NCBI GenBank assembly: GCA_001189095.1
Contig: LFCK01000001.1
Span: 149,251 to 213,250, forward strand
DNA from: Parcubacteria bacterium C7867-001
GTDB lineage: Bacteria; Patescibacteriota; Minisyncoccia; Phycocordibacterales; Phycocordibacteraceae
DNA length: 64,000 nt
Direction: 5' to 3'
Part shown: positions 1-64,000 of the stretch, piece after piece
Layout: every line of letters begins with the position of its first letter
Position numbering within the stretch: position 1 is the stretch's first letter
The notes under the pieces: model-generated
Told to the model about the DNA's origin: nothing
Databases searched by the model: none
The model's input: the letters and a program-made list of their open reading frames with translations, nothing else
Made by a program: the position numbers and the translations under genes

Positions 1-413
1 CCCATGACGAAGTACTGGTCAGGTCCGAGTGTAGTCGTTCCACTATAGGTCGCATCTTCTGCGATGACATATGGCTCCTCAAGTGTGAGTTTTGTGCCGT
101 CAGTCTTGGTTATGTCGACTTTCCCGCGAGTGATGCGGAGCGTTTCTCCCGGAAGACCGATGATTCTCTTTATGTAGAAGATTTTAGGGTCGTTTGGATA
201 ACGGAAAACAACGACTTCGCCGCGTTCAGGCGCTTCAAAGCGGTAGGTTAGTTCGTCGACGATGAGGTAGTCGAGGTTTTTAAAGGTTGGGAACATGCTT
301 TCTCCTTCGACCACGAATGGTTGCGCGAGGAAAATGCGAATAGGGAGAACAATGACAATTGCGAGAACGATGAGGAGTAGGAGTTCCTTGGAAACGTTCT
401 CAATGAACTTCAT
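1..413 (-). CDS. lepB: Signal peptidase I (LepB), 3'-truncated at window edge
   Basis: Minus-strand translation from the ATG at 411-413 reads MKFIENVSKELLLLIVLAIVIVLPIRIFLAQPFVVEGESMFPTFKNLDYLIVDE...YIKRIIGLPGETL. It contains the SPase I catalytic Ser box (GESMFPT) and Lys box (YIKRIIGLPG). The ORF runs off the window start. Confidence 0.75.
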   Translation of the reverse strand, partial: MKFIENVSKELLLLIVLAIVIVLPIRIFLAQPFVVEGESMFPTFKNLDYLIVDELTYRFEAPERGEVVVFRYPNDPKIFYIKRIIGLPGETLRITRGKVDITKTDGTKLTLEEPYVIAEDATYSGTTTLGPDQYFVM

Positions 414-526
414 GTAGGAGTATTGTACGCTCCACTTTTTTCGATGCAAGTTTTTCAATTCGCCTGTAACGAAAAACCGCCACGCTTTCGCGCGGCGGCC
501 TTTTTCGAAGCAACTTGACTTCACCG

Positions 527-754
527 TTACTCGGTGTCGGGCTCTTCCGAAGCGGCACCTTCCTGAAGTTGCACCAGCAGCGAATAGCACTGCAGGGCAT
601 CAATCAGGCCGTCCGACTCGGCTTTAACCGTCACGAGCGCGATTTCCACCGCCTTTGCGTCATTGCGTTCCAGAGCGTCTTTCAGCTCCGTGGGGCATTT
701 GTCGCCCCCAAACGCGATGAGGCATCGAGCAATGAAGTCCTTAGAGAAAGCCAT
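527..754 (-). CDS. Small acidic hypothetical protein (75 aa)
   Basis: C-terminal part of the ORF-track frame 527..1063 starting at MAFSKDF. It lies in the intergenic gap between lepB and pth, in the same orientation as lepB. No recognisable domain. Confidence 0.3.
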   Translation of the reverse strand: MAFSKDFIARCLIAFGGDKCPTELKDALERNDAKAVEIALVTVKAESDGLIDALQCYSLLVQLQEGAASEEPDTE

Positions 755-863
755 GAGGCCCCCCTTAGCTGCACCGGAGGAATGTACCGGCCTACCTACC
801 ATAGTACGCCATATATGACGTATTGTCAAGTATGAAGGGCGCCGCGTGCTACACTCGGGACTA

Positions 864-1463
864 ATGGCATTTGTGATCGTCGGACTCGGGAATCCCGGCA
901 AGGAATATGACAAGACCCGCCACAACGCGGGTCGCATGGCAGTCGAACTTCTCGCGAAGCAGGAAGATTTCGATGATTTTGAATTTAATAAAAAAGCGAA
1001 CGCGCTGGTGACCGACGGAACTATCGACGGCGAGAAAGTCACACTCGTACTTCCCGAGACCATGATGAATCTTTCAGGGAAATCTATTCCGGCCTACGTA
1101 AAAAGCGTGAAGGCTGCAAAAAATATGCTCGTGCTCCAAGACGAGCTCGATTTGCCGCTCGGTACCTTGAAAATGGTGTTCGGGAGGAATTCCGGTGGGC
1201 ACAAAGGCATCGAAAGCATCATGCGCGCTTTGAAAACCAAGGAATTCGCGCGCATTCGCGTCGGCATTTCAGGAGAAGGGAAAAAGCATCAAGCAAAAAA
1301 GCCGAATGGTGACGAGAAAGTAATTAAGCACGTCATTGGGAAATTCAAGCCGACAGAAGAAGCGGTTCTTAAGAAAAGCCTCAAGAAGGCGGTGCTTGCT
1401 GCGCGCACGTTTGTTACCGATGGTTGTGAACAGGCGACGATGGTCGCTAATACCCGCTCCTAA
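864..1463 (+). CDS. pth: Peptidyl-tRNA hydrolase
   Basis: MAFVIVGLGNPGKEYDKTRHNAGRMAV... matches the Pth N-terminal signature (GLGNPG...TRHNAG). Start taken at the ATG at 864 inside the longer ORF-track frame. Confidence 0.9.
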   Translation: MAFVIVGLGNPGKEYDKTRHNAGRMAVELLAKQEDFDDFEFNKKANALVTDGTIDGEKVTLVLPETMMNLSGKSIPAYVKSVKAAKNMLVLQDELDLPLGTLKMVFGRNSGGHKGIESIMRALKTKEFARIRVGISGEGKKHQAKKPNGDEKVIKHVIGKFKPTEEAVLKKSLKKAVLAARTFVTDGCEQATMVANTRS

Positions 1464-1507
1464 ACTTCCGTGCTAGGATGGCCGCTTGCATCGAATAGGA
1501 GGATGCA

Positions 1508-1855
1508 GTGAATGCTCAAGCCGCGGGTGTTACGCCCGCACAAACTGTCAGCTCCGACCGGACTCAACTGGCGGAAAAGCGGAAAATCGATCTTTGTAAC
1601 GACCTCGTGACGCTTCATCGGCAATATCCGCCTTTGCGGACGCCGAGCGGCGACCCCATTCCGTGCTCTACGGTGATGAATTTCGCCGCCGAGCGCTTGC
1701 TCAAGTATGCGGGGGAGAGTGGCATGTTCATGCATCACTCTCAACACGAATGGAAGCTCCTGCTCATCAAGATGGGCGCGGAACTCCGTTACGTCTTTTC
1801 GGCGCAATCCGAAGAAGACTTCAAGATGCGGTTTGCGGCCAGTAAGTGGTCGTGA
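1508..1855 (+). CDS. Hypothetical protein (115 aa)
   Basis: GTG start preceded by TAGGAGG at 1496-1503. A hairpin plus T-run follows immediately (1871-1901). The overlapping minus-strand ORF is Arg-rich and looks like an antisense artefact. Confidence 0.5.
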   Translation: MNAQAAGVTPAQTVSSDRTQLAEKRKIDLCNDLVTLHRQYPPLRTPSGDPIPCSTVMNFAAERLLKYAGESGMFMHHSQHEWKLLLIKMGAELRYVFSAQSEEDFKMRFAASKWS

Positions 1856-1870
1856 GCTAGTACAAAACAA

Positions 1871-1901
1871 CGCGCCGGACCTTTGGTCCGGCGCGTTTTC
1901 C
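1871..1901 (+). terminator. Rho-independent terminator hairpin (cgcgccggacc ttt ggtccggcgcg + ttttcc)
   Basis: Perfect 11-bp inverted repeat followed by a T-rich tract directly after the 1508..1855 stop codon. Confidence 0.6.
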
Positions 1902-1938
1902 GTTTGCGAGAGCGGTATCCATCGGCGATACTCTACTG

Positions 1939-2709
1939 ATGAAAGATTTTCCTGACATTTTCCGCACGCGGTTCGATGACATCGTGTGCGAGTTTATTCT
2001 TCCAGCGCGTGAGTCGAAGAAAGTCATCATCCTCGCTGCAGGCGCTCCGGGGTATCCGGGCGGCAAAGACGACCTTATGCATTTCCTTTCGAAGAAAGGG
2101 TATTGGGTCTTCCTTCCGCGCTATCGCGGTACGTGGGAGAGTGATGGAAAATTCCTTGAGTTCTCTCCACACGAAGATCTCCTCCATGTCATGGACAAGC
2201 TGTCGACGGGCGACTTCATCGATCTCTGGAGCGGAACCTCGCATCAGATAGAAAATCCCGAGTTCTATCTCATCGGCGGGAGTTTCGGTGGTGCGGCAGC
2301 CATTCTAGCCTCGCGCGATCCGCGTGTCGTTAAAGCGGCGACCATTTGCGGCGTTGTTGACTGGCGCGAGCAGGAAGAGCACAGCATCGAATCACTTGAG
2401 GTTATGAGCACCTATGTGCCAGCGGCCTTTGGCCAAGCATACCGAAATGGCCCTGATGTATGGAAGAAACTCGTGATCGGGGATTTCTATAACCCCGCAT
2501 GGGAATCAGAAAGTATACTCGGTGTGAAGCTGCTCATGATGCACAACGAGGACGACCGCGTCGTTCCGATCGAAATCTCGAAGAAGTTCGCGGAGAATGT
2601 TGCCGCAACGTTCGTTTCTTTTAAGCAGGGAGGTCATCGCGCGCTTGGTGTGGTGCCTGAAGCGCGCTATTGGAATCGCATCGACAAATTTTTCCGCACC
2701 CCCCGCTAG
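1939..2709 (+). CDS. Alpha/beta-hydrolase fold serine hydrolase (esterase / dienelactone-hydrolase-like)
   Basis: GxSxG nucleophile elbow (LIGGSFGGAAA) and a later HNEDDRVVP segment consistent with the acid/His part of the fold. 256 aa. Confidence 0.75.
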   Translation: MKDFPDIFRTRFDDIVCEFILPARESKKVIILAAGAPGYPGGKDDLMHFLSKKGYWVFLPRYRGTWESDGKFLEFSPHEDLLHVMDKLSTGDFIDLWSGTSHQIENPEFYLIGGSFGGAAAILASRDPRVVKAATICGVVDWREQEEHSIESLEVMSTYVPAAFGQAYRNGPDVWKKLVIGDFYNPAWESESILGVKLLMMHNEDDRVVPIEISKKFAENVAATFVSFKQGGHRALGVVPEARYWNRIDKFFRTPR

Positions 2710-2759
2710 AGCGAGGACATTCAAAACGAGGCATTGCGGGAGCGCTCGGAAATCAAGGA

Positions 2760-2805
2760 GGCGAGTAGCAAAAACGCACTGTGTGAGCAGTGCGAGTTTG
2801 CGTTT
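2760..2805. terminator. Bidirectional terminator between convergent genes (caaaaacgca ... tgcgtttttg)
   Basis: 10-bp inverted repeat with A-run and T-run flanks, placed between the + hydrolase gene and the minus rpsA gene. Confidence 0.5.
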
Positions 2806-2881
2806 TTGCGTGAAGCGAGCCGACTATGATTTCCGTAGCGCGGAAGCAGGGTGCGTCTCGTTTTTAATGTCCGAGCGGTCT

Positions 2882-4000
2882 CTACTTCTTTCCTGCGAAG
2901 GCGAGCGTCATGCGCTGGTCCTTTGGCTCGAAGAGCTTGATGACGAACGGATAGCTCTTGCCGAGTTCGAGTGTCTCGCGGAGTTCCTGCGGACTTTCGA
3001 ATTCCGACATGTGGACGAGTCCGGCAACACCTTCCTCGATGGATGCGAGTGCGCCATGCTTGTTGTACTTGATGACAACGCCCGTAACCTCCATGCCCTT
3101 CTTGTAGCGATCGTTTGCCGACTTCCAAGGGTTCTCTTTGAGCGCCTTGATGGAGAGGGAGACTTTGCCTTCCTTTATCTCGATGACTTTGACCTTTACC
3201 GCGTCGCCCACCTTGAACATTGCGCGCGGGTCTTCAACGAGGCCCCAGTCGAGCTCAGAGATGTGCACGAGGCCTTCGAGGCCCTGTTCGAGCTTCACGA
3301 AGACGCCGAAGTCGACTGCGCCGGTGACTTCGCCGTTTACGACGTCACCAACCTGATACTTATCGACGAGTGATGCCTTCTCAGTCTCTTCCTCATCGAG
3401 ACGTTCAGAGAAGATGAGTTTTCCTTCCTTCGCGTCTGCGGTGATGATGCGGACCGGAAGCGTGGTGCCCACGAGCTTGCCGAGTTCAGAAAGGATTTTG
3501 TCCTTATCTCCTTCCGGCACGCGCGGATAATGATCCTTCGTAAGCTGAGAAGCAGGAAGGAAGCCCTTGATGCCCTGCCATGAAAGGATGAGGCCGCCCT
3601 TGTTCGCTTCTTCGACGGTGAGGTTGTAGATGGTCTGAGAAATGATTGCGGTTTCCGCTTCACCCCAGATAGCTGCCTGACGAGCTTCCTTGAGAGAGAG
3701 TTCGATGTAGCCATCGCGACCAGAAAGGTCAACGACCTTCGCCGTGATGGTGTCGCCCGGATTCGCCTTGCGAAGGACGTCCGCTGCGTTGAGGTATTCG
3801 CGGCCGTAAATGAGGCCGGTGCCGAACGGCGGAAGATCGACGTACACCTTGCCGCGGGTAAGTGCGATGATGGTGCCCTCGATCAAATCTCCCGAACGAG
3901 GCGGGGTAGCGATGCTTTCGATAAGACCGGCCATTGGGTGGCCTTCTTCGACAACGACCGTCATGGGGATGGTCGGAGTCTTTTTCTCCTCGTGCTCCAT
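2882..4000 (-). CDS. rpsA: 30S ribosomal protein S1 (multi-S1-domain)
   Basis: Repeated S1-domain patterns (GxxVxGxVxxxxxxGxFVxL, e.g. GDVVNGEVTGAVDFGVFVKLEQGLEGLVHISEL). Start assigned to the internal ATG (MEHEEKK...). Alternative start 27 nt upstream at 4027. No strong SD at either, which is typical for rpsA. Confidence 0.85.
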   Translation of the reverse strand: MEHEEKKTPTIPMTVVVEEGHPMAGLIESIATPPRSGDLIEGTIIALTRGKVYVDLPPFGTGLIYGREYLNAADVLRKANPGDTITAKVVDLSGRDGYIELSLKEARQAAIWGEAETAIISQTIYNLTVEEANKGGLILSWQGIKGFLPASQLTKDHYPRVPEGDKDKILSELGKLVGTTLPVRIITADAKEGKLIFSERLDEEETEKASLVDKYQVGDVVNGEVTGAVDFGVFVKLEQGLEGLVHISELDWGLVEDPRAMFKVGDAVKVKVIEIKEGKVSLSIKALKENPWKSANDRYKKGMEVTGVVIKYNKHGALASIEEGVAGLVHMSEFESPQELRETLELGKSYPFVIKLFEPKDQRMTLAFAGKK

Positions 4001-4441
4001 ATATATAAGACAGGCGGCCCTGCGCATCTCGGGGATTGAAGCTCTCGCCTCAAGGGTTATTCCGATAGCGTCTTACGCGGTCCCAGCCCGTAACGGGAGG
4101 ACTATAGCATTTAGAGCATGAAAAGCAAAATCCCCCGACGCTAGGCGCCGGGGGATTCGTTTCTCTCTCTGAGTCCGCGTTTTTCTCTAAACAAGGGTCA
4201 CCGTATTGCTACGGCGGTGTTCCTGAGTAGTACACGCGCACCTCCTAAGGGAGTAAAATTATCGGAAGGACTTTTTCTGCTAGCGGCGCCTACATCGCTG
4301 GCGTCGGGTCACTGCCTTCCGAACTGTGCCGTTGGCTACCCTAGCATGACATATAAAAACTGTCAAGCACGCGGGGGTAAAAAAGAAAGCGCGCTAGGCA
4401 GAGCCTAGCGCGCTTGGTACGAGAGGGTCTCGAAGCCGATC

Positions 4442-5480
4442 TTAGAAGATCAGCTGCTTCGAGTTCATGACGCGGTCGACGACTTCTTGTTCGATTGGGA
4501 AATCGCCGTATTGGACGATGATTGCCGTCGCGGAGCCGTGCCGAGTGACCACGATGGGGTCCCAGCCGGACTCGCGTTCGATGCGCCGGCGTTCCCGCTC
4601 GGCGTGTGCATCGGCTTTCATCTTGTCGTAGGCGCCCTTGCGGGTGTCGAGGAACGCGCGGATCGGATCGTCGATGAGGCGAATAGCACCGCCGACCACG
4701 TAGGTCGTGAGCTTGAATTTCGCCTCATGCGCTTTGAGCAGATTGGTTTGGGCGTCTTCCGGCGCTTCGGGGAGTTCGATTTTCATCGAGACGCTCATGC
4801 CTGTCGGTTCGACGAGATTCGGCCAGAGCGCTTTTGCGCGCGCGTCCGGATCTTTCGGCATACGCCGCTTCAGGAGTTCGTATTCGAACTTCTTCGCAAC
4901 GTCTGGTCGCTGGGTCTCGCCGTCGAAGTTCATCGAGTTGACGATTCCGCCAACAAGGCCGCCGACGACAATTGCCAAAATGACGCAGTCGATGACGGTC
5001 CAGATCATGAACCAGTGTGCGAGATAGTGGGTCAGAAAGATACCCACAGCGACGCCTGCGGCGGCGCCGATGAGACCGGCGATGGCCGCATGGTTCTCCA
5101 TGGCGTCTTTCGCGTCGTCGACGACTTGGTCGAGAAGCGCGGTATCCGCTCTCACAGCGCTGTGTTCGTTGGGTTCGAACCGGAAGAGGCCGGCCGCTTT
5201 GGTGATGGCGTCCCATGAGGTGGTCGGAACCACGGTCAGGTAGGAAACGCCAGCGGTTTCGAGCTTTTGTTTGATCGCCGCTTCATCCGCCTGATAGGCC
5301 CGAAGGGCCTGTCGGTGGGTTTCAGTGGCGCGCTCGACGACGGCACCGTCATAGACTTTGATGCCGGCGATGCGCCTGTGCGCGTTGGCCGTGTCGACGA
5401 AGGGTGTCGGGTCAGCAATCTGCTTTTCGACAGCTTTTCCGACCGCCTCGTTGATATACGCGAGATTTGTGCTCGCCATG
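4442..5480 (-). CDS. Hypothetical membrane protein (346 aa; central TM helices, charged C-terminal domain)
   Basis: Start MASTNLAYINE preceded by AAGGAGAG SD. Central hydrophobic segment (AIAGLIGAAAGVAVGIFLTHYLAHWFMIWTVIDCVILAIVVGGLVGGIV). Hairpin terminator downstream at ~4390-4420. No domain recognised. Confidence 0.6.
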
Positions 5481-5671
5481 ATTACTCTCCTTAAAAGAGC
5501 GCGCAGGGACGAATTCCCCACGATGGAGTGAATAGTATGTAAAATACGGTTTATGTCAAATTGAAACCCCGGCGCAAAGCGCCGGGGTTTGGAGGATAAG
5601 AAGGGGTGATGAAAATGCTTCCAAACAGCCTCCTTTCATCAGTCGCGAGCGGAACGTTCGCGAGGCGAGAG

Positions 5672-5872
5672 TTAGATCGTCTCGTCGCTCACCGTGCCGG
5701 GCCACGTCTCGATGGTGATCCCATCGTCGCCGATGCTGCCGCCGTCAGGCCAGCAACCACCGCCACCACCGTCGCCGAGATGGCCATGGCCGTCCGAGAC
5801 GCCCCAGCCTTCGATCGTCGTCTCCGGCTTCTTGAAAGCCGGTCGCACCCGCACCCGTTTTTGAATGAGCAT
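5672..5872 (-). CDS. Small Gly/Asp-rich protein (66 aa)
   Basis: AAGGGAG SD immediately upstream of the ATG. A GC hairpin terminator (5567-5589) lies downstream on the same strand. Sequence ...GHGHLGDGGGGGCWPDGGSIGDDGITIETWPG. The opposing + ORF 5606..5917 has no signals. Confidence 0.4.
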   Translation of the reverse strand: MLIQKRVRVRPAFKKPETTIEGWGVSDGHGHLGDGGGGGCWPDGGSIGDDGITIETWPGTVSDETI

Positions 5873-6227
5873 GACTCACTCCCTTTATTTGAATCAGGAC
5901 AGTCCCGATTCGCCTGACTTTGACGATAGCACGCATATGTAAATAAAAAAGCCCGAGCAGTGCTCGGGCCGTGGGGAGGGGCGGTGATAGCCGCCCCTCC
6001 TTCGCCGTAGCGATCCTTTATTCACCTGGGATCTAGGCGACGACGTGACCGTCCGATTGTTTGCGCATATGCAACTCCCGTGGCACACGATTGATATCCG
6101 GACCTATTGGGTTTATCTGACCCAGTTCGCGGATTAAGGGAGAATAGCATTCGAATACAGAGCCACAAGGTCACGCCCTGTATAACATTTGCATGCGGCG
6201 CCCTTCATTTTTTGCTACAATTCATGA

Positions 6228-6869
6228 ATGGTCATCACCCATCACGGCGGTCAGTGTTTCAAGGTTACCTTCGGCGACATCACCGTCGTCTTCGACCCCG
6301 TCAGCAAGAGCGGGACGCTCCCCGCGGTACGTTTTGGCGCGGACATCGCGCTCGTTTCGAGGAATCATCCAGACATGAATGGTGTCGAAGAAGTTACCTT
6401 CGGTAACAAGGAACCATTTGCTATTACCGGACCCGGTGAATACGAGTTCGGCGGCGTGACCGTGCAAGGCTTCCTCACCAAAAGCGAATACGGACTTAAG
6501 AAAGGAGAAGCGAACGCAATAAATACCGTCTACGCAGTGAAGCTTGAGAACATGACGCTTGTGCATTTGGGTGCACTCGCCGAGCCGAATCTTTCAGTCG
6601 AGGCGCGCGAAGCAATCGACGACATCGACGTGCTTTTCGTACCGGTCGGTGCCGATGGCGTGCTCGATGCCGCAGCCGCAAGCAAGATAGCGACCACACT
6701 CGAGCCGCACATCATAATCCCGATGCACTGGAGTGGCATGGGCGCCCCTAAATCGCTCGATGCCTTTATAAAGGAGGAGGGCGGCTCTTCAGAAAAGACC
6801 GATAAGCTCACCCTGAAAAAGAAGGATGCAGCAGAGAAGGACGGTGCTATCATAGTCATAACGCCCTAA
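6228..6869 (+). CDS. Metallo-beta-lactamase-fold metal-dependent hydrolase (UPF0173-like)
   Basis: N-terminus MVITHHGGQCFKVTFGDITVVFDP resembles the MKITxxGHxCF family start. 213 aa. Later histidine (PMHW) and aspartate positions typical of the MBL fold. Confidence 0.7.
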   Translation: MVITHHGGQCFKVTFGDITVVFDPVSKSGTLPAVRFGADIALVSRNHPDMNGVEEVTFGNKEPFAITGPGEYEFGGVTVQGFLTKSEYGLKKGEANAINTVYAVKLENMTLVHLGALAEPNLSVEAREAIDDIDVLFVPVGADGVLDAAAASKIATTLEPHIIIPMHWSGMGAPKSLDAFIKEEGGSSEKTDKLTLKKKDAAEKDGAIIVITP

Positions 6870-6874
6870 CGCTT

Positions 6875-7189
6875 ATGAAAGACCTCGTCGAACGCCTCCG
6901 CGCAAAGCCTGAGCACATCCGCCGCCGCATCACGCTCGGAACGAGTGTCGGCGTCACCGGCGTTGTCGCCATTGCGTGGCTCATCGCGTTGGTCACTTCA
7001 AGTCCGCTCCTGCTTCCGACTACTTCCGTAAATCTTGCAAACACCGGCCCGCAATTCCCGAATCTCCTCGGCGGAGCAGCCGCTGCGTTTGGTTCGCCTG
7101 AAGCGAACTCACTCACAATTGAAGATGGGGCTGCTTCTTCGACGCTCGATAGGAGCGAAACTGATACTCGCACCGTCATTCCGTTTTAA
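6875..7189 (+). CDS. Hypothetical small membrane protein (104 aa)
   Basis: One TM helix ([16 protein letters not shown]). Sits immediately upstream of gyrA on the same strand. Confidence 0.45.
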
Positions 7190-7191
7190 TC

Positions 7192-9657
7192 ATGGCTAAG
7201 AAGGAAGCACCGGAAACGCCTCCGCAGAATGCGGCACAGGTCATAGAGCAGAGCATTGTCGGCGAGATGCGCTCGTCGTATCTCGACTATGCAATGTCCG
7301 TCATCACGAGTCGCGCGCTTCCGGACGTTCGTGACGGTTTGAAGCCGGTGCATCGCCGCATCCTCTACTCGATGTATGAAAACGGGAACACGGCGAGCGG
7401 TCGCACGAAGAAATCGGCAACGGTGGTCGGCGACGTGATCGGTAAGTATCACCCGCACGGCGACGTTGCTGTGTACGACGCGATGGTAAAGCTCGCTCAG
7501 GAATTCACGACACGTTATCCGCTCATCATCGGTCAAGGTAACTTCGGTTCGGTCGACGGTGATCCACCGGCAGCCTACCGCTACACCGAAGCGAAAATGT
7601 CGCGCCTCGGCGGCTCTTTGCTTGATGATCTCGATAAGGAGACGGTGTCGTGGAATCCAAACTACGATGGCTCGAAGAAAGAGCCAGTGGTGCTTCCGGC
7701 GACAGTTCCGAACCTTCTCCTCAATGGCACGCTCGGCATCGCCGTCGGTATGGCGACGAATATTCCGCCGCACAATCTGCGCGAAGTGGTTGCAGCAACC
7801 ACGCACCTCATCGATGACTCGTCAGCAACCACCGACGATCTCCTTGAGTTCGTGAAGGGTCCTGACTTCCCGCTTGGTGCCGTTGCGTTCAATCAGGCGG
7901 ACATTAAGCACGCCTATGTAAACGGTAAGGGCGGCGTGGTCGTGCGCGGCGAGGCGGAAATCATCGAAGAGAAGAAGGGAACCATCATCGTCATCACCTC
8001 CATTCCGTTCCGCGTGAACAAGGCGGATCTCATCACCCGCATGGCAGAACTCGTGCATGAAAAGAAGCTTGAGGGCATCAAGGACCTTCGCGATGAATCG
8101 ACCGACGACATCCGTGTCGTGGTGGAACTCAAAGGTACGGCGCATCCGCAGCAGGTCTTGAACGCGCTCTACAAGCATACCGAGCTCGAGAGCACCTTCC
8201 ACTACAACATGCTCGCGCTTGTCGACGGCGTGCCGCAGACACTTTCTTTGAAGGGCATCCTCGAGCAGTTCATCAAGCATCGCCGCGAGGTGGTGAAGCG
8301 CCGCACGGAATACGATCTTAGGAAAGCGGAAGAGCGCGAGCATATTCTCCTCGGCCTCTCCAAAGCACTCGATCATATCGATGAAATCATCGCGATCATC
8401 AAGAAGTCGAAGGATGTTCCGGAAGCGGACGCGGCGCTCCAAAAGAAATTTAGTTTCTCTGAACGCCAGACGGCCGCCATCCTTGCGATGCGTCTCCAGA
8501 CGCTCGCTGGTCTCGAGCGCAAGAAAATCGAAGACGAACTCACGGAAATTCAGGAACTCATCAAGAAGCTGAAGAAAATCCTTTCCTCGGAAAAGAATAT
8601 CCTCGCCGTTGTTCGCGAAGAGCTCGTTGCGGTCGCTGAGAAGTACGGCGACGATCGCCGCACGAAGATCGTGAAGGGTGGCGTAAAAAATATTTCCATA
8701 GAAGACATGGTGCCGGATGAGGAGTCCGTGCTCGTGATTACTGCAGGCGGATACGTGAAGCGCACGAATCCGAATGAATACAAAGCGCAGAAGCGTGGCG
8801 GCGTCGGCGTTATCGACATGTCGACCAAGGAAGAAGATGTGGTGACGCATTTCCTCTCCACCAGTGCGCATTCGGATCTCCTCTTCTTTACCGACTACGG
8901 CAAGGTGTACCAGACGAAGATGTACGACATTCCGGAAGGACGCCGTGCAACCAAGGGAAAGTCCATTATGAACTTCCTCCCGCTTGCGGCCGACGAAAAG
9001 GTGACGAGCGTTTTGCCGGTGCCGAAGGGAGCCGAGCGCGCTGCGCTTTCGGTGGTACTTGTGACGGACGCCGGTGTCGTGAAGAAGGTCGAGGCGAAAA
9101 ATTTTGCAGACGTGCGTCGCTCGGGCATCATCGCTATCAATCTCAAAGCGCCAGACAGGCTCGTTTCCGCAAACCTTGCGGGCACGGGCGACAGCGTTTC
9201 CATCGTTACCTCCGCTGGTCAATCAATTCGTTTTGACGAAGAAGAAGTTCGCGCAATGGGACGCACGGCAGCGGGTGTCCGCGGCATGAGCGTGAAGAAA
9301 GGAGACTATGTCGTCTCAGCGGAAGTCATTCCGGCAAACGCAAAGAAAGCAGCGCTCCTTGTCGTCATGGAGAAGGGTTACGGCAAGCACACTGATATGG
9401 ATGAATATAAGGTGCAGGGTCGCGGCGGCTCCGGAATAAAGACGGCGGACGTGACCGCGAAGACGGGAAAGATTATCGGTGCGAAAGTTCTCGCAGGCGA
9501 GGATTTGAAAGTAGAAGAAATCGTCGTCATTTCGAAGAAGGGACAAGTCATCCGCGTTTCAGCATCAGAAATCCCATCACTTTCGCGCGCGACGCAGGGC
9601 GTACGCATTATGAAAATGCGCGAAGGGGATTCCATCGCTTCCATGGTCGCTCTGTAG
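7192..9657 (+). CDS. gyrA: DNA gyrase subunit A
   Basis: Canonical GyrA blocks: [37 protein letters not shown] (active-site Tyr), [14 protein letters not shown]. 821 aa with C-terminal beta-pinwheel repeats. Confidence 0.95.
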
Positions 9658-9794
9658 TTCCTCCGAAAATACGCCATCTGCTGCGTTGCGGAGCCTCCCG
9701 ATTTCTTCCAAGGAACTGATTTTTTAGTGATCGAAAATAATACAGCAAATAAGCCATACTTTTAGCACTCTGGGTGGACATTTTTTAAAAGTAC

Positions 9795-9822
9795 TTGACA
9801 AATTTAGTGGTTTGTGTATATT
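9795..9822 (+). promoter_or_regulatory. Near-consensus sigma70 promoter (TTGACA - 16 nt - TATATT)
   Basis: TTGACA at 9795-9800 and TATATT at 9817-9822. Predicted TSS around 9829-9831 (gggagaagg). Confidence 0.55.
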
Positions 9823-9829
9823 GGGAGAA

Positions 9830-10370
9830 GGTTAGTCAAGTGGGATGCCGTTTGTTTTGGAGGTACCGGGCAACCGGGAGACCACTCAAGCGCCGCACTG
9901 GCTTTGGAACTGCTGGGATGCTTCTGGGGGCACTCGTTGCCTTTTGGACAGGGGATCTTAGCGGTGAAGGAGACAGAAACGGACCGTCGTAGGGCCTCGA
10001 AACCCTCGATCAGAGGTCCGCAGCAAGAGCGGACAGCAGGCATCTGCACTCTGACGTTGTTCTTTTGAAACGTAAAACAAAAGAGGTAACCAGGTTGGAC
10101 TTCGGGCGATTTTCGCTCGGTCCGCTGCGAGGCGCTTGTCGCCCGCAGAAAATCTAACCCCTGGATGAGTCGCGTGCGACTCATGGGTAGCCGGATAAAC
10201 GCGGCGTGGGTCTCTAATGACTTGCGCACATCGCGTCCCAAAACCGGTAGGCAAATGAAACGAGCCTCGGAATCGGAAGTTGGCTTCGAACACCAACTCT
10301 GACGACGAAACAGTTCACCCCGAAGGGCCGACTCGCACTTAGTTGCGACGAGGCCCTTTATCTTTTTCTA
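9830..10370 (+). ncRNA. Candidate ~540-nt structured non-coding RNA or long leader (family unknown)
   Basis: ~700 bp without a credible ORF in an otherwise tightly packed genome. GC-rich with many local hairpins. Bounded by the promoter above and by a weak hairpin plus U-tract (cgaggccctttatctttttc, ~10325-10370). No RNase P, tmRNA, SRP or 6S signature found by eye. Confidence 0.3.
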
Positions 10371-10404
10371 TGCTAAGCTGCCCGACGGAAGAAAGGAGAA
10401 CGAC

Positions 10405-10701
10405 ATGTTTTCGGTCGAACATATCGATACGGACCGGGTGCTCGCACCCGGTGAACGCGTTATTTACTTCAGAGGCTATCTCGCCAAGTACCAACTCGGC
10501 ACGTATGGCGTGGCTGGCGTGAATCGCGAGTGGGCGTGGAAGCAGCACCGCGAAGGCCGTGCCATCCTCGTGCAGCGGCGCATGGGGCCGAATGATTTCG
10601 AATACATCGCTATTGGCCGAGCGCGTCCTGAGCGCAAGGACAATGTCGTCGACATCAAGAAGCGGCCGTACAATCGTGAACGTCGCCTTCCGGAACTGTA
10701 A
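10405..10701 (+). CDS. Hypothetical protein (98 aa)
   Basis: AAAGGAG SD 7 nt upstream of the ATG. Followed by a strong hairpin terminator at 10728-10748. Confidence 0.55.
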   Translation: MFSVEHIDTDRVLAPGERVIYFRGYLAKYQLGTYGVAGVNREWAWKQHREGRAILVQRRMGPNDFEYIAIGRARPERKDNVVDIKKRPYNRERRLPEL

Positions 10702-10727
10702 GTTCCAGTTTTCAGAAAATAACGGGC

Positions 10728-10800
10728 GCCGCGTAGCGGCGCCCGTTTTCTAAAACCTCTAAAATCGAAGTTTGTTAATTACGGGCGCCGCTACGCGGCG
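10728..10800 (+). terminator. Two copies of the same 9-bp-stem GC hairpin (gggcgccgc-NNN-gcggcgccc) 52 nt apart in inverted orientation, each followed by a T-tract
   Basis: 10728-10748 has loop gta and 10780-10800 has loop tac. The second is the exact reverse complement of the first. Confidence 0.6.
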
Positions 10801-10820
10801 CCCGTGTTATTTTTAGCGTA

Positions 10821-11354
10821 ATGAGGGGCTTTGCTGATCCTAAAGAGAACATTCTCCATCTCGGTCTGCGCGACGGGAATCGCGTTGCGGATCTTGGCGC
10901 GGGAAGCGGTCACTACGCGCTTGCGGCAGCCGCCATCGTGGGGCACGACGGCAAGGTGTACGCGATAGATCTTCAAGAAGACATTCTCACGCGTCTAAAA
11001 AATGAAGCGGAGCATCGCAAATTACGGAACGTCGACATCATCTGGAGCGACTTCGAAAAAGCAGGAGGCACAAAGCTTCGCGACAACACTATCGATGCAG
11101 TCATCCTTTCAAACACGCTCTTTCAGCTTTCGAAAAAGGAAAGTGCTATCGCCGAAATAAAGCGCATCCTGAAGCCGGGAGGGAAGTTGCTTGTCATCGA
11201 TTGGGCGGGTGCGTATGGCGGGATGGGTCCCGCACCGCACCATGTGGTTCCTGAACGAACTGCGGAAGAATTGTTTATCAATGGTGGTTTCCATAAGGTA
11301 AAATCAGTACGAGGCGGCCCGCACCACTACTCCTTACTTTTCACTTGTCCATGA
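10821..11354 (+). CDS. Class I SAM-dependent methyltransferase
   Basis: Motif I VADLGAGSGHYAL and post-I acidic residue (YAIDLQEDIL). 177 aa. Confidence 0.8.
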   Translation: MRGFADPKENILHLGLRDGNRVADLGAGSGHYALAAAAIVGHDGKVYAIDLQEDILTRLKNEAEHRKLRNVDIIWSDFEKAGGTKLRDNTIDAVILSNTLFQLSKKESAIAEIKRILKPGGKLLVIDWAGAYGGMGPAPHHVVPERTAEELFINGGFHKVKSVRGGPHHYSLLFTCP

Positions 11355-12646
11355 GACCTTTCCAAACCAGCATAATTGCAGTATTCATCATTTTCGCGCT
11401 GCTCGGTCTCTTCGTCTTTGCGACCTATAGCGGCTTTGGCGGCAGCAAGACTTCGGTGGGGAAGATACAAATCTGGGGCACGCTTCCTCAGGACGGCATG
11501 GATCAGGCAATCAGCATTCTCTCGCAAGCGAATAAAGACTATAAGGACATAACCTACAAGCAGTATCCTGCCGCATCCTTTGATGCGGAGCTCGCGAATG
11601 CTATTGCCTCGGGTGCGGGTCCTGATCTCATCATCATTACGCAGGAGCAGTTGCTCTTGGAGGCTTCAAAGCTCACCACTGTTTCCTTCAAGACGCTTCC
11701 GCAGCGTACCTATGTAAATACGTACATTCCCGAAGCGTCGCTCTTCCTTGGTGCTGATGGAACGTACGGCGTTCCGTATGTCGTCGATCCGCTCGTAATG
11801 TATTTCAATGAATCCATGCTTGCGTCTGCCGGTGTCGCGACACCGCCGACTTCGTGGGAAGCTGTGAATGCTCTTGCGCCGAAGCTCACTAAGCAATCTG
11901 CAAACCAAACCATCACGAAGAGTGCGGTCGCTTTCGGAGGTTATGGAAACGTGAACAACGCGCGTGCAATCGTTTCGCTCCTTTTGCTCCAATCGGGCAA
12001 TCAAATTTCCCAGCAAGCTTCGCAAGGTATGCGTTCAACGCTCTCAGATGCGCCGTCGGGCACCTTCGGTGCTTCTCCGGCGGAAGCGTCGCTCAATTTC
12101 TACACGCAGTTCGCAAATCCCTCGAAGACCACCTACTCGTGGAATGCGTCGCTACCGTCTGCGCGCCAAGCATTCCTCTCGGGCGATCTCGCGCTCTATT
12201 TCGGCTTTGCTTCCGAGCGCCCGTTCCTCGAAGAAGCGAACCCGAATCTTCGCTTCGACATGGCGCGGGTGCCGCAGCCGGCAGCCGCGAGCTCAAGAAT
12301 TTCTTACGCGAACCTCTACGCATTCGCGGTACCGAAGGCTTCGAAGAATCCTACCGGCGCCTACAAGACGGCGCTCGCGCTGACCGATACGGATCCGCTT
12401 CTCGCCGCGGCCTACGGCATGGGACTCGCACCCGCAAAACGTGCGCTGCTTTCTCCAGCAACAGATGATCTTTTCGGTCCAGTCTTTTATCCAGAAGCAC
12501 TCACTGCGCAGGGCTGGCTGTCCCCAGCGCCTGCAAGTACGGACCGCATCTTTGCCGGTATGATAGACACTGTAGTCACCGGCAGGGGCGATTCGCAGGA
12601 CGCGCTTCAATCCGCCGAACAATCATTCAATGCTGCATTCCGCTAA
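11345..12646 (+). CDS. Membrane-anchored extracellular solute-binding protein (ABC-transporter SBP-like)
   Basis: N-terminal TM anchor (IIAVFIIFALLGLFVFA). 433 aa with overall SBP-like composition (WEAVNALAPKL..., GYGNVNN...). Family assignment by resemblance only. Confidence 0.6.
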   Translation: MSMRPFQTSIIAVFIIFALLGLFVFATYSGFGGSKTSVGKIQIWGTLPQDGMDQAISILSQANKDYKDITYKQYPAASFDAELANAIASGAGPDLIIITQEQLLLEASKLTTVSFKTLPQRTYVNTYIPEASLFLGADGTYGVPYVVDPLVMYFNESMLASAGVATPPTSWEAVNALAPKLTKQSANQTITKSAVAFGGYGNVNNARAIVSLLLLQSGNQISQQASQGMRSTLSDAPSGTFGASPAEASLNFYTQFANPSKTTYSWNASLPSARQAFLSGDLALYFGFASERPFLEEANPNLRFDMARVPQPAAASSRISYANLYAFAVPKASKNPTGAYKTALALTDTDPLLAAAYGMGLAPAKRALLSPATDDLFGPVFYPEALTAQGWLSPAPASTDRIFAGMIDTVVTGRGDSQDALQSAEQSFNAAFR

Positions 12647-12656
12647 TATTTTCTCC

Positions 12657-13376
12657 ATGAGGAACTTCATTCTTGCGTTCGCTCTTTTGTTGGCGGTGTT
12701 CTTTTCTCTTGGTATTCCTGCGTACGCTGCTGTCGGTACCGATAAAGATCCTGCGTGTCCGACGGGCGACCCGAAGACCTGTCCTTTTCCGGGCTCTCAA
12801 GTCTGTGAGACGGGAACTAATCGATGTATTGATAGTGGAAGCTGCGATTCTTCCAATGGTTCTTGTGATCCAAAATATGCTGCTAAAACTCAGACGGTCG
12901 GCGACGGGGAATCCTGCACAAACAACGGGATGCAAAAGTGTACACCTCCCGCAACCTGCAAGATTCAGCTGGGTCATTCAATCGGTAAATGCGTCGCTCC
13001 TGCTTCAGCTGCAGGTCAGACCTCGACTGACGTAAGTCCCGATGGCCAAGTCTCTCCAGAAACAAGCACAGGCGGTCAAAAGTCTCCTGATGTGACAACA
13101 AAGGGGAGTGGAGGGAAGCTCGAAAACCCACTCAATAACATTGATTCCCTCGAGGGTCTTCTCATGGCAGTTCTTCGCGCTGCCGTGACTCTCGGCTCTA
13201 TTCTCCTTGTCGTGGCAATCGTCTGGGTTGGCGCGCAGTTCGTCTTTGCGCAGGGTCAAGAAGAGAAGATACGTGAGGCGCGTAAGGCGCTCATGTGGAC
13301 CGTCATCGGCGGCCTCGTGCTTCTTGGTGCTGAAGCTATATCGATCGTCATTCAGGCGACCGTATCGACCTTATGA
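12657..13376 (+). CDS. Secreted Cys-rich protein with C-terminal T4SS-pilin-like (TrbC/VirB2-like) two-helix domain
   Basis: Signal peptide MRNFILAFALLLAVFFSLGIPAYA. About 14 Cys in the N-terminal half. C-terminal helix - QGQEEKIREARKAL - helix resembles the downstream paralogues. Confidence 0.65.
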   Translation: MRNFILAFALLLAVFFSLGIPAYAAVGTDKDPACPTGDPKTCPFPGSQVCETGTNRCIDSGSCDSSNGSCDPKYAAKTQTVGDGESCTNNGMQKCTPPATCKIQLGHSIGKCVAPASAAGQTSTDVSPDGQVSPETSTGGQKSPDVTTKGSGGKLENPLNNIDSLEGLLMAVLRAAVTLGSILLVVAIVWVGAQFVFAQGQEEKIREARKALMWTVIGGLVLLGAEAISIVIQATVSTL

Positions 13377-13636
13377 GTTTCGCTGAGCTTGTGGGGAATG
13401 TCATTGTTCCAATTGTGGACGGAGCTATCATTCCGCTTCTCTACGCGCTCTCCTTCATTTTCTTTCTCTACGGGGTAGTGAAATATTTCTTCCTTGCTGG
13501 CGAGGAGGCAAAGAACGAAGGGAAGACCTATGCCATTTTCGGCCTCGTTGGCCTCGTGGTGCTTTTTTCTGTCTGGGGCTTTGTTCGCCTCATTCTCCAC
13601 TCTTTTCTCGATTACGCGCTGCCGTTCGGGCTCTAA
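13373..13636 (+). CDS. T4SS-pilin-like small membrane protein (paralogue 1)
   Basis: Two hydrophobic helices flanking AGEEAKNEGKTYAIFGLVGL. Start codon overlaps the previous stop. 87 aa. Confidence 0.75.
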   Translation: MSFAELVGNVIVPIVDGAIIPLLYALSFIFFLYGVVKYFFLAGEEAKNEGKTYAIFGLVGLVVLFSVWGFVRLILHSFLDYALPFGL

Positions 13637-13687
13637 GCGCTGGGCATAACGTCTTGTTCCTTCATATTCCGCTGCTACCATAGACCT

Positions 13688-14071
13688 ATGGCCACCTCAT
13701 CACTTCCTGCAGCCCTCGTCCTCACGCTCGGTCAGCCGACCGTCTGGGGTCTTATCGGACAAATCATCGCGATCATCGATCAGGTGCTCGTGCCGCTCCT
13801 TTTCGCGGTCGCGTTCATTGTCTTCATTTACGGTGTTTACCAGTACTTCATTGCGGGTGGTGCCGATGAGGAGAAGCGAAAGAAAGGCCGTGAGCTCGTC
13901 ATGTATGGCCTTATTGGCTTCTTTATCATGATTACTGTCTGGGGTCTCGTGAACGTGCTTGTGGCGTCGCTCGGCTTCGGCTCGCAGAGCCGTCCTGCAC
14001 TCCCATGCTTCACGGGCTACTGCTCAGGAGGTGGTAGCGGCATAAACGTCAATATCAACATACCGCTCTAG
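13688..14071 (+). CDS. T4SS-pilin-like small membrane protein (paralogue 2)
   Basis: Core LVPLLFAVAFIVFIYGVYQYFIAGGADEEKRKKGRELVMYGLIGFFIMITVWGLVNVL. Gly-rich C-terminal tail. Confidence 0.75.
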   Translation: MATSSLPAALVLTLGQPTVWGLIGQIIAIIDQVLVPLLFAVAFIVFIYGVYQYFIAGGADEEKRKKGRELVMYGLIGFFIMITVWGLVNVLVASLGFGSQSRPALPCFTGYCSGGGSGINVNINIPL

Positions 14072-14132
14072 AAGGGATTGACGCTGGGTTCCGGCAGACT
14101 ATCCTGTATCTATAGATTCTTAACATTCGCTC

Positions 14133-14489
14133 ATGAAAAAAATTGCTTATTTGGGTTCGATGCTCGCGCTCCCGATGCTCGCGTTTGCGGCAATCGGTAG
14201 CATTCAAGATCTCGGAAACTTCTTTATAAATCTCATCAACACGGTGCTCGTGCCGCTCGTGTTCGCGCTCGCCTTCATCGTGTTCATCTGGGGCGTGTTC
14301 ATGTACTTCATTCAGGGCGGCGCCGATGAAGAGAAGCGCGAAAAGGGCCGTGTGCTCATGCTCTACGGTATCGTCGGCTTCTTCCTCATGGTCTCGGTTT
14401 GGGGTCTTGTGAACATCCTCATCGGTACGTTCAACCTCAACAACACGACCGGTCCTTCTTCCGGCTTCCCGCAAGCTCCGACCAAATAA
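14133..14489 (+). CDS. T4SS-pilin-like small membrane protein (paralogue 3)
   Basis: Signal peptide, then LVPLVFALAFIVFIWGVFMYFIQGGADEEKREKGRVLMLYGIVGFFLMVSVWGLVNIL. Nearly identical core to paralogue 2. Confidence 0.8.
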   Translation: MKKIAYLGSMLALPMLAFAAIGSIQDLGNFFINLINTVLVPLVFALAFIVFIWGVFMYFIQGGADEEKREKGRVLMLYGIVGFFLMVSVWGLVNILIGTFNLNNTTGPSSGFPQAPTK

Positions 14490-14585
14490 CACTCTCCTAA
14501 GAAAAACGCGCCGCGCATGCGGCGCGTTTTTCTTATACCCATTCTCTTGCGCACTCGAGCGCTACGCGGTTTATACTAAAGCTAT

Positions 14586-14849
14586 ATGGAAAGCGATCCG
14601 TTCACAGAATTTTTGACGAAAGTCGCCGCGGCTATCATTGACCCCTTGATTACGCTCATCGCACTCGCAGCATTCGTGGTGTTTGTGTGGGGTGTTGTCG
14701 ATTATGTGCGTGGGGCAGGAGACGCGGAGAAGCGAAAAGCGGGGCAGCAGCACATGATCTGGGGCATCATTGGTCTCGCAGTCCTTTTCGGCGCGCGCGC
14801 TATAGTGCAAATTCTCATTGCGACGTTAAACCAGACCCTCGGAGGATAA
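14586..14849 (+). CDS. T4SS-pilin-like small membrane protein (paralogue 4)
   Basis: Core FVVFVWGVVDYVRGAGDAEKRKAGQQHMIWGIIGLAVLFGARAIV. Own promoter-like TTGCGC - 18 nt - TATACT (14548-14577) and an upstream hairpin terminator (14503-14532). Confidence 0.7.
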   Translation: MESDPFTEFLTKVAAAIIDPLITLIALAAFVVFVWGVVDYVRGAGDAEKRKAGQQHMIWGIIGLAVLFGARAIVQILIATLNQTLGG

Positions 14850-14896
14850 AAAGAAAGCCGCGCTCATTGAGCGCGGCTTGTAGTTTTTCGAGGTAG

Positions 14897-15457
14897 CTAT
14901 TCCTCTTCTTCCTCGTCGTCCGATTCGGATTCCTCCTCCTCGTCCGTCGATTCGTCTTCGGTAGCTGCGCCCGTGTTGCATTGTTCTGCGAGGTTGTACC
15001 CCACCGTAACCGGACGATCCCCGTCGAGGCCGACGAACATCATCTCGGTCACAACCGAGCCGGATTCCGCGAGACGGATGTCCCGGAAGCCGCCCGTACG
15101 CAAATCCTTGTAGAGGAGCTGGTACGACGCGTGCTGGTTCTCGGGTGATTGATACGGAAGGTCGAAGCAGAATCTGAGCTTCGTCCCGCCATCTTCTTGG
15201 CCGATCGAGGTCGTGCCGTTCTTGTTGAACGTGCAGTACCGATGTTCCCGAGAGAACGAAGGGCACACGACCTGCGCAATTGAGGTTGCTTGTTCGTCGG
15301 TAGAAGCCGTTTTTTTCGGCGACGTGTCGGAAAGAGCGAACCAAAATAGGGCTCCTGCGACAAGTACAACGCTCGCGATGAGAAGCGGGACGAACATCGG
15401 GATTTTCCCTTTGCCGCCCTTTTCCTCACCGCCTTTCTTCTTGTGGTCGTCACTCAT
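14897..15457 (-). CDS. Membrane-anchored protein with poly-acidic C-terminal tail
   Basis: AAAGGAG SD. One TM helix, then a Cys-containing ectodomain and the tail TEDESTDEEEESESDDEEEEE. Start overlaps the stop of the upstream SPFH gene by 1 nt (TAATG). Confidence 0.6.
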   Translation of the reverse strand: MSDDHKKKGGEEKGGKGKIPMFVPLLIASVVLVAGALFWFALSDTSPKKTASTDEQATSIAQVVCPSFSREHRYCTFNKNGTTSIGQEDGGTKLRFCFDLPYQSPENQHASYQLLYKDLRTGGFRDIRLAESGSVVTEMMFVGLDGDRPVTVGYNLAEQCNTGAATEDESTDEEEESESDDEEEEE

Positions 15458-16466
15458 TACGAGTCTCCTTTCGATTTGTCGCGGCCGCTAAGTCCGGCAG
15501 CGATCGCTGTTCCGATTATGGATGCTGCGTCTTTAAGGCCAGCAATGTTGACGGTCTGCGTGGTTGAGGGACGATCTGGTGTCACGATCGAATGGGCTTG
15601 GCCCATTGCGGTGACAGGATCGACGCCTTTTGCAACGAAGCCGTCCATGCTCTTTTCGAAGGTTGCTTGGAGTTTTACTCGGGCCTCCTCACGCTTTTCC
15701 GCTTCCGCGATTTCGGATGCGGCAGCTGTGACGTTTTCCGGTAGATCGAAGTTAGGAATCGCGACACTGGTGATCTCGATTCCCCAAGGATGGGCTTCGC
15801 CCTTTTCACTACCGTACTGTATATCCGGCGGGTCCTTGGTTACTTTTAGGATCTCACAGTCGTAGCCGTTCGAGCGTTTCTGCAGATGTTCAGTGATGAT
15901 TTTCTTGAGCGCTTCTGCCGGTTTGGAACCGACAAAATCCTCAAGATTGTCACATTCGCGACCAAACGCTCGCGCGACTTGGCTAACGTCCGATTTTATC
16001 CCTTGCTCGGGGTCGGCGAGGTTGCCGAAGTGGAACAGCCCACCGACGCGAGGTCGCCAAAAGATGTTGACCTCGGTCTTGATAATGGTGTCGTCGCCGA
16101 CTTCAATCTGGACTACTTGATCGCCCGCCATTTTGATCGGGCGTTCTTTCATCGAGATGTGCTCGACGCCTTGGATGTTGAACCACTTCAGAATCCAGTG
16201 CTGGCCTTCGACCAATTCCTGACCTTTCTGCCGAGTTCCGAACGAAAGAAGAATCCCGCGTTCAGTAGTCGGAATATAGACCAAGTTGCTGTTCCATACG
16301 GCTACCCACACAAAAGGGGCAGCGGCAAGTCCAGCGAGGATGCTTATCGGATAGAGGTGTAACACCTTACCCGCTACAGTTATTGCTGCTGCCGACAAAA
16401 GGGCAACGGCAGTAGAGAAGAGTGCTCCGGTCACTAAGGTGCCGTTGCGCTCCATGCTATGGGCCA
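15457..16466 (-). CDS. SPFH / band-7 (stomatin-prohibitin-flotillin-HflK/C) domain membrane protein
   Basis: N-terminal TM helices followed by TTERGILLSFGTRQKGQELVEGQHWILKWFNIQGVEHISMKERPI... (the ERGxVxxFG SPFH start). AGGAGG SD upstream of MAHSME. Confidence 0.75.
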
Positions 16467-16553
16467 TAGGACCCTCCTGTTGGTTAATTCGTACCTCGGT
16501 TCTCAAGGTACTTCTGGTACTAAATTAAACAGAAATTACGCTAAAGTCAAGTG

Positions 16554-16637
16554 TGCCGAGGGTGGGAATCGAACCCACACGAACTTTCGTTCACGACGGT
16601 TTAAGCGTCGCGTGTCTACCAATTCCACCACCTCGGC
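16554..16637 (-). tRNA. tRNA-Leu (anticodon TAA)
   Basis: Cloverleaf folded by hand. Acceptor gccgagg/cctcggc. Anticodon stem cgacg/cgtcg with loop cttaaac. Long variable arm. T-loop ggttcgattcc. Confidence 0.85.
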
Positions 16638-16784
16638 AATTTCTACAGGGTACTCGGATACCCCTTCCGTATCAAATGCTTTATTGTTAGGATTGCTAAC
16701 ATTGCGCCCATATGGAAATTCCCATATGGCCGCTCGTTCGGCGCAAAAGAATGATACGTAGTATCATTCTTTTGACCTCACTTT

Positions 16785-16857
16785 GCGCCCATAGCTCAGT
16801 TGGTAGAGCAACTGCCTCTTAAGCAGTGGGTCCCAGGTTCGAGCCCTGGTGGGCGCA
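16785..16857 (+). tRNA. tRNA-Lys (anticodon CTT)
   Basis: Acceptor gcgccca/tgggcgc. D-arm gctcagttggtagagc. Anticodon stem actgc/gcagt with loop ctcttaa. T-loop ggttcgagccc. Followed by a long perfect hairpin terminator (16858-16902). Confidence 0.9.
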
Positions 16858-16910
16858 CAAAGACAGAAAAACCTGCCCTGCGGCAGGTTTTTCTGTCTTT
16901 GTGCGAGCCG

Positions 16911-16975
16911 CAGCCATGTTTTGTCAGTAGACAAAACGGCGAGGCGGGATCGCGGAATTTTGCGAGTGTCGACGA
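16911..16975 (+). repeat. Copy A of a ~65-nt conserved non-coding element (gttttgtcagYagacaaaacSgcgaggcgg ... gagtgtcgacgag)
   Basis: Second copy at 61110-61174 with the same two conserved blocks and a variable middle. Both copies sit next to tRNA sequence. Confidence 0.6.
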
Positions 16976-17003
16976 GCAAAAGATCTGTGATCACAAAATC
17001 CAG

Positions 17004-17085
17004 TGCCGAGGAGAGGACTCGAACCTCCATCCCTTGCGGGGCCTGCTCCTAAGGCAGGTGCGTCTACCAATTTCGCCACCTCGGC
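17004..17085 (-). tRNA. tRNA-Leu (anticodon TAG)
   Basis: Acceptor gccgagg/cctcggc. Anticodon stem cctgc/gcagg with loop cttagga. Long variable arm. T-loop ggttcgagtcc. Confidence 0.85.
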
Positions 17086-17092
17086 AATCTTG

Positions 17093-17164
17093 AGGCCCGA
17101 ACGGGAATTGAACCCGTGCATAGCGGGTTTGCAATCCGCCGCGTTACCACTTCGCCATCGGGCC
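17093..17164 (-). tRNA. tRNA-Cys (anticodon GCA)
   Basis: Acceptor ggcccga/tcgggcc. Anticodon loop ttgcaaa. T-loop ggttcaattcc. Confidence 0.8.
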
Positions 17165-17202
17165 GTTTTTAGATACTAGCGCGCAGTCGCACGTTTTGCT
17201 AC

Positions 17203-17526
17203 CTAGAGATCCTTGGAAATATCGTCCAAGTGCTGGCGATTTTTCTCGCCGTAGTCAATCGCGAAGCGGACGCGCGGAAGAATAGGGAAGCGTGCTTGCT
17301 GCTTTAAATAATCACGGAAAAGGTCTTGGTGGCGAATGAGGAAGGCAAGCACGTGCTCTTCTTCGCCGTCAGGGAAAACGCTTACATAAATAGTTGCGTT
17401 CTTGCGATCACTCGCAAATTCCGCGCGCGTCGGGGTGATAAGCGTACCGCGACCAGCCTCGCGGGAAATGTATTCAGCTGCGAGGTGGATAAGAATGGAA
17501 TTCGCTCGGTCGTCGCGGATGCTCAT
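17203..17526 (-). CDS. rbfA: Ribosome-binding factor A
   Basis: 107 aa directly downstream of infB in the conserved infB-rbfA order. Sequence consistent with the RbfA KH-like family (RANSILIHLAAEYI...IRHQDLFRDYL...LPRVRF). Confidence 0.75.
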   Translation of the reverse strand: MSIRDDRANSILIHLAAEYISREAGRGTLITPTRAEFASDRKNATIYVSVFPDGEEEHVLAFLIRHQDLFRDYLKQQARFPILPRVRFAIDYGEKNRQHLDDISKDL

Positions 17527-17528
17527 GG

Positions 17529-19001
17529 CTATGATTGCGTGATGCGGAACGCGACGAGATAGTCACCGGCTGCCGGCTCCGTCTTGCTCTCCATCTCGGC
17601 ACCAAACTCGCCTTCTTTAACGTCCTTCACGTCTGCACGAGCGACTTGGAGATTCGTTATCTTGCCCTTGTCGAGCTCGATATCGCGACGCGTAAGTTTA
17701 ACTTGGTCGCCAAGCGAAAGGACGCCGGACTCTACGCGTGCGCCGATGACCTGTGTGTTACCGCTTCGGTTGAATGTTTTGAGGATTTTTACCTGTGCAA
17801 GGATTTCTTCCTTCTGCACTTTTGGTGCTCGTTCGGTAAGAAGGTCGGCGACGCGTTTATTAAGCTCGTAGATGATCGTAAAGGTTTCTATAGAAATGCC
17901 GCTGCGGTCCGCGAGGTCGCGTGCGGAAGAATCGACATCGACATGAAAGCCAATGACGATGCCTTGCGCTGCCTGCGCGGTCTTCACATCATTTTCTGAA
18001 ACTGAACCAACCCCCGAGCTGATGACGCGCAATGCCGCGTTCTCGTGCTCGATTTTCGAAAGTTCGTAAAGAATGGCGTCGAGGCTTCCCGTCACGTCCG
18101 CCTTGATAACGAGCGGGAGATTCGTTTTGTCGCCAACAGCCTGCATTTCTGCGCGGGAAGCGAGTGCGGCAGCAGCGGATGCGATTTTTTCTGCTTCCTT
18201 TTTATTTGCAGCGACGGTGAAGGGTGTGCCGGGAGGAGGAACCACGGAGAATCCGGATACGGAAACAGGCTCGGACGCTTTTCCCTCGGTAATGCGATTA
18301 CCGGCAAAGTCTTCGATGAAGCGAATAGGCGCGAAAGCGGTATCGGCAACCACAAAGGCGCCGGTGGAAAGAGTTCCTTCCTTGATGATGAGTGTCGCTG
18401 AAAGGCCGCGTTTCGGGTCCTGCGTTGATTCAAGGATGAATCCTTCTGCAGGAAGGGTAAGGTCGCAGGTGAGTTCCGCGAGGTCCGCCGTGAGGAGAAC
18501 GAGGTCGAGGAGTTCGGGAACGCCTTCACCTGATTTCGAAGACACGCCTGCAAAAGAAATCGATCCACCAAGTCCTTCCAGATAAATACCAGCCTCAAGC
18601 GCGGAAATCTTTGCGCGCTCTACATCGGCACCGTTCTTGTCTATCTTGGTGAAGGCGACGACGAACGGAATGCCAGACTCCATGATGGCGTCATAGGATT
18701 CCTTGGTTTGCGGCTTTACGCCTTCGTCTGCAGCGATAACGAGCACGGCGACGTCTGCAGCTTTCGCGCCGCGGGAACGAAGCGCGCGGAAGGCTTCGTG
18801 TCCGGGGGTATCAAGGAAGGTAATGCGGCGTTTCGTGCCTTCGTGCTCGTGTTCTGCGACATAGGCAGAGACGTGCTGGGTAATGCCACCCGCTTCAGTA
18901 GCGGTTACATTTGCTTTGCGGATGTAGTCGAGCAGGGAGGATTTCCCGTGGTCGACGTGACCCATAACAGCAACAATAGGCGGACGAGGAGTGCGAGCCA
19001 T
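17529..19001 (-). CDS. infB: Translation initiation factor IF-2 (short form lacking N-terminal extension)
   Basis: G-domain [34 protein letters not shown]-terminal domains present. Start taken at MARTPRPP directly before the G domain. ~490 aa. Confidence 0.9.
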
Positions 19002-19019
19002 AGTATTAAGGAGTACACC

Positions 19020-20246
19020 ATGGACCTTCCCGAAAATCAACGAGGACCGTATGCTCTAGGTATGTTTTCTCGCTCTCGCGTGTATCTCGATTGGGCCGCA
19101 GCGGCTCCTGTGCATCCTCATGCACGGGAAGCCTTTTCCTATGCGCTGGCGTCATTCGGGAACCCATCTTCGCCCCATGCGGAAGGCCGCGCAGCACGCG
19201 CGATACTTGAGAAGGCTCGCGCAGATATTGCGCTTCTCACGCAGGTAAAGCCCGAGGCGGTTCTTTTCACCTCCGGAGCCACCGAAGCAAATGCACTTGC
19301 TGTAGAAGGATATATTCGGGCTCTCGTGAATAAAGGGCGAGCTCTGAAAGATATGCATGTTCTGTATCTCCCGACCGCGCATGCGTCCGTATATGAGCTC
19401 ATGCAGCGCCTTGCGAAGGATGGGGTGAAAACGGAAACGATTGCCTATAAGAACGGTGCGATAGAGATGGACGCATTTCGTGCGCAGATCCGCCCAGAAA
19501 CGGTTCTGGTGTCGATAGAGGTTATTGCAGGAGAAACCGGCGTACGCACCTCAACGCGACTCGTTCGTCAGGTACTCGATGAGGCACACAAGGAGGGAAG
19601 GGAACGAATTGTGCTTCATGCTGACGCTTCGCAACTTCCACTGATTGAATCCATCGAGCGGACCCGACTCGCCTGCGATCTTATGACGCTCGATGCCGCA
19701 AAGGTTGGTGGCGTCCGCGGCATCGGTGCTCTCATTGCTCCCGTGACAATTCCGCTCGCGCCGATAATCGAGGGTGGGCGACAAGAACGAGAAGTGCGCT
19801 CGGGGACGCAAGTACCAGCGCTCGCTGCTGCATTCGCTATGGCGCTCAAGTGCACCGCGAAGACATGTGAATCATTTGCGGAGAGTGCGCGCGCAGCGCG
19901 CGCAAAGCTCGTCGAAAAGCTCCTCGCGTTTTCCGACGCAGTAGTAAACGAAGGGAAGGAGCAGGCTCCACATATTTTGAATGTATCGTTCCCGAATATC
20001 GATACTGATTATTTGGTCGCGCTTCTTGATGCCAAAGGCTTTTCGGTGTCGACCAAGAGCGCGTGCGAAACGGACGCTGTCGGGTCTCGCGTCGTCCTTG
20101 CCGAAACTGCTGATGAAAAGCTCGCCGCGTCCACCCTGCGCATTTCATGGGGCCCCTCGACGCGTCCGCAGGACCTCGAACGCTTCCAAAAGGCGCTGGC
20201 TGCTGAGCTCGATTTTCTGCATAAAAACCGTATAATGGCCTCATGA
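19020..20246 (+). CDS. Cysteine desulfurase (class V aminotransferase, IscS/NifS/SufS-like)
   Basis: AAGGAG SD at 19007-19012, ATG at 19020. ~408 aa. Sequence runs FTSGATEANALAVEG ... HADASQLPLI ... SGTQVPALAAAFAMAL, ending ILNVSFPNID...ACETDAV. Confidence 0.8.
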   Translation: MDLPENQRGPYALGMFSRSRVYLDWAAAAPVHPHAREAFSYALASFGNPSSPHAEGRAARAILEKARADIALLTQVKPEAVLFTSGATEANALAVEGYIRALVNKGRALKDMHVLYLPTAHASVYELMQRLAKDGVKTETIAYKNGAIEMDAFRAQIRPETVLVSIEVIAGETGVRTSTRLVRQVLDEAHKEGRERIVLHADASQLPLIESIERTRLACDLMTLDAAKVGGVRGIGALIAPVTIPLAPIIEGGRQEREVRSGTQVPALAAAFAMALKCTAKTCESFAESARAARAKLVEKLLAFSDAVVNEGKEQAPHILNVSFPNIDTDYLVALLDAKGFSVSTKSACETDAVGSRVVLAETADEKLAASTLRISWGPSTRPQDLERFQKALAAELDFLHKNRIMAS

Positions 20247-20980
20247 ATATAGAAGAACTCTCAAACACCCAGCTCCTTCTCCTCACGGTTCTCGTAAATT
20301 TCGTGGTCGCCATAGCGACCGGTGTTCTCACGGTGTCTTTCCTTGATCAGGCGCCGGCAACCGTAACTCAGACCGTGAACCAGATTGTCGATCACACCAT
20401 CGAGACCGTCACGCAGCAGGTTCCGGGTGTTGCAACGCCAACACCGTCTGCTGAAGACCAGCTCACGGGCGCTATCGCTGCTGCTGCAGCGCGCACCGTG
20501 AAGGTCCATCAGGAAAGTACGACCACACCAGCACTTGCGACCGGCGTCTATCTTCCGAAATCGCGCGCCATCGCAACGCTTATGGGCAAATCACTCCCGA
20601 AGGAAGTCATCGTCGAGTTTGCGGACGGTTCCTCCGCGCCAGCGTCGCTCTCACGCACAAACGAGAACATTGCAATTTACGGCTTCTCCGATTCCGCGAA
20701 ACTTTATGATGCTCCAGCCGCATCTCCTATCCCGCTCACGAGTCTCAAGGCAGGGCAGACCATCATCGCGCTTACGTCAGACGACAGCGTGGCGACCGGC
20801 ATCATCTCGAAGATAAGTGCGACGGGCATTTATACGAGCCTCTCCTCTCCTACGCCGGGCACTGGTGCGGTAAACATCTCCGGCAGTCTCGTTGGCATCG
20901 GAAGCGCGACCGCAGGAGTCTTCATTACCGCCGATCAGATTATCAGTCTTCTTTCCGCAACCAGTTCGCCGAATCAGTAA
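20243..20980 (+). CDS. Hypothetical membrane-anchored protein (245 aa, Ala/Thr/Ser-rich ectodomain)
   Basis: ATGA start/stop overlap with the desulfurase gene. N-terminal TM helix (LLLLTVLVNFVVAIATGVLTV). Confidence 0.55.
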   Translation: MNIEELSNTQLLLLTVLVNFVVAIATGVLTVSFLDQAPATVTQTVNQIVDHTIETVTQQVPGVATPTPSAEDQLTGAIAAAAARTVKVHQESTTTPALATGVYLPKSRAIATLMGKSLPKEVIVEFADGSSAPASLSRTNENIAIYGFSDSAKLYDAPAASPIPLTSLKAGQTIIALTSDDSVATGIISKISATGIYTSLSSPTPGTGAVNISGSLVGIGSATAGVFITADQIISLLSATSSPNQ

Positions 20981-21014
20981 GTTCACGTAATTATCAGCGT
21001 CATCTCTTCTAGCT

Positions 21015-23705
21015 ATGCCGCCATTCAAGAACTTCACCACCAAAGCAAAGGAAGCAATACGAAAAGCTCACGAGCTCGCTATTGAGCGCGGCCAGAATCA
21101 TGTCTCGCCGCTTCATCTTCTTACCGCACTCATCCATCAGGAGGAGTCGTTGGTTTTCTCTGTGCTTGATCGCATGGACATCGACGTCATGCTCCTTTCC
21201 GATACGCTCCTTGAGATTCTCGAGACGCCGGAAACTTCCTCTGTGCTTTCGCCGAGTTACCAGCTCTACCTCACGCCGGATCTCGCTGCAGCGCTTGAAG
21301 CTTCAGGAAAAGTCGCAGCGCGCCTTAATGATCCGTTTGTCGGTACCGAGCATTTGTTTGTCGCAACGCTTGAGCATCCAGGGCCGGCAGGAGATGCACT
21401 CGCTCGTTTCAAAATTGATCCGGAGACCGTCGTTTCTGTGCTTCGCGAACTGAAGAATACGAAAGACGGACAGGTGGTCGAGCCAAAGCGTTTCCGCACG
21501 CTCGCAAAATATACGAGGAATCTTACTAAGCTTGCGTCTGAGAACGCACTTGATCCGGTCATTGGCCGCGATCAGGAAATACATCGCGTCATCCAGATCC
21601 TTTCGCGCCGCACGAAGAATAATCCCGTGCTCATCGGTGAACCGGGCGTTGGTAAGACCGCTATCGCGGAGGGAATGGCGCAGCGCATCGCTTCGGGTGA
21701 CGTGCCGAGCTCGCTCAAGGGCAAAGAGCTTCTTTCGCTCGACTTGGGTCTCATGATTGCAGGAACGAAATATCGCGGCGAGTTCGAGGAACGCATGAAG
21801 AGCGTTATGAAGGAAGTCGAGCGCGGCGAAGGAAAGATAATTCTCTTCATCGACGAGCTCCACACACTCATCGGCGCTGGCGCCGCAGAGGGTGCGATGG
21901 ATGCTTCGAACATGCTCAAGCCGGCGCTTGCGCGCGGCGAGTTCCGCATGATTGGCGCAACAACGCTCAAGGAATACCAGCAGCACATCGAAAAGGATGG
22001 TGCGCTCACGCGCCGCTTCCAGCCGGTCTATGTCGAAGAGCCTTCGGTCGAAGACGCGATTGCGATTCTTCGCGGGCTCCGCGACAAATACGAGCTTTTC
22101 CATGGCATTCGCATCACGGACGGTGCTATTGTTTCTGCCGTCGAGCTTTCTGCTCGCTATATTTCCGATCGTTATCTTCCCGACAAAGCAATAGACTTAA
22201 TCGATGAAGCGGGATCCGGTCTGCGCATCGCGCTTGAGAATAAGCCGACGCTCCTCGAAGAGTCTGATCGCAAGATCCGACGCCTTGAGATTGAGCGCGA
22301 AGCGCTCAAGAAGGATGCTGAGAGCGCAGCTGAAACCACGGTGCGTGGTAAAGAGATTCGTGATCGTGTGCAAGCGATTGACGAAGAGGTCGCCGATTTG
22401 CGTGAGAAGACCTCGGAGCTCGAACTTAAATGGAAAAACGAAAAGGAGGTACTTGAAAGCATTCGAACCATAAAAACGGAACTCGATAAATTGCGCGTTC
22501 AGGCAGAAAATGCGGAAGCGATTGCGGACCTTGGAACAACCGCAGAAATCCGCTACGGCAAGATTCCGCTCCTCCAAAAAGAGCTCGAAACAAAGATGAA
22601 GCGCTTGAAGACGCTGCAGAAGTCGCGTCGCGTTTTGCATGAAGAGGTGACTGAGCACGAGATTGCGAGCGTCGTTTCTCGGTGGACCGGTATCCCCGTC
22701 AACAAAATGATTGAAGAGGAAGCGGCTAAGCTCTCTCGCATGGAAGAGGCGCTCAAGTCCGCGGTGGTCGGCCAAGATGCTGCAGTGAAAATTGTTTCGG
22801 ACGCAGTGAAGCGTTCTCGTGTCGGCATTAGCGATCCGAACAAACCAATCGGCTCCTTCCTTTTCCTCGGACCAACGGGTGTCGGTAAGACAGAGCTTTC
22901 CCGAAAACTTGCGGAGTTTATGTTTAACGATGCTGATGCGCTCGTTCGCGTCGACATGTCGGAGTTCATGGAGAAACACTCGGTCGCAAAATTGATCGGC
23001 GCGCCTCCGGGCTACGTGGGCTATGAAGAGGCAGGAAGCCTTACGGAGCGTATCCGCCATCGCCCGTACGCGGTCATTCTCTTCGATGAAATCGAGAAAG
23101 CGCATCCGGAAGTATTCAACATTCTCCTGCAGGTACTCGACTCCGGTCATCTTACGGACGGTAAGGGACGCAAGGTGAATTTCAAGAACACCATCGTGGT
23201 ACTCACGAGCAACATCGGTTCTGAGTTTATCGACCGCATGTCCGGAATCGGATTCACGAGCTCGGCGAGCGCCGATGCGGACCAGTATGAGGCGACAAAG
23301 GAGAAGGTCATGAAAGCGCTTAAGGATCACTTCCGTCCAGAATTCCTCAATCGTCTCGACGACACAATAATCTTCGACGTGCTCTCCAAGGAGACGTTGA
23401 TTAAGATCGTCGATACTCAAGTTGCTGATGTGGTGAAGCGTCTTGCCGACAAGCGCATCGTTCTCACGCTCACGGATGAGGTGAAGTTGTGGCTTGCCGA
23501 CAAGGGATACAACCCACAGTACGGCGCACGACCGCTCAAGCGCGCGATTCAGGACAAAATCCTCACCCCAATAGCGACCCTTATGGTGGGTCAAGGCGTC
23601 ATGGAGGGCGGTGCCGTGAATGTCTCCATAAAGGCCGGAGAGCCTCATTTTGACGTCAAAAAGAGCGTTTCTCGGGTCCGAAAAGCTCCGAGCGTTACGG
23701 TTTAG
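21015..23705 (+). CDS. clpB: ATP-dependent chaperone ClpB
   Basis: Clp N-domain repeats, two AAA+ modules (GEPGVGKTAIAEGMAQRI; GPTGVGKTELSRKLA), a long coiled-coil M-domain between them, and C-terminal GARPLKRAIQ. 896 aa. Confidence 0.95.
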   Translation: MPPFKNFTTKAKEAIRKAHELAIERGQNHVSPLHLLTALIHQEESLVFSVLDRMDIDVMLLSDTLLEILETPETSSVLSPSYQLYLTPDLAAALEASGKVAARLNDPFVGTEHLFVATLEHPGPAGDALARFKIDPETVVSVLRELKNTKDGQVVEPKRFRTLAKYTRNLTKLASENALDPVIGRDQEIHRVIQILSRRTKNNPVLIGEPGVGKTAIAEGMAQRIASGDVPSSLKGKELLSLDLGLMIAGTKYRGEFEERMKSVMKEVERGEGKIILFIDELHTLIGAGAAEGAMDASNMLKPALARGEFRMIGATTLKEYQQHIEKDGALTRRFQPVYVEEPSVEDAIAILRGLRDKYELFHGIRITDGAIVSAVELSARYISDRYLPDKAIDLIDEAGSGLRIALENKPTLLEESDRKIRRLEIEREALKKDAESAAETTVRGKEIRDRVQAIDEEVADLREKTSELELKWKNEKEVLESIRTIKTELDKLRVQAENAEAIADLGTTAEIRYGKIPLLQKELETKMKRLKTLQKSRRVLHEEVTEHEIASVVSRWTGIPVNKMIEEEAAKLSRMEEALKSAVVGQDAAVKIVSDAVKRSRVGISDPNKPIGSFLFLGPTGVGKTELSRKLAEFMFNDADALVRVDMSEFMEKHSVAKLIGAPPGYVGYEEAGSLTERIRHRPYAVILFDEIEKAHPEVFNILLQVLDSGHLTDGKGRKVNFKNTIVVLTSNIGSEFIDRMSGIGFTSSASADADQYEATKEKVMKALKDHFRPEFLNRLDDTIIFDVLSKETLIKIVDTQVADVVKRLADKRIVLTLTDEVKLWLADKGYNPQYGARPLKRAIQDKILTPIATLMVGQGVMEGGAVNVSIKAGEPHFDVKKSVSRVRKAPSVTV

Positions 23706-23832
23706 CGGGGTACGCCATATCGCCCTGCGAGTCCTCACCAACGAGACTTGTAATGGTTGCGGGCTCTCGGTCGATATGGCGTATCCCGCTCCGTTGCAGG
23801 AATTGGGCGGATTTGGTAGGGTATTCCTACAT

Positions 23833-23988
23833 ATGTCACAGGACCACCTCATACGCCTCAAGTCGACCAAGTCAACGACGGTCTACTTCACTCGCAAGAA
23901 CCGCAAGAAGGTCGAGCGTAAGATCGAGCTCAAGAAATACGATCCGGTTACCCGCAAGCACGAGGTTTTCAAGGAAGCGAAGAAATAA
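23833..23988 (+). CDS. rpmG: 50S ribosomal protein L33
   Basis: 51 aa MSQDHLIRLKSTKSTTVYFTRKNRKKVERKIELKKYDPVTRKHEVFKEAKK. The C-terminal half parallels E. coli L33 (...ELKKFDPVVRQHVIYKEAK). Hairpin terminator at 24000-24022. Confidence 0.8.
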   Translation: MSQDHLIRLKSTKSTTVYFTRKNRKKVERKIELKKYDPVTRKHEVFKEAKK

Positions 23989-24095
23989 AAGAAAAGCCGC
24001 CCACAGGGCGGTTTTTCTTTAAGTGACAAAAGGAAGGCGTCGTGTCAGTATCGGACCTAGCCGTTCATTACTTACGGCAGAAAGAGGAGGCAGAA

Positions 24096-24410
24096 ATGTC
24101 CTACAACGTTGCTCTCCGTTATACGGAGAAGGCTGGCGGGTACGCTGGTGTGATTTTCTGGAGCAGCTATCCCTCGAAGGAGGCGCTCCATGAATTCATC
24201 GGCTCTCAAGAAAAACTCGAAATTGTCGAAGAAGGCATCACCGAAGAGCTCGCTACTGCGCTCACGCGGCAAACGCCCTCTCGCAGCTACGCGAATGCGG
24301 CGCTCGCAGCCGCGACCGACCCTGAGACCGGCGAAGTCAATCCCGACCTGCTCGAACATGAAATGAGCAAGGCGGTGTTCGGCATTCGTCTTGCTGCACA
24401 GTCGGCGTAA
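24096..24410 (+). CDS. Hypothetical protein (104 aa)
   Basis: AGGAGG SD 6 nt upstream of the ATG at 24096. The longer frame from 24042 lacks an SD. Confidence 0.45.
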   Translation: MSYNVALRYTEKAGGYAGVIFWSSYPSKEALHEFIGSQEKLEIVEEGITEELATALTRQTPSRSYANAALAAATDPETGEVNPDLLEHEMSKAVFGIRLAAQSA

Positions 24411-24436
24411 TAATCCGCTTGGTAATGGAGGACGAA

Positions 24437-24610
24437 ATGTCTGAGAAACGGAAACTCGTTAAAGGAGATCCGGAGCGCTTCAAGAAGTTCTGGCCTTCGG
24501 GCCGGCCGCAGATGCCAGTGGGGTACAACGCTCCTCTCGATACTCGGCCGACGATTCAGATCATCCGCGAACGCGATGAAGCCGATGCGGCCGCTGGCCG
24601 TACGTGGTAA
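24437..24610 (+). CDS. Hypothetical small protein (57 aa)
   Basis: GGAGG SD upstream. Terminator hairpin aagccgctccc ttt gggagcggctt at 24613-24640. Confidence 0.4.
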   Translation: MSEKRKLVKGDPERFKKFWPSGRPQMPVGYNAPLDTRPTIQIIRERDEADAAAGRTW

Positions 24611-24654
24611 ATGCTAAGCCGCTCCCTTTGGGAGCGGCTTTGGATTTTGTAATG

Positions 24655-24806
24655 ATGCGGGCCCACGAGGACCGCGAGTACGCGTATCGGTCCTTACAGG
24701 ACCTGTACACGTTGCGGATATTTCAGTTCGCCTCACTCCTGAAATATGCTCGCAACATTTTCGATTCCTCGACGCAGACGCCCCGCGTCTGCGTGGGCCC
24801 GCATGC
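24655..24806. repeat. Hairpin-rich ~150-nt element closed by inverted copies of the tRNA-Trp 3' end
   Basis: gcgggcccacgagg at 24659-24672 and tcgattcctcg[22-nt palindromic insert]tgggcccgc at 24764-24806. Both match the T-arm/acceptor 3' segment of the adjacent tRNA-Trp. At least three internal hairpins lie between them. Confidence 0.5.
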
Positions 24807-24835
24807 AAAAACCGCCTTGCGGCGGCTTTGCAGTG

Positions 24836-24906
24836 CGGGCCCACGAGGAATCGAACCTCGGCCGACGGTTTTGGAGACCGACGTTCTACCATTAAACTAT
24901 AGGCCC
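24836..24906 (-). tRNA. tRNA-Trp (anticodon CCA)
   Basis: Acceptor gggccta/tgggccc. Anticodon loop ctccaaa. T-loop ggttcgattcc. Hairpin plus T5 terminator downstream on the minus strand (24808-24832). Confidence 0.85.
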
Positions 24907-24982
24907 AATATCACGCAGGGTAACAGATATGAGGCTGGGGGAAAAGCGCCTTCGAGAGGCCTCCTCGACGTATACTAGGGGT

Positions 24983-25945
24983 ATGAACTTCGTCAAAACG
25001 GCGATTCCAGTGCTTTTTGTTGCGGTCGCCCTTATCCTCCCGCAGGTATCTTTTGCGGCTGCGACCTTCTTCGATCCTATTATCCCGCCGGAATGCCATT
25101 GCGAGCAGTCGGCGCCTGATTTCGGTTGCGTGATGCAGATAATCCAGAATGTGATGAATTTTGGTGTTTCTATTTCGGTTATCGCCGTAACGCTGGCGCT
25201 CGCGTACGGAGGCATTTTGTGGATTTTGAGCCCAGTGAATCCTCAGAACCGAGAAATCGCGAAAACAGCTCTCCTCAATTCAGTTATCGGTATTGTCATT
25301 GTGCTCGGAGCGTGGCTTATCGTGGACTTCGTCATGAAGACCTTTTATGGTGGCCAATTCGGGCCGTGGAATGAAATCATTATGTCTGAGGAGGGGACTC
25401 AGTGTCTTCAAGTGAAGAAGCCTGCAGCGCCGGCAGGAACTACAACGGATGGAAAGCCAACCGACGGGGGACTCGGTACGACTGAGAACCCGAAGCCTCA
25501 GACAGGTCCTTCAGGTTCCGATAAGAAGTGGGAAGATTTCTTCTCATTCGACTCTTCGGCCATTAAAGCAGGAGCAGGAGCAATTTCTGGATCGCTCGAT
25601 ACAATGTTGGGCTGCATGGTACCAAAACTTCCTGCTGGAGTGGGCCGTATCTCTGCACTCACCGACAGTTACGTGCAAACGGATTCAACGAAAATTGCAC
25701 ACTGTGCGAAAGTTGGTAAAGAAGGAGATTCAAGCTGTAAGCATACATGGGCTTCCTGCCATTACGGCGGTAAGACGTGTGGCGAATCATATGCAGTCGA
25801 TTTCGGAGATGAAGAAAATTCAAGTAAGTTGATTGCCGCTGCAAAAGCGTGCGGAGCTTCTCGAGCAGTCGTAGAAAATGGAAATCACGTTCACGTTGCT
25901 ATGCCTAACCAATGCGGAGGACAGAAGAGTAATTCTTGTCAGTAG
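24983..25945 (+). CDS. T4SS-pilin-like domain protein with Gly/Thr linker and Cys-rich C-terminal domain (possible M15/VanY-like peptidase)
   Basis: Signal peptide MNFVKTAIPVLFVAVALILPQVSFA. Pilin-like two-helix core VIAVTLALAYGGILWILSPVNPQNREIAKTALLNSVIGIVIVLGAWLIV. C-terminal SCHYGGKTCGESYAVDFGD ... NGNHVHVA resembles the H..D / H.H zinc ligands of LAS/M15 peptidases (weak). Confidence 0.55.
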   Translation: MNFVKTAIPVLFVAVALILPQVSFAAATFFDPIIPPECHCEQSAPDFGCVMQIIQNVMNFGVSISVIAVTLALAYGGILWILSPVNPQNREIAKTALLNSVIGIVIVLGAWLIVDFVMKTFYGGQFGPWNEIIMSEEGTQCLQVKKPAAPAGTTTDGKPTDGGLGTTENPKPQTGPSGSDKKWEDFFSFDSSAIKAGAGAISGSLDTMLGCMVPKLPAGVGRISALTDSYVQTDSTKIAHCAKVGKEGDSSCKHTWASCHYGGKTCGESYAVDFGDEENSSKLIAAAKACGASRAVVENGNHVHVAMPNQCGGQKSNSCQ

Positions 25946-25946
25946 T

Positions 25947-26771
25947 CTACAAAGAAAGTTTTCGAATCCATTTCTTCTGATGCTTGGCGTACTGCCAGAG
26001 CTTTGCCGTTAAGGCAGGGATAAGGGAGTCTTCGCTGCGCTCTCCGCGTAGAAATTCTCCAACAATTCGGTATTCAAGGCCGAGTTCGTTCAAACGCGCG
26101 TCGCCGTAGGTGGCGCGCGTCCGCTCCACTTCAGTGATAAGGCCCTTTGAAAACGCATTCTTGAGCCGTGCCTCGAGACGAGGAAGCAGTTCTTCCTTCG
26201 GCGGGTCGATAACAATCCACTCGATTTCGTAGTTCTCATTCTTTACGCGTTTTGGCACCGGACCTTTTGTCTCGATGATTTCAAGCGCACGAATGAGGCG
26301 ACGGCGATTATTCGGATCGAGTTCGGCTGCTCGCTCGGGATCCTTTTCCTCTATCCGTGCGTACAGTTCCTCGTTCGAGAGCGGTTCGAATGATGCTCGT
26401 AGCTCCGGACTCGCTGGTGTTTCCTGAGGAATGCCGTTCAAAAGTGCATCGAAATAAAAATGCGTCCCCCCAGCGAGAATAGGCAGCTTTCCGCGTGAGG
26501 AAATCTCTTCAATAAGTCGCTGCGCATCAACAACAAAATCTCCTGCGCTATATATCTCGTCAACATTCCTGATATCGATAAGATGGTGGGGAATACCGTC
26601 CATATCCTCCCCAGTCATCTTTTCGGTGCCAATATCGAGTCCTCGGTACACTTGTCGACTGTCGACGGAGATAATTTCACCATTCCGAGCGAGTGCTTCC
26701 TCGACAGCGCGTGCGGATTTGCCCGAACCAGTCGGGCCAATAATGGCTAAAATCTTCACTTTCCCCCTCAT
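25947..26771 (-). CDS. miaA: tRNA dimethylallyltransferase
   Basis: P-loop IIGPTGSGKS and MiaA signature ISVDSRQVYRGLDIGTEKMT. 274 aa. Confidence 0.85.
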   Translation of the reverse strand: MRGKVKILAIIGPTGSGKSARAVEEALARNGEIISVDSRQVYRGLDIGTEKMTGEDMDGIPHHLIDIRNVDEIYSAGDFVVDAQRLIEEISSRGKLPILAGGTHFYFDALLNGIPQETPASPELRASFEPLSNEELYARIEEKDPERAAELDPNNRRRLIRALEIIETKGPVPKRVKNENYEIEWIVIDPPKEELLPRLEARLKNAFSKGLITEVERTRATYGDARLNELGLEYRIVGEFLRGERSEDSLIPALTAKLWQYAKHQKKWIRKLSL

Positions 26772-26823
26772 GGCTCGGATGCTATCATGCGCAAATCATC
26801 TTTGTTAGCCTAATCCCATCCTC

Positions 26824-27489
26824 ATGAACAAGCACGGAACCAAAAGCAACTACTGTGAGCACTGCGGCGACTTCCACGACTCAGCGAAGGAGTTCATTTC
26901 CTCAGTGAAGGTCGGGGAGACTATTCCAGACTACGAGTTCGAAGCGTATCAGGCGGACGATACGAAGACGATGAAGTTCTCTGATTTTCAGGGGAAGTGG
27001 CTCATCGTCATGTTCTACCCAGCGGACTTCACCTTTGTCTGCCCAACCGAACTTGAGGAGATGGCGAAACTCTATCCGAAATTCAAGGAACTAAGCGCGG
27101 AAGTCGTGACGTTCTCATCGGATACCGTTTTCACGCATAAGGCATGGCACGACACTTCGGAAGCTATCAAGAAAATAGAATTTCCGATGGGTGCGGATCC
27201 ATCCGGTAAAATCTCCTACGCTTTCGGCGTACTTATCGAGGGGGGCGAAAGCGCGCTCACGCCGGATGAGGGTCAGCCGATGCGCGGTACGTTCATCGTC
27301 GATCCTGCAGGCGTTCTTCGCACGATGGAAATTCATCACAACTCAATCGGCCGCTCAGCGAAGGAAACGCTCCGCAAACTTCAGGCCGCACAGTTTGTTG
27401 ACGCGCATGGCGACAAGGTATGCCCAGCTTCTTGGGAACCGGGGGACGACACGCTTGAGCCCGGCATGGACTTGGTAGGAAAGATATAA
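26824..27489 (+). CDS. Peroxiredoxin (AhpC/TSA family) with N-terminal CxxC extension
   Basis: Peroxidatic Cys motif DFTFVCPTEL. N-terminal YCEHCGDF zinc-ribbon-like extension. Confidence 0.85.
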   Translation: MNKHGTKSNYCEHCGDFHDSAKEFISSVKVGETIPDYEFEAYQADDTKTMKFSDFQGKWLIVMFYPADFTFVCPTELEEMAKLYPKFKELSAEVVTFSSDTVFTHKAWHDTSEAIKKIEFPMGADPSGKISYAFGVLIEGGESALTPDEGQPMRGTFIVDPAGVLRTMEIHHNSIGRSAKETLRKLQAAQFVDAHGDKVCPASWEPGDDTLEPGMDLVGKI

Positions 27490-27529
27490 GAAAAAAGCCG
27501 CGCCATAAGGCGCGGCTTCGGGTTTAGCG

Positions 27530-28003
27530 TTACAGGCTAAGCCAGCTGTATCGCAAAAGCCCAGCGAATCGTTCGGTGTCGTCCAGAAGAACTTGCTCGT
27601 TCGGCTGCAGCTCGTCGGGGAGCTCAGTGATGCTCGTTGAGAGCACGACCTCGATGGCGGCCTTTTCGCTTTCCACAAAGTTCAGTCTCGTGACGACCTC
27701 CTTGAGGAATGCTTTCGAGTAAATCGGCACTCGAATGACCGCGGTGCCGTCGTCGCTGCTGAAGATAACGTGCCCGTGCGGGCTGTCTTCTTTGCAGTCG
27801 ATCTTCCAGCTCGTATCAATCTTATACGAGCCTTCGCATTTTTTGCAGAAACCTGCGTGCAGCGGAAAATGATCGTTTCGCTGCAGTAGCTTCTTTTTGA
27901 GTGTCAATCCCTCGGTGGGATTTTCTGGATTCACCAAGTACATTCGCGCCCCGAGGTAATTCCAAGGGTAGTCGATACGCCAGCCGGTCTTTGTCTGCGG
28001 CAT
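27530..28003 (-). CDS. Hypothetical protein with CxxC zinc-ribbon-like motif (157 aa)
   Basis: AAGGAG SD upstream of MPQTKTGW. GFCKKCEGSY plus distal Cys/His residues. Bidirectional terminator at 27494-27520. Confidence 0.5.
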   Translation of the reverse strand: MPQTKTGWRIDYPWNYLGARMYLVNPENPTEGLTLKKKLLQRNDHFPLHAGFCKKCEGSYKIDTSWKIDCKEDSPHGHVIFSSDDGTAVIRVPIYSKAFLKEVVTRLNFVESEKAAIEVVLSTSITELPDELQPNEQVLLDDTERFAGLLRYSWLSL

Positions 28004-28123
28004 GGTATGTCTCCTTGCTGGGGGAACAATTTCCCTGAGGCAATTCATACTACAAAGCGACAGACTCCACAACGCGATACTTTCTATAAAAAGGACGCCT
28101 CGGCAGAGTCGAGGCGTTTTGAT

Positions 28124-28825
28124 TCAGTATTCTTGCGTGAGCAGTTTCCAGTCGTCTTTGGGTTTCTCAACGGGAGGAACGAGCTCGCGCCCATCCTTGG
28201 TGAACGGGTTCTTGCCCTCTTCCCACGTTTTCAATTCAGCATCGACGAGCGCGTAGATCTTCATGCTGCCGAGGTGCGTTTTACCGCTTCGATTGCAGAG
28301 CGCAAGGATGTTCGGACTGAATTGAACGCTTGGCGCGACAGCGCGAACGGCGTCTATGACTTTCACGAGGCTGCCGCCCGTCGTGATAGTGTCTTCAACG
28401 AGCAGAATTTGCTCGTGGGGCAATGGCTGGTTTCGCTTGAAAGCAAAAGCGTCGCCTTCTTTTTCAGCAAACGCCATTTTGATTTGTGGCGCGAGATCGT
28501 TGATCTTGAAGTACGCCGAAGCAACCGAGTGCGCAAACGTTATCGCGCCCATGGCGGGTCCGATAACCCTGTTGATGCTTAAGCTCTTGCGGCTCTGGTC
28601 GCCGTCGAGCATTTCGGAAACGAGTTCATGCGATACCGCGTCAAGCACCGCGGGTAGTTCGCAGAGCACGGCGCCGTTGAAGTACCCGTTTGAGATGAGG
28701 CCTGACCGGAGCCGAACGTAGGGACGCTTTGGATTACCATCGTGGTGCCAGAAGACACCGAGTTCCTCGAGGGTCTTTTTGCGTCCCGCCGAAGTTTCAA
28801 GCCATGATTTTTTACGTACTGGCAC
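28124..28825 (-). CDS. Phosphoribosyltransferase (orotate-PRTase-like)
   Basis: PRPP-binding motif ILLVEDTITTGGSL. Terminator hairpin at 28090-28122. Confidence 0.75.
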   Translation of the reverse strand: MPVRKKSWLETSAGRKKTLEELGVFWHHDGNPKRPYVRLRSGLISNGYFNGAVLCELPAVLDAVSHELVSEMLDGDQSRKSLSINRVIGPAMGAITFAHSVASAYFKINDLAPQIKMAFAEKEGDAFAFKRNQPLPHEQILLVEDTITTGGSLVKVIDAVRAVAPSVQFSPNILALCNRSGKTHLGSMKIYALVDAELKTWEEGKNPFTKDGRELVPPVEKPKDDWKLLTQEY

Positions 28826-28909
28826 GGAATTTCCTTTCTTTCCTAATCCGCTAGCACTCTACGGGAGCACAAGTGCAAAATCAAATTGTGCCAGGAGGCT
28901 CGACCAAAA

Positions 28910-29542
28910 TTATATGAGGTTTTCAATTGAGTTGATGCCGTCCGGAATTTTCTTTCGTGTACGAAGTATATGGAACGCCAACTCGATTCCGCCAAGCGCA
29001 TACGGACGCAGTCCGCGTACGGTAGTTGAAAATCCTATCTCGACATCAGCGCTGCGCAAGACGATATCGTGCTCTGCGTGGACTTTTGAATTTTTTCGTA
29101 TCGAGCGTATCTCTCGAGCGGGAATACCGGAACGTTCTGCGAGCAAGCGGGCGGTGCCAGCAACGCTATCTTTACTCTTTTGGTGAGATTCTGATAGCGC
29201 GGCCACCATCCCCATAGTTCGTAGGGTTTTTACAATGCGTGGAATATCACGCATGAAGATAAGCATAGGAATTGAGAGATTCGGTGCAAGCAGGATAGGG
29301 CAGCGTGGTCTCTTCGGTAAAAGATTTTCTTGGCCGGTCGCTGCCTGTATGAGCGGGACTCGATATTTTTCGCACCATGCTACGAGATCGGAGAATTGTC
29401 GGCCGCTACCTGTATGTATAGCGATCGCATCTATGTCCGGTTCAAGTGTCGTGGTCCAGACTGCGCTGCGCACGCGTTTACGCTTACATTCCTTGCGAAG
29501 GGCGCCTGCCAGCTTTCCATTTCCAGCGATGAAGATTTGCAT
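28910..29542 (-). CDS. Dihydrodipicolinate reductase (DapB)-like protein
   Basis: N-terminal Rossmann MQIFIAGNGKLAG. ESHQKSKDSVAGTARLLAE resembles the DapB E(L)HHxxKxDAPSGTA motif. Assignment tentative. Confidence 0.55.
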   Translation of the reverse strand: MQIFIAGNGKLAGALRKECKRKRVRSAVWTTTLEPDIDAIAIHTGSGRQFSDLVAWCEKYRVPLIQAATGQENLLPKRPRCPILLAPNLSIPMLIFMRDIPRIVKTLRTMGMVAALSESHQKSKDSVAGTARLLAERSGIPAREIRSIRKNSKVHAEHDIVLRSADVEIGFSTTVRGLRPYALGGIELAFHILRTRKKIPDGINSIENLI

Positions 29543-29543
29543 G

Positions 29544-29624
29544 TGCCGAGGGAGAGACTCGAACTCTCAATCCGTGAGGAAGTGGGTTTTGAATCCACCG
29601 CGTATACCATTCCGCCACCCCGGC
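29544..29624 (-). tRNA. tRNA-Leu (anticodon CAA)
   Basis: Acceptor gccgggg/ctcggc(a). Anticodon loop ttcaaaa with an A-C at the loop-closing pair. Long variable arm. T-loop agttcgagtct. Confidence 0.75.
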
Positions 29625-29686
29625 TTTGGATTTCACCATAGCATTTTGCGCTCCCTTTTTCACGAGCGTGATAGAATACCTGCATT

Positions 29687-30685
29687 ATGCAAGAAAAGAA
29701 TCCTAGTTTTGGCGAACCAACGCGCTACGACTCTATTTTCTGGGTCGAAGTCGATAAGATAGAGCCCAATCCATTCCAGCCGCGTAAAGAGTTCGACGAG
29801 GAGCGTTTGAAAGCACTCGCAGAATCCATCCGTCAGTACGGCGTTCTTCAGCCACTTACGGTCACACGAAAGGAGGTGGAGAAGTTCGGTGGAGGACTCG
29901 AGACTCGCTATGAGCTTATCGCCGGCGAGCGTCGTCTGCGCGCCTCAAAATTAATCGGTCTGCGTGAAGTGCCGGTCGTCATTCGTGTTGGCGAGAATAC
30001 CGATGGCATGAAGCTCGAGCTCGCAATCATCGAGAATCTTCAGCGTGAAGATCTCAACGCTATCGATCGCGCCCGCGCGCTTGCGCAGCTCGTCGAGGAG
30101 TTCCATCTCCCTCACTCAGAAGTCGCAGCAAAGATAGGTCGTAGTCGTGAATTCGTAAGTAACTCCATACGCCTCCTTGCGCTCCCAGACTCCATCCAAC
30201 AGGCCGTTGTCGATAAGGAAATCAGCGAAGGGCACGCACGTGCACTCCTTATGTTGAACGATCGCCCAGAAGAGCGCGACACACTCTTCAAGGAAATTAC
30301 CCTCAAAAAGACGACGGTTCGAATGGTGGAGCAGATGGTGCGTCGCATTGCGACCGATAAGATCCGGAAGTTCGATAAATCTCCTGAAATGATGGAGCTT
30401 GAGAAATCGCTCACTGAAACGCTCGGCACTCGTGTTCTCATCGAAAATCGACCGACCGGAGGTCGTCTCATGATCGAATTCTTCTCGCCGGAAGATCTTT
30501 CAAACATCGTTGCAGCGCTCGCGCAGAAGGAAGCGGAAGCTCGTGCAATGTCGCAAGAGGCTGCGGCTTCAACCAAGGAAATGCCAACGTATCCGAATAC
30601 GACGCATGTGGATGCGGAATCAGGCGTGGTTGCCGAGAAAGCTCCTGAAGAGGATCTCTACTCCATAAAGAACTTCAGCGTCTAA
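29687..30685 (+). CDS. parB: Chromosome partitioning protein ParB (Spo0J)
   Basis: ParB box I/II (LQPLTV ... YELIAGERRLRASKLIGLREVPVVIR), HTH region, C-terminal dimerisation region. 332 aa. Confidence 0.9.
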   Translation: MQEKNPSFGEPTRYDSIFWVEVDKIEPNPFQPRKEFDEERLKALAESIRQYGVLQPLTVTRKEVEKFGGGLETRYELIAGERRLRASKLIGLREVPVVIRVGENTDGMKLELAIIENLQREDLNAIDRARALAQLVEEFHLPHSEVAAKIGRSREFVSNSIRLLALPDSIQQAVVDKEISEGHARALLMLNDRPEERDTLFKEITLKKTTVRMVEQMVRRIATDKIRKFDKSPEMMELEKSLTETLGTRVLIENRPTGGRLMIEFFSPEDLSNIVAALAQKEAEARAMSQEAAASTKEMPTYPNTTHVDAESGVVAEKAPEEDLYSIKNFSV

Positions 30686-30687
30686 CG

Positions 30688-32328
30688 CTAGGCTTTTGTT
30701 TTTCGGGCAGAACGAGGGCGTCTTCGCAAAATGCGTGAGTCCGCTTTCGGTGCGGGGCCTGCGCCGCGCTCGGTGATTTCGAGCGAAGAACGGATGTGTC
30801 GACGCGCAAGCGAGGTGCGCGCATAGTCGAGCCATTTCGTGGTCGGGTGCGAGGACTCACGCGTAAGGATTTCAACGATATCGCCATTGTGAAGAGTGGT
30901 TTCAAAGGACACGAGTTTGCCATTCACTTTCACTCCCTGCATGTGATCGCCCAAATCGCTATGAATGGCATAGGCGAAATCAACCGGCGTAGAGTTTACG
31001 GGAAGGTCAACAACATCGCCTTTTGGTGTGAAGACGAATACGCGATGAGAGAAGAAATCTTCTTTAAGACCGGCAACGAATTCCGATGACTCCGCAATCG
31101 ACGCATGAGCATCGGCGATGTCGGTAAGCCAGCGTGGCGCCGAGTCCGTTTTCTTTTTCGAACTTGGTTTTCCTTGAACGACAGGTGGGGGAGGAGTCTT
31201 CTTGGAGAAATTGAGGAGTGTCGGAAGGAGGTCGCGAATCCACGCGAACGAAAGCACCTCGAATGCCCCTTTTCCTGCAGCTTTCCCGAGCTGCTTGTAC
31301 GACATGTGGGACGCGATACCGAACCGAGCGTGCTGGTGCATCGCTTCGGTCCGTACTTGAATTTCAACGATGCCAGCGTCTCCGGTTACCACCGTCGTAT
31401 GGAGCGACTGGTAGCCATTCGGCTTTTCGAACGCGATGTAGTCCTTGAACTCCCCCGGAAGCGGTTTCCAGAGTGAATGGATAACGCCAAGGGCGGTGTA
31501 ACAATCGTCGACGGTCTTGACGATGACGCGTAGTGCCGCGATGTCGTGAATCTGGGTGATGTCGTCGTTCTTGCGCTTTAGTTTCTGGTGAAGGCTCCAG
31601 TATCCCTTCATGCGAACTTCCGTTTTGAATTCCGTAAGGCCTTTTTTGGCAAGATTTTTCTGAAGCTCGCGCTTTACCTTGAGAAGCCCTGTCTCAGTTT
31701 CTTTGGCGGCAAGTTTACGGACTTCGACCGTGTGCTGGTAGGCGTCAGGATCAATGACGGGGAACGCCATATCCTCAAGGTCGCGCTTCACACGTCCCAT
31801 ACCGAGTCGGTCAGCGAGCGGTGCGTAGATTTCAAGTGTTTCAAGCGCGATGCGTTTCCGTTTTACTTCCGGTACATGCTCGATGGTCGTCATGTTGTGA
31901 TATCGGTCTGCAAGCTTCACAACGAGCACGCGCACATCCTCGCTCGTCGCGACGAGAAGGCGACGCAATGATTCAGCGTGACGTTCTGCTCCGCGGTATT
32001 TGTGCTTGCCCAGTTTTGTGACGCCCTCAACGAGGAAGAGGACTTCCGGTCCGAATTCTTTTTTCACTTCTTCTGCACTCGCGCGTGCGTCTTCAATGGC
32101 GTCATGGAGAAGTCCTGCGGCAACCGTCGCGGCGTCCATGCCCATTTCCGCAAGAAGTTTTGCGGTTGCGGCTGGATGTATGAAGTACGGCTCACCCGAG
32201 TAGCGGGTATGGCCTTCGTGCGCTTTTTTTCCGAACTCGTACGCACGCTCCACGAGCGCGCGGCCTTCGTCCGAAGGTGACTGCATTGCCCCCAGAATCT
32301 CCTTGACTGAGGTCATGGTTAGAAGCAT
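30688..32328 (-). CDS. rel: (p)ppGpp synthetase/hydrolase, RelA/SpoT family
   Basis: HD hydrolase domain (HPAATAKLLAEMGMDAATVAAGLLHDAIED) followed by the synthetase domain (ALRVIVKTVDDCYTALGVIHSLW...GYQSLHTTV) and a TGS-like region. 546 aa. Confidence 0.9.
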   Translation of the reverse strand: MLLTMTSVKEILGAMQSPSDEGRALVERAYEFGKKAHEGHTRYSGEPYFIHPAATAKLLAEMGMDAATVAAGLLHDAIEDARASAEEVKKEFGPEVLFLVEGVTKLGKHKYRGAERHAESLRRLLVATSEDVRVLVVKLADRYHNMTTIEHVPEVKRKRIALETLEIYAPLADRLGMGRVKRDLEDMAFPVIDPDAYQHTVEVRKLAAKETETGLLKVKRELQKNLAKKGLTEFKTEVRMKGYWSLHQKLKRKNDDITQIHDIAALRVIVKTVDDCYTALGVIHSLWKPLPGEFKDYIAFEKPNGYQSLHTTVVTGDAGIVEIQVRTEAMHQHARFGIASHMSYKQLGKAAGKGAFEVLSFAWIRDLLPTLLNFSKKTPPPPVVQGKPSSKKKTDSAPRWLTDIADAHASIAESSEFVAGLKEDFFSHRVFVFTPKGDVVDLPVNSTPVDFAYAIHSDLGDHMQGVKVNGKLVSFETTLHNGDIVEILTRESSHPTTKWLDYARTSLARRHIRSSLEITERGAGPAPKADSRILRRRPRSARKTKA

Positions 32329-32379
32329 ACTAAACGCTTCGCGCTTTTCAAAGCGTGGATAGATACGGGAGAGAAAGAG

Positions 32380-32631
32380 ATGCTCTCATGTGCTTATTGC
32401 GGTCACGAGATCGAAGACCAAAAATTCGACCGCTGTCCGAACTGCAAACGTCCGGTCAGCTACGCCTCAGTTGCTGCGTCCACCCAAACCTGCTCATGGT
32501 GCGGGGGCAAAGGCCACTCCGGTGAGGAGTGCGGAAACGCGATGGAAGGAGGCAAACGCTCCGTCCCATCAAGCTCAAAATCCGAAGGGTATGGCGAGCC
32601 GGCGAACGTGCGGAACTATCCGCTCATCTAG
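32380..32631 (+). CDS. Small zinc-ribbon protein (83 aa, CxxC-N13-CxxC plus CxxC-N7-C)
   Basis: Weak purine-rich SD-like stretch (gagagaaagagATG). Terminator hairpin at ~32655-32685. Confidence 0.5.
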   Translation: MLSCAYCGHEIEDQKFDRCPNCKRPVSYASVAASTQTCSWCGGKGHSGEECGNAMEGGKRSVPSSSKSEGYGEPANVRNYPLI

Positions 32632-32681
32632 ATTTAAACTTGTTGATTGCAGAACGCGCCGCTTTGCGGCGCGTCTTTCTT

Positions 32682-35072
32682 TTACTTCAGATAGTCAGCT
32701 GCTTCGTCTGGCGTCACTGATTCGGGTTCGGTGCCTTCGGGGAGATAGATGCGCCGCAAGCCTTTCTTAAGGAAAAGACCCTGCTTTGATTTGTAGAGTG
32801 TGAGCATTTTTCCACTCTTTGGGTGCTTGCCGATTTCGCGAATGATGGTGACGCCGCGTGGTGGCGCTTTCGGTGTTGCGAATATCTCGATAGCGCGCGC
32901 AAGCGTGACGGTATACGGATCGTCCGGCTTCTTAAGCGAGCGGAATTCGGTTTGATGCACGACAAACGGACCGAAGCGACCGATACCCGCAGTGATGATT
33001 TCACCAGTCTCTGGGTGTGGGCCAAGCGCACGCGGAAGGGAAAGGTATTTGATTGCGTCCTCAAGCGTTATCGACGCGAGATCGGTACCTGGTGGCACAG
33101 TCGCGCGCTTCACGTTCGCTTTCGGTTTCTTTGTGCGGGTTTTGCGCGGCTTCCCGCTCTTGGTGAGAGCTGGTTTCTCTTCAGCTGGCGCTTCAGATTC
33201 CGGAAGAATCATCTCGATGTAGGGGCCATAGCGACCGGTTCGTACGAAAATTGGATATCCAGATTCAGGATGCATGCCTATTGGCTCGTCACTCTTGAGC
33301 TCGGTGCCGTCTTCTTGGCGTGCGCCCTTGCATTCAGGGTAGGTGGTGCAGCTCATGAATATGCCGCCGCGGCCGAGCTTGAATTCCATAGAAGCGCCGC
33401 AGAGCGGACACGGGAATTCCTTTGGCGCTGCACCAAGCGCGGTTGCTTTCGGAAGCTTGTCGCCCTCGCCGACGGCCTTATGAAAAGGACCATAGAACTC
33501 GCGGAGTGTCGGTTCATACTTGCGTTCACCGCGAGCGATTTCATCGAGGTTGTCTTCCATTTCTGCAGTGAAGGAATCGCTAATGTACTCTGCGAAGTGC
33601 TCTTCGAGCCAGCCAGATACCACCATACCGGTAGCGGTCGGCGTGAGCGTCCGTCCGGTCTTCTCGACGTAGCCGCGGTCTTGAATGGTTTTCATAATGG
33701 ATGCGTACGTCGATGGGCGTCCGATACCGCGCTTCTCAAGTTCCTTCACGAGTCCGGCTTCCGTGTAGCGATTCGGTGGTTCGGTTTGCTTTTCTGTTGA
33801 GATAAGCGAAATGAGATCGAGCGATTCGCCGATTACGAGCTTCGGAAGTTCAACATCTTCACCGCGCGCACGTGTATCGAGCGCGAGCCAGCCGGGGAAC
33901 ATGACACGCGAACCGTTCGCGGCGAACAAAGGAATGTCTGCGTCTGCTTTTGCTTCCACCTTCGTGCGCATCACTTTCGCTGGCGCCATCTGGGACGCGA
34001 GTGTGCGAATACGGATGAGTTCGTAGAGATTTTGTTCGTCGCCCGGTGTTCCTGCGGTTTTCTTCGAGGGGTCGGTTGGACGCACTGCTTCGTGGGCCTC
34101 CTGCGCGTTCTTACTCTTTGTTTTATAGGCACGCGCCTGCACGTACTCTTTGCCAAATTCTTTCTCAACTTCGCCACACATCTTTGCGACCGCTTCCTTT
34201 GCGAGGTTCACCGAGTCCGTGCGCATGTACGTAATGTGGCCTGCTTCATAGAGCTTCTGCGCAGCGCGCATGGTGCGACTTGGCGAGAATCCAAGACGAG
34301 TCGACGCAGCCTGCTGAAGAGTCGACGTTGTGAATGGTGGACGAGGATTGCGTTCTTCAGCGCGTTCAGTCACATCTGCGACCGTCCATGCCGCTTTTGT
34401 GCCAAGCTCGACGATTTTGTCGGCCTCTTCCTTGGTTTTTGGCTGTTCGGCACACGTTGCAGGGAACTGACCTCCCTTTCCCTTAAAGAGAGCGTCCAGA
34501 ACGAAGTAAATCTCCGGAATGAAGGCTTTTATTTCGCGTTCGCGTTCGGCAAGAATGCGAAGTGCGGGGGATTGCACGCGACCGGCTGAAAGGCCATAGC
34601 GAACCTTTTTCCAGATAAGGCCGGAGAGGTCGTACCCCACGATACGGTCGAGCACGCGACGGGCTTCCTGCGCTTCGCGCAGGTTTTCATCGATATGGCG
34701 GGGATGCTTAATGGCTTCCTGAATTGCCTCCTTGGTGATTTCGTGGAAAACCACGCGCTTGGGCTTTTTGAGACCAACCGCTTCCTTTATATGCCACGCA
34801 ATGGCCTCACCCTCGCGGTCGGGGTCAGTCGCAAGATAGACCTCGTCGGCCTTTCCGGCTGCAGTCTTGATCTTCGCGATGACGTCGCGCTTGTCTGGAG
34901 AGATGACGTATTTCGGCACAAAGCCGCCCTCGATATCGACGGCGTCCTTGTTACTCTTCGGTAGGTCGCGTACGTGGCCGACCGATGCAAGAACCTCGAA
35001 TTCTTTTCCGAGATACGCACCAATCGTTCGCGCTTTCGCTGGCGACTCTACTATTAATAGTGTTTTGCTCAC
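32682..35072 (-). CDS. topA: DNA topoisomerase I
   Basis: Toprim start MSKTLLIVESPAKARTIGAYLG. Active-site region. Multiple C-terminal C4 zinc ribbons. 796 aa. Confidence 0.95.
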   Translation of the reverse strand: MSKTLLIVESPAKARTIGAYLGKEFEVLASVGHVRDLPKSNKDAVDIEGGFVPKYVISPDKRDVIAKIKTAAGKADEVYLATDPDREGEAIAWHIKEAVGLKKPKRVVFHEITKEAIQEAIKHPRHIDENLREAQEARRVLDRIVGYDLSGLIWKKVRYGLSAGRVQSPALRILAEREREIKAFIPEIYFVLDALFKGKGGQFPATCAEQPKTKEEADKIVELGTKAAWTVADVTERAEERNPRPPFTTSTLQQAASTRLGFSPSRTMRAAQKLYEAGHITYMRTDSVNLAKEAVAKMCGEVEKEFGKEYVQARAYKTKSKNAQEAHEAVRPTDPSKKTAGTPGDEQNLYELIRIRTLASQMAPAKVMRTKVEAKADADIPLFAANGSRVMFPGWLALDTRARGEDVELPKLVIGESLDLISLISTEKQTEPPNRYTEAGLVKELEKRGIGRPSTYASIMKTIQDRGYVEKTGRTLTPTATGMVVSGWLEEHFAEYISDSFTAEMEDNLDEIARGERKYEPTLREFYGPFHKAVGEGDKLPKATALGAAPKEFPCPLCGASMEFKLGRGGIFMSCTTYPECKGARQEDGTELKSDEPIGMHPESGYPIFVRTGRYGPYIEMILPESEAPAEEKPALTKSGKPRKTRTKKPKANVKRATVPPGTDLASITLEDAIKYLSLPRALGPHPETGEIITAGIGRFGPFVVHQTEFRSLKKPDDPYTVTLARAIEIFATPKAPPRGVTIIREIGKHPKSGKMLTLYKSKQGLFLKKGLRRIYLPEGTEPESVTPDEAADYLK

Positions 35073-35215
35073 GAGTTAAGGAATAACGCGATACCTTATA
35101 TATTGTCAACTCGCGCGCTTATCGAAACACGCTCGTTCGAGCTAAGAAGCTCTCGCTTTTGTGTTTCGTCGCTTGCCTCCCCATAAGAATGGGGACCCCA
35201 AAGAAAAGAAATATT

Positions 35216-36103
35216 TTAAGTACGACGCCATGCACCGAATTCTTCTTTCAAAACACCTTTTAGTTCAAGCATAACGAGTGCGGATAGCGCATCGGATGGA
35301 GTAAGTCTCGACGCACGGATGAGTTCGTCTTTTGGCACCGGTTCGTCGAGGAGTTCGTAGATAATTCTTTCGTTTCCTTCGAGTTTGATGTCAGCACGCG
35401 CGCCTTCGGCGCGCGGGTCTATGCCGAGCGCTTCCAAAATGTGCGATGATTCCGCAACAAGTCCTGCACCAAGACGAATGAAGAGATTTGCTCCGAATCC
35501 ATGCGGATCTCCGATGCGGTGCGGAACGCATAAAAGGTCACGATTGTATTCATGAGCGAGACGCGCCGTAATGAGAGTTCCGGATTTCTCCCCGGCCTCG
35601 ATAACAAGAATCGCGTCGGCGAGTCCGACCATAATCCGGTTTCGTGAAGGGAAATCATAGGCTGCTGGCTTGTAGTCTTCGGGATGTTCCGAAAGAAGGA
35701 GTCCGTCCGCTTTAAGAATGTCTTTAGCAAGTCCCACATTCGTCCGCGGGTAAATGGCGGAGTCGCCAAGACCCGAACCGGGAACCGCAATCGTATGAAG
35801 CCCAGCTTTGAGTGCAGCCCTGTGCGCTTCCGCATCTGTGCCGAGCGCGAGCCCCGAGATTATGGAAATCGGGTAACCAGCGAGTCCTGAAATAAGTTTG
35901 TGGCATGCCTCACGTCCGTAGCTCGAAAGTGCCCGAGAACCCACAACGGCAAGGCGTTTCGTTCCAGCTGCGGGCCACACTCCGCGCATCCAGAGTTTCT
36001 TTGGTGCTCCCGGAATTTCCGCGAGGCTTTTCGGGTAGCCGGTAGTTCCAAGCTCGACCGTATCCATAGGAATAGTATGCACCATACAAAAAGCGCGCGG
36101 CAA
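35216..36103 (-). CDS. dprA: DNA processing protein DprA (Smf)
   Basis: Rossmann-like DprA core (SGLALGTDAEAHRAALKAGLHTIAVPGSGL...). C-terminal winged-helix-like tail. Confidence 0.85.
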   Translation of the reverse strand: MPRAFCMVHTIPMDTVELGTTGYPKSLAEIPGAPKKLWMRGVWPAAGTKRLAVVGSRALSSYGREACHKLISGLAGYPISIISGLALGTDAEAHRAALKAGLHTIAVPGSGLGDSAIYPRTNVGLAKDILKADGLLLSEHPEDYKPAAYDFPSRNRIMVGLADAILVIEAGEKSGTLITARLAHEYNRDLLCVPHRIGDPHGFGANLFIRLGAGLVAESSHILEALGIDPRAEGARADIKLEGNERIIYELLDEPVPKDELIRASRLTPSDALSALVMLELKGVLKEEFGAWRRT

Positions 36104-36119
36104 AGCCGCGCGCTTGTGT

Positions 36120-36431
36120 TCAGTTCGGTTCCAGACCGAGCTTCTTCCGCGTGATCGGATCCTTGAGGACTCGTTCAGCGAATTTCGGACCCATTTGGAT
36201 CTTGAGTGTATATTCGGCGATCTCTTCCTTCGTTATCTTGCTGTCGAAATCAGAAAGGCCGTAGGCGCCGCTGATCTTTCCCGCAAGAAGCGAAAAGATC
36301 TGGTCTTCTTCAGTGAGTGCAGCGAAGCGTTCGTCAGCTTTCCGGCAGAGCTCCTGAATTTCCTCAGTGCTAAGACGTGGCCCGTCAGGCGCTAAGCCCA
36401 ACATAAGGCGCGTGGCTTTCTGTCCATCCAT
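36120..36431 (-). CDS. Hypothetical protein (103 aa)
   Basis: AGGAG SD upstream of MDGQKATR. Confidence 0.45.
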   Translation of the reverse strand: MDGQKATRLMLGLAPDGPRLSTEEIQELCRKADERFAALTEEDQIFSLLAGKISGAYGLSDFDSKITKEEIAEYTLKIQMGPKFAERVLKDPITRKKLGLEPN

Positions 36432-36516
36432 GGAACATTCTCCTGTGATTGCTCTAACGAAAGTATACCAGCCCACTCTTTAAGTTCGGTCAATTTTGGC
36501 TTATACTCACGAGAAC

Positions 36517-37785
36517 ATGCTCGATATTCATTTCATCCGCGAGAACGTTGATCTCGTGAAGGAGGGCGCGCGCAAGAAGCGGGTGGAGGTCGACGTTGAT
36601 CGCCTTATCGCGGTCGACGATGAGCGCATCAAGCTCCGCCAAGAGCTCGATGAGCGCCGTGCGGAGCAGAATCGCGCAAGCAAGACCATCGCGCTCGCGA
36701 AAGACGAAGAAAGGGAAAAGCTTCTTGAGGCAATGCGTCAGCTGAAGAGCGGCATGGCCGAAATAGAAGAGAAGCACACGAAAGTGATGGAAGAGTGGCA
36801 GAAGCTGATGCTCGAAATTCCGAACCTTCCGGATATTTCCGTTCCAGAAGGCGAAACGGATGCGGACAACAAGGAGGTGAAAGTCTGGGGTGAAATCCCG
36901 CAGTTCGCCTTTGCGCCGAAAGATCACATCGAACTCATGACGAAGAACGGCATGGCAGATTTCGAGCGTGGCGCGAAGGTTGCCGGATTCCGCGGCTACT
37001 TCCTCAAAGGCGATGCGGTGCTTCTCTGGAACGCGCTTAACTCGCTCGCGCTTAAGCACTTCGCGCAAAAAGGATTCGAGCCGATGATCGTTCCGTCGCT
37101 TGTTCGTCGCGAATCATTCCTCGGTACTGGTTTCCTTCCGCAGAGCGAAGAAGATCTTTATAAAACACAGGATGGCGAATATCTCGCCGGTACCGGTGAA
37201 GTTGCCACCATGGGCTACTACATGGACGAAACCATTGAAGCGGCGCAGCTGCCCCTCAAATTCGTTTCGTTCTCGCCATGCTTCCGTCGCGAAGCAGGAA
37301 GCCATAGCAAGGACACCAAGGGTCTCATTCGTGTGCATGAATTCTTCAAATGGGAGCAGGTCATCCTGTGCGAAGCGTCGCATGCTGAATCGGTGAAGCA
37401 TCACGAAGAACTCACGCAGAACTCGGAAGAATTCTTGCAGGCGCTCAATCTCCCCTATCACGTTGTGCTCAACTGTGGGGCGGATCTCGGACTTGGTCAG
37501 GTGAAAAAATACGATATCGAGACGTGGATGCCATCGCAAAATACGTATCGCGAAACGCATTCGTCGTCGTATTTCCATGACTTCCAAACACGTCGTCTCA
37601 ACACGCGCTATCGCGATGCGGAAGGGAAGCTGCAGTTCGCGCATTCGTTGAACAACACCGCTGTTGCAATGCCGCGCGTATTCGCAATGATTGTTGAGAA
37701 TTATCAGCTGGAGGACGGCACTATAAAAGTCCCAGAAATACTCGTTCCTTATGCCGGCAAAGAAGTCTTGGGACGTAAAGCGTGA
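36517..37785 (+). CDS. serS: Seryl-tRNA synthetase
   Basis: N-terminal coiled-coil arm (MLDIHFIREN...) and class II motifs (FRREAGSHSKDTKGLIRVHEF; ...GLGQ...). Start at the internal ATG at 36517. Confidence 0.9.
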   Translation: MLDIHFIRENVDLVKEGARKKRVEVDVDRLIAVDDERIKLRQELDERRAEQNRASKTIALAKDEEREKLLEAMRQLKSGMAEIEEKHTKVMEEWQKLMLEIPNLPDISVPEGETDADNKEVKVWGEIPQFAFAPKDHIELMTKNGMADFERGAKVAGFRGYFLKGDAVLLWNALNSLALKHFAQKGFEPMIVPSLVRRESFLGTGFLPQSEEDLYKTQDGEYLAGTGEVATMGYYMDETIEAAQLPLKFVSFSPCFRREAGSHSKDTKGLIRVHEFFKWEQVILCEASHAESVKHHEELTQNSEEFLQALNLPYHVVLNCGADLGLGQVKKYDIETWMPSQNTYRETHSSSYFHDFQTRRLNTRYRDAEGKLQFAHSLNNTAVAMPRVFAMIVENYQLEDGTIKVPEILVPYAGKEVLGRKA

Positions 37786-38686
37786 GCCAGTAAAAGAGGT
37801 CCGACGTACGCGCGGTAATCCGGCACGTCCGGCCACGCGCACGACGCGCGCAACGGCACGAGCTTCAGCAAAATCCCTCAAAGCCCGACGCTCCTCGGCA
37901 CGCAATGCAGTTTTTGGTGTCACTGCATGTGCGGTGCTACTTATCGTTGGGGGCTGCGTTTTTCTTTTATGGCGACCTGAAGTTCGCATACGCGAGGTGA
38001 CCGCAAACAGCGAGCACGCGTCGAGCATCCAGATGCTTGCGAAGCAGAAGCTTGGTGGAACGTATGCAAATATCATTCCGAAAAACTCAGTCTTCTTCTA
38101 TCCCGAGCACGCGCTTCGCGCAGCTATTCTTGACGCATATCCGGACATCGCTGCGGTTTCCCTCGCACGCTCAGGATTTACGGCGCTTTCCGTAAAAGTA
38201 ATTCCGCGTGTCGCCGCGTTTTGGTGGTGTGGCATTCCCTCTGCGGCAGCAGCAGAAGATACGACCTGCTACGAGGCGGATGCTGAAGGTCTCGTTTTTG
38301 CACCAGTTGTCGAAGGAGATGTGCTTGCGACCTCGACCGCTATTTCAACGCTTCGTATTTATGGTGACCTCGCAACCGCTTCGACCTCGAGTGAGTATCC
38401 ACTACGTGCTCATATGCAGCATGTCGAATCCATTCCAAGCGCGCTGCGTTTTGTGCGCATCATGAATCAGCTACAAGTGCCGGTGGTTTCGCTCGGACTT
38501 CATGACGACGAAGCGGATCTCATCACGCCGACGGGAACGCGTATTACGTATGTGCTCGGTCATGAGGAATCCGCGACGGCGCTCGCGCAAGCCGCATTTC
38601 CAACACTCAATCTCCTCGATGGTTCGATAGAGTACGTTGATCTACGATTTCCCGGAAAGGTGTACTTAAAAAGGCGTTCGGAATAA
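37751..38686 (+). CDS. Cell-division protein FtsQ/DivIB-like (basic N-terminus, one TM, POTRA-like ectodomain)
   Basis: Arg/Lys-rich cytoplasmic N-terminus, TM helix VTACAVLLIVGGCVFLLW, then a POTRA-like beta-alpha region. Overlaps the serS 3' end by 35 nt. Assignment by architecture only. Confidence 0.5.
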   Translation: MPAKKSWDVKREPVKEVRRTRGNPARPATRTTRATARASAKSLKARRSSARNAVFGVTACAVLLIVGGCVFLLWRPEVRIREVTANSEHASSIQMLAKQKLGGTYANIIPKNSVFFYPEHALRAAILDAYPDIAAVSLARSGFTALSVKVIPRVAAFWWCGIPSAAAAEDTTCYEADAEGLVFAPVVEGDVLATSTAISTLRIYGDLATASTSSEYPLRAHMQHVESIPSALRFVRIMNQLQVPVVSLGLHDDEADLITPTGTRITYVLGHEESATALAQAAFPTLNLLDGSIEYVDLRFPGKVYLKRRSE

Positions 38687-38905
38687 AGAAAAAGAAAGCA
38701 GCAACGCATTCTAGGGCGCACGAAATTCATAGTCGCGTCTTTTCGAAAAACGAAAAACTCGCTTTGCTCGAACAGTTCCGTTTTTCTCAGTCGCTCGTTG
38801 AATTTCGGCTGCTGGCATGAAGCTTTCTTTTTCTTTATTTCTCACTTGGGTGGGAGAAAGATATAAAAAAATCGGCCGGAGCGTAGCTCCGGCCGATAAC
38901 TTCAG

Positions 38906-40066
38906 TTAGCGCTTCGAGAAGATGTGCGGGACGAAGCGACCGGTATTCCCAGTCACCAGCCCGTTTCCTTCTCGAATGCCCATGCCTGCGGCCCACCCAT
39001 CGACCATCCAACTTCCGATGATCGGGTAGTTACCGCTGAAATTGGGGATTGGGTAGAGGTCTTGGTAGACGTATCCTTCTTCCCCATAATCACCCGCGGT
39101 CTCTTCGACCGCTTCGCCATTCCTGACGACGGTGATGTTGGCGCCTTCACGCGCGAGCTTCGGTTTCTTGACGTAGTCTTTCGACCGAGGCTCGAAGTAC
39201 GTGGGGAGCAAATTCGGGTGACCGGGATTGAGTTCCCAGAGCACCGGCAGAATCGCCTTGTTGCTCCACAGCATTTTCCAGATCGGCTCGATCCACTGCA
39301 TCTTGTCATAGCACTCAACGATGTGCGGACCGAAGTCCTCGTTGGCGAGCCACTCCCAAGGGTACAGATGGTAGAGCACATCGATGGGTTCGTCTTGGAA
39401 GCCGACGAATCGTTTCCGTTTCTTATCCCAACCGATGTCTTGGATGAAGACCGGCTCCGTATCGAGCCCCGCTTGAACCGCGAGATCCCGAAGATACGTA
39501 GTCGTGAGGGTGTCCTCGCCGGCAGCGTCGTTCATGTGCGTGAAATGCACGCGACGTGACTTCAGCTGCGGTGCGATATGTTGCCACCGCGCGAGCAGTT
39601 TGTCGTGAAGACTGGTGAACTGATCGTGGGTGGGGAACACCTCTTCCTTCCAATTCCACTGGACGACGGCCGCCTCGAACATCGAGGTCGGCGTATCGCA
39701 GTTGTACTCGAGTAGCTTGACCCGACCCGTGCCGTTGTAGGCAAGGTCGAAGCGACCGTGGTTGAGGGCCGGAGGCTCCTCGTTCCACGCCCGCTTGATG
39801 AGCGGGACGACGAACTCGGGGATACCGAATTCGCCGAACCGATTCTCATCGATCACGTGCTGACCGGCGGCTAGGAAGAGCTGGTGTAGCGCTTCCGAGT
39901 CACGCTCGATCTCATCGATCTGGTCGGCAGTGAACTGGTAGTAGGCTGACTCGTTCCAGTACGGCAACTCCGTTCCGTCTTCAAGACGGACCGAATGCCA
40001 CACCATCCCGAGTTCCTGTACCTTCTGCTGCCAATCCGGACGAGGCGCGATCGAATGCCGTTTCAT
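38906..40066 (-). CDS. Glutathionylspermidine-synthase-family (YgiC/YjfC-like) ATP-grasp amide ligase
   Basis: 386 aa, consistent in length and composition with the YgiC/YjfC family (tentative). Sits directly downstream of a YgiB-like gene, as in the E. coli ygiBC operon. Locally elevated GC. Confidence 0.75.
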   Translation of the reverse strand: MKRHSIAPRPDWQQKVQELGMVWHSVRLEDGTELPYWNESAYYQFTADQIDEIERDSEALHQLFLAAGQHVIDENRFGEFGIPEFVVPLIKRAWNEEPPALNHGRFDLAYNGTGRVKLLEYNCDTPTSMFEAAVVQWNWKEEVFPTHDQFTSLHDKLLARWQHIAPQLKSRRVHFTHMNDAAGEDTLTTTYLRDLAVQAGLDTEPVFIQDIGWDKKRKRFVGFQDEPIDVLYHLYPWEWLANEDFGPHIVECYDKMQWIEPIWKMLWSNKAILPVLWELNPGHPNLLPTYFEPRSKDYVKKPKLAREGANITVVRNGEAVEETAGDYGEEGYVYQDLYPIPNFSGNYPIIGSWMVDGWAAGMGIREGNGLVTGNTGRFVPHIFSKR

Positions 40067-40509
40067 CAGCCGCCGCCGAAGCCGCCGTGGGCCCCGCCTG
40101 ACGCTCCGAAGCCGCCGCGAGACGTGCTCGCGCCGGAAGCTTTCGTCGCACCAAACCCGCCACGCGAGACCACTGCGGATTCAACCGCCGCGGAGCGCGT
40201 GTAGGCCGTGCCAGCGATGGGCTGACGCGACCCGCCGGTCACCACCGAGCCGTAAGGCGGAACGGTGCCTCCGCGCGAGAGGTAGTACCAGTACGGGTAG
40301 CCGCTGCCGTGATAGAGCGAGCGGTTCGTGCACTGTTCGTCCTGAATCCGCCGACCTTGATTGTCCACGCAGGCTTGCGTGGGCCGGTCGGTGGTCCAGC
40401 TCGAGGCCGTGCTGTAGCTGTCCCCTGCGGGACCGCACGCTGTCAAAAGGGCCGCCCCCAGCATTGCTGTGGAAACGGCCGCCACCAAGGGCAATTTGAA
40501 GTTTCTCAA
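40066..40509 (-). CDS. YgiB-like (DUF1190) lipoprotein with Gly-rich RGGFG C-terminus
   Basis: TTG start 6 nt after AAAGGAG. Lipoprotein signal ending LLTAC. C-terminal SRGGFGATKASGASTSRGGFGASGGAHGGFGGG resembles the RGGFG tail of YgiB proteins. 1-nt overlap with the ygiC-like start. Confidence 0.65.
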   Translation of the reverse strand: MRNFKLPLVAAVSTAMLGAALLTACGPAGDSYSTASSWTTDRPTQACVDNQGRRIQDEQCTNRSLYHGSGYPYWYYLSRGGTVPPYGSVVTGGSRQPIAGTAYTRSAAVESAVVSRGGFGATKASGASTSRGGFGASGGAHGGFGGG

Positions 40510-40663
40510 AGTACACTCCTTTACGGACGCTAAAGTCCGTTTGTATATCATAGGACTATTGACGAAAAATGTCAACTACCTAAAACTTGCAATATATAGA
40601 GAACATGTTATTATAATCCGCGTTCTTTGACAGACGTTCATTCACCTTGAAAGGAGGTTGTTC

Positions 40664-41776
40664 ATGAACATAATCCTCCGGTTGTGGCGGAAGATGCGGG
40701 ACCTTGAATATCGGTTCCTCATTGTTGCCACGATCGCGCATTTCGTCCTCTGGTACCTAGTGTTCTGGGCTACCGAGGCTCCGGATGCTGCGATGCTTAA
40801 ACCGGTAAACTACTGGTATTTCTGGTCGACGACCGCGCTCACCATCGGCTACGGCGACTTGTCGCCTCAATCCGAATTGAGCCGTCTCATCGCTCCAGTG
40901 TTCCAGTTCACCGGCCTCATCATCCTGACGACATGGCTCACCAAAGTGGGGAGCGCAGCCGTCGAGCATATGACCAAAAAACGGAGAGGGCTCATGCCAA
41001 CGAAATTGAGCGGGCACATCCTCGTGCTCGGTGATTATCATCCTGTGCGTACGGACGACTTGTTGTCGAACGCGATCCTCGATCGCCAAGATGACGGCTC
41101 GCATCCGCATGTCGTGGGATGCTTCCGTAACACGGGAGATCGAAATCCCTTCGTGCGCCCGCAGGACTACCACGGCATCACGCCGGAATACGTCCAAGCG
41201 GCGGCGAGCGGATTTAACATGCGCATTCTCGAAGAAGCTGGCGCCGAGCGCGCGAGCCACATCTACGTGAACTGCGAAGACGACAACACGGCCATTGGCC
41301 TCGTGTGTCTCCTGAGCCGGATGCAAATCAAGGCCCGCGTGGGCCTCATCCTTCAGGAATATGCGAGCGCCGAACTCGTGCCGGCGTGTCCGCTCGAACT
41401 GCAGATCATCAAGCCGATTCAGGCGGTGCTCGCGGTTCGCGCGATGGAAGACCCCGGAACGGAGGCAGCGATTCGTATGCTGCTCACCACCGGCGGGACC
41501 AAGTCCATGCATTCGCTCGAAATCACGGGCATGCAGGTAAGCGCGGAGCACGTCTCGTTCGGCTCCGTTCGTGCTGCCTTCGAGAACCTCTTCAAGGACG
41601 GCGCCTTGCTGCTCGGCTTCACTCGCGTGGAGTCGGGCGCACCGGTGCCGTACCTGATGCCGAACTCGGCAGAACTGGTCCGGCAGAACGACCGACTCCT
41701 GTACATCGCGGACAAAGATTTCTCCGCGATGGAGGAGCAGTCCTTCAACAGCGTCTTCTCGCGCGTCGCAGCGTAA
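40664..41776 (+). CDS. Two-TM potassium channel with cytoplasmic RCK/TrkA-like domains
   Basis: Selectivity filter TTALTIGYGDL. AGGAGG SD 5 nt upstream of the ATG. ~370 aa with nucleotide-binding-like RCK regions (HILVLGDYHP...). Confidence 0.8.
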   Translation: MNIILRLWRKMRDLEYRFLIVATIAHFVLWYLVFWATEAPDAAMLKPVNYWYFWSTTALTIGYGDLSPQSELSRLIAPVFQFTGLIILTTWLTKVGSAAVEHMTKKRRGLMPTKLSGHILVLGDYHPVRTDDLLSNAILDRQDDGSHPHVVGCFRNTGDRNPFVRPQDYHGITPEYVQAAASGFNMRILEEAGAERASHIYVNCEDDNTAIGLVCLLSRMQIKARVGLILQEYASAELVPACPLELQIIKPIQAVLAVRAMEDPGTEAAIRMLLTTGGTKSMHSLEITGMQVSAEHVSFGSVRAAFENLFKDGALLLGFTRVESGAPVPYLMPNSAELVRQNDRLLYIADKDFSAMEEQSFNSVFSRVAA

Positions 41777-41857
41777 GAGAAGTTGAACCTTACAACCGCG
41801 GCACTTCGTGCCGCGGTTTTTGTTTGCGCTACCGCATAAAGACGATACTGTAGTCGG

Positions 41858-42835
41858 ATGGATTCCTTCTGGAACAAACTCCCCAAACCCTTTTTCGTAC
41901 TCGCGCCGATGGCGGACGTCACGGATCCAGCGTATCGCAGGCTTATCTCTGAAACCAAGAATCCGGACGTCATGTGGACGGAGTTCGTTTCCGCCGACGG
42001 ACTGTATGCAACGCGGGAAAAAAAGAAGATGCCGGACGTCGAGAATCCGCTCCTGCGCGATTTCCAGTTTTCGGAAAGCGAGCGGCCTGTTGTCGCCCAG
42101 ATTTTCTCAAGCAAGCCCGAGATGATCGCGTATGCGTCGAAACTCGCAGCCGAGCTTGGATTCGATGGCGTTGATCTCAATATGGGTTGCCCCGATAAGT
42201 CTATTGAAAAGCAGGGGGCTGGCGCGGCCATGATTAAAACTCCTGAACTCGCAAAGGAAATCATCGCTGCGGCGCGCACGAGTGGCTTGCCCGTTTCCGT
42301 AAAGACTCGTATCGGCTACAACGCCGTGAATCTTGAAGAGTGGCTCACCGCTATTCTTGAAGAGAAACCGGCGGCGCTCACCGTGCATTTGCGTACGCGA
42401 AAGGAAATGTCGAAGGTGGATGCGCACTGGGAACTCATGGGAAACGCAGTCGAGATTCGCAATCGCGTGAGTCCAGACACGCTCATCATTGGGAACGGTG
42501 ATGTGCAGAGTATCGAAGACGGAAAGAAGAAAATCGTAGACTCGGGTGCCGACGGCGTCATGCTCGGGCGCGCTATTTTCGGTAACCCATGGCTGTTTGC
42601 GGGTCGTGCGTCAGAAAGCCTCTCGAAAGAAGAGCGTCTGGCAGCGCTAGCTCAGCTCGCGCGCTATTTCTCCGAACTGCGCCCAGCCAAGTCCTACCAC
42701 CTCCTCAAAAAGCATTTCAAAGCATTCGTTTCGGGCTTCGATGGGGCAGCGGAATTGCGCGGCAAGCTGATGGAAACGAATTCCTATCAAGAGTTTCTTG
42801 TCCTGAGTAATTCAAAGGAGTATAGTTCCGTATAG
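41858..42835 (+). CDS. tRNA-dihydrouridine synthase
   Basis: FFVLAPMADVTDPAYRRL, catalytic region LNMGCPDK. TIM-barrel Dus family. 325 aa. Confidence 0.85.
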   Translation: MDSFWNKLPKPFFVLAPMADVTDPAYRRLISETKNPDVMWTEFVSADGLYATREKKKMPDVENPLLRDFQFSESERPVVAQIFSSKPEMIAYASKLAAELGFDGVDLNMGCPDKSIEKQGAGAAMIKTPELAKEIIAAARTSGLPVSVKTRIGYNAVNLEEWLTAILEEKPAALTVHLRTRKEMSKVDAHWELMGNAVEIRNRVSPDTLIIGNGDVQSIEDGKKKIVDSGADGVMLGRAIFGNPWLFAGRASESLSKEERLAALAQLARYFSELRPAKSYHLLKKHFKAFVSGFDGAAELRGKLMETNSYQEFLVLSNSKEYSSV

Positions 42836-42853
42836 GTAGCAACGGAGGTTCTT

Positions 42854-43042
42854 GTGCCAGACAGTCAATACGATGCAGCAATCGCCCACATCAATTCGTT
42901 ATTTCATGACGTGCGCGACCCTGTTGCCCTCGTCGCTTATTGTGCGCAGCAAGATAAAGCATTCCGCAAAGAGGGAGATGTGAGTACTGCTGAAGCATTT
43001 GCGGAAGCTGAAATCAGAGCAAAAAGGCTCATTCCAGCTTAA
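42854..43042 (+). CDS. Hypothetical small protein (62 aa)
   Basis: GGAGG SD then GTG start. GC hairpin terminator at 43050-43080. Confidence 0.4.
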   Translation: MPDSQYDAAIAHINSLFHDVRDPVALVAYCAQQDKAFRKEGDVSTAEAFAEAEIRAKRLIPA

Positions 43043-43108
43043 ATCTTGAAACGCGCGCGACCAAAGGTCGCGCGCGTCGCTCTATTAGTTTGAGGTATAA
43101 TCTCCCCT

Positions 43109-44137
43109 ATGTCGCATCAGTCCCTCTATCGTAAACATCGCCCACACTCGTTTAAGGATGTGGTCGGGCAAGACTCGGTCATTGCGCCGCTCAAGGAGCA
43201 GCTCGCGTCTGAAAAGGTGGGGCACGCATATCTCTTTGCTGGCTCGCGCGGACTTGGCAAGACGTCGATCGCACGCATCTTCGCGCGCGAGCTCGGTACC
43301 GATGAGCGTGATCTCTACGAAATAGACGCCGCAAGCAACAATAGCGTTGAGGACATTCGTAATCTCACGGAAAACGTCTACACGCTCCCGTTCGCTTCGA
43401 AACACAAAGTCTATATTCTCGACGAAGCGCACATGCTCTCGAAAGGTGCATGGAATGCATTCTTGAAAACGCTCGAAGAGCCACCAGCGCATGCAATTTT
43501 CATTCTTGCGACCACCGAGCTCTCGAAGGTGCCGGAAACCGTGCAGAGCCGTTGCCAAGTGTATGAGTTCAAGCGTCCGAGCCGCGAAACACTCGCGAAA
43601 GTCGTCGTGCGTGTCGCGAAGGAGGAGGGCGTCGTTGTTGAGCCATCAGCCGCAGATCTTATTGCACTTCTCGCAGGAGGTTCGTATCGCGATGCGCTTT
43701 CGACACTTGAGAAAGTTCTTTCTTCTACAACAGAAAAAAAGATAACCCGTGAAAACGCTGAAGAGGCGACCGGCGCGCCGCGTTCAGAGCTCATTGGGAA
43801 CTTGCTCCGCGCACTTTCCGAAGGCAATGCAGACAAGGCGCTCGCGGCAATTCGCAAAGCAGAAAAGGAAAGCATCGATTTGCCGCTCTATCTTTCGCTC
43901 TTCATTGATGCGCTTCGCGCCACGCTTCTCATCCGTCACGCGCCCGAGCTGCGCAAAGAACTCGCGGAAGAACTTGGCGAGCAGTATGCGGAATTGGAAA
44001 CCATCGCGAACGCAAAGGAATCGAAGATATCTCCTACAACACTCAAAACCTTCCTCGACGCGTCGGCGCGCATCCGTTTTTCGCCAGTACCGGCGGTTCC
44101 GCTCGAACTCGCGGTACTCGAACTTCTTGCTGAATGA
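43109..44137 (+). CDS. dnaX: DNA polymerase III subunit gamma/tau (short form)
   Basis: YRKHRPHSFKDVVGQDSV..., Walker A GSRGLGKTSIARIFAREL, DEAHML, sensor region. 342 aa. Confidence 0.85.
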   Translation: MSHQSLYRKHRPHSFKDVVGQDSVIAPLKEQLASEKVGHAYLFAGSRGLGKTSIARIFARELGTDERDLYEIDAASNNSVEDIRNLTENVYTLPFASKHKVYILDEAHMLSKGAWNAFLKTLEEPPAHAIFILATTELSKVPETVQSRCQVYEFKRPSRETLAKVVVRVAKEEGVVVEPSAADLIALLAGGSYRDALSTLEKVLSSTTEKKITRENAEEATGAPRSELIGNLLRALSEGNADKALAAIRKAEKESIDLPLYLSLFIDALRATLLIRHAPELRKELAEELGEQYAELETIANAKESKISPTTLKTFLDASARIRFSPVPAVPLELAVLELLAE

Positions 44138-45039
44138 ACGCGGTAAAGGCCGGCATCGAATACGTGCTGGTTCTTTCGGTGCTTGGCGCGACCGGCTATT
44201 TCCTCTACACGAAAGCGGTACCGCTTCTCACGCCGCCGTGCTCAACGTCAGTCGAATACTCGATTGGCAGCATTGATCCTCGCTACGGTCTCTCGACTTC
44301 AACGCTCGTTTCATATCTCAAAGAGGCAGAAGCACCGTGGAATAAAGCCGCAGGGAAAACGGTGGCAACTTATATGGAGACCGGCAGCCTCAAAGTGAAT
44401 CTGGTGTATTCAGAGCAGCAGGCGGCGACGAGTCTCGGGAAAAATATCGATGCCGATCAAAAGGTGTATGTGGCAGCAAAGGCAAGCCTTGAAAGTCTGC
44501 GCCGTGCGTTCGAACAGCAGAAGAATGCGTACGAGGCCGCCGTCGCATCATTCAATGCTGCGAGCGAAGCGTATTCGGCTGAGGTCGCGAAGTGGAATGC
44601 TCGCGGCGGTGCGCCAAAAGAAATCTTCCAACAGCTCGAGAATCAGAAGCGTTCTCTCGAAGCTCGGCAAGCAAGTCTCGCGCGAGATGCGGCCGACATT
44701 AACAGCCTCGTTACGAAAATAAATCAGGGCGTTACTGCGCTTAACGCGGCGGCGAAGAAGATAAATGCGAAGGTGAGTACGTATAATTCCGCGGTCGGTG
44801 ACGACTTCGATCAAGGAGACTATGTGAGCGATGCGCAAGGGAAGCGCATCAACGTGTTCGAGTTCACGAAGGCAGCGGACCTGAAGCGCGTGCTCGAGCA
44901 CGAGCTTGGTCACGCCATTGGTCTCGGTCATGTCGAGAATCCGGCATCGATCATGTACTCGTATAATGTTGGAAGCGGTCTCGCGCTCACGGAGGAAGAC
45001 GTAGCTGAATTGAAAGCCGTTTGCAAAATAAAATCCTAA
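44134..45039 (+). CDS. Membrane-anchored coiled-coil protein with C-terminal matrixin-like (M10 metzincin) zinc protease domain
   Basis: HExxHxxGxxH = HELGHAIGLGH, followed by the Met-turn SIMYS. N-terminal TM helix and a long Ala/Gln-rich coiled coil. Confidence 0.7.
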   Translation: MNAVKAGIEYVLVLSVLGATGYFLYTKAVPLLTPPCSTSVEYSIGSIDPRYGLSTSTLVSYLKEAEAPWNKAAGKTVATYMETGSLKVNLVYSEQQAATSLGKNIDADQKVYVAAKASLESLRRAFEQQKNAYEAAVASFNAASEAYSAEVAKWNARGGAPKEIFQQLENQKRSLEARQASLARDAADINSLVTKINQGVTALNAAAKKINAKVSTYNSAVGDDFDQGDYVSDAQGKRINVFEFTKAADLKRVLEHELGHAIGLGHVENPASIMYSYNVGSGLALTEEDVAELKAVCKIKS

Positions 45040-45057
45040 GCGGCAGGATATACAAAT

Positions 45058-45131
45058 TGGGAGATCGTCTAATGGTAGGACAGCGGCCTTTGAAGCCGTG
45101 AATCTAGGTTCGATCCCTAGTCTCCCAGCCA
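45058..45131 (+). tRNA. tRNA-Gln (anticodon TTG), CCA encoded
   Basis: Acceptor tgggaga/tctccca (U1-A72). Anticodon loop ctttgaa. T-loop ggttcgatccc. Ends ...cagcca. Confidence 0.9.
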
Positions 45132-45303
45132 GCTTATGCTAAGTCAGGTGACTGACACGCATAGCTTCTCCGCCCCGTCACAGCATACCGGCTGAGAGCC
45201 GTATTCAGACAGAAAAGACCGCTCCGAAAGAGCGGTCTTTTCTGTTATCAATATTCAAAATATTAACTAGCAAAGACAGAGCAGTAGCTGGTATTATAAG
45301 GCT

Positions 45304-45876
45304 ATGTCTCTAGAACAATACTCCATTTTTCTAACTCTCGGCCTCTTTGGAATGTTTGGCTTAGTAGTCATAAGTGCTGTTCTATATTTTTTGATTCCTA
45401 AGGTGCGTAATCACATACGTTCGCACAGCTACGCAAACTTCCTTGCGGCGATCGGTCTCATATCAGTAGCATCAATCATAGGAGCTCTTACCTATCAGCT
45501 CGTGTACCTGACTCCGGTCTGCGAACTCTGCTGGTGGCAACGTATTTTCCTTTTTCCAATAGGCGTCATTGCCGCAGTGGCATTATGGTACAAGACCAGA
45601 GAAGCGCACGTTACAATCGCAATCCTCTCAGCTATAGGACTTTTCTATGCCTGCTACCATTACTACTATCATTTCCAAGGGCTGGTTCTCGGAAATACGC
45701 TCTCGCTCCCATGCTCTTTCGTGGGTCTTCTCCCTGCGTGCACTAACTCGCCGATACTCACTTTCGGCTTTGTAACGATTCCATTCATGGGCATCCTTGT
45801 ATTTTCCAGCATGCTGATATTAGCTGCCTTTGCCCATATGAAAGCTAAACGTGACGCTAAGCCAAACACGGTATAA
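45304..45876 (+). CDS. Disulfide bond formation protein DsbB/BdbC family
   Basis: Four TM helices. First Cys pair in PVCELCWWQRIF (compare BdbC PCVLCWYQR) and second pair PCSFVGLLPAC. Confidence 0.7.
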   Translation: MSLEQYSIFLTLGLFGMFGLVVISAVLYFLIPKVRNHIRSHSYANFLAAIGLISVASIIGALTYQLVYLTPVCELCWWQRIFLFPIGVIAAVALWYKTREAHVTIAILSAIGLFYACYHYYYHFQGLVLGNTLSLPCSFVGLLPACTNSPILTFGFVTIPFMGILVFSSMLILAAFAHMKAKRDAKPNTV

Positions 45877-45885
45877 TCTTTACAT

Positions 45886-46545
45886 ATGAAAATGAACTCG
45901 ACTGCATGGTGGGTTATTGGTGTGCTCGTGGTGGCAGGAGGCCTCATATTCTTATCCAATATGCTACGCACGGCGTCTACTCCTTCAACAGAAGAGGCTT
46001 CAGAGGTGCTTACGCTTGTAGCGGATGACCACAAGAAAGGGGCAGAAGACGGAAAAGTTGTCCTTGTTGAATATCTCGATTTTGAATGTGAGGCTTGTGG
46101 CGCGTACTATCCTGTTGTTAAACAGATGGAAGAGGAATTTGGGAACCGCGTGACATTCGTCGCAAGGTATTTTCCTCTTCAGGGACACAGGAACGGCATG
46201 ACTGCAGCACTTGCAGCTGAGGCAGCGGGTCGCCAGGGAAAGTTCTGGGAGATGCACGATCTTATGTATACTCGTCAGAAGGACTGGGGTGAAAAGCAGG
46301 TTTCGACTCCAGAAGTATTCGAGGAATATGCACAAGAATTGGGGCTTAACATGGAGCAGTTCAAAACAGATGTTGCGTCAGCTTCTGTAAAGGAGCGGGT
46401 AGAACGAAATCTTAACCAAGCAATTGAACTCAAACTTCAAGGAACACCCTCGTTTTTCCTTCAGGGAAAGAAAATTGCGAATCCGCAATCGCCAGAAGCA
46501 TTTAAGGCACTTATCCGGGCAGAGCTCGAGCGCGCTGGCTCATAA
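45886..46545 (+). CDS. DsbA/BdbD-like thiol:disulfide oxidoreductase (thioredoxin fold, CEAC active site), membrane-anchored
   Basis: N-terminal TM helix. VEYLDFECEACGAYYP active site. Thioredoxin-fold spacing. Confidence 0.75.
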   Translation: MKMNSTAWWVIGVLVVAGGLIFLSNMLRTASTPSTEEASEVLTLVADDHKKGAEDGKVVLVEYLDFECEACGAYYPVVKQMEEEFGNRVTFVARYFPLQGHRNGMTAALAAEAAGRQGKFWEMHDLMYTRQKDWGEKQVSTPEVFEEYAQELGLNMEQFKTDVASASVKERVERNLNQAIELKLQGTPSFFLQGKKIANPQSPEAFKALIRAELERAGS

Positions 46546-46566
46546 GTATCAGTATCAATCTTTATT

Positions 46567-47307
46567 ATGGACAAAGAAACACACATCGCCGCATCTACCG
46601 AATCTAAGCTCTCAACGCCAGTCGCCATACTTCTCGGCGCGCTCATTATCGCCGGAGCGGTACTCGTAACGAAGTACATGCCCGCGCCAAACAGCGCAAA
46701 CGTGGCGGCGCCTGGACAGCCTCAGGCTCAATCTGCAAATCTTGAAGCAGTGCGTCCGATAGGCGCGGAAGATCATATTCGTGGGAATCCCGATGCTCCT
46801 GTAAAGGTAGTCATGTATTCAGATACTGAGTGTCCATTCTGCAAGCGTTTCCATAACACCATGCAGGAACTTATGAGCACCTATGGTGCAGAAGGTAAAG
46901 TCGCATGGGTATACCGTCATTTCCCGCTTGACCAACTTCACAAAAAAGCACGCAAGGAAGCAGTCGCTAGCGAGTGCGCCGCAGAGCAAGGAGGTAACGA
47001 TGCTTTCTGGGCATACATGGATCGCATGATGGAGATAACCCCTTCTAACGATGGTCTTGACTCGGCGGAGCTTCCGAAGATAGCGGCGTTCATTGGACTT
47101 GATGTGACGAAGTTCAATGCATGTCTTTCCTCAGACAAATACGCAAAGCGCGTGCAGGACGATGCGGACAATGCGCTTAAAACAGGGGGTCAAGGAACTC
47201 CGTGGAGTATCGTTATTGGACCAAACGGGAAGAAGTACGAGCTATCAGGGGCGCAACCAATCGACGCAGTACGTCAGCTGGTTGATATTGCGCTAGCAGA
47301 TAAATAA
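46567..47307 (+). CDS. DsbA-like thiol:disulfide oxidoreductase (CPFC active site), membrane-anchored
   Basis: VVMYSDTECPFCKRFH active site. TM anchor near the N-terminus. Confidence 0.75.
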   Translation: MDKETHIAASTESKLSTPVAILLGALIIAGAVLVTKYMPAPNSANVAAPGQPQAQSANLEAVRPIGAEDHIRGNPDAPVKVVMYSDTECPFCKRFHNTMQELMSTYGAEGKVAWVYRHFPLDQLHKKARKEAVASECAAEQGGNDAFWAYMDRMMEITPSNDGLDSAELPKIAAFIGLDVTKFNACLSSDKYAKRVQDDADNALKTGGQGTPWSIVIGPNGKKYELSGAQPIDAVRQLVDIALADK

Positions 47308-47311
47308 CCGA

Positions 47312-47845
47312 ATGAAAGAGACTCTTGCTAAGGTCTTCAAAGAAACCAGAAGCAAGATTATTGCGACAGGTTCAATGTTAGTACTTTTCAGTGCCATCGC
47401 GCTTGTTCCAAATGCCGGGGTGTTGGGACAGGTGTTTGGCTCGTCAGTGCCATTTGCTCAGAAGGTAGCTTTTTCCTTTACGTTGCTTGGCTCTCCAGCA
47501 GCCAATGCAACTATGTTCGGTTTCGTTGCAATACTTGTAAGCATCTTCCTTTCGGGTGTGGTTATCGCGCTTGCAGTCTATGCCTTTAGCAAGCGTACGG
47601 AGAATGTGGGCGCGATGGGTGTATCAGGACTTGGCATGGTATCTGCGTTTATCGGCATCGGATGCGCGTCCTGCGGATCGCTCCTTCTGTCAGCTCTCAT
47701 TCCTATCTTGGGTATAGGGGCGTTTGTAAGCATCTTGCCGCTCGGCGGGCTTGAATTCAGTATTCTTGGTGTAGTCCTCTTGCTAGTATCGATCTACCTA
47801 CTTCTTATGCAGATAGCGAAACCGAGTGTGTGTGCTGTAGCATAG
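47312..47845 (+). CDS. Polytopic membrane protein with intramembrane CxxC (GIGCASCGS)
   Basis: About 5 TM helices. Directly downstream of the Dsb genes on the same strand. Confidence 0.5.
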   Translation: MKETLAKVFKETRSKIIATGSMLVLFSAIALVPNAGVLGQVFGSSVPFAQKVAFSFTLLGSPAANATMFGFVAILVSIFLSGVVIALAVYAFSKRTENVGAMGVSGLGMVSAFIGIGCASCGSLLLSALIPILGIGAFVSILPLGGLEFSILGVVLLLVSIYLLLMQIAKPSVCAVA

Positions 47846-47852
47846 ATATAGT

Positions 47853-48725
47853 ATGAGCAAGCATTCGCACGACAGCCAGGGAAACATTAAAATAGCGCTC
47901 TTTCTCAATATCTGTTTTACGATAATTGAGCTTATCGGAGGTCTTCTCACAAATAGTCTCGCCATTCTCTCGGACGCACTTCACGACTTCGGAGATACCA
48001 TCGTTCTCTCGCTTGCGTGGTATGCCGAAAAGAAATCTAAACAGGGTCCGGATGAGAAGCGCACGTATGGATATGCCCGTCTCTCGGTATTCTCCGCACT
48101 AGCGTCAGGAGCAGTCTTGATCGGCGGCTCTCTCTTTATCGTCTCACAAGCTATTCCTCGTCTCTTCAATCCTGAAGCAGTTAATGCGCCTGGAATGATG
48201 ATTCTCGCGGTGGTTGGAATCGTATTTAATGGCATCGGCGCATACCGCCTGAAGAAGGGAAAGGGCATAAGCGAACGAGTACTTTCCTGGCATCTCTTTG
48301 AAGACGTGTTCGGATGGACTGCGATACTCATCGGTGGTGGGTTGATCTATCTCTTCGATCTGCCCATCCTCGATCCGATACTCACGATTGGCTTTACGCT
48401 CTTCATTCTGTGGGGTGTGATTCGCTCAATGGGAGAAGTGAGCAATATTCTTCTTGAAGGTGTGCCAGACCGGGTGAACCTGAAAGCTCTTAAGAACGAC
48501 ATTCAGGCATTTGAAGGAGTATTGGGTCTGCATGACGTACATGTTTGGTCTCTTGAAGGGAAGACGAACGTTCTCAGTGGCCATATCGTCATCAATCCTC
48601 AAAGTGTAGATGAGGGACGAGCTATACAGCAGAAAATAAAAGTGATGCTTAAGGAAAAGCATGATATTGAGCACGCCACCATCGAACTTGAGACGAATGG
48701 AAGCTGCGAAGGAAAACCTTGTTAG
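47853..48725 (+). CDS. Cation diffusion facilitator (CzcD/ZitB-like) metal efflux transporter
   Basis: His-rich N-terminus, TM core with LSDALHDFGDTIV (CDF signature), C-terminal cytoplasmic domain. 290 aa. Confidence 0.85.
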   Translation: MSKHSHDSQGNIKIALFLNICFTIIELIGGLLTNSLAILSDALHDFGDTIVLSLAWYAEKKSKQGPDEKRTYGYARLSVFSALASGAVLIGGSLFIVSQAIPRLFNPEAVNAPGMMILAVVGIVFNGIGAYRLKKGKGISERVLSWHLFEDVFGWTAILIGGGLIYLFDLPILDPILTIGFTLFILWGVIRSMGEVSNILLEGVPDRVNLKALKNDIQAFEGVLGLHDVHVWSLEGKTNVLSGHIVINPQSVDEGRAIQQKIKVMLKEKHDIEHATIELETNGSCEGKPC

Positions 48726-48909
48726 ATACTCTTTAAAGCTCTTACCTAAGCCATATTCTAGTCCACACTTCTTCATAAAAACATCATTGACCATGGTGCT
48801 ACCCACGCTATACTAGTAGTACTGGTTAGATACGGTTGTACTCAAGAAAAGCCTATATAGGCTTTTTTGTATTATGAAGAAACGCTGAACGTCCCTTCGC
48901 TTTCCTATA

Positions 48910-50004
48910 TTGCCTTCAATCTTTTTCTCCCGTTCTAAAGCTAATGCTAAGAAGCGCGGTACATACAAAGTTTATAGTTCGGTAGCAGCGGTTTTCGCTC
49001 TATCCTTTTTTATTCATATTGTGTCGCCGCAGTCTGTAGACGGCATTTTTCCTTTTCCACATACAGCACACGCTCAATCTGACGGCGAGGGTGGCATGAT
49101 TCATGACCCAACTATTGACCTGCTCGAAGCTGCCGTAAATTTCGACCCCAATCCAAACAAGGGTGACCATGAAATGGAACTCGCTGGAGGTATAGCACTC
49201 TTGCCTCACGGAGATATTCCGGAGGGCGAAGTCGGGGCATTAGACTCGAAAGCTTCTTCACCAAACAAAACAGGTATTGCAATCTATACCGTTAAGAAAG
49301 GTGACTCGCTCTCAGAGATTGCAGAGGAGTACGGTGTGTCTACAAAAACTATTCTGTGGGCGAACGATATACGAGATGCAAGCACTATTGGTATTGGAGA
49401 CGAGCTCATTATTCTTCCAGTCACAGGTGTTCAGCATAAAGTAGTGAGAGGGGAAACACTTCAATCTATCGCCAAGAAGTACGGTTCGGATGTAACTGAT
49501 ATTGCGCTCTACAACGGCATTAGCGAAAGCAAGGGTCTTATCGCAGGTTCCGAGATCATTGTCCCGGGCGGCGCATTCCCATCAGCTTCTCCAAAGAGTG
49601 TGGCAAGCACCGGTTCATCTAAGAAAAGTACTGCTTCAGCAAAGTCTTCAAGTACCTCTTCCTCATCAGGCAAGTTTGGGAACCCTCTCCCTGGTGGAGC
49701 TATCACGCAGGCAAATCATGGGTACAACGCCGTAGATATAGATGGTGAAACAGGAGACCCTATTTACGCTTCGGCAGGTGGTACGGTCCTTGTTGCTAAA
49801 GGAAGTGGCTGGAATGGTGGATACGGGAATTACGTAGTTATTGAACATGGAGGGGGAGCACAGACGCTCTATGCACACATGTCGAATGTTGCTGCGTCTG
49901 GCTCAGTATCTAAGGGTGATGTTATTGGGTACGTAGGAAATACAGGCAAGTCCACTGGGTCTCATCTTCACTTCGAGGTGCGAGGAGCAAGTAATCCTTT
50001 ATAA
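48910..50004 (+). CDS. LysM-domain M23 metalloendopeptidase
   Basis: Two LysM repeats (YTVKKGDSLSEIAEEYGVS...; HKVVRGETLQSIAKKYGSD...). M23 core GYNAVDIDGETGDPIYASAGGTV...HMSNVAASG...GNTGKSTGSHLHFEV. Confidence 0.8.
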   Translation: MPSIFFSRSKANAKKRGTYKVYSSVAAVFALSFFIHIVSPQSVDGIFPFPHTAHAQSDGEGGMIHDPTIDLLEAAVNFDPNPNKGDHEMELAGGIALLPHGDIPEGEVGALDSKASSPNKTGIAIYTVKKGDSLSEIAEEYGVSTKTILWANDIRDASTIGIGDELIILPVTGVQHKVVRGETLQSIAKKYGSDVTDIALYNGISESKGLIAGSEIIVPGGAFPSASPKSVASTGSSKKSTASAKSSSTSSSSGKFGNPLPGGAITQANHGYNAVDIDGETGDPIYASAGGTVLVAKGSGWNGGYGNYVVIEHGGGAQTLYAHMSNVAASGSVSKGDVIGYVGNTGKSTGSHLHFEVRGASNPL

Positions 50005-50030
50005 GCTTGATTTCAATCGGTATTTTTCTG

Positions 50031-51359
50031 TTATGCGACCGTTATTTTTTTATCTTTCAGAAATAGTTTGGTCTTGAGACATGAGAGCATCTCTCGCTTC
50101 TCGAATATCGTTCCTTCTTTCAGCAGGTACTTTGCGTAGTTCCTGATATCCACGTCTGGTGTTTGAACATCCTTCTTGTGTCCCAGCACACCCACTCTAA
50201 ATTTGTTGAATCGTGCTAGTTCTTGCTCTATCCGCGAGTGCATTCCTAGCTCATCCAGACTCAGTGTGTCCATAAGCTCCACCAGCCCGTCTATAAGTAG
50301 AGTCTCGTTGATATAGGGATTCTGGCATTCATCCCTACCTATCTTGCTACAGAAGTAGTACACATGCCGATTCACCCCTCCATCTTTAAGCTTCTTAAAC
50401 TTCTCGTCAGCAGTAATTCCTGAGGTGCAGTACCCGCATCGAATCAGCTTCGTGAAGGCGAACTCTTTACTCTCGGTTTTCGGTACGTACTTCTGGTCTA
50501 AGGCAACCTGCACCTTGTCGAACAGTTCTTTATCAATGACTGGGCTATGTCGTCCCGTGTACCAGTTACCACTCCCGACAGGGTACTCAAACTCCCCATA
50601 GTAGTACGGGTTCCGTAATATGAGGTAGATGTTTGCGAGCACGAGCGGTTTTCCGCGGTGCGTTTTGAATCCAGTATCCTCGAGCCATCGGTGTAGCTTT
50701 CTTCCGCTCCATTGTTCGTGCGCGACTTTCTCATACATCTGCCGAATCACATGTCCTCGCTTCGGATCTATTCTCGACTGGCATTTCTTATCAACATTCT
50801 TCTCATTCAAATAACCCGTGGGTGCGACTCCTGGTCGAAGTCCCATCTCACACCTCGTGCGAAGTCCACGTTTTACGTTCACCGCCTTGTTGTCATTCTC
50901 GAGCTTTGCCTGACTTCCTAGAATCATCAATAGAAACTTCTCATTCGGATTATTGGTGAATCGCTGTCCGTAGGTGCGTATTTCTACCAACTTCCCCTGA
51001 TCCATCAAATCCACCACCGACCCTAAGTCCCCAGCATTACGCGCCAGACGGTCGGGTGCCCACGTCAGGATGCCGTTGTACTTACCCTCACGAAGCTCGG
51101 CGAGCATTTCGTTGTATATCGGTCTTTGTCCAACCTCCTTAGAGGAGTGCGATTCTCGCTTGGTCTCTATTATGGTCAGTCCATCCCGCTCAGCTAAATT
51201 CAACATCTCCTTAACTTGCGATTCTATTGATAATGCCTGCTTATCCTCGGCTTCCGTCGATTTCCTCGCGTAGAGGCAGTATTTGATGGCTACTGCCTCT
51301 ATAAGAGGGACAGGTCTCGAAACCCCTTGTTTACGCTCACTTATTGCTATTTGTGTCAT
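50031..51359 (-). CDS. Large serine recombinase (resolvase-domain plus recombinase/zinc-ribbon domains)
   Basis: Catalytic AIKYCLYARKSTEAEDKQALSIESQ (Y-A-R-x-S-T serine motif), a later recombinase domain and a Cys cluster (CGYCTS...C). Start placed at MTQIAIS. The ORF track extends to 51518 but would overlap the divergent gene. Confidence 0.8.
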   Translation of the reverse strand: MTQIAISERKQGVSRPVPLIEAVAIKYCLYARKSTEAEDKQALSIESQVKEMLNLAERDGLTIIETKRESHSSKEVGQRPIYNEMLAELREGKYNGILTWAPDRLARNAGDLGSVVDLMDQGKLVEIRTYGQRFTNNPNEKFLLMILGSQAKLENDNKAVNVKRGLRTRCEMGLRPGVAPTGYLNEKNVDKKCQSRIDPKRGHVIRQMYEKVAHEQWSGRKLHRWLEDTGFKTHRGKPLVLANIYLILRNPYYYGEFEYPVGSGNWYTGRHSPVIDKELFDKVQVALDQKYVPKTESKEFAFTKLIRCGYCTSGITADEKFKKLKDGGVNRHVYYFCSKIGRDECQNPYINETLLIDGLVELMDTLSLDELGMHSRIEQELARFNKFRVGVLGHKKDVQTPDVDIRNYAKYLLKEGTIFEKREMLSCLKTKLFLKDKKITVA

Positions 51360-51516
51360 ACAACCACATTGATGACGCCGAACCCCATACGAGTCTAGAG
51401 CGGCTAAGACGCGTTGGAGTTGGCAGAGTCTGCCAGAGATTACTCTTTGTGTAGGCTGTAAATCAGGAGTAAAATGAAGCAAATGAGGCAAGCAAAAGTA
51501 AACGTATTTATTACAC

Positions 51517-52125
51517 ATGCAAGACGATCCATTTCTAGGAACTAAGGACGGGCTTAGTGTCCTAGGTGGAGAAGTATCTAATTTTTACCAATTAGGATTT
51601 GGTCAACTTGATATCAGCGAAGAGGAAATTAGTAAAGCTGGGCGATTGATACATGTTTTGTCGATTATAAAGCTTGAAGGATTACGTCCAGAAAAGTATC
51701 CCGCGAAGGGTGTAACGAATGATCATCACAGGCATTTACAAGGTGCATTATTCGCTTTTGGAACTGAAGGAGTTAATCACGAATGGAGAGAACACTCCGC
51801 ATCATCTATACGAGAAATGATTTCAGGCTTTGCTTCGTCTGAACTGGAATTTAATGAGAACGTAAGTAAGTATGGGACTAATCAGAATACTAATTCAGAT
51901 GAACTTAAAAAGATAGAATCGGCTTGTAAAAAAATAAAGAAGTACTACCAATTTTTTACTGGCGTAACACATCATCAACAGGCAGCCATTACTAATGGAT
52001 TCCGTCAATTAGAAGATTTAAGTGCAGAAAATGAAAGATGCTTGAGCGTCGATAGTTTTAAATTAGTGTTCAAACATTTCTTTATTGATTTGAAGAAAAT
52101 CATTACAGTATTTCCAGACCTATGA
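51517..52125 (+). CDS. Hypothetical protein (202 aa), translationally coupled to the next gene
   Basis: ATGA overlap with the 52122 start. No recognisable motif. AT-rich codon usage typical of the island. Confidence 0.5.
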   Translation: MQDDPFLGTKDGLSVLGGEVSNFYQLGFGQLDISEEEISKAGRLIHVLSIIKLEGLRPEKYPAKGVTNDHHRHLQGALFAFGTEGVNHEWREHSASSIREMISGFASSELEFNENVSKYGTNQNTNSDELKKIESACKKIKKYYQFFTGVTHHQQAAITNGFRQLEDLSAENERCLSVDSFKLVFKHFFIDLKKIITVFPDL

Positions 52126-55064
52126 AACAGCTTCAATTACATCGCAAAATAGATGAGTTTTTGAAAGCAGGAATTGCAACCGCGTCTGTTGATGTTGCGC
52201 AAGGGTTTATTCATGGTAACGAAGACTCAAAGCGGTATTTCTTTGCACAGGCAAATGAGTCTTGGCTAAGATGGTTCTTCGATAATGGTCTCTTTGAGGA
52301 ACTTAAGAAAAAAGCCGAAGATCCGACTAAGTACGGATACCGTCTTTCAGAACTTGAGTATCTAACAAGAATGGCGGATAAAGAGCCTCAGACTGTAGTG
52401 GATATTATTCTTTCCATCTCTATCACCAAGGACACCTTCAATCCTGAGGTAATAGATAGATTTTTCTGGATTACAGGACTACTGCCAATCACTCAAATAA
52501 AACAGATTCTACCAAAGATTCTCTCTGAAAATTGGTTGTTGCTGATGTCACCATTTAGTAAGTCTGGATACGAGTATCAGAAGATGGTCGAGAAGCTAAG
52601 TGAAGCTAAGGATTATGACGCTCTCCTTATTCTCACTCAAATCATTCTCACCGTTCGTGCAAAAGAAGAGTTCGCTGACTCGGAACGCTTTTTCATATCG
52701 GATAAATTGTTCTACCTTGGCGATATCAACGCTACGGGTATATTTGATGTAATCACAAATACTGAGAATCCAAAGAAAGAGGAGTTTTTGAAGGTTACCC
52801 TAGACACCCTCGCGATAGTTGTTGATTTGGGTAAAGAAAGAGAAGAGACTGTCTTTGATAAAACGGAACCGTTTTATTTACTCGATGTCGATATATTTGC
52901 TCTTGAACTTGATACGGGTAAGCGGTCTCATCTAAGAGAAGACATTCAAAATCTTGTTGCAACAGCTAAAGTTCTTGTTCGCTCTACAATCGGCTCTCTC
53001 TGTGAGAACGAGTTAGAAACAAGGCGAATATACGATACATATATTGCGACCCTGCCAGATAGTCTTACTTGCTGGAGATTGAAGCTCTACTCGATTACTC
53101 GTTGCCCCGAGGTCTTTAAAGTTGAAATCAAAGAGGCGTTATTCCGCGCATTCAATGTGGGAGAAAGATATTTTGAAATCGATGGAGGTGCCGAGTACCA
53201 TAGAGGTCTCATTGCTGGTTTTGGTGCACTTGATGATGCGACAAAAAGAGAGTATGTCAGCAAAGTCATTGAATATTACGGCGCTACTTTAGACGATAAG
53301 GATCGAGAGGGGTGGAGAAAGAGAGATGGTCTAGAGATATTAGGCTATATCAAAACTTATCTAACTCCAGAAGAATTCACAATCTCTGAACCAATCTTGG
53401 GAGTTATACCTACGGGTGAGGTTGTTGTACCACATCCGTCAGTCGGAAAAGTCACTAGTGGAATGGTACTCCACAAATCACCGTTTAACCCAGCAGATAT
53501 TACAATCGACGAACTCATTAATCACCTTAAAACTGACTCAACACCGAAAGCACTTAATGAGCAGTACAAGAATGACGATTTCCTCAGCCCGCGCGGAGCT
53601 GAGGGACTTAGTGATGCAATAAAAGAAGATTTTAAAATACGAAGAGTTGAGTATTTGAGCAATCTCAATAAGTTCTTTGACCGTGATGCAATTGACCCCG
53701 TGTATGTTTATGGACTTCTTCGTCAGGTAGAAGACATGCTTCGAGCAAAAGAAGCATTTAGTACTACTGAATATCTTCAGTTAATAAGCTTCTTTACTCT
53801 CATCGAACAATCTGGAACAGAGGTCGAATTTGAGCCAGCAGAGGAAAGACCTTACTGGGCTGACTGGATAACTGTGCACAAATCTATGGCAGATGTGTTA
53901 CTTGAGATTCTTGCACTAATGAAAGATTCCCAGACATTCAAAGATAATAGAGCACAAATATTCTCCTTGGTTAAATATCTTCTTTCCATCAAGAGTAGCC
54001 CTGATGCAGAGGACGATAAACGAGAATCAAATGAGCCAGCTCATGTAGCCATCAATTCCGTGCGTGGCCAGGCGTATAGAGCGTTCGTACAATTCACCTA
54101 TAACGAAGGAAATAAAACATTGTCGGAGGACGTAAAGACTCTCTACGAGCATGTGTTGGCTACTGATAGCTCAAACGCAGTCAGGTTTACGATAGGTCAA
54201 TTTTTGGCATCATTCTATTTCCGCGACATCCCGTTTATTACAAGTCTATTTCCAAAGCTATTCCCGAAAGCAGAAGCCGGTAAAGAAAAGGCTTACTTCG
54301 CGACATGGGAAGGGTATCTCGCGAGCTCGCTATACAAAGAGCTTTTTGAAGCACTTAGGGAATATTACGAATATGCAATAAACATCGATCCAGAGACGTA
54401 CCCTGATCGGAAATACCTCAAAGGATTAGATGAAACTCTTGCTGTCCATATCGCACTTGCGTACGCGCACTTCGATTTCAACATAGGTGATCCTTTGTTT
54501 GATCTATTCTGGAATACTGCTAATGAGACCCGTCATTACGAGTTCGTGTCATTTGTTGGGCGAACTTGTATCACTCGAAGTCAGGCTGGCGATGCTTGGT
54601 TTGCTGAAAATAATGTAAGCAAAGAAAAGCTCATTGAGTTCTGGAATTGGATTATTGCTACAGATATTCCGATTGAATCAAAAGCGTTTTCGGGCTTTGG
54701 GTTCTGGATAAATCCTGACAAGGAAATCATTGATGAGAAGATACTCATCCAAAACCTTTCAACTACTCTTGAAAAATCCGAGGGTGAGGTTGATTGGGAT
54801 TACGGTCTAACCCGTAGAATAAAAGTATTTGCTGAAATTGATCCAGAAAATACGCTCGAAATAATTCGACACTTCTTGTTGCAGGGTAACGAACTGAATT
54901 CGCATAGACGAGCACCTTTATTCAGTATTGATACTGAAATCAAAGAAGCTCTCGAGATTATCTATACGAACGAGCGACTAAAACAGGGTGTCGAAGACCT
55001 CATCAATCTTCTCATTGAAAGGGGTAGTAGTGTCTTCTGGGGGCTCAAAGACATCCTCAAATAG
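52122..55064 (+). CDS. Large hypothetical protein (980 aa, predicted alpha-helical, no recognisable catalytic motif)
   Basis: Single uninterrupted ORF. No Walker, HEPN, PD-(D/E)xK or zinc-finger motifs visible by eye. Weak hairpin (agggc ttcgcaa gccct) after the stop. Confidence 0.6.
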   Translation: MKQLQLHRKIDEFLKAGIATASVDVAQGFIHGNEDSKRYFFAQANESWLRWFFDNGLFEELKKKAEDPTKYGYRLSELEYLTRMADKEPQTVVDIILSISITKDTFNPEVIDRFFWITGLLPITQIKQILPKILSENWLLLMSPFSKSGYEYQKMVEKLSEAKDYDALLILTQIILTVRAKEEFADSERFFISDKLFYLGDINATGIFDVITNTENPKKEEFLKVTLDTLAIVVDLGKEREETVFDKTEPFYLLDVDIFALELDTGKRSHLREDIQNLVATAKVLVRSTIGSLCENELETRRIYDTYIATLPDSLTCWRLKLYSITRCPEVFKVEIKEALFRAFNVGERYFEIDGGAEYHRGLIAGFGALDDATKREYVSKVIEYYGATLDDKDREGWRKRDGLEILGYIKTYLTPEEFTISEPILGVIPTGEVVVPHPSVGKVTSGMVLHKSPFNPADITIDELINHLKTDSTPKALNEQYKNDDFLSPRGAEGLSDAIKEDFKIRRVEYLSNLNKFFDRDAIDPVYVYGLLRQVEDMLRAKEAFSTTEYLQLISFFTLIEQSGTEVEFEPAEERPYWADWITVHKSMADVLLEILALMKDSQTFKDNRAQIFSLVKYLLSIKSSPDAEDDKRESNEPAHVAINSVRGQAYRAFVQFTYNEGNKTLSEDVKTLYEHVLATDSSNAVRFTIGQFLASFYFRDIPFITSLFPKLFPKAEAGKEKAYFATWEGYLASSLYKELFEALREYYEYAINIDPETYPDRKYLKGLDETLAVHIALAYAHFDFNIGDPLFDLFWNTANETRHYEFVSFVGRTCITRSQAGDAWFAENNVSKEKLIEFWNWIIATDIPIESKAFSGFGFWINPDKEIIDEKILIQNLSTTLEKSEGEVDWDYGLTRRIKVFAEIDPENTLEIIRHFLLQGNELNSHRRAPLFSIDTEIKEALEIIYTNERLKQGVEDLINLLIERGSSVFWGLKDILK

Positions 55065-55378
55065 AGCTGTTGGTAAGAGGGCTTCGCAAGGCCCTATATC
55101 TAAGCTAAGGTTCTAAAAGGTAGCGCAATTTGCTATCATAGTCCTTGTACAACAAAGACCTAACCTCTAGAAAACGCTTAGTTTCCTAGAGCATGGTCGG
55201 AATAACAAAACCGCTACAGTATAGAAGGCTCCTCGTCAGAGTCACTGTAGCGGTCGTGTACTCGAAAGGGTATATGGGTTAGGCCGAAAGGTCTGATCGC
55301 AATGGCGGGGAGCCTTCTGTCCCACGACTCTAGGCTCCCTGCTACTTATTAGCAGAAGCTAAAACCGCTACAGTGCAT

Positions 55379-56302
55379 ATGAATAAAAGTATACAAATAG
55401 GCGTATTCGCCTTAGGGATATTTATATTCCAAGCAACCAACGTTCACGCAACTGACTATAACTACCTGCCTCCCGATGTTCTCATCAAACAGCAGGAAGC
55501 GCAGTCAGCTCTTGAGTACCGACTGCAAAAACTAGAAGCATCCGTTTCGAGCGATTCGTCTGCATCTATTGCGAGCCTCAAGTCTCGTATATCCCAACTC
55601 GAATCAGAGCGCACAACGGAGAAAAACTATATCTCAGGAGTGTATGCTCAGAGTGGTATTGCCAATCAGCTCGAAGCTAAGTTAGCTGAGATTGATGCGA
55701 AATACGACTCCCATATAAGTAGCCTGAAGTCACAGTTATCGAAACTCGAGAGTTCAAGTTCAAGCCAGTCAAACAACGAGTCAGAGATCCAGTCCCTAAA
55801 GCTCCAGATTGCCCAGCTCAAGGATAAGATCGCCACTCAAGAACTTCAGGTCAGTGAACAGGCGCTCGAAAAGTATCAAACAAAATACGAGTACTCAGAT
55901 GCAGAAGTGTACGAGGTCTTTACCTATATAGATGCACTTGCTCTCCAAGACTCATCCAAGCTGTTCCAGCGCATCAAAGTCAATAATCCAGAAGTAGCGT
56001 CTCGGGTTGTCGCTTTCTACAACCAGAAGTACCCACACGGGAAGCCGGGCACTGCAATTAACGATGAGTACCTCGCTTCGCTTCCAAAGACAACGGCTCC
56101 CACGCCTACAAAAACTCAGGCTGGAGTAGCACCAACTGTTGTACCGAAAGAGGTAGCAACTACCGCGAAGGATTCTGTCCCAGCAGAATGGCAGATCCCT
56201 CCCACTCCTGAACCAGTCATCACTCCACCAGTAGAACCAAAGCCAACGTTCATTCAGAAAGTAATGAGCTTCTTTAGTCGATGGTTTTTCGGAGGAAAGT
56301 AG
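55379..56302 (+). CDS. Secreted coiled-coil protein with Pro/Thr-rich C-terminal region
   Basis: Signal peptide MNKSIQIGVFALGIFIFQATNVHA. Heptad-like Ser/Leu/Gln repeats. PTPTKTQAGVAPTVVPKE...PPTPEPVITPPVEPKP tail. Confidence 0.6.
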   Translation: MNKSIQIGVFALGIFIFQATNVHATDYNYLPPDVLIKQQEAQSALEYRLQKLEASVSSDSSASIASLKSRISQLESERTTEKNYISGVYAQSGIANQLEAKLAEIDAKYDSHISSLKSQLSKLESSSSSQSNNESEIQSLKLQIAQLKDKIATQELQVSEQALEKYQTKYEYSDAEVYEVFTYIDALALQDSSKLFQRIKVNNPEVASRVVAFYNQKYPHGKPGTAINDEYLASLPKTTAPTPTKTQAGVAPTVVPKEVATTAKDSVPAEWQIPPTPEPVITPPVEPKPTFIQKVMSFFSRWFFGGK

Positions 56303-56642
56303 TAGTTGTCCACAGCCCATCTTGGGACTAGGTTTTAAATTTCCCTTAAAACATAAAGGATTTTTACAAGGGCTTTCTAATGTTCAAAGTTAGAGACCAG
56401 TGTCTGTATCATTTTTGTGATAGCGTTAGCTCTAGAAGCACCAATCACATCAGACCTGATTCTGTGAGCCTAAGCCACTCGCACAATTAAATAAGCCAAT
56501 AAGTAAATCGTGACTTTCTCTACTTGTAGAGAAAGGTATTTCGATTTCTTTGCGGTTCGTCGAAAACCCACCAGAGAGTCGAAGTTAAACTTCGGAAATC
56601 TGGTGGATTTTTGCTTCTAATTACTTAGCTAATTAGAAAGAC

Positions 56643-57971
56643 ATGAACAAGGAAAACTTGAAGATCGAGTACGTAGCCATTGATCAGTTGAATGTGAACA
56701 CGCAGAATCCCCGTAAGTGGAGTGAAGAGCAGAAGAAACAACTCAAGGAGAGTATCAAGCGGTTCGGAAATGTTGATCCGATAATCGTAAATACCCACGA
56801 AGAGCGGAAGAACATTGTCGTAGGAGGACACTTCAGGCTAGAAGCGTGCAAGGAGCTTGGGTACAAGAATATGCCCGTGGTATTCGTGAACCTCACGCCT
56901 AAAAAGGAAGAGGAGCTCAACCTGCGCCTTAACCGCAACCAAGGAGAATTCAATCTTGAGATGCTCGCTAAATTCGACAGCGCAATGCTCCTTGATATCG
57001 GGTTCGACTCGGAAGACATCGATGAGATATTCCCGTCAGTAAAGCACGACCAAGAATTCAATCTTCAGGACGAACTCGACAAGCTCGATATCACGGTCGA
57101 AGCAAAGAAGGGTGAAGTGTATGACCTCGATGGCTCGCGCCTCATGATTGGCGACTCAACCATCGAAGCAGACATGCTGAAACTGATGGGAGATAACCGG
57201 GCGGATATGGTGCTAACAGATCCTCCCTATATCTTGGACTACCTCAAAGGCAAAGGTCGAGGAAAGGATGGTGCAACAGTGGGTTTCGGTTCCAAGAAGA
57301 ATCGTAGGTACCTTGAGACTGATATTCTACCAGACAACTTCAGCGAGTTGTGGATGGCAAATGTCGCCAAGGTCCAGAAGCCTGACTTCTCAATTATCAT
57401 CTTCGAGAACCCAAAGAACCTGCGAACTATTTGGAACGCACTTGAAGCGCACTGGAAGTACCGTAATACGATAACGTGGCATGTGCCCAATCGTATGCAA
57501 GGATTCTCAGCCGCGAATAAGTTCTTCAATAAGACGGACATTGCGCTCGTAGGAGCGAAAGGTGATGTTGCGCTCAACCTAGAACCAGAAGAAGAGCCGT
57601 TCCAGAACGAGTATGAGAACGCGATCTTCGCCACTTCAGGAAAGGCGCACTTCGAGCCGTATGAGAAAGGAAAGAAGATATGCCCGACTGACTTCATCTC
57701 GCACCCAGCGGCAGATAAGAAGTCGTCAGGTCAGGAGATTATCTTCGGCACTAAGCCCATTGAACTCCTCGTTCCGTATCTCAAGGTACTCACCAAGCGA
57801 AATGACCTCATCCTTGAACCGTTCGGTGGAAGCGGGAGCACCCTCATCGCCGCAGTGAAGATGGGTCGCCGGTGCTTCGTCATGGAGAAATCCCACGTCT
57901 ATGCGGAAGTGATTATGAACCGCTGGGAAAAAGAGACAGGCAAGAAGCGTAAGAAAGTCGTAACAGTATGA
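56643..57971 (+). CDS. ParB-like nuclease domain fused to a DNA methyltransferase (N6-adenine / N4-cytosine type)
   Basis: N-terminal ParB-N-like region (YVAIDQLNVNTQNPRKWSEEQ...VGGHFRLEA). Catalytic DPPY motif (VLTDPPYILDY). C-terminal SAM-binding FGGSGST. Confidence 0.8.
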   Translation: MNKENLKIEYVAIDQLNVNTQNPRKWSEEQKKQLKESIKRFGNVDPIIVNTHEERKNIVVGGHFRLEACKELGYKNMPVVFVNLTPKKEEELNLRLNRNQGEFNLEMLAKFDSAMLLDIGFDSEDIDEIFPSVKHDQEFNLQDELDKLDITVEAKKGEVYDLDGSRLMIGDSTIEADMLKLMGDNRADMVLTDPPYILDYLKGKGRGKDGATVGFGSKKNRRYLETDILPDNFSELWMANVAKVQKPDFSIIIFENPKNLRTIWNALEAHWKYRNTITWHVPNRMQGFSAANKFFNKTDIALVGAKGDVALNLEPEEEPFQNEYENAIFATSGKAHFEPYEKGKKICPTDFISHPAADKKSSGQEIIFGTKPIELLVPYLKVLTKRNDLILEPFGGSGSTLIAAVKMGRRCFVMEKSHVYAEVIMNRWEKETGKKRKKVVTV

Positions 57972-58354
57972 CGATAAAGGAACGAACGAAGAAGGATAAA
58001 GCACGCGTACTGGAACACTTGAAAGCGATACCGATTATAGAGGTAGCGTGCAAGAAGGCGAACATTGCTCGCGCCACCTACTACCGCTGGCGTACTGAAG
58101 ACCCTGACTTCCTTAGGGACTCAGAAGACGCACTCGAAGAAGGTATCGCGCTCATTAATGATATGACCGAATCCCAGCTCATCGGTCTCATTAAGGAGAA
58201 GAAGTTCCAAGCGGTGCAATTCTGGCTTCGGCATAACCACCAGCGGTTCCTGCTCAAGGAGAAGGAACACTCGCTGTTGAAGCCCCGAAAGGATGTTGCA
58301 CTCTCACGAGACCAAGAGAAGTCACTCAAGAAAGCATTGGCTATGTACGCATAG
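57968..58354 (+). CDS. HTH protein, terminase-small-subunit-like
   Basis: ATGA overlap with the methyltransferase gene. ACKKANIARATYYRWR helix-turn-helix typical of phage terminase small subunits or transposase HTH domains. Confidence 0.5.
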   Translation: MTIKERTKKDKARVLEHLKAIPIIEVACKKANIARATYYRWRTEDPDFLRDSEDALEEGIALINDMTESQLIGLIKEKKFQAVQFWLRHNHQRFLLKEKEHSLLKPRKDVALSRDQEKSLKKALAMYA

Positions 58355-58375
58355 CTCTCTTTCAGAAGAACGCAT

Positions 58376-59434
58376 ATGAAAAAAGAAACCATACTCCAAA
58401 CCATCATCACTGACAGTGCCGTCAGACGAAGACTCGTGAAAGAATCACACGAGGCGTTTTGTAGTATCTATCTTTCGCACCACATCATGCACCCGTATGC
58501 GTTCTTCCATAAAGAGATGTTCCGCATGACTGAACGAGAAGACGAAAAGCTCTCTGTCGTTATGGCATTCCGTGGCTCAGGCAAATCAACGATTCTGAAC
58601 CTCTCCAATACCATCTGGTCTATCCTCGGTAAGCACCAGAAGAAGTTTGTGCTTATCGTGAGTAAATCAAAGCTTCAGTCTCAGGCGCACTTCCTCAACA
58701 TTAAGTCAGAGCTTGAAGACAACGAGCTACTCAAGCAAGACCTTGGTCCATTTCGGGCGAGTACCACGGAGTGGGGCGCATTCTCTATCGAGCTTCCACT
58801 CTATGGCGCGAAGATAATGTGTATCGGCTCGCTTCAGAATATCCGTGGACTGAAATACAAAAGCCAGCGCCCAGACCTAATCATCTGTGACGATATGGAA
58901 GATACACTCTCCGTGCAGGATGGTGAGACCAGATGGAATCTGTATGAATGGTTCTTGAATGAAGTGATGCCCATCGGAGACGAGAAGACACGAATCCTTG
59001 TGCTGGGAAATCTCGTTGGTAGAGTGTCCCTTATGATCCGACTCAAGAAGCTGATGATGCACGATAAATTGCAAGGCACGTACTACGCGTATCCGCTTCT
59101 TGATAACCACAACCGCATACTCTGGCCTCAACGGTATTCGATAGCCGAAGTGGAGAAACTACGTGATGCGCTCACTGATAAGGACGCACACAGAATGTAC
59201 CGACTCTTTGACCGAGACTATAAACTCAACATGTCCTGCGTACGAGATCCGCTTACCCCTATTCCATACGTATCTCATCCCGTCACCAATACCTCCACCA
59301 AGAAAGAAGACTTCCGCATAACCGCACCGCTCTGGGCGGTGGGCAATCGTGTCTTTGAGGACATGGAAAACATTGATGACCTCGACGGTTGGGACGAGGA
59401 GACGGTAGTGCCGAATGTGGGGCAGGAGTACTAA
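58376..59434 (+). CDS. P-loop ATPase, phage terminase large-subunit-like (apparently short or truncated)
   Basis: Walker A AFRGSGKST and Walker B-like DLIICDD about 100 aa later. 352 aa. No obvious nuclease domain. Confidence 0.5.
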   Translation: MKKETILQTIITDSAVRRRLVKESHEAFCSIYLSHHIMHPYAFFHKEMFRMTEREDEKLSVVMAFRGSGKSTILNLSNTIWSILGKHQKKFVLIVSKSKLQSQAHFLNIKSELEDNELLKQDLGPFRASTTEWGAFSIELPLYGAKIMCIGSLQNIRGLKYKSQRPDLIICDDMEDTLSVQDGETRWNLYEWFLNEVMPIGDEKTRILVLGNLVGRVSLMIRLKKLMMHDKLQGTYYAYPLLDNHNRILWPQRYSIAEVEKLRDALTDKDAHRMYRLFDRDYKLNMSCVRDPLTPIPYVSHPVTNTSTKKEDFRITAPLWAVGNRVFEDMENIDDLDGWDEETVVPNVGQEY

Positions 59435-59457
59435 TCATTGTCTGATAAAATACAGCA

Positions 59458-60195
59458 ATGGATTTTATCGTTATAGGGCTAGTAGCTTTCACTGCTTCCG
59501 CACTCACATTCTTTTCTGGTTTTGGATTAGGAACACTTCTCTTACCTGCATTCGCGATTTTCTTTTCAGCACCAATCGCTCTTACTGCAACTGGTATTGT
59601 TCACCTCCTGAACAATCTTTTTAAGGGAACGCTAGTACGAAAGAATGTTGATTGGCGCACGGTACTTCGCTTTGGACTACCTGCTGTCCCAGCTGCAATC
59701 TTGGGTGCATACCTGCTCACGTATTTAGATACTCGCATCGCAAGCATAGTCATTGGCGTGATACTTATTGCTTTTGCGGTCTTAGAATTCCAGCCGTGGT
59801 TTCAGCGACTGACATTCCCAAAGAAATATCTTTCGCTTGGTGGCGTAGCCACAGGATTTCTCGGTGGACTCTCGGGACAGCAGGGAGCACTACGTTCTAT
59901 GTTCCTACTGAAGTCAGATTTTGAAGCAGTGAAATACATTGCTACCGGAGTCTTCATTGCGATACTCATAGACCTTGCTCGGCTCCCAACTTATTTGCTC
60001 GGTCTAAAGAACGTTGCGTCTATAACCCAGCACGAGATTGCCCTTATCGAGTTTGGAACATTCTGTGCGTTTATCGGTGCATGGCTCGGAGCGAAGTACG
60101 TTAAGAAGACCACTATTGGTTTCATTCGATACATTGTTGCAGGACTAATGCTCTGTGTAGGTACCGCCCTTATCGTCGGACTGATCGGAGGTTAG
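59458..60195 (+). CDS. TauE/SafE (DUF81) family anion exporter membrane protein
   Basis: Two-fold repeated 4-TM architecture with Gly-rich motifs (FFSGFGLG ...GFLGGLSG). 245 aa. Confidence 0.7.
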   Translation: MDFIVIGLVAFTASALTFFSGFGLGTLLLPAFAIFFSAPIALTATGIVHLLNNLFKGTLVRKNVDWRTVLRFGLPAVPAAILGAYLLTYLDTRIASIVIGVILIAFAVLEFQPWFQRLTFPKKYLSLGGVATGFLGGLSGQQGALRSMFLLKSDFEAVKYIATGVFIAILIDLARLPTYLLGLKNVASITQHEIALIEFGTFCAFIGAWLGAKYVKKTTIGFIRYIVAGLMLCVGTALIVGLIGG

Positions 60196-60220
60196 GAACG
60201 GTACTTGTCTCGTATCTTCT

Positions 60221-60838
60221 TCATTTTCTCCTTATGTTTTTTAAGTCTTCCAGCATCTCTGCTTTTAACTTTCGTGACCACGCTTCAGCACGTTTCTTGT
60301 TATGCCTGTCGTACGATTTCCGACTTGCTGAGTATCGCTCAATTAGGGCAGGATTCTCTTTCTTCAAGAACAGGTACTCATAGGGAGTACCTGTTTCGTT
60401 CAAAATGATTCGAGGATGTAGCGTGCCCTCCTTTATATATTTCTTCGCAGTCTGATGTTTGATATCAAACCTGTATTTCAGACTCGACATTGAGAAGTAG
60501 CTATTTCGATGCAGGAAAATGTAGGTTGGTATCATTCCGTCTTTCACTGCCTTTCGGCAAAGAAGACAAGTCTGTCCGTACCAGTCATACCACCCGTTCG
60601 TCTCATCAATCCTGTTGCTACACACAAGACAGGTATATGTCCCGTCTACAGGGAAGCCGTCTGGTTCAGTCTTCAATCGCTTCTTTTTGATCGAGTCTTT
60701 CTTCGACATTTCCCATAAGAGGTCGAAGAAACCTACTAAATTCTGCGCACCCTCACGTGCGTCTTCGTCACTCATCTCCTCACCTTTCTTTCTAGATTCT
60801 TCCTTTAGTTGCTCTATAAGTTCATCGGATACTGCCAT
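60221..60838 (-). CDS. Hypothetical protein with CxxC...CxxC zinc-ribbon (205 aa)
   Basis: YTCLVCSNRIDETNGWYDWYGQTCLLCRKA. Lys-rich C-terminus. AT-rich. Confidence 0.45.
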   Translation of the reverse strand: MAVSDELIEQLKEESRKKGEEMSDEDAREGAQNLVGFFDLLWEMSKKDSIKKKRLKTEPDGFPVDGTYTCLVCSNRIDETNGWYDWYGQTCLLCRKAVKDGMIPTYIFLHRNSYFSMSSLKYRFDIKHQTAKKYIKEGTLHPRIILNETGTPYEYLFLKKENPALIERYSASRKSYDRHNKKRAEAWSRKLKAEMLEDLKNIRRK

Positions 60839-61075
60839 AGGTATCGTTGATTGGCTTGTAAGTGAGACACCGACTGATATCTCCCTTACAGTGTCTCATT
60901 TGTCTTTTTTCGTTAGAATACCCTTATTGTGCCTACGGGAGAGTAGACTGAGACGCATGGAAACGAGACAGTTTAATTCGCTCAGAAACCCTTACGGGGT
61001 CTCACTCGGGTAGGTTCGAGACTGAGTCAGTCAGCAAAATAAGCGCAGCATATTTTGCTGTGGAGAAGAACACGG

Positions 61076-61252
61076 AGTGATCGTCTAGGGATCGAACGCC
61101 GGAGCGATGTTTTGTCAGCAGACAAAACCGCGAGGCGGTGCCTAGTCCGAGCCGAGTGTCGACGAGGTGAGAGACGAAGGAGATATGGCGTATTCGCCGG
61201 CCCTAGTCTCCCAGCTTTTTTCGGAAACCGCCGATAGGGTGCCTTTGAAGCC
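61076..61252. pseudogene. Scrambled partial tRNA-Gln copies (candidate att-site remnants)
   Basis: 21-nt match to the tRNA-Gln anticodon-to-variable region (61232-61252). 15-nt match to its 3' end (61201-61215). 5'-like gtgatcgtctag and inverted T-loop ggatcgaac at 61080-61103. Confidence 0.55.
61110..61174 (+). repeat. Copy B of the ~65-nt conserved element (see 16911-16975)
   Basis: gttttgtcagcagacaaaaccgcgaggcgg...gagtgtcgacgag. Embedded between the tRNA-Gln fragments. Confidence 0.6.
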
Positions 61253-61307
61253 GTGAATCTAGCTGCATAAAAATAAAAGCGGGCGGAGCTATGCTCCGCC
61301 CGCGTTT

Positions 61308-61907
61308 TTATATGATTCGCTCCAGTGTCTGCACGTCTATGAGCGGCGTATTGCCCACCGAGTCGATGATTTCCAGAAGCACGTCCCATTTGAACAGTTC
61401 CGAACGAATGAAGAATGCTTGTACGCGACGCTCTCCGAGCGTTGTGTCGTCAGGAACGATGTCGTAACGATCTTTGTACGTATCTCGACGAACGTTTGCA
61501 GTATCGATGAGAACGTACATCCGATGCGGGTAGCCATGCTTCGCCGCGTTCCGATTTTTGAAGAAACCCTGCCAGTTGTCGCGAGGATCCGTGGAAATGG
61601 AATCGCCAAGAATGTTCGCTGGCACATGAACGTGGATTTCGCTTTGCGGTTCCCGCCAGTAGCCGCTGATAAAGCGACCCCCGAATTCGCCGAAACGTTC
61701 CTTGCGCGAGCGTACGCCCCTCGCAAGGTAGCTTTTGATGCTCCTGAGAATGTGCGCATCACTGCGATGCTTCTCAAGCCAGTCCATGTTTTTGATGACG
61801 GGATCCTCAACTGAGAGTCCCATGAATCCGGTGTCGAACGAACGAGGTCGTTCTATGCGGACCCGCTCGCGCAGTGCGGGCGGGTCCGCTAGTAGCACGT
61901 CAGTCAT
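61308..61907 (-). CDS. Hypothetical protein (~200 aa)
   Basis: Start taken at MTDVLLADPP. High-GC host-like composition. A+T-rich hairpin terminator on the other strand at 61270-61305. Confidence 0.45.
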   Translation of the reverse strand: MTDVLLADPPALRERVRIERPRSFDTGFMGLSVEDPVIKNMDWLEKHRSDAHILRSIKSYLARGVRSRKERFGEFGGRFISGYWREPQSEIHVHVPANILGDSISTDPRDNWQGFFKNRNAAKHGYPHRMYVLIDTANVRRDTYKDRYDIVPDDTTLGERRVQAFFIRSELFKWDVLLEIIDSVGNTPLIDVQTLERII

Positions 61908-61984
61908 GGTCGTACTCCTTTTGTCTGCGACAGACCATAGCACGGTGTAGACTCCCGAGGAAGCGAAACCTAGGAAAGGGTAGA

Positions 61985-62299
61985 ATGGTTATGAACACTA
62001 TGACCAAAAATCCTCTCATCAATGCGTTGGCAGGCCTCCTTTATATAGCGATTATCGCCTCGTTCCTCTTTTACGTTCCCGAACGACTTCAGATCGAAGA
62101 GACGGTACTTATTCCGATACTGATTCTTTCTATCTTCGTCTTTTCCGCAGCGATGATGGGCTACCTCTTCCTCTACGAACCACTCCGTCTTTTCCTCGAG
62201 GATAAGAAGAAAGAGTCCGTTTCGCTCTTCATGAAAACACTCCTCGCCTTTGCAGTAAGTACGGCGCTCCTCGTCGCGCTTGGCCTGTATCTCTCCTAA
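61985..62299 (+). CDS. Small membrane protein (~104 aa, 3 TM helices)
   Basis: Start at the internal ATG (MVMNTMTKNP...). The ORF-track frame begins upstream at 61874 without signals. Confidence 0.4.
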   Translation: MVMNTMTKNPLINALAGLLYIAIIASFLFYVPERLQIEETVLIPILILSIFVFSAAMMGYLFLYEPLRLFLEDKKKESVSLFMKTLLAFAVSTALLVALGLYLS

Positions 62300-62376
62300 G
62301 TAAGCGGTGCGCATATCCTTCGACTAGGGACCATGACCGCTATACTAGAGAGGTATAACTAACCCGTAGTGTAGCT

Positions 62377-62760
62377 ATGATTACGACTCTCGTTCTCGCT
62401 CAGATTTGGGGCCCCGTCCTTCTTGCCGTTGGAATCGGTATGTTCGTAAGTCGAGCGCAGTATCAAAAGGTGTATCGGGATATTGCCGAGGAGCCGCTTG
62501 CGGCGCTCACGTTTGGAGTCTTTGCTTCGGTGATCGGTATCATGCAGGTTCTTGCGTATAGTGTGTGGGATACCTTCATCGGGGCGATACTTACGCTCCT
62601 TGGTTGGGGAGCGCTTCTCAAAGGTCTCGTCTTTATCATGTTTCCAGCGTATGTTGCGAAAACTTCGCAGGCTTTTGCAAAGATAAAGGCAACCCCGCTT
62701 GCTGCGGCGCTGGTGACTGTGCTCGGTGCGTACCTCGCGTGGTACGGTTTTCTTGGTTAA
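62377..62760 (+). CDS. Small membrane protein (127 aa, 4 TM helices)
   Basis: Hydrophobic throughout. Hairpin terminator aaaaccggcgcactccgtgcgccggttttt at 62772-62801. Confidence 0.5.
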   Translation: MITTLVLAQIWGPVLLAVGIGMFVSRAQYQKVYRDIAEEPLAALTFGVFASVIGIMQVLAYSVWDTFIGAILTLLGWGALLKGLVFIMFPAYVAKTSQAFAKIKATPLAAALVTVLGAYLAWYGFLG

Positions 62761-62862
62761 TTAGCCCCTAAAAAACCGGCGCACTCCGTGCGCCGGTTTT
62801 TGTAAAATTCGCGCGGGGATGGTACCACAAGGAAGGAGACCAGAACTCACAGGAGAGTTGGT

Positions 62863-63573
62863 ATGCACCTTAAAGGCATCATTTACGATTTCGACGGTAC
62901 CTTGCTCGATTCGGGTAAGGAAAAAAGTCTGCCGCGACTTGAAAAAGTCATTCGCTCGTTCGGTTATTCGCTTGATGCGGATATGCACGAACGCATGAGT
63001 AGGGCGTGGGGCCAGTCCGGTGTTCCGTTTATTGCTGATATTCTCGGCGTAAACGAACGTACTGCGCGTGTCATCTACGATACGTGGGAAGGTATGGACG
63101 CGCACGAGCCCCATGACTTCATCGAATCAGCCATCGAGACGGTGGAATTCCTACACGCGAAGGGACTCGTTTCGTGTCTCGTCACGAGCCGCGCACGCGA
63201 GTCTCTAGTTGCCATTGCGGTTCGCGCGCCCATCTTCGATGAGTTCGCTTGCATTACCAGTGCAGACGACACTCCTCATCACAAGCCAGACCCGCGCGCG
63301 TTTAATGCAGCGTTCCTCGCGCTTAAGCGGCGCGGCGTCGAACGGCACGAGACGATTCTCGTGGGCGACACGGCGCAGGATATCCGCGCCGGCAGTGCTG
63401 CCGGACTACGTACGGTGGTCGTTGAGACAGGGCCGTATCGTGATGGGCAGCAGGAGGAGCATCCTGTTCCTGAGCACGATGTCATCCCTTCTGTGGCACA
63501 TTTGCCGCGTTGGATAGGAATGCACTGCAGATCACCAATCTTGTCAGAAAAAGAGGTTGCTAATGTCACATGA
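62863..63573 (+). CDS. HAD-superfamily phosphatase (phosphoglycolate-phosphatase-like)
   Basis: Motif I IYDFDGTLLDS, motif II VTS, motif IV LVGDTAQDIRAG. Confidence 0.8.
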   Translation: MHLKGIIYDFDGTLLDSGKEKSLPRLEKVIRSFGYSLDADMHERMSRAWGQSGVPFIADILGVNERTARVIYDTWEGMDAHEPHDFIESAIETVEFLHAKGLVSCLVTSRARESLVAIAVRAPIFDEFACITSADDTPHHKPDPRAFNAAFLALKRRGVERHETILVGDTAQDIRAGSAAGLRTVVVETGPYRDGQQEEHPVPEHDVIPSVAHLPRWIGMHCRSPILSEKEVANVT

Positions 63574-63922
63574 TCACCAGCACGACTCGGATTCATATTT
63601 TCCGGGCTCGGTGTACGAAGTCATCGTTCGAACGAAAGGAGGCTTCCTCTTGCGTTCAACGCCTTTGCTTGGAGAAGAGGTTGGTGGTTTTATTGACCTC
63701 CTCAAAAGCGAGCATTGGGAGTATTTGGGATTCCAAGTCCTTCCAACTCAAGCGGCAAAAGAGCTTCTCGAAAGAGATGCAGAACACTTGCGTACGCAGG
63801 CCGACGAGCTCGAGAAGTTCTTGGTAAAGCACCATCGAGGCTTTCAGAACAGCGTGGAAGGGATGCGAGATCGCGCCGACAATCTTGAGCGGCGCGCAAC
63901 GTTCCTTACGAGTCTCAAATGA
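63557..63922 (+). CDS. Hypothetical protein (121 aa)
   Basis: Overlaps the HAD gene's 3' end. Terminator-like hairpin aagctcccgaagcaattcgggagctc at 63925-63955. Confidence 0.4.
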   Translation: MLMSHDHQHDSDSYFPGSVYEVIVRTKGGFLLRSTPLLGEEVGGFIDLLKSEHWEYLGFQVLPTQAAKELLERDAEHLRTQADELEKFLVKHHRGFQNSVEGMRDRADNLERRATFLTSLK

Positions 63923-64000
63923 GCAAGCTCCCGAAGCAATTCGGGAGCTCTTTTTTTAGAAAACGCCAGAATTTTAGTAAAAAGTTGATTTTCTATCCTA

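Follow-up and report, generated by a model that had tools for sequence, protein, structure and literature searches.

The three copies of the 11-mer ACCGCTACAGT that lie ahead of the gene for a 307-aa protein in the window, that is, the whole stretch of 64,000 nucleotides of Parcubacteria bacterium C7867-001 DNA that was analysed, are best read as elements of a cis-acting translational RNA switch built on the core of a LOOT RNA, which would serve an accessory gene of a prophage. We hold this reading, which comes from sequence comparison and predicted folds, to be rather probable. Copies 1 and 2 (X1 and X') are the arms of the long hairpin P3 of LOOT, and copy 3 (X2) is outside the Rfam model. 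The initial annotation had proposed an RNA switch over the translation start, made of mutually exclusive hairpins, and the covarying P3, the recurrent X2 and the near-isoenergetic folds described below support it. LOOT has stood in Rfam since 2017-2020 as an orphan "metagenomic sRNA" without host, context or function. We supply a host for it (Parcubacteria and other Patescibacteria) and a setting (beside a prophage-like serine integrase and ahead of variable secreted or membrane proteins), we add to its structure a strongly covarying pseudoknot and a 3' extension, and we offer a mechanism, by which two identical arms would exchange one partner and one of the outcomes would bury a start codon devoid of a Shine-Dalgarno sequence. 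The LOOT family itself is known; the pseudoknot, the strand-swap platform, the leader position and the CPR-prophage setting are new here.

The features of the region, on which the argument is based, are as follows.

50031-51518, - strand: large serine integrase of the prophage neighbourhood.
55131-55139, + strand: promoter-like extended -10 box TGCTATCAT with the hexamer TATCAT at 55134-55139, predicted from conservation.
55149-55158, + strand: ACAACAAAGA, a variant of the family motif ACAAYTKAATA found at the predicted 5' end of LOOT transcripts.
55157-55298, + strand: LOOT core according to Rfam (RF03000), comprising P1, a receptor-like internal loop, P2, P3, P4 and P5.
55159-55196, + strand: hairpin P2 with the flanking internal loop CCUAAC (55159-55164) / CAUGG (55192-55196), from the alignment.
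55210-55220, + strand: X1, first direct copy and 5' arm of the LOOT hairpin P3 (exact search, Rfam alignment, covariation).
55223-55238, + strand: Y1, 5' strand of the pseudoknot (AGAAGGCTCCTCGTCA), in the loop of P3 (inverted-repeat search, covariation).
55244-55254, + strand: X', inverted copy and 3' arm of P3, the strand common to both alternative helices (exact search, covariation).
55255-55276, + strand: hairpin P4 with an invariant GAAA tetraloop (55264-55267), 98.5% paired in the alignment.
55277-55298, + strand: hairpin P5 with a GAAA loop (Rfam alignment, folds).
55303-55318, + strand: Y', 3' strand of the pseudoknot (TGGCGGGGAGCCTTCT) and also 5' strand of P6 (inverted-repeat search, covariation, folds).
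55332-55342, + strand: Y2 (AGGCTCCCTGC), second partner of Y', making P6 with 55305-55315 (inverted-repeat search, duplex energy).
55340-55354, + strand: small hairpin P7 (TGCTA-CTTAT-TAGCA) between Y2 and X2, from folds of the window alone.
55361-55374, + strand: X2, third copy, in the form of the 14-mer AAAACCGCTACAGT, rival of X1 for X' (repeat search, duplex energy, family comparison).
55379-56302, + strand: gene of 307 aa downstream of the leader; its product has a hydrophobic, signal-like segment at the N-terminus and a repetitive middle part that resembles a coiled coil (gene call in public assemblies).

In an exact search of the window, ACCGCTACAGT was found twice on the + strand, at 55210-55220 and 55364-55374, and once as its reverse complement, at 55244-55254, which confirms the two direct copies and the inverted one that had been described; of the coordinates given for the direct copies those of the later one were right, and the first had been set one nucleotide off, at 55211-55221. 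The direct repeat is in fact a 14-mer, present at 55207-55220 and 55361-55374. With up to one mismatch allowed, chance would yield 0.7 matches to ACCGCTACAGT per 64-kb window, both strands included, so that three exact copies within 165 nt are far above chance. Between the end of the third copy and the ATG at 55379-55381 lie 4 nt (GCAT), as had been reported, and we take this ATG, not the GTG at 55373, as the likely start, because the homologous gene in a related locus, L003, begins with the same MNK.

The match of the window to LOOT RNA (Rfam RF03000) was found by a Rfam scan at 55157-55298 of the + strand; it scored 50.4 bits, where the gathering score is 46.4, with E = 1.6e-06 for the window as a whole, and covered the full model, 1-121. 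Two close relatives, L003 (47.4 bits) and L032 (51.8 bits), are also above the gathering score. The core in the window has all the parts of the model, namely P1, the internal loop, P2, an A-rich joiner, P3, the GAAA-capped P4 and P5; however, the model ends at P5 and lacks the pseudoknot, P6 and the copy of the P3 arm near the start codon. The motif was discovered by Weinberg et al. 2017 (PMC5737381) and is displayed as a "metagenomic-based RNA" in the Rfam 14 paper (PMC7779021). Its Rfam type is sRNA, and in the searchable papers it appears as a metagenome motif, as an example of "cross-covariation" and as a family with a refined structure. In the searchable literature, LOOT is assigned no function, host or gene context.

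For comparison, 68 genome loci with relatives of the 980-aa protein encoded upstream of the leader, which is identical to a protein of Parcubacteria bacterium C7867-001, were fetched and 56 of them were scanned with Rfam; LOOT was present in 11 of the 56, all of them Patescibacteria-type assemblies. A DNA pattern made from the conserved LOOT positions then recovered 5 stretches in viral contigs and at least 120 in metagenome contigs. A simple pattern, CCTAA...GCATGG, had missed most LOOTs, and the Rfam scans and the longer pattern were used in its place. There were 129 distinct pattern or Rfam matches among the matches listed, a few of them false (L071, for example), and 117 of the listed LOOTs were usable, having 7 bp or more in the P3 stem and a sufficient length of sequence downstream. 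The search pattern requires the common P4 consensus, and therefore the P4 variant of the window is represented by L003 and L032 only. A blastn search of 50,697 phage records returned no match to 55100-55400, and a protein search of the IMG/VR viral contigs returned no relative of the 980-aa neighbour. We also considered that LOOT might be tied to the gene of the 980-aa protein, and rejected this, since a relative of the protein is found in 1 of the 125 LOOT loci listed and the two are neighbours in the clade of the window only.

Among 65 aligned LOOTs the CCTAA and ATGG columns are invariant. We take the internal loop of LOOT to resemble the 11-nt GAAA-tetraloop receptor CCUAAG/UAUGG, which occurs in the Tetrahymena P4-P6 domain and in type-1 c-di-GMP-I riboswitches. 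The LOOT loop, CCUAA...(U/C)AUGG, and the invariant GAAA loop of P4 match in sequence what such a contact would need, but the sixth position is C or A in LOOT and G in the receptor, and the docking of the P4 loop is proposed from this likeness. P3 has 11 bp in the window (55210-55220 with 55244-55254). The inner P3 hairpin drawn in the model fits the window poorly, with non-canonical marks, and the nucleotides assigned to it make the pseudoknot instead.

This pseudoknot comes from the second stem seen in the window. GAAGGCTCC lies at 55224-55232 and its complement at 55309-55317 by exact search, and the pairing extends to 16 nt, 55223-55238 with 55303-55318. The stem had been described before as nested and 1-2 nt away from these positions; it exists, but it crosses P3, because its 5' strand is inside the X1:X' loop and its 3' strand outside, and so it is a pseudoknot. 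The linkers that join P3 to the full pseudoknot measure only 2 and about 5 nt and may be too short for both to form at once. Pseudoknots of 13-16 bp are common to LOOTs: in the alignment of 65, the P3 loop and the sequence after P5 form 12 pairs, 11 of them changed on both sides, and are 96.9% paired. The whole aligned structure was better than 500 of 500 shuffles and than all slid registers, and the frequent U-G pairs in the pseudoknot indicate an RNA on the + strand.

The second repeat set has a third member too, Y2, which was absent from the earlier description. In the window its helix with Y' (P6) has a duplex energy of -26.1 kcal/mol, against -32.2 kcal/mol for the pseudoknot (Y1:Y'). Both L003 and L032 retain P6, where one change is compensatory and several are one-sided, and RNAalifold of these two sequences with the window gave a consensus with X':X2, 12 bp long, enclosing a junction made up of P4, P5 and a P6 of 14 bp. 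Across the family P6 is common but weakly significant against shuffled tails (z < -2 in 25 of the 109 LOOTs listed), since the G-rich Y' pairs with many sequences; its support comes from the comparison of the window with L003 and L032 and from individual strong cases. P7 is absent from the consensus fold of the three sequences, and by eye a hairpin of other sequence seems possible at the same site in L003 and L032.

We then considered how the RNA is placed with respect to the following gene. The motif ACAAYTKAATA is found in 105 of the 126 LOOT loci listed, beginning 15-24 nt 5' of CCTAA, and in 76 of those 105 a -10-like hexamer ends 6-8 nt 5' of the motif, a spacing by which the transcription start is placed at the motif. 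In the window the predicted start is near 55146. A strict scan of the window locus found no two-hexamer sigma-70 promoter upstream of the core, and no terminator-like site was found on the + strand between the LOOT core and the ATG. In 97 of the 109 LOOTs listed, a complete ORF of at least 60 aa on the same strand has its start within 160 nt of the RNA; in the divergent direction, used as control, this holds for 26 of 105. From this arrangement of sequences we infer that LOOT is a conserved structured domain in the 5' leader of the following gene.

Shine-Dalgarno motifs are nearly missing from this setting: 2 of 33 window genes carry one and none of the 38 X2-class genes listed does, and several window genes have a -10 box 6-9 nt before their ATG. 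Since Shine-Dalgarno sequences are so little used in this genome, ribosomes probably depend on an unpaired region around the AUG. Other LOOTs carry intrinsic terminators that overlap P6 (L075, L178 and L184, for example), and in several the ATG comes 0-15 nt after the 3' strand of the pseudoknot. Having expression platforms of more than one type, the LOOT family behaves like a cis-regulator. In most LOOTs an A run precedes the 5' strand of the pseudoknot and a U run follows its 3' strand, in the manner of a terminator; the U run of the window is degenerate (CCUUCUGUCC).

The third copy is not peculiar to the window. The geometry of the triple repeat had been put forward as something to look for upstream of homologues, and it recurs: among the matches listed, 39 of 117 LOOTs (33%) have their own P3 5' arm copied exactly, over at least 8 nt, within 200 nt downstream, whereas P3 arms set against the downstream regions of unrelated LOOTs, as mismatched controls, gave 6 of 2340 (0.26%). 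L003 and L032 carry a 14-mer identical to that of the window, with the spacer around it otherwise diverged. At least 13 different arm sequences carry an X2, such as CCCGCTAGAG, CCTATCAAGC, CCGTCCAAAG and CCAGTCAGA, and a one-mismatch copy is present in three more LOOTs (L103, L119 and L144). The gap from X2 to the ATG of a same-strand ORF is 0-12 nt, usually 2-5, in the rows with a correctly called start; a few X2 rows have mis-called starts. X2 is found with all three pseudoknot subtypes and is commonest in that of the window (19 of 29 LOOTs listed).

The duplex of X' with X2 reaches -10 kcal/mol or lower in 36 of 38 X2-class RNAs and in 4 of 74 others among the LOOTs listed. Across 31 distinct X1/X'/X2 triples each of the two helices is paired to at least 94%, with compensatory changes in 10 of 10 pairs of each, percentages that are partly given by construction because the triples were chosen for having X2; the unbiased measure of X2 is the comparison of 39/117 with 6/2340. 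Where X2 departs from X1 internally, its pairing with X' is kept or improved. In L083, L103 and L144 positions that are G-U in P3 are Watson-Crick in the helix with X2, and in L073, L079, L164 and L168 X2 lengthens the helix past the end of P3. X2 tracks complementarity to X', which selection on RNA pairing would be expected to produce and which a DNA repeat would not be expected to show.

The initial annotation had stated that the inverted copy could pair with either direct copy, and had suggested that the region be folded. Both helices were computed. The region folds at -98.4 kcal/mol (z = -7.5), with 0 of 200 shuffles as good. X':X2 is a helix of 12 bp, 55243-55254 with 55364-55375; as isolated helices, X':X2 has -24.3 and X1:X' -19.7 kcal/mol. 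In 55146-55400 the predicted energy is -101.5 kcal/mol with X1:X' forced and -99.7 with X':X2 forced, and the four combinations of X and Y pairings are all within a few kcal/mol of one another. The median difference between the two folds in 38 X2-class leaders is 2 kcal/mol; 18 of the 38 are within 3 kcal/mol and 16 favour the X2 fold, and one outlier among these energies was a register error. The near-equality of the folds is approximate, since the energy model omits pseudoknots and tertiary contacts. In predicted folds of shortened transcripts, the LOOT structure is adopted before X2 is made.

Based on these results, the three copies would belong to one RNA, a 5' leader of about 235 nt of the 307-aa gene that would start near 55146 and consist of the LOOT RNA (55157-55298) and a 3' extension beyond the Rfam model. 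In this leader X2 could take X' from X1 and form the 12-bp helix over positions -15 to -4, reaching the start codon, and Y' could pair with Y1, as the pseudoknot, or with Y2, as P6, in a second swap of strands. Since X' and Y' each have two partners, the leader would be capable of two global folds. In the LOOT fold, X1:X' would form, probably locked by the pseudoknot and the GAAA/receptor contact, and X2 and the AUG would be left single-stranded, with translation ON. In the tail fold, X':X2 would close a junction of P4, P5, P6 and P7 and the start would be buried, with translation OFF. The alignments and predicted folds show for X' a conserved, covarying partner both in the core and at the start codon, they show two partners for Y' as well, and the folds are balanced; that leader and gene are transcribed together, in which direction the switch works and which X and Y pairings go together is what we infer. 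The trigger may be a ligand, a protein, Mg2+ or folding kinetics. In LOOTs with terminators overlapping P6, or with a pseudoknot strand that abuts the ATG, the pseudoknotted fold seems to favour OFF, so the sign of the switch and the coupling between the X and Y swaps may differ from what is drawn here. As X2 is present in about a third of the LOOTs listed, the switch would be an add-on and not the core function of LOOT.

A different account of the same helices would have them follow a fixed pathway of folding or processing, in which P3 forms first and is then replaced by X':X2, a stability element or an RNase III-type site; a cut a few nucleotides ahead of the AUG would leave a nearly leaderless mRNA, of a sort that this Shine-Dalgarno-poor, leaderless-prone organism translates well, and X':X2 would be the productive state. 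The greater strength of the isolated X':X2, which is often 1-2 bp longer than X1:X' in other LOOTs, agrees with this account, and so do the end of X2 just 0-12 nt from the ATG and, in a genome almost without Shine-Dalgarno sequences, the -10 boxes straight before many ATGs; the heterogeneous genes that follow LOOTs would also suit a generic expression cassette better than a metabolite sensor. However, a helix of 10-13 bp is short for RNase III, the 0-12 nt spread between X2 and ATG is unlike a precise leaderless cut, X2 is absent from two thirds of the LOOTs listed, and the balance of energies across the class, expected of a switch, is unneeded for a one-way route. We regard this pathway as unlikely. 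Still less probable, and doubtful indeed, is that LOOT is a free-standing sRNA that ends near the U-rich stretch and whose X' pairs in trans with X2, the latter being a cis-encoded target on a separate or read-through mRNA. The Rfam type of the family, the terminator-like A and U runs around the pseudoknot strands of most LOOTs and the promoter-like signals that LOOT has of its own speak for it. In the window, the degenerate U run and the absence of a + strand terminator-like site before the ATG make it less likely; moreover, P3 of the same molecule already engages X', so that pairing in cis is kinetically favoured, the ATGs found 0-15 nt after the pseudoknot in several LOOTs leave no room for a separate promoter, and a -10-like box just before the ATG is seen in 1 of the 38 X2-class loci listed. 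The same count led us to reject X2 as the -10 box of a leaderless mRNA, for TACAGT is -10-like in the window and the other X2 sequences are not.

A role at the level of DNA seems to us hardly credible. Two direct copies and an inverted one close to a start codon could be operator half-sites for a repressor, as the initial annotation had also allowed, or a target-site duplication left by an insertion; they could as well be recombination sites of a serine integrase, whose gene is near in the window and often adjoins LOOT loci. Yet there are at least 13 versions of the repeat between the loci listed and their geometry in the RNA fold is constant; the helices tolerate G-U pairs, which are mismatches when read on the other strand; and X2 follows complementarity to X' and not identity to X1. 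Since the repeat varies by locus, has its G-U pairs on the + strand only and tracks complementarity, the operator proposal is given up. The segment between the direct repeats cannot count as a self-contained element, for its start falls midway in a conserved RNA hairpin, and serine integrases use att sites of some 40-50 bp that are conserved for each enzyme.

Three other candidates within RNA were rejected or found without support. An RNA thermometer is at odds with X':X2, a perfect 12-bp helix that has a competitor of its own, which means strand exchange and not melting. The sole conserved AUG of the leader, in the receptor loop, opens ORFs of 2-127 codons with no conserved end and does not describe a leader peptide. 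Pairing of the 5'-terminal motif with the start region, a fold-back as in hok, gave a mean z of 0.3 and 1 of 90 LOOTs listed below -2.

With the translational switch as the preferred reading, the leader can be compared with known systems. The expression platform excludes a helix of the sensor domain (X':X2 against X1:X'), which is one criterion for a riboswitch. As in the add adenine riboswitch of Vibrio vulnificus, a strand of the sensor helix can pair alternatively with the initiation region, and keeping the sensor folded would free the start site. Unlike translational ON riboswitches, the LOOT leader has no Shine-Dalgarno sequence to hide, the genes downstream lack a common function and the competing strand duplicates, letter for letter, one arm of the sensor helix itself. 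In cobalamin, SAM-II and preQ1-II riboswitches a pseudoknot or kissing loop engages the ribosome-binding region; LOOTs with short spacers likewise put the 3' strand of the pseudoknot at the ATG (0-15 nt), and by analogy the pseudoknot itself could mask initiation in them, whereas in the window some 60 nt separate this strand from the ATG, and masking would fall to X':X2 instead. In the hok mRNA of hok/sok (plasmid R1), as is proposed for the LOOT leader, long-range exclusive pairings and metastable co-transcriptional folds govern the translation of a small gene carried by a mobile element; however, no antisense RNA, 3' processing or toxin is evident at the LOOT leader, and the two have no kinship in sequence or structure.

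The neighbourhood in the window is a prophage remnant. Its gene order is the integrase, two unknown genes, the LOOT leader with the 307-aa gene, a ParB-like DNA methyltransferase and the small terminase subunit, followed by the ATPase part only of the large terminase and then by the chromosomal gene TauE. A relative of the window integrase is present in 50 of the 125 LOOT loci listed, in 39 of them upstream and divergent, and 15 of these 39 are 100-215 nt from LOOT; relatives of the methyltransferase, the small terminase and the large terminase are found in 26, 28 and 19 of the 125. These neighbours suggest that LOOT and its gene fill an integrase-adjacent accessory slot in a family of prophage-like elements. 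In temperate phages such a slot holds exclusion genes that are expressed in lysogeny, ltp among them.

From here a broader idea can be put forward, which we advance as tentative and, on present sequence comparisons, as possible at most. LOOT may be an unrecognised class of signal-sensing cis-regulatory RNA, a riboswitch or a protein-responsive leader, of the temperate phages of Patescibacteria/CPR. Its pseudoknotted core, braced by the tetraloop-receptor contact, would sense a cue from host or phage (a second messenger, Mg2+ or a phage protein), and interchangeable platforms (the copy of the P3 arm at the AUG, terminators, the pseudoknot adjacent to the AUG) would switch integrase-adjacent genes for surface proteins, nucleases and Ltp-like exclusion lipoproteins. 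If the strand-exchange mechanism holds, the leader would be among the few regulatory RNAs described for CPR bacteria or their phages. It would also offer a clear case, from nature, of a leader poised between two states, and would help in re-annotating other "sRNA" motifs that have expression platforms outside their models.

The genes that would be controlled do not belong to one pathway that points to a ligand, another criterion for a riboswitch: the 114 proteins encoded downstream of the LOOTs listed form 71 clusters, and such heterogeneity is unusual for a metabolite riboswitch. The 307-aa protein of the window matches no Pfam family. The Pfam matches after other LOOTs are scattered, with staphylococcal-type nucleases (SNase) in 7 cases and OB-fold tRNA_anti-like proteins in 5, besides zinc ribbons, bPH_2, DUF4352 and two Ltp-type lipoproteins. 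An N-terminal hydrophobic segment is present in 61 of the 114, and the sole theme common to the genes that follow LOOTs is that of secreted or membrane-anchored accessory proteins.

The region at 50031-59434 of the window, in which the LOOT RNA (Rfam family RF03000) lies, is a prophage remnant, and relatives of its integrase, methyltransferase and terminase genes also occur in many of the metagenome loci that carry LOOT. The genes of the region, and the one that follows it, are listed here:

50031-51518, - strand: serine integrase (phrog_95)
51517-52125: 202-aa protein, upstream of the 980-aa gene
52122-55064: 980-aa protein, without a Pfam or PHROG family
56643-57971: ParB-like DNA methyltransferase
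57968-58354: small terminase subunit
58376-59434: 352-aa protein, whose match to the large terminase is limited to the ATPase part
directly after the terminase-ATPase gene: chromosomal TauE exporter gene

Full-length relatives of the 980-aa protein number more than 140 across Patescibacteria, with identities of 44-82%, and in some of them it is fused to a counterpart of the 202-aa protein, for a total length of about 1150-1185 aa. Immediately 3' of the stop codon of the 980-aa gene in the window lies a hairpin, GGGCTTCGCAAGGCCC (55078-55096), which lacks a U run and is a possible end point of the upstream transcript. In locus L010, from a Candidatus Uhrbacteria assembly, a SAM riboswitch (RF00162, 48.3 bits) was found at 6164-6311, downstream of the homologue of the 980-aa protein.

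In several LOOT loci a TAAGCTAAGCT-like motif is located about 25-45 nt 5' of the promoter-like box of LOOT, at 55103-55112 in the window and likewise upstream of LOOT in the comparison loci L005, L026, L070, L086, L088, L090 and L102; a protein could bind there, in the intergenic region between integrase and LOOT. Of the 126 LOOT loci listed, 105 have the motif ACAAYTKAATA (55149-55158 in the window) where LOOT transcripts are predicted to start, a conserved element that the Rfam model of LOOT does not cover. We looked in the LOOT loci for pairing of this motif with the start region, and none was detectable.

In many LOOT loci (e.g., L087, L100 and L121) an A run precedes the 5' strand of the pseudoknot and CUUUUUGU usually comes after the 3' strand, a feature that is weak in the window (55310-55322). 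This arrangement looks like that of an intrinsic terminator whose "loop" is structured and very large, a likeness that may account for the filing of LOOT as an sRNA. Ordinary hairpin-plus-U terminators occur in LOOTs of the ACUGAAC pseudoknot subtype (L075, L098, L112, L162, L169, L178 and L184), each overlapping, through its 5' half, the 3' strand of P6, the hairpin alternative to the pseudoknot; these terminators are predicted to be a second, transcriptional kind of LOOT expression platform.

The genome is nearly devoid of Shine-Dalgarno motifs (2 of 33 window genes checked), and TATAAT-like boxes lie 6-9 nt upstream of several ATGs (gene starts 20243, 43109 and 45886, among others), an arrangement suggesting that leaderless mRNAs are widespread in this genome. 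The window also contains seven tRNA genes (16553-17164, 24835-24906, 29543-29624 and 45058-45131), of which four form a cluster at 16.5-17.2 kb.

Follow-up and report, generated by a model that had tools for sequence, protein, structure and literature searches.

Direct repeats of the 3' part of a tRNA gene are reportedly the classic footprint of the genomic islands that reside in tRNA genes. The same signature is set out, for islands in tRNA genes, in the Islander article (PMC4383910). In these tRNA- and tmRNA-gene islands of the tyrosine-integrase type, and in their gene-less derivatives (cis-mobilizable elements, accretion), an intact tRNA gene stands on one side and a displaced exact copy of its 3' part on the other; the repeat begins in the T-loop or at the 3' end, and copies build up in tandem at the same tRNA. 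In Dehalococcoides, the islands found at ssrA carry a large serine recombinase, DsiB, together with genes for ParB-domain and DNA-modification proteins; they show 20-bp repeats and occur in tandem (PMC3146451). Single-strand exchange involving a folded hairpin is used by integron attC sites and by the attP(+) hairpin of the CTX phage. In IS200/IS605 ends, PATEs, REPINs, the IS110 bridge RNA and the EBS/IBS pairing of group II introns, a short segment just before a conserved hairpin can base-pair with the target and changes along with it. Finally, group I introns of Patescibacteria interrupt tRNA genes at position 35/36 (PMC13011429).

Here, we consider a window of 64,000 nucleotides from Parcubacteria bacterium C7867-001 (contig LFCK01000001.1, positions 149,251 to 213,250 of the forward strand), in whose own numbering all positions are given (Table 1). 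An earlier note on this DNA had placed, at the right boundary of an island starting at tRNA-Gln, four pieces in shuffled order, namely a D-arm-like fragment with an inverted T-loop, a conserved element, the tRNA-Gln 3' end and the anticodon-variable region, and had explained them by successive integrations followed by decay. Both the boundary and the fragments were recovered. The segment 61074-61262 adjoins the low-GC stretch at 45.1-61.0 kb, and exact tRNA-Gln matches of 9, 13 (inverted), 15 and 22 nt surround a copy of the conserved element within 61079-61262. The match to the tRNA 5' part is the 9-mer GATCGTCTA at 61079-61087 (tRNA-Gln positions 6-14), and the inverted T-loop that accompanies it covers 13 nt instead of the 9 first given, since CTAGGGATCGAAC at 61085-61097 is the exact reverse complement of tRNA-Gln positions 51-63 (GTTCGATCCCTAG). 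Both stood out against shuffled sequences, with a local p~0.01 for the 9-mer and a score reached in 0/300 shuffles for the inverted 13-mer. The 15-mer CCCTAGTCTCCCAGC at 61201-61215 is, as announced, the exact 3' end of the tRNA (positions 58-72). The last piece, GCCTTTGAAGCCGTGAATCTAG at 61241-61262, is exact over 22 nt, one more than had been noted, and corresponds to positions 29-50; the 26 nt preceding it also look scar-like. No further tRNA-Gln match of at least 13 nt was found elsewhere in the window. As for the conserved element, two copies were confirmed. The 41-nt core at 61098-61138 is identical at 37/41 positions to 16907-16947 (two occurrences in the window vs 0.00 expected), and the 13-mer GAGTGTCGACGAG is found exactly at 61154-61166 and 16964-16976 (two occurrences vs 0.14 expected).

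Table 1. Features of the window, with positions in window numbering.
Feature	Positions	Strand	Basis
Type A module (copy A), immediately 3' of tRNA-Lys(CUU)	16854..17001	+	
Type C module after tRNA-Trp; same architecture, different core	24657..24834	-	
tRNA-Gln(UUG), intact; cognate tRNA of module B and island anchor	45058..45131	+	ARAGORN; Rfam tRNA 63.8 bits
Low-GC genomic island, about 15.9 kb	45132..61030	.	GC profile, Pfam, PHROGs
27-bp imperfect palindrome ATGCTAAGTCAGGTGACTGACACGCAT; candidate attL	45136..45162	+	
Large serine recombinase, 442 aa	50031..51359	-	Resolvase, Recombinase and Zn_ribbon_recom domains; phrog_95 integrase 7e-60
Conserved distal-end block AGTGTCTCATTTGTCT ... GAAACCCTTAC-N13-GGTAGGTTCGAGACTGA, with TGTCTCA/TGAGACA repeats	60889..61025	+	Common to L160 (two copies) and L036
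Hairpin CAGCAAAATA-agcgcagca-TATTTTGCTG preceding module B	61031..61059	+	Sequence reading, comparison with other modules
GGAG(TG)ATCGTCTA, like the tRNA-Gln 5' acceptor strand and D-stem	61074..61087	+	Exact 9-mer, p~0.01
X', antisense of the tRNA-Gln T-loop/T-stem (GTTCGATCCCTAG); 5' strand of the closing helix	61085..61097	+	Exact match
Core hairpin, 41 nt, GCCGGAGCG AT GTTTTGTC AGCA GACAAAAC CGC GAGG CGG	61098..61138	+	Covariance model R1, 71.6 bits
Second hairpin (3' module), GCCTAGTC ... loop GAGTGTCGACGAG (61154-61166) ... GACGAAGG	61139..61180	+	RNAalifold, 7 B-type copies, compensatory pairs
Mini-hairpin GGCG-tatt-CGCC, optional insert; also in the second module of L010	61187..61198	+	
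X, 15 nt copied from tRNA-Gln (3' strands of T-stem and acceptor, discriminator; CCCTAGTCTCCCAGC), then TTTTTT	61201..61221	+	Exact match
Extra tRNA-Gln fragment, anticodon stem to T-stem 5' strand	61241..61262	+	Exact match to positions 29-50
Bidirectional intrinsic terminator, common to the convergent gene 61308-61943(-)	61279..61303	.	

What did not survive the comparison with other genomes is the idea of a shuffled order. The first three pieces are canonical, ordered parts, X' - core - second hairpin - X, and the same layout is found behind other CPR tRNAs. The segment 61074-61215 is one intact, tRNA-Gln-specific copy (copy B) of an ORF-less, folded module of about 110-150 nt that lies behind tRNA genes in Patescibacteria (CPR). 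We hold the existence of this module family and the reading of its architecture with high confidence. Within copy B, X provides the 3' strand of the closing helix CTAGGG/CCCTAG. The GGAG of 61074-61087 is able to pair with CTCC inside X, and the acceptor-like helix of this copy has only 4 bp; the two copies of locus L036 (B1 and B2) have a comparable acceptor-like 5' strand (TCYGGRAC), whose pairing partner is GTCCCGGA. Comparison of module 5' parts with tRNA 5' halves in other loci gave no convincing homology. The counterpart in other loci of the hairpin at 61031-61059 begins within the tRNA 3' end, and the loop motif of the second hairpin, GAGTGTCGACGAG, is common to copies A and B.

Scans with the core pattern gave matches in Patescibacteria only (14 species genomes and 23 metagenome contigs), the exact core being present in only 14 of 185,579 species genomes. 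The core is ~100% identical between Saccharibacteria, Paceibacterota, Kaiserbacteria and Veblenbacteria. It was absent from IMG/VR viral contigs, where a looser 14-mer gave chance matches only. Nearly all core loci are on the tRNA strand, just 3' of a tRNA of varying identity, and the same architecture, singly or in tandem and always on the tRNA strand, follows tRNA genes in 30+ Patescibacteria loci, representing at least 12 tRNA identities (among them, outside the window, tRNA-Lys, Ser, Leu, Cys, Trp, Gly, Ala, Glu and Gln). With or without this core, exact copies of the tRNA 3' part, 10-32 nt long, are located 86-276 nt after the tRNA in at least 10 other loci; most units measure 86-280 nt, with no ORF and no cargo genes between the repeats. 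In other metagenomes, near-identical tRNA-Gln-specific copies are found ~75 nt after tRNA-Gln, and four loci (L036, L032, L019 and L025) show the succession tRNA-Gln - terminator - module - X with no intervening island.

Two further modules are present in the window. In copy A, a 24-bp perfect hairpin (16854-16905) starting in the tRNA 3' end is followed by the core (16907-16947), a second hairpin (16948-16992) and the tail ACAAAATCC. The type C module behind tRNA-Trp begins with a hairpin and GCGGGCCCACG, after which come a small hairpin, X' at 24760-24771 (CGAGGAATCGAA), a novel core and, at 24657-24671, X (TCCTCGTGGGCCCGC); its AGGTCCTGTAAGGACC hairpin is also found in L008 and its 3' end, cgtactcgcggt, in L004. 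A tRNA-Trp 11-mer at 24543-24553, considered as a possible fragment, is at chance level and lies within a probable small ORF.

The module folds as a three-way junction, in which an X':X closing helix surrounds two hairpins, the near-invariant 41-nt core and a second one with a conserved CGACGG-type loop. In 20 modules, the mean complementarity of the pre-core segment is 10.3 nt with the cognate tRNA tail vs 5.3 nt with non-cognate tRNAs. RNAalifold retrieves this junction from 7 B-type copies, with compensation at 19/36 pairs. In the core helix, 97.4% of cells are paired and 9/14 pairs show double changes, a figure reached in 0/500 shuffles. The tRNA-sense strand folds better in 27/28 copies, and among 13 distinct copies the stem wobbles (G.T/G.U) are of the sense type in 29 cases vs 1 of the antisense type. 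Such compensatory and strand-specific wobble substitutions indicate that a folded single strand is under selection. Conservation extends to loops and internal loops, including tandem G.A motifs (GA/GAGG; GAG..CGAG).

Strand-specific folding with many G.U-type pairs, compensatory changes in all three helices and conserved loops with tandem G.A motifs are also what would be seen if the module were the gene for a putative stable tRNA-linked ncRNA, transcribed together with the tRNA before it or reached by readthrough from that tRNA. We regard this explanation, the main rival of the one that we favor below, as possible, if on balance unlikely. In such an RNA, the X':X helix, with the acceptor-like 5' strand in some copies, would imitate the cognate acceptor/T-stem minihelix and thereby be processed by RNase P, RNase Z or the CCA-adding enzyme. 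The core and the second hairpin would bind a protein, and the duplication of X would be a structural need and not an insertion footprint. In favor of such an RNA, P1 and P3 of the tRNA-Trp module together imitate the coaxial acceptor and T stems over 13 bp, the L036 copies finish in ...ACCA followed by a terminator, each X is perfectly identical to its own tRNA, and no recombinase is associated with the modules. However, the acceptor-like helix is absent in a minimal copy (L005 tRNA-Trp) and reduced to 4 bp in the window copy, the T-loop is missing or present in antisense only, no promoter-like site was found before copies A and B, and an apparent intrinsic terminator separates the tRNA from the module. 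Moreover, neither copy matches an Rfam family, at gathering thresholds or at E<=10, and the distribution is patchy yet the sequence is near-identical across distant classes. Tandem arrays, contig breaks and the L004/L024 polymorphism described below are a better match for mobility.

Known tRNA-like ncRNAs (the tRNA-like domain of tmRNA, the bacterial Y RNA YrlA, mascRNA, viral tRNA-like structures) can be compared with the modules. In some modules, a coaxial helix like that of acceptor and T-stem has a 3' strand identical to that of a real tRNA; CCA closes some copies, and all are linked to a tRNA gene. Unlike these RNAs, the modules have no sense T-loop and no ARAGORN or Rfam match, lose the acceptor-like helix in minimal copies, and are numerous and arrayed. 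A tmRNA or permuted tmRNA was also envisaged, as GGATTCGAAC resembles the tmRNA 5' motif, and was rejected: ARAGORN calls none, and the element lacks a tag reading frame and the necessary length. Likewise, a group I intron of the kind described in Patescibacteria (PMC13011429) does not fit, the tRNAs upstream of modules being intact, with no Rfam group I match and an element of only about 110 nt.

The explanation that we favor, and to which we give even chances, is that the module is a site-specific insertion (att-like) unit acting as a folded single strand. It can be proposed that a free form would have the order X - hairpin - X' - core - second hairpin and that its X:X' duplex would mimic the 3' end of the tRNA gene. 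Then, recombination within X would regenerate the tRNA, giving tRNA(X) - hairpin - X' - core - hairpin - X, which is the order observed. Repeated insertions would produce tandem arrays, larger cargo may end up between X and X', and the enzyme would be supplied in trans. Several observations support mobility. Locus L004 has an extra ~150-nt module with a flanking 20-nt direct repeat, the syntenic site of L024 being empty; tandem arrays are found in L014, L008, L010 and L036; an identical sub-variant occurs at tRNA-Glu (L004) and at tRNA-Ala (L018); the core is near-identical yet patchily spread; and several metagenome contigs end within it. The link that the earlier note had drawn between the conserved element and recombination at tRNA genes is upheld.

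It should, however, be noted that other data count against mobility. Modules contain no recombinase or transposase and have none consistently nearby. All-against-all clustering of the ORFs within 6 kb of 37 loci revealed no recurrent recombinase and gave housekeeping genes only (pyruvate kinase, DnaG, RluA); no transposase was found near modules, and neither Y1 transposase nor TnpB nor IS110 recombinase in the neighbourhood. A single XerD-like gene is present, ~3 kb away from the module of L012. No tyrosine recombinase was detected in the window by tblastn with XerD, and no free or unintegrated form of the module was found. For a free DNA circle, 150-250 nt would be an unusually small size. 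Depending on the copy, the duplicated X has its left edge at C56, G57, A58 or where the stem starts, which does not resemble a fixed crossover point, and tandem G.A motifs and numerous G.U pairs are typical of functional RNAs. The difference between L004 and L024 could reflect a deletion between repeats instead of an insertion, and the identity of X with its tRNA could be explained by selection on an RNA in which X' pairs with both copies as well as by recent insertion.

Systems in which a folded strand is recombined offer a parallel to the proposed insertion unit. As in attC and CTX attP(+), the module structure is conserved on one strand (29:1 wobbles; 27/28 folds), shows compensatory variation and occurs in arrays at a fixed site. 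In addition, an inverted copy, a structured loop and a direct copy follow one another next to a regenerated target, which is the outcome of single-strand exchange with a folded hairpin. However, the module has no RYYYAAC/GTTRRRY boxes and no extrahelical-base pattern, its outer ends come from the tRNA and differ from one tRNA to the next, no XerCD-type recombinase is found in the window or consistently near modules, and a three-way junction with a near-invariant core and a tRNA-gene target have no equivalent in these sites.

A more specific version, which we judge unlikely, would make the module a protein-less mobile unit in which X' is a programmable guide of 9-15 nt, docking on the single-stranded 3' part of the tRNA gene or of its transcript. 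The core and second hairpin would recruit an enzyme in trans, and the unit could be retargeted to any tRNA and would create landing pads for larger islands. The logic would be comparable to that of IS605 guide sequences or IS110 bridge RNAs. The segment that abuts the core hairpin on its 5' side can pair with the target and changes with it, a possible analogue of the guides in the IS200/IS605 ends, PATEs, REPINs, bridge RNA and EBS/IBS systems, and like those elements the module is non-autonomous, structured and strand-specific. The module nevertheless differs by a complementary stretch of 9-15 nt, not 4, by the duplication of its target, by the lack of an Rfam match and by an X' that is also the strand of a closing helix with X.

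In the model of the earlier note, the pieces would instead be passive debris of several ordinary double-stranded integrative elements that entered tRNA-Gln in turn and were eroded by deletion, the 65-nt element being a leftover attP arm. We consider this quite improbable. The copy at 61201-61215 (15/15), displaced from the intact tRNA gene, does have the classic look of an island footprint, an island adjoins the segment, and tandem accretion leaving repeats of the target 3' end is known at Dehalococcoides ssrA (PMC3146451). However, the same ordered layout, inverted X' included, is preserved behind many tRNAs and in numerous genomes, a recurrence that random deletion would not yield, and the helices show compensatory and strand-specific wobble substitutions. 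Cargo is lacking in most copies, a tyrosine integrase was found neither in the window nor consistently near modules, and the adjacent island uses another site with no detectable tRNA repeat. More generally, the modules resemble tRNA-gene islands and their gene-less derivatives in the start of the repeat (T-loop or 3' end) and in tandem build-up at one tRNA; they differ from them by their size of about 86-280 nt, the lack of an ORF and of a cis integrase, the inverted copy X', single-strand-specific pairing and the unfixed left edge of the repeat.

The scenario of successive integration and decay retains one element. The 22-mer, which together with its preceding 26 nt resembles such a scar, is outside the module architecture and has no counterpart in L036, L019 or L032; it is probably a separate, older scar of another event. 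Pieces 1-3, on the other hand, are not deletion debris. A fifth decayed piece at 61009-61037 was considered (~20/30 matches with the tRNA-Gln T-arm/3' end) and rejected, with a shuffle p~0.09 and a better explanation in the conserved distal block of the island. The terminator at 61279-61303 was also rejected as a split-palindrome attB of the island, both of its halves being intact.

The 16-kb island that occupies the space between tRNA-Gln and module B has a GC content of 39-50% (45.1-61.0 kb) vs 50-59% outside. Between 45.3 and 50.0 kb it encodes DsbB, two DsbA, a CDF transporter and an M23 peptidase, and it also contains the large serine recombinase, a LOOT RNA, a ParB-methylase, a small-terminase-like protein, a large-terminase fragment and TauE. 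In Pfam and PHROGs searches on its ORFs, the serine recombinase was the only recombinase found. This protein belongs to a very large CPR family (72-79% identity). Like that of the window, all five sampled homologues (5/5) are beside tRNA-Gln, although in L164 only a 3' remnant is left and ARAGORN finds no tRNA; apart from L164, they are convergent with the nearby tRNA-Gln. At these 5/5 loci, the 27-bp motif occurs once per locus, with 0-5 mismatches, 2-6 nt after tRNA-Gln or its remnant. At the other end, AGACTGA is the last stretch to resemble other islands, and for this reason the 60889-61025 block is the candidate attR side; this block, conserved among islands, may be attP-derived. In the flanks of up to 10 kb of the five homologous loci, in which distal ends are not all captured, there was no copy of the 41-nt core and no repeat of the tRNA-Gln 3' end reaching 10 nt.

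The view of the tRNA pieces as att scars of this island is thereby contradicted, since the recombinase family uses the 27-bp palindrome and the sampled loci have neither core nor tRNA repeat. From the same comparison of loci, the island seems to have inserted between tRNA-Gln and a pre-existing, resident module. No island-less relative of the C7867-001 genome was found, only contigs of the same strain being on record. That the module belongs to the island's attachment machinery, as an attB/attR accessory site or as the island's own right end, is very improbable. The module does lie within about 50 nt of the distal conserved block, a homologous recombinase fragment is found upstream of tRNA-Gln(CUG) and a module in L019, L020 and L025, and the 41-bp core is an imperfect palindrome with a size typical of serine-recombinase att sites. 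Nevertheless, no core was found within 10 kb at five independent recombinase loci (tRNA-Gln by ARAGORN in four, the remnant in L164), modules occur at at least 12 tRNA identities whereas the recombinase family was found only beside tRNA-Gln, and serine recombinases work on duplex DNA, which leaves the strand-specific wobbles unexplained.

The island itself is best compared with those of Dehalococcoides ssrA. Both have a large serine recombinase, a ParB-domain protein (here fused to a methylase) and, as a target in many genomes, the 3' flank of one small-RNA gene, together with variable cargo, often defence genes, and other inserted units adjoining. The differences are a tRNA-Gln target in CPR, a 27-bp palindrome just after the tRNA and a distal boundary at which the tRNA 3' end is not significantly repeated (20/30 matches, p~0.09). 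The terminase-like genes further distinguish the 16-kb island, and suggest a phage or satellite origin.

The module matches no Rfam family and no paper in the literature searched, whether for the core sequence or for CPR tRNA-linked elements. A gene-less, constrained module found behind many tRNA genes, with a tRNA copy and its antisense, and near-identical across distant classes, points either to a new kind of mobile element, miniature and site-specific, or to a new RNA linked to tRNAs. In the tiny genomes of CPR/Patescibacteria, each conserved non-coding element needs explaining. Recognition of the module avoids misplaced island boundaries, the true junctions here belonging to a separate, very widespread family of tRNA-Gln-specific serine recombinases. 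For recombinases of this kind, attachment sites that are well defined are of use in genome engineering. If the module is an ncRNA, it would represent a new RNA class. If it is a mobile element, it would bear on the build-up of islands and defence genes at tRNA loci and, possibly, on programmable insertion.

The pieces of tRNA-Gln and the copy of the conserved element that an earlier note had placed near 61 kb are all present, and the matches are slightly longer than first reported (see the table). The earlier note took them for shuffled remains of successive integrations at tRNA-Gln; its association of the segment with an island boundary and with recombination stands, its "shuffling by decay" does not. 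Because the same layout recurs across loci, with quantitative support, the inverted T-loop piece, the conserved element and the tRNA 3' end are the X', the core plus second hairpin and the X of one intact module (X, the tRNA 3' part and its displaced sense copy; X', the complement of X). The segment is one intact representative of a family of tRNA-docked structured modules of CPR bacteria. That the pieces are passive debris fits the data poorly and is improbable. The 9-mer akin to the 5' part of tRNA-Gln is only marginally significant. As for the 22-mer, it starts 2 nt into the anticodon stem and ends after the 5' strand of the T-stem, and a counterpart is absent from related tRNA-Gln loci. 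The sequence directly 5' of it (...ATAGGGTG) shows a weak likeness to the ...GTGAC end of second hairpins. The simplest account of the 22-mer is that it was truncated and displaced in another event at tRNA-Gln, as the earlier note proposed.

Throughout the loci, a single layout is found: tRNA(X) - hairpin - X' - 41-nt core hairpin - second hairpin - X. The first hairpin, often terminator-like, begins inside the tRNA 3' end, the second has a conserved loop (CGACGG/GAGYGNCGRCGAG), and the distal X is an exact second copy of the tRNA 3' part. Two main types are told apart by the extent of X. In type B, to which window copy B belongs, X spans the T-loop to the tRNA 3' end (16 nt further in locus L009), and X' is therefore an antisense T-loop, e.g. 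GGATTCGAAC. In type A, X comprises only the last few tRNA bases and the first trailer bases, so that X - hairpin - X' forms one long hairpin, with 24 perfect base pairs in window copy A. A third module of the window, type C, has the same layout around another core; it contains a conserved AGGTCCTGTAAGGACC hairpin, and related cores occur in loci L008 and L004. Two other repeats in the window are a direct repeat of 74% identity and a pair of perfect palindromic hairpins, probably back-to-back terminators.

Features of the window (positions in nt unless kb is stated)
Feature	Position	Strand	Remarks
Two adjacent 25-nt perfect palindromic hairpins (ACGGGCGCCGCGTAGCGGCGCCCGT + variant)	10722-10805		34 nt apart
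187-nt direct repeat	13773-13959 and 14233-14419		460-nt spacing
Conserved element, other copy	16907-16976		between tRNA-Lys(+) and tRNA-Leu(-)
Third module, type C	24657-24834	-	directly after tRNA-Trp
Exact 15-nt tRNA 3' copy of type C module	24657-24671
Antisense T-loop of type C module, CGAGGAATCGAA	24760-24771
Intact tRNA-Gln(UUG)	45058-45131
27-bp imperfect palindrome ATGCTAAGTCAGGTGACTGAcacGCAT	45136-45162
Exact 11-mer TTTTCTGTTAT	45238-45248 and 50024-50034
DsbB, two DsbA, CDF transporter, M23 peptidase	45.3-50.0 kb		island
Large serine recombinase	50031-51359	-	island
LOOT RNA (Rfam RF03000)	55157-55298	+	50.4 bits, gathering score 46.4; inside island, between 980-aa unknown protein and 309-aa coiled-coil-like protein
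Unknown proteins, ParB-methylase, small-terminase-like protein, large-terminase fragment, TauE			other island genes
TGTCTCA/TGAGACA repeat cluster, both orientations	60864-61025		distal island end
GATCGTCTA	61079-61087		tRNA-Gln positions 6-14; local shuffle p~0.01
CTAGGGATCGAAC	61085-61097		13 nt, exact reverse complement of tRNA-Gln positions 51-63; 0/300 shuffles reach score
Conserved element, copy B	61098-61138 and 61154-61166		41-nt core and 13-mer GAGTGTCGACGAG
CCCTAGTCTCCCAGC	61201-61215		tRNA-Gln positions 58-72
GCCTTTGAAGCCGTGAATCTAG	61241-61262		22 nt, tRNA-Gln positions 29-50

Exact copies of the 3' part lie 86-276 nt downstream of many tRNAs, whether or not this particular core is present. 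In the 22 nt 5' of the core, the stretch exactly complementary to the tail of the cognate tRNA averages 10.3 nt; for non-cognate tRNAs the value is 5.3 nt. In the core helix pairing amounts to 97.4%, with double changes in 9 of 14 pairs, a level that none of 500 shuffles attains; GTTTTGTC/GACAAAAC, for instance, becomes ATTCCGTC/GACGGAAT in the second copy of microbial-mat contig L036. For seven B-type copies, RNAalifold independently predicts a three-way junction of X':X, core and second hairpin, with compensatory changes in 19 of 36 pairs. Moreover, in 27 of 28 copies folding of the second hairpin favours the tRNA-sense strand (mean difference -6 kcal/mol). When each 5' arm was aligned to the reverse complement of the 3' arm, a count that favours neither wobble type, 13 distinct copies had 29 transition mismatches of the sense-strand type (G.T/T.G) and one of the antisense type. 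Hence, the structure is selected in a single strand, RNA or single-stranded DNA, and not as a duplex protein-binding site.

An exact pattern scan of 185,579 species genomes (one per species) found the core in only 14, all Patescibacteria/CPR (Paceibacterota, Parcubacteria, Saccharibacteria, Kaiserbacteria, Veblenbacteria), yet it is ~100% identical between CPR classes. A metagenome scan added 23 contigs. At almost all loci the core lies just 3' of a tRNA gene on the same strand, the tRNAs including Ile, Val, Glu, Arg, Trp, Lys, Ser, Leu, Cys, Asn, Ala and Gln. The family matches none in Rfam 15, even at E<=10, and the sequence of the conserved element is absent from the papers in the literature searched.

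The closest relatives of copy B are found on microbial-mat contigs, behind tRNA-Gln UUG (L036, L032) or CUG (L019, L020, L025). Their order is tRNA-Gln - terminator - module (X' at +73) - X copy of at most 21 nt, and none of the five has an island between tRNA-Gln and module. In the window, GC content is 39-50% at 45.1-61.0 kb and 50-59% elsewhere. The recombinase of this island belongs to a family that is very abundant and highly conserved in CPR (at least 8000 proteins at E<=1e-20; the best 120, drawn from many CPR lineages, all at 72-79% identity). Five loci with homologues were sampled (L160, L161, L163, L164, L165). Four of these homologues lie 0.08-1.5 kb from tRNA-Gln and, like the window recombinase, are convergent with it; the neighbour of the fifth (L164) is only a 3' remnant of tRNA-Gln. 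The 27-bp palindrome stands a few bases after the tRNA-Gln or remnant in all five. In islands of this family, ParB-methylase and terminase-like genes are accompanied by defence cargo, for instance type I restriction-modification systems. They also share conserved right-end blocks with the window island (TGTCTCATTTGTCT and GAAACCCTTAC-N13-GGTAGGTTCGAGACTGA), the similarity ending at 61025. The core is absent from all five loci, which together with the end of the blocks argues that module B lies outside the island. The island is an element separate from the module; its bounds are put at about 45.13-45.16 kb and 61.02-61.04 kb, with module B just beyond. Without the island, tRNA-Gln would be 50-80 nt from X', in agreement with the 73 nt of L036 and L019. 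The right boundary claimed by the earlier note is borne out: module B adjoins a serine-recombinase island specific for tRNA-Gln, on its attR side. That the serine recombinase uses the module as an accessory site fits these data poorly and is very improbable. In Dehalococcoides, ssrA islands likewise combine a serine recombinase, the 3' end of a small RNA gene and ParB-domain genes, and show tandem accretion (PMC3146451).

The TGTCTCA/TGAGACA repeats may be where proteins bind the island; L036 has a comparable cluster ahead of the right end of a ~3-kb insert. This insert, between two tRNA-Gln modules (the second 3 kb onward and 86% identical), is flanked by a 14-nt direct repeat GACCGGGACAGGGT (2727-2740 and 5546-5559) and carries an IS30-like HTH fragment as well as a P-loop protein. 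The 11-mer TTTTCTGTTAT, found only twice in the window (local expectation about 0.014), brackets the DsbB/DsbA/CDF/M23 segment, its second copy overlapping the recombinase stop codon; the pair could mark a sub-island junction or be due to chance.

Several observations point to mobility of the modules themselves, among them that a core so nearly identical between classes occurs in so few species genomes. The tRNA-Glu loci of L004 and L024 are syntenic. In L004 (minus strand, about 5480-5640) there is an additional module of ~150 nt, whose core differs and whose end copies the tRNA-Glu T-stem/acceptor. This module lies between 20-nt direct repeats ACTTAGTGACTTGTGACCAT that correspond to the end of the resident module, and the L024 site is uninterrupted; the difference is an insertion or deletion polymorphism. 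Tandem arrays occur in L008, L010, L036 and L014, the last with at least four modules after tRNA-Ala (minus strand, 6780 down to about 6180), whose cores have diverged with compensatory changes (e.g. ATTTTGCC/GGCAAAAT versus GTTTTGTC/GACAAAAC). A distinctive sub-variant of the second hairpin accompanies tRNA-Glu in L004 and L024 and tRNA-Ala in L018, and several contigs break off inside the core, as at repeats. Speaking against mobility, no recombinase was found to recur near modules, the window gave no tyrosine recombinase in a tblastn search with XerD, and the core was not found in IMG/VR contigs. The main alternative, possible if doubtful, is a structured RNA linked to the tRNA, with a closing helix that imitates the acceptor/T-stem minihelix.

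The reading that we prefer, and hold with about even confidence, sees the modules as miniature units that insert site-specifically and act as folded single strands. The free form would be X - hairpin - X' - core - second hairpin, with X:X' as a duplex that imitates the 3' end of the tRNA gene. Exchange within X would regenerate the tRNA and give exactly the order observed. The same topology is known for recombination of CTX-phage and of integron attC sites, although the modules are members of neither family.
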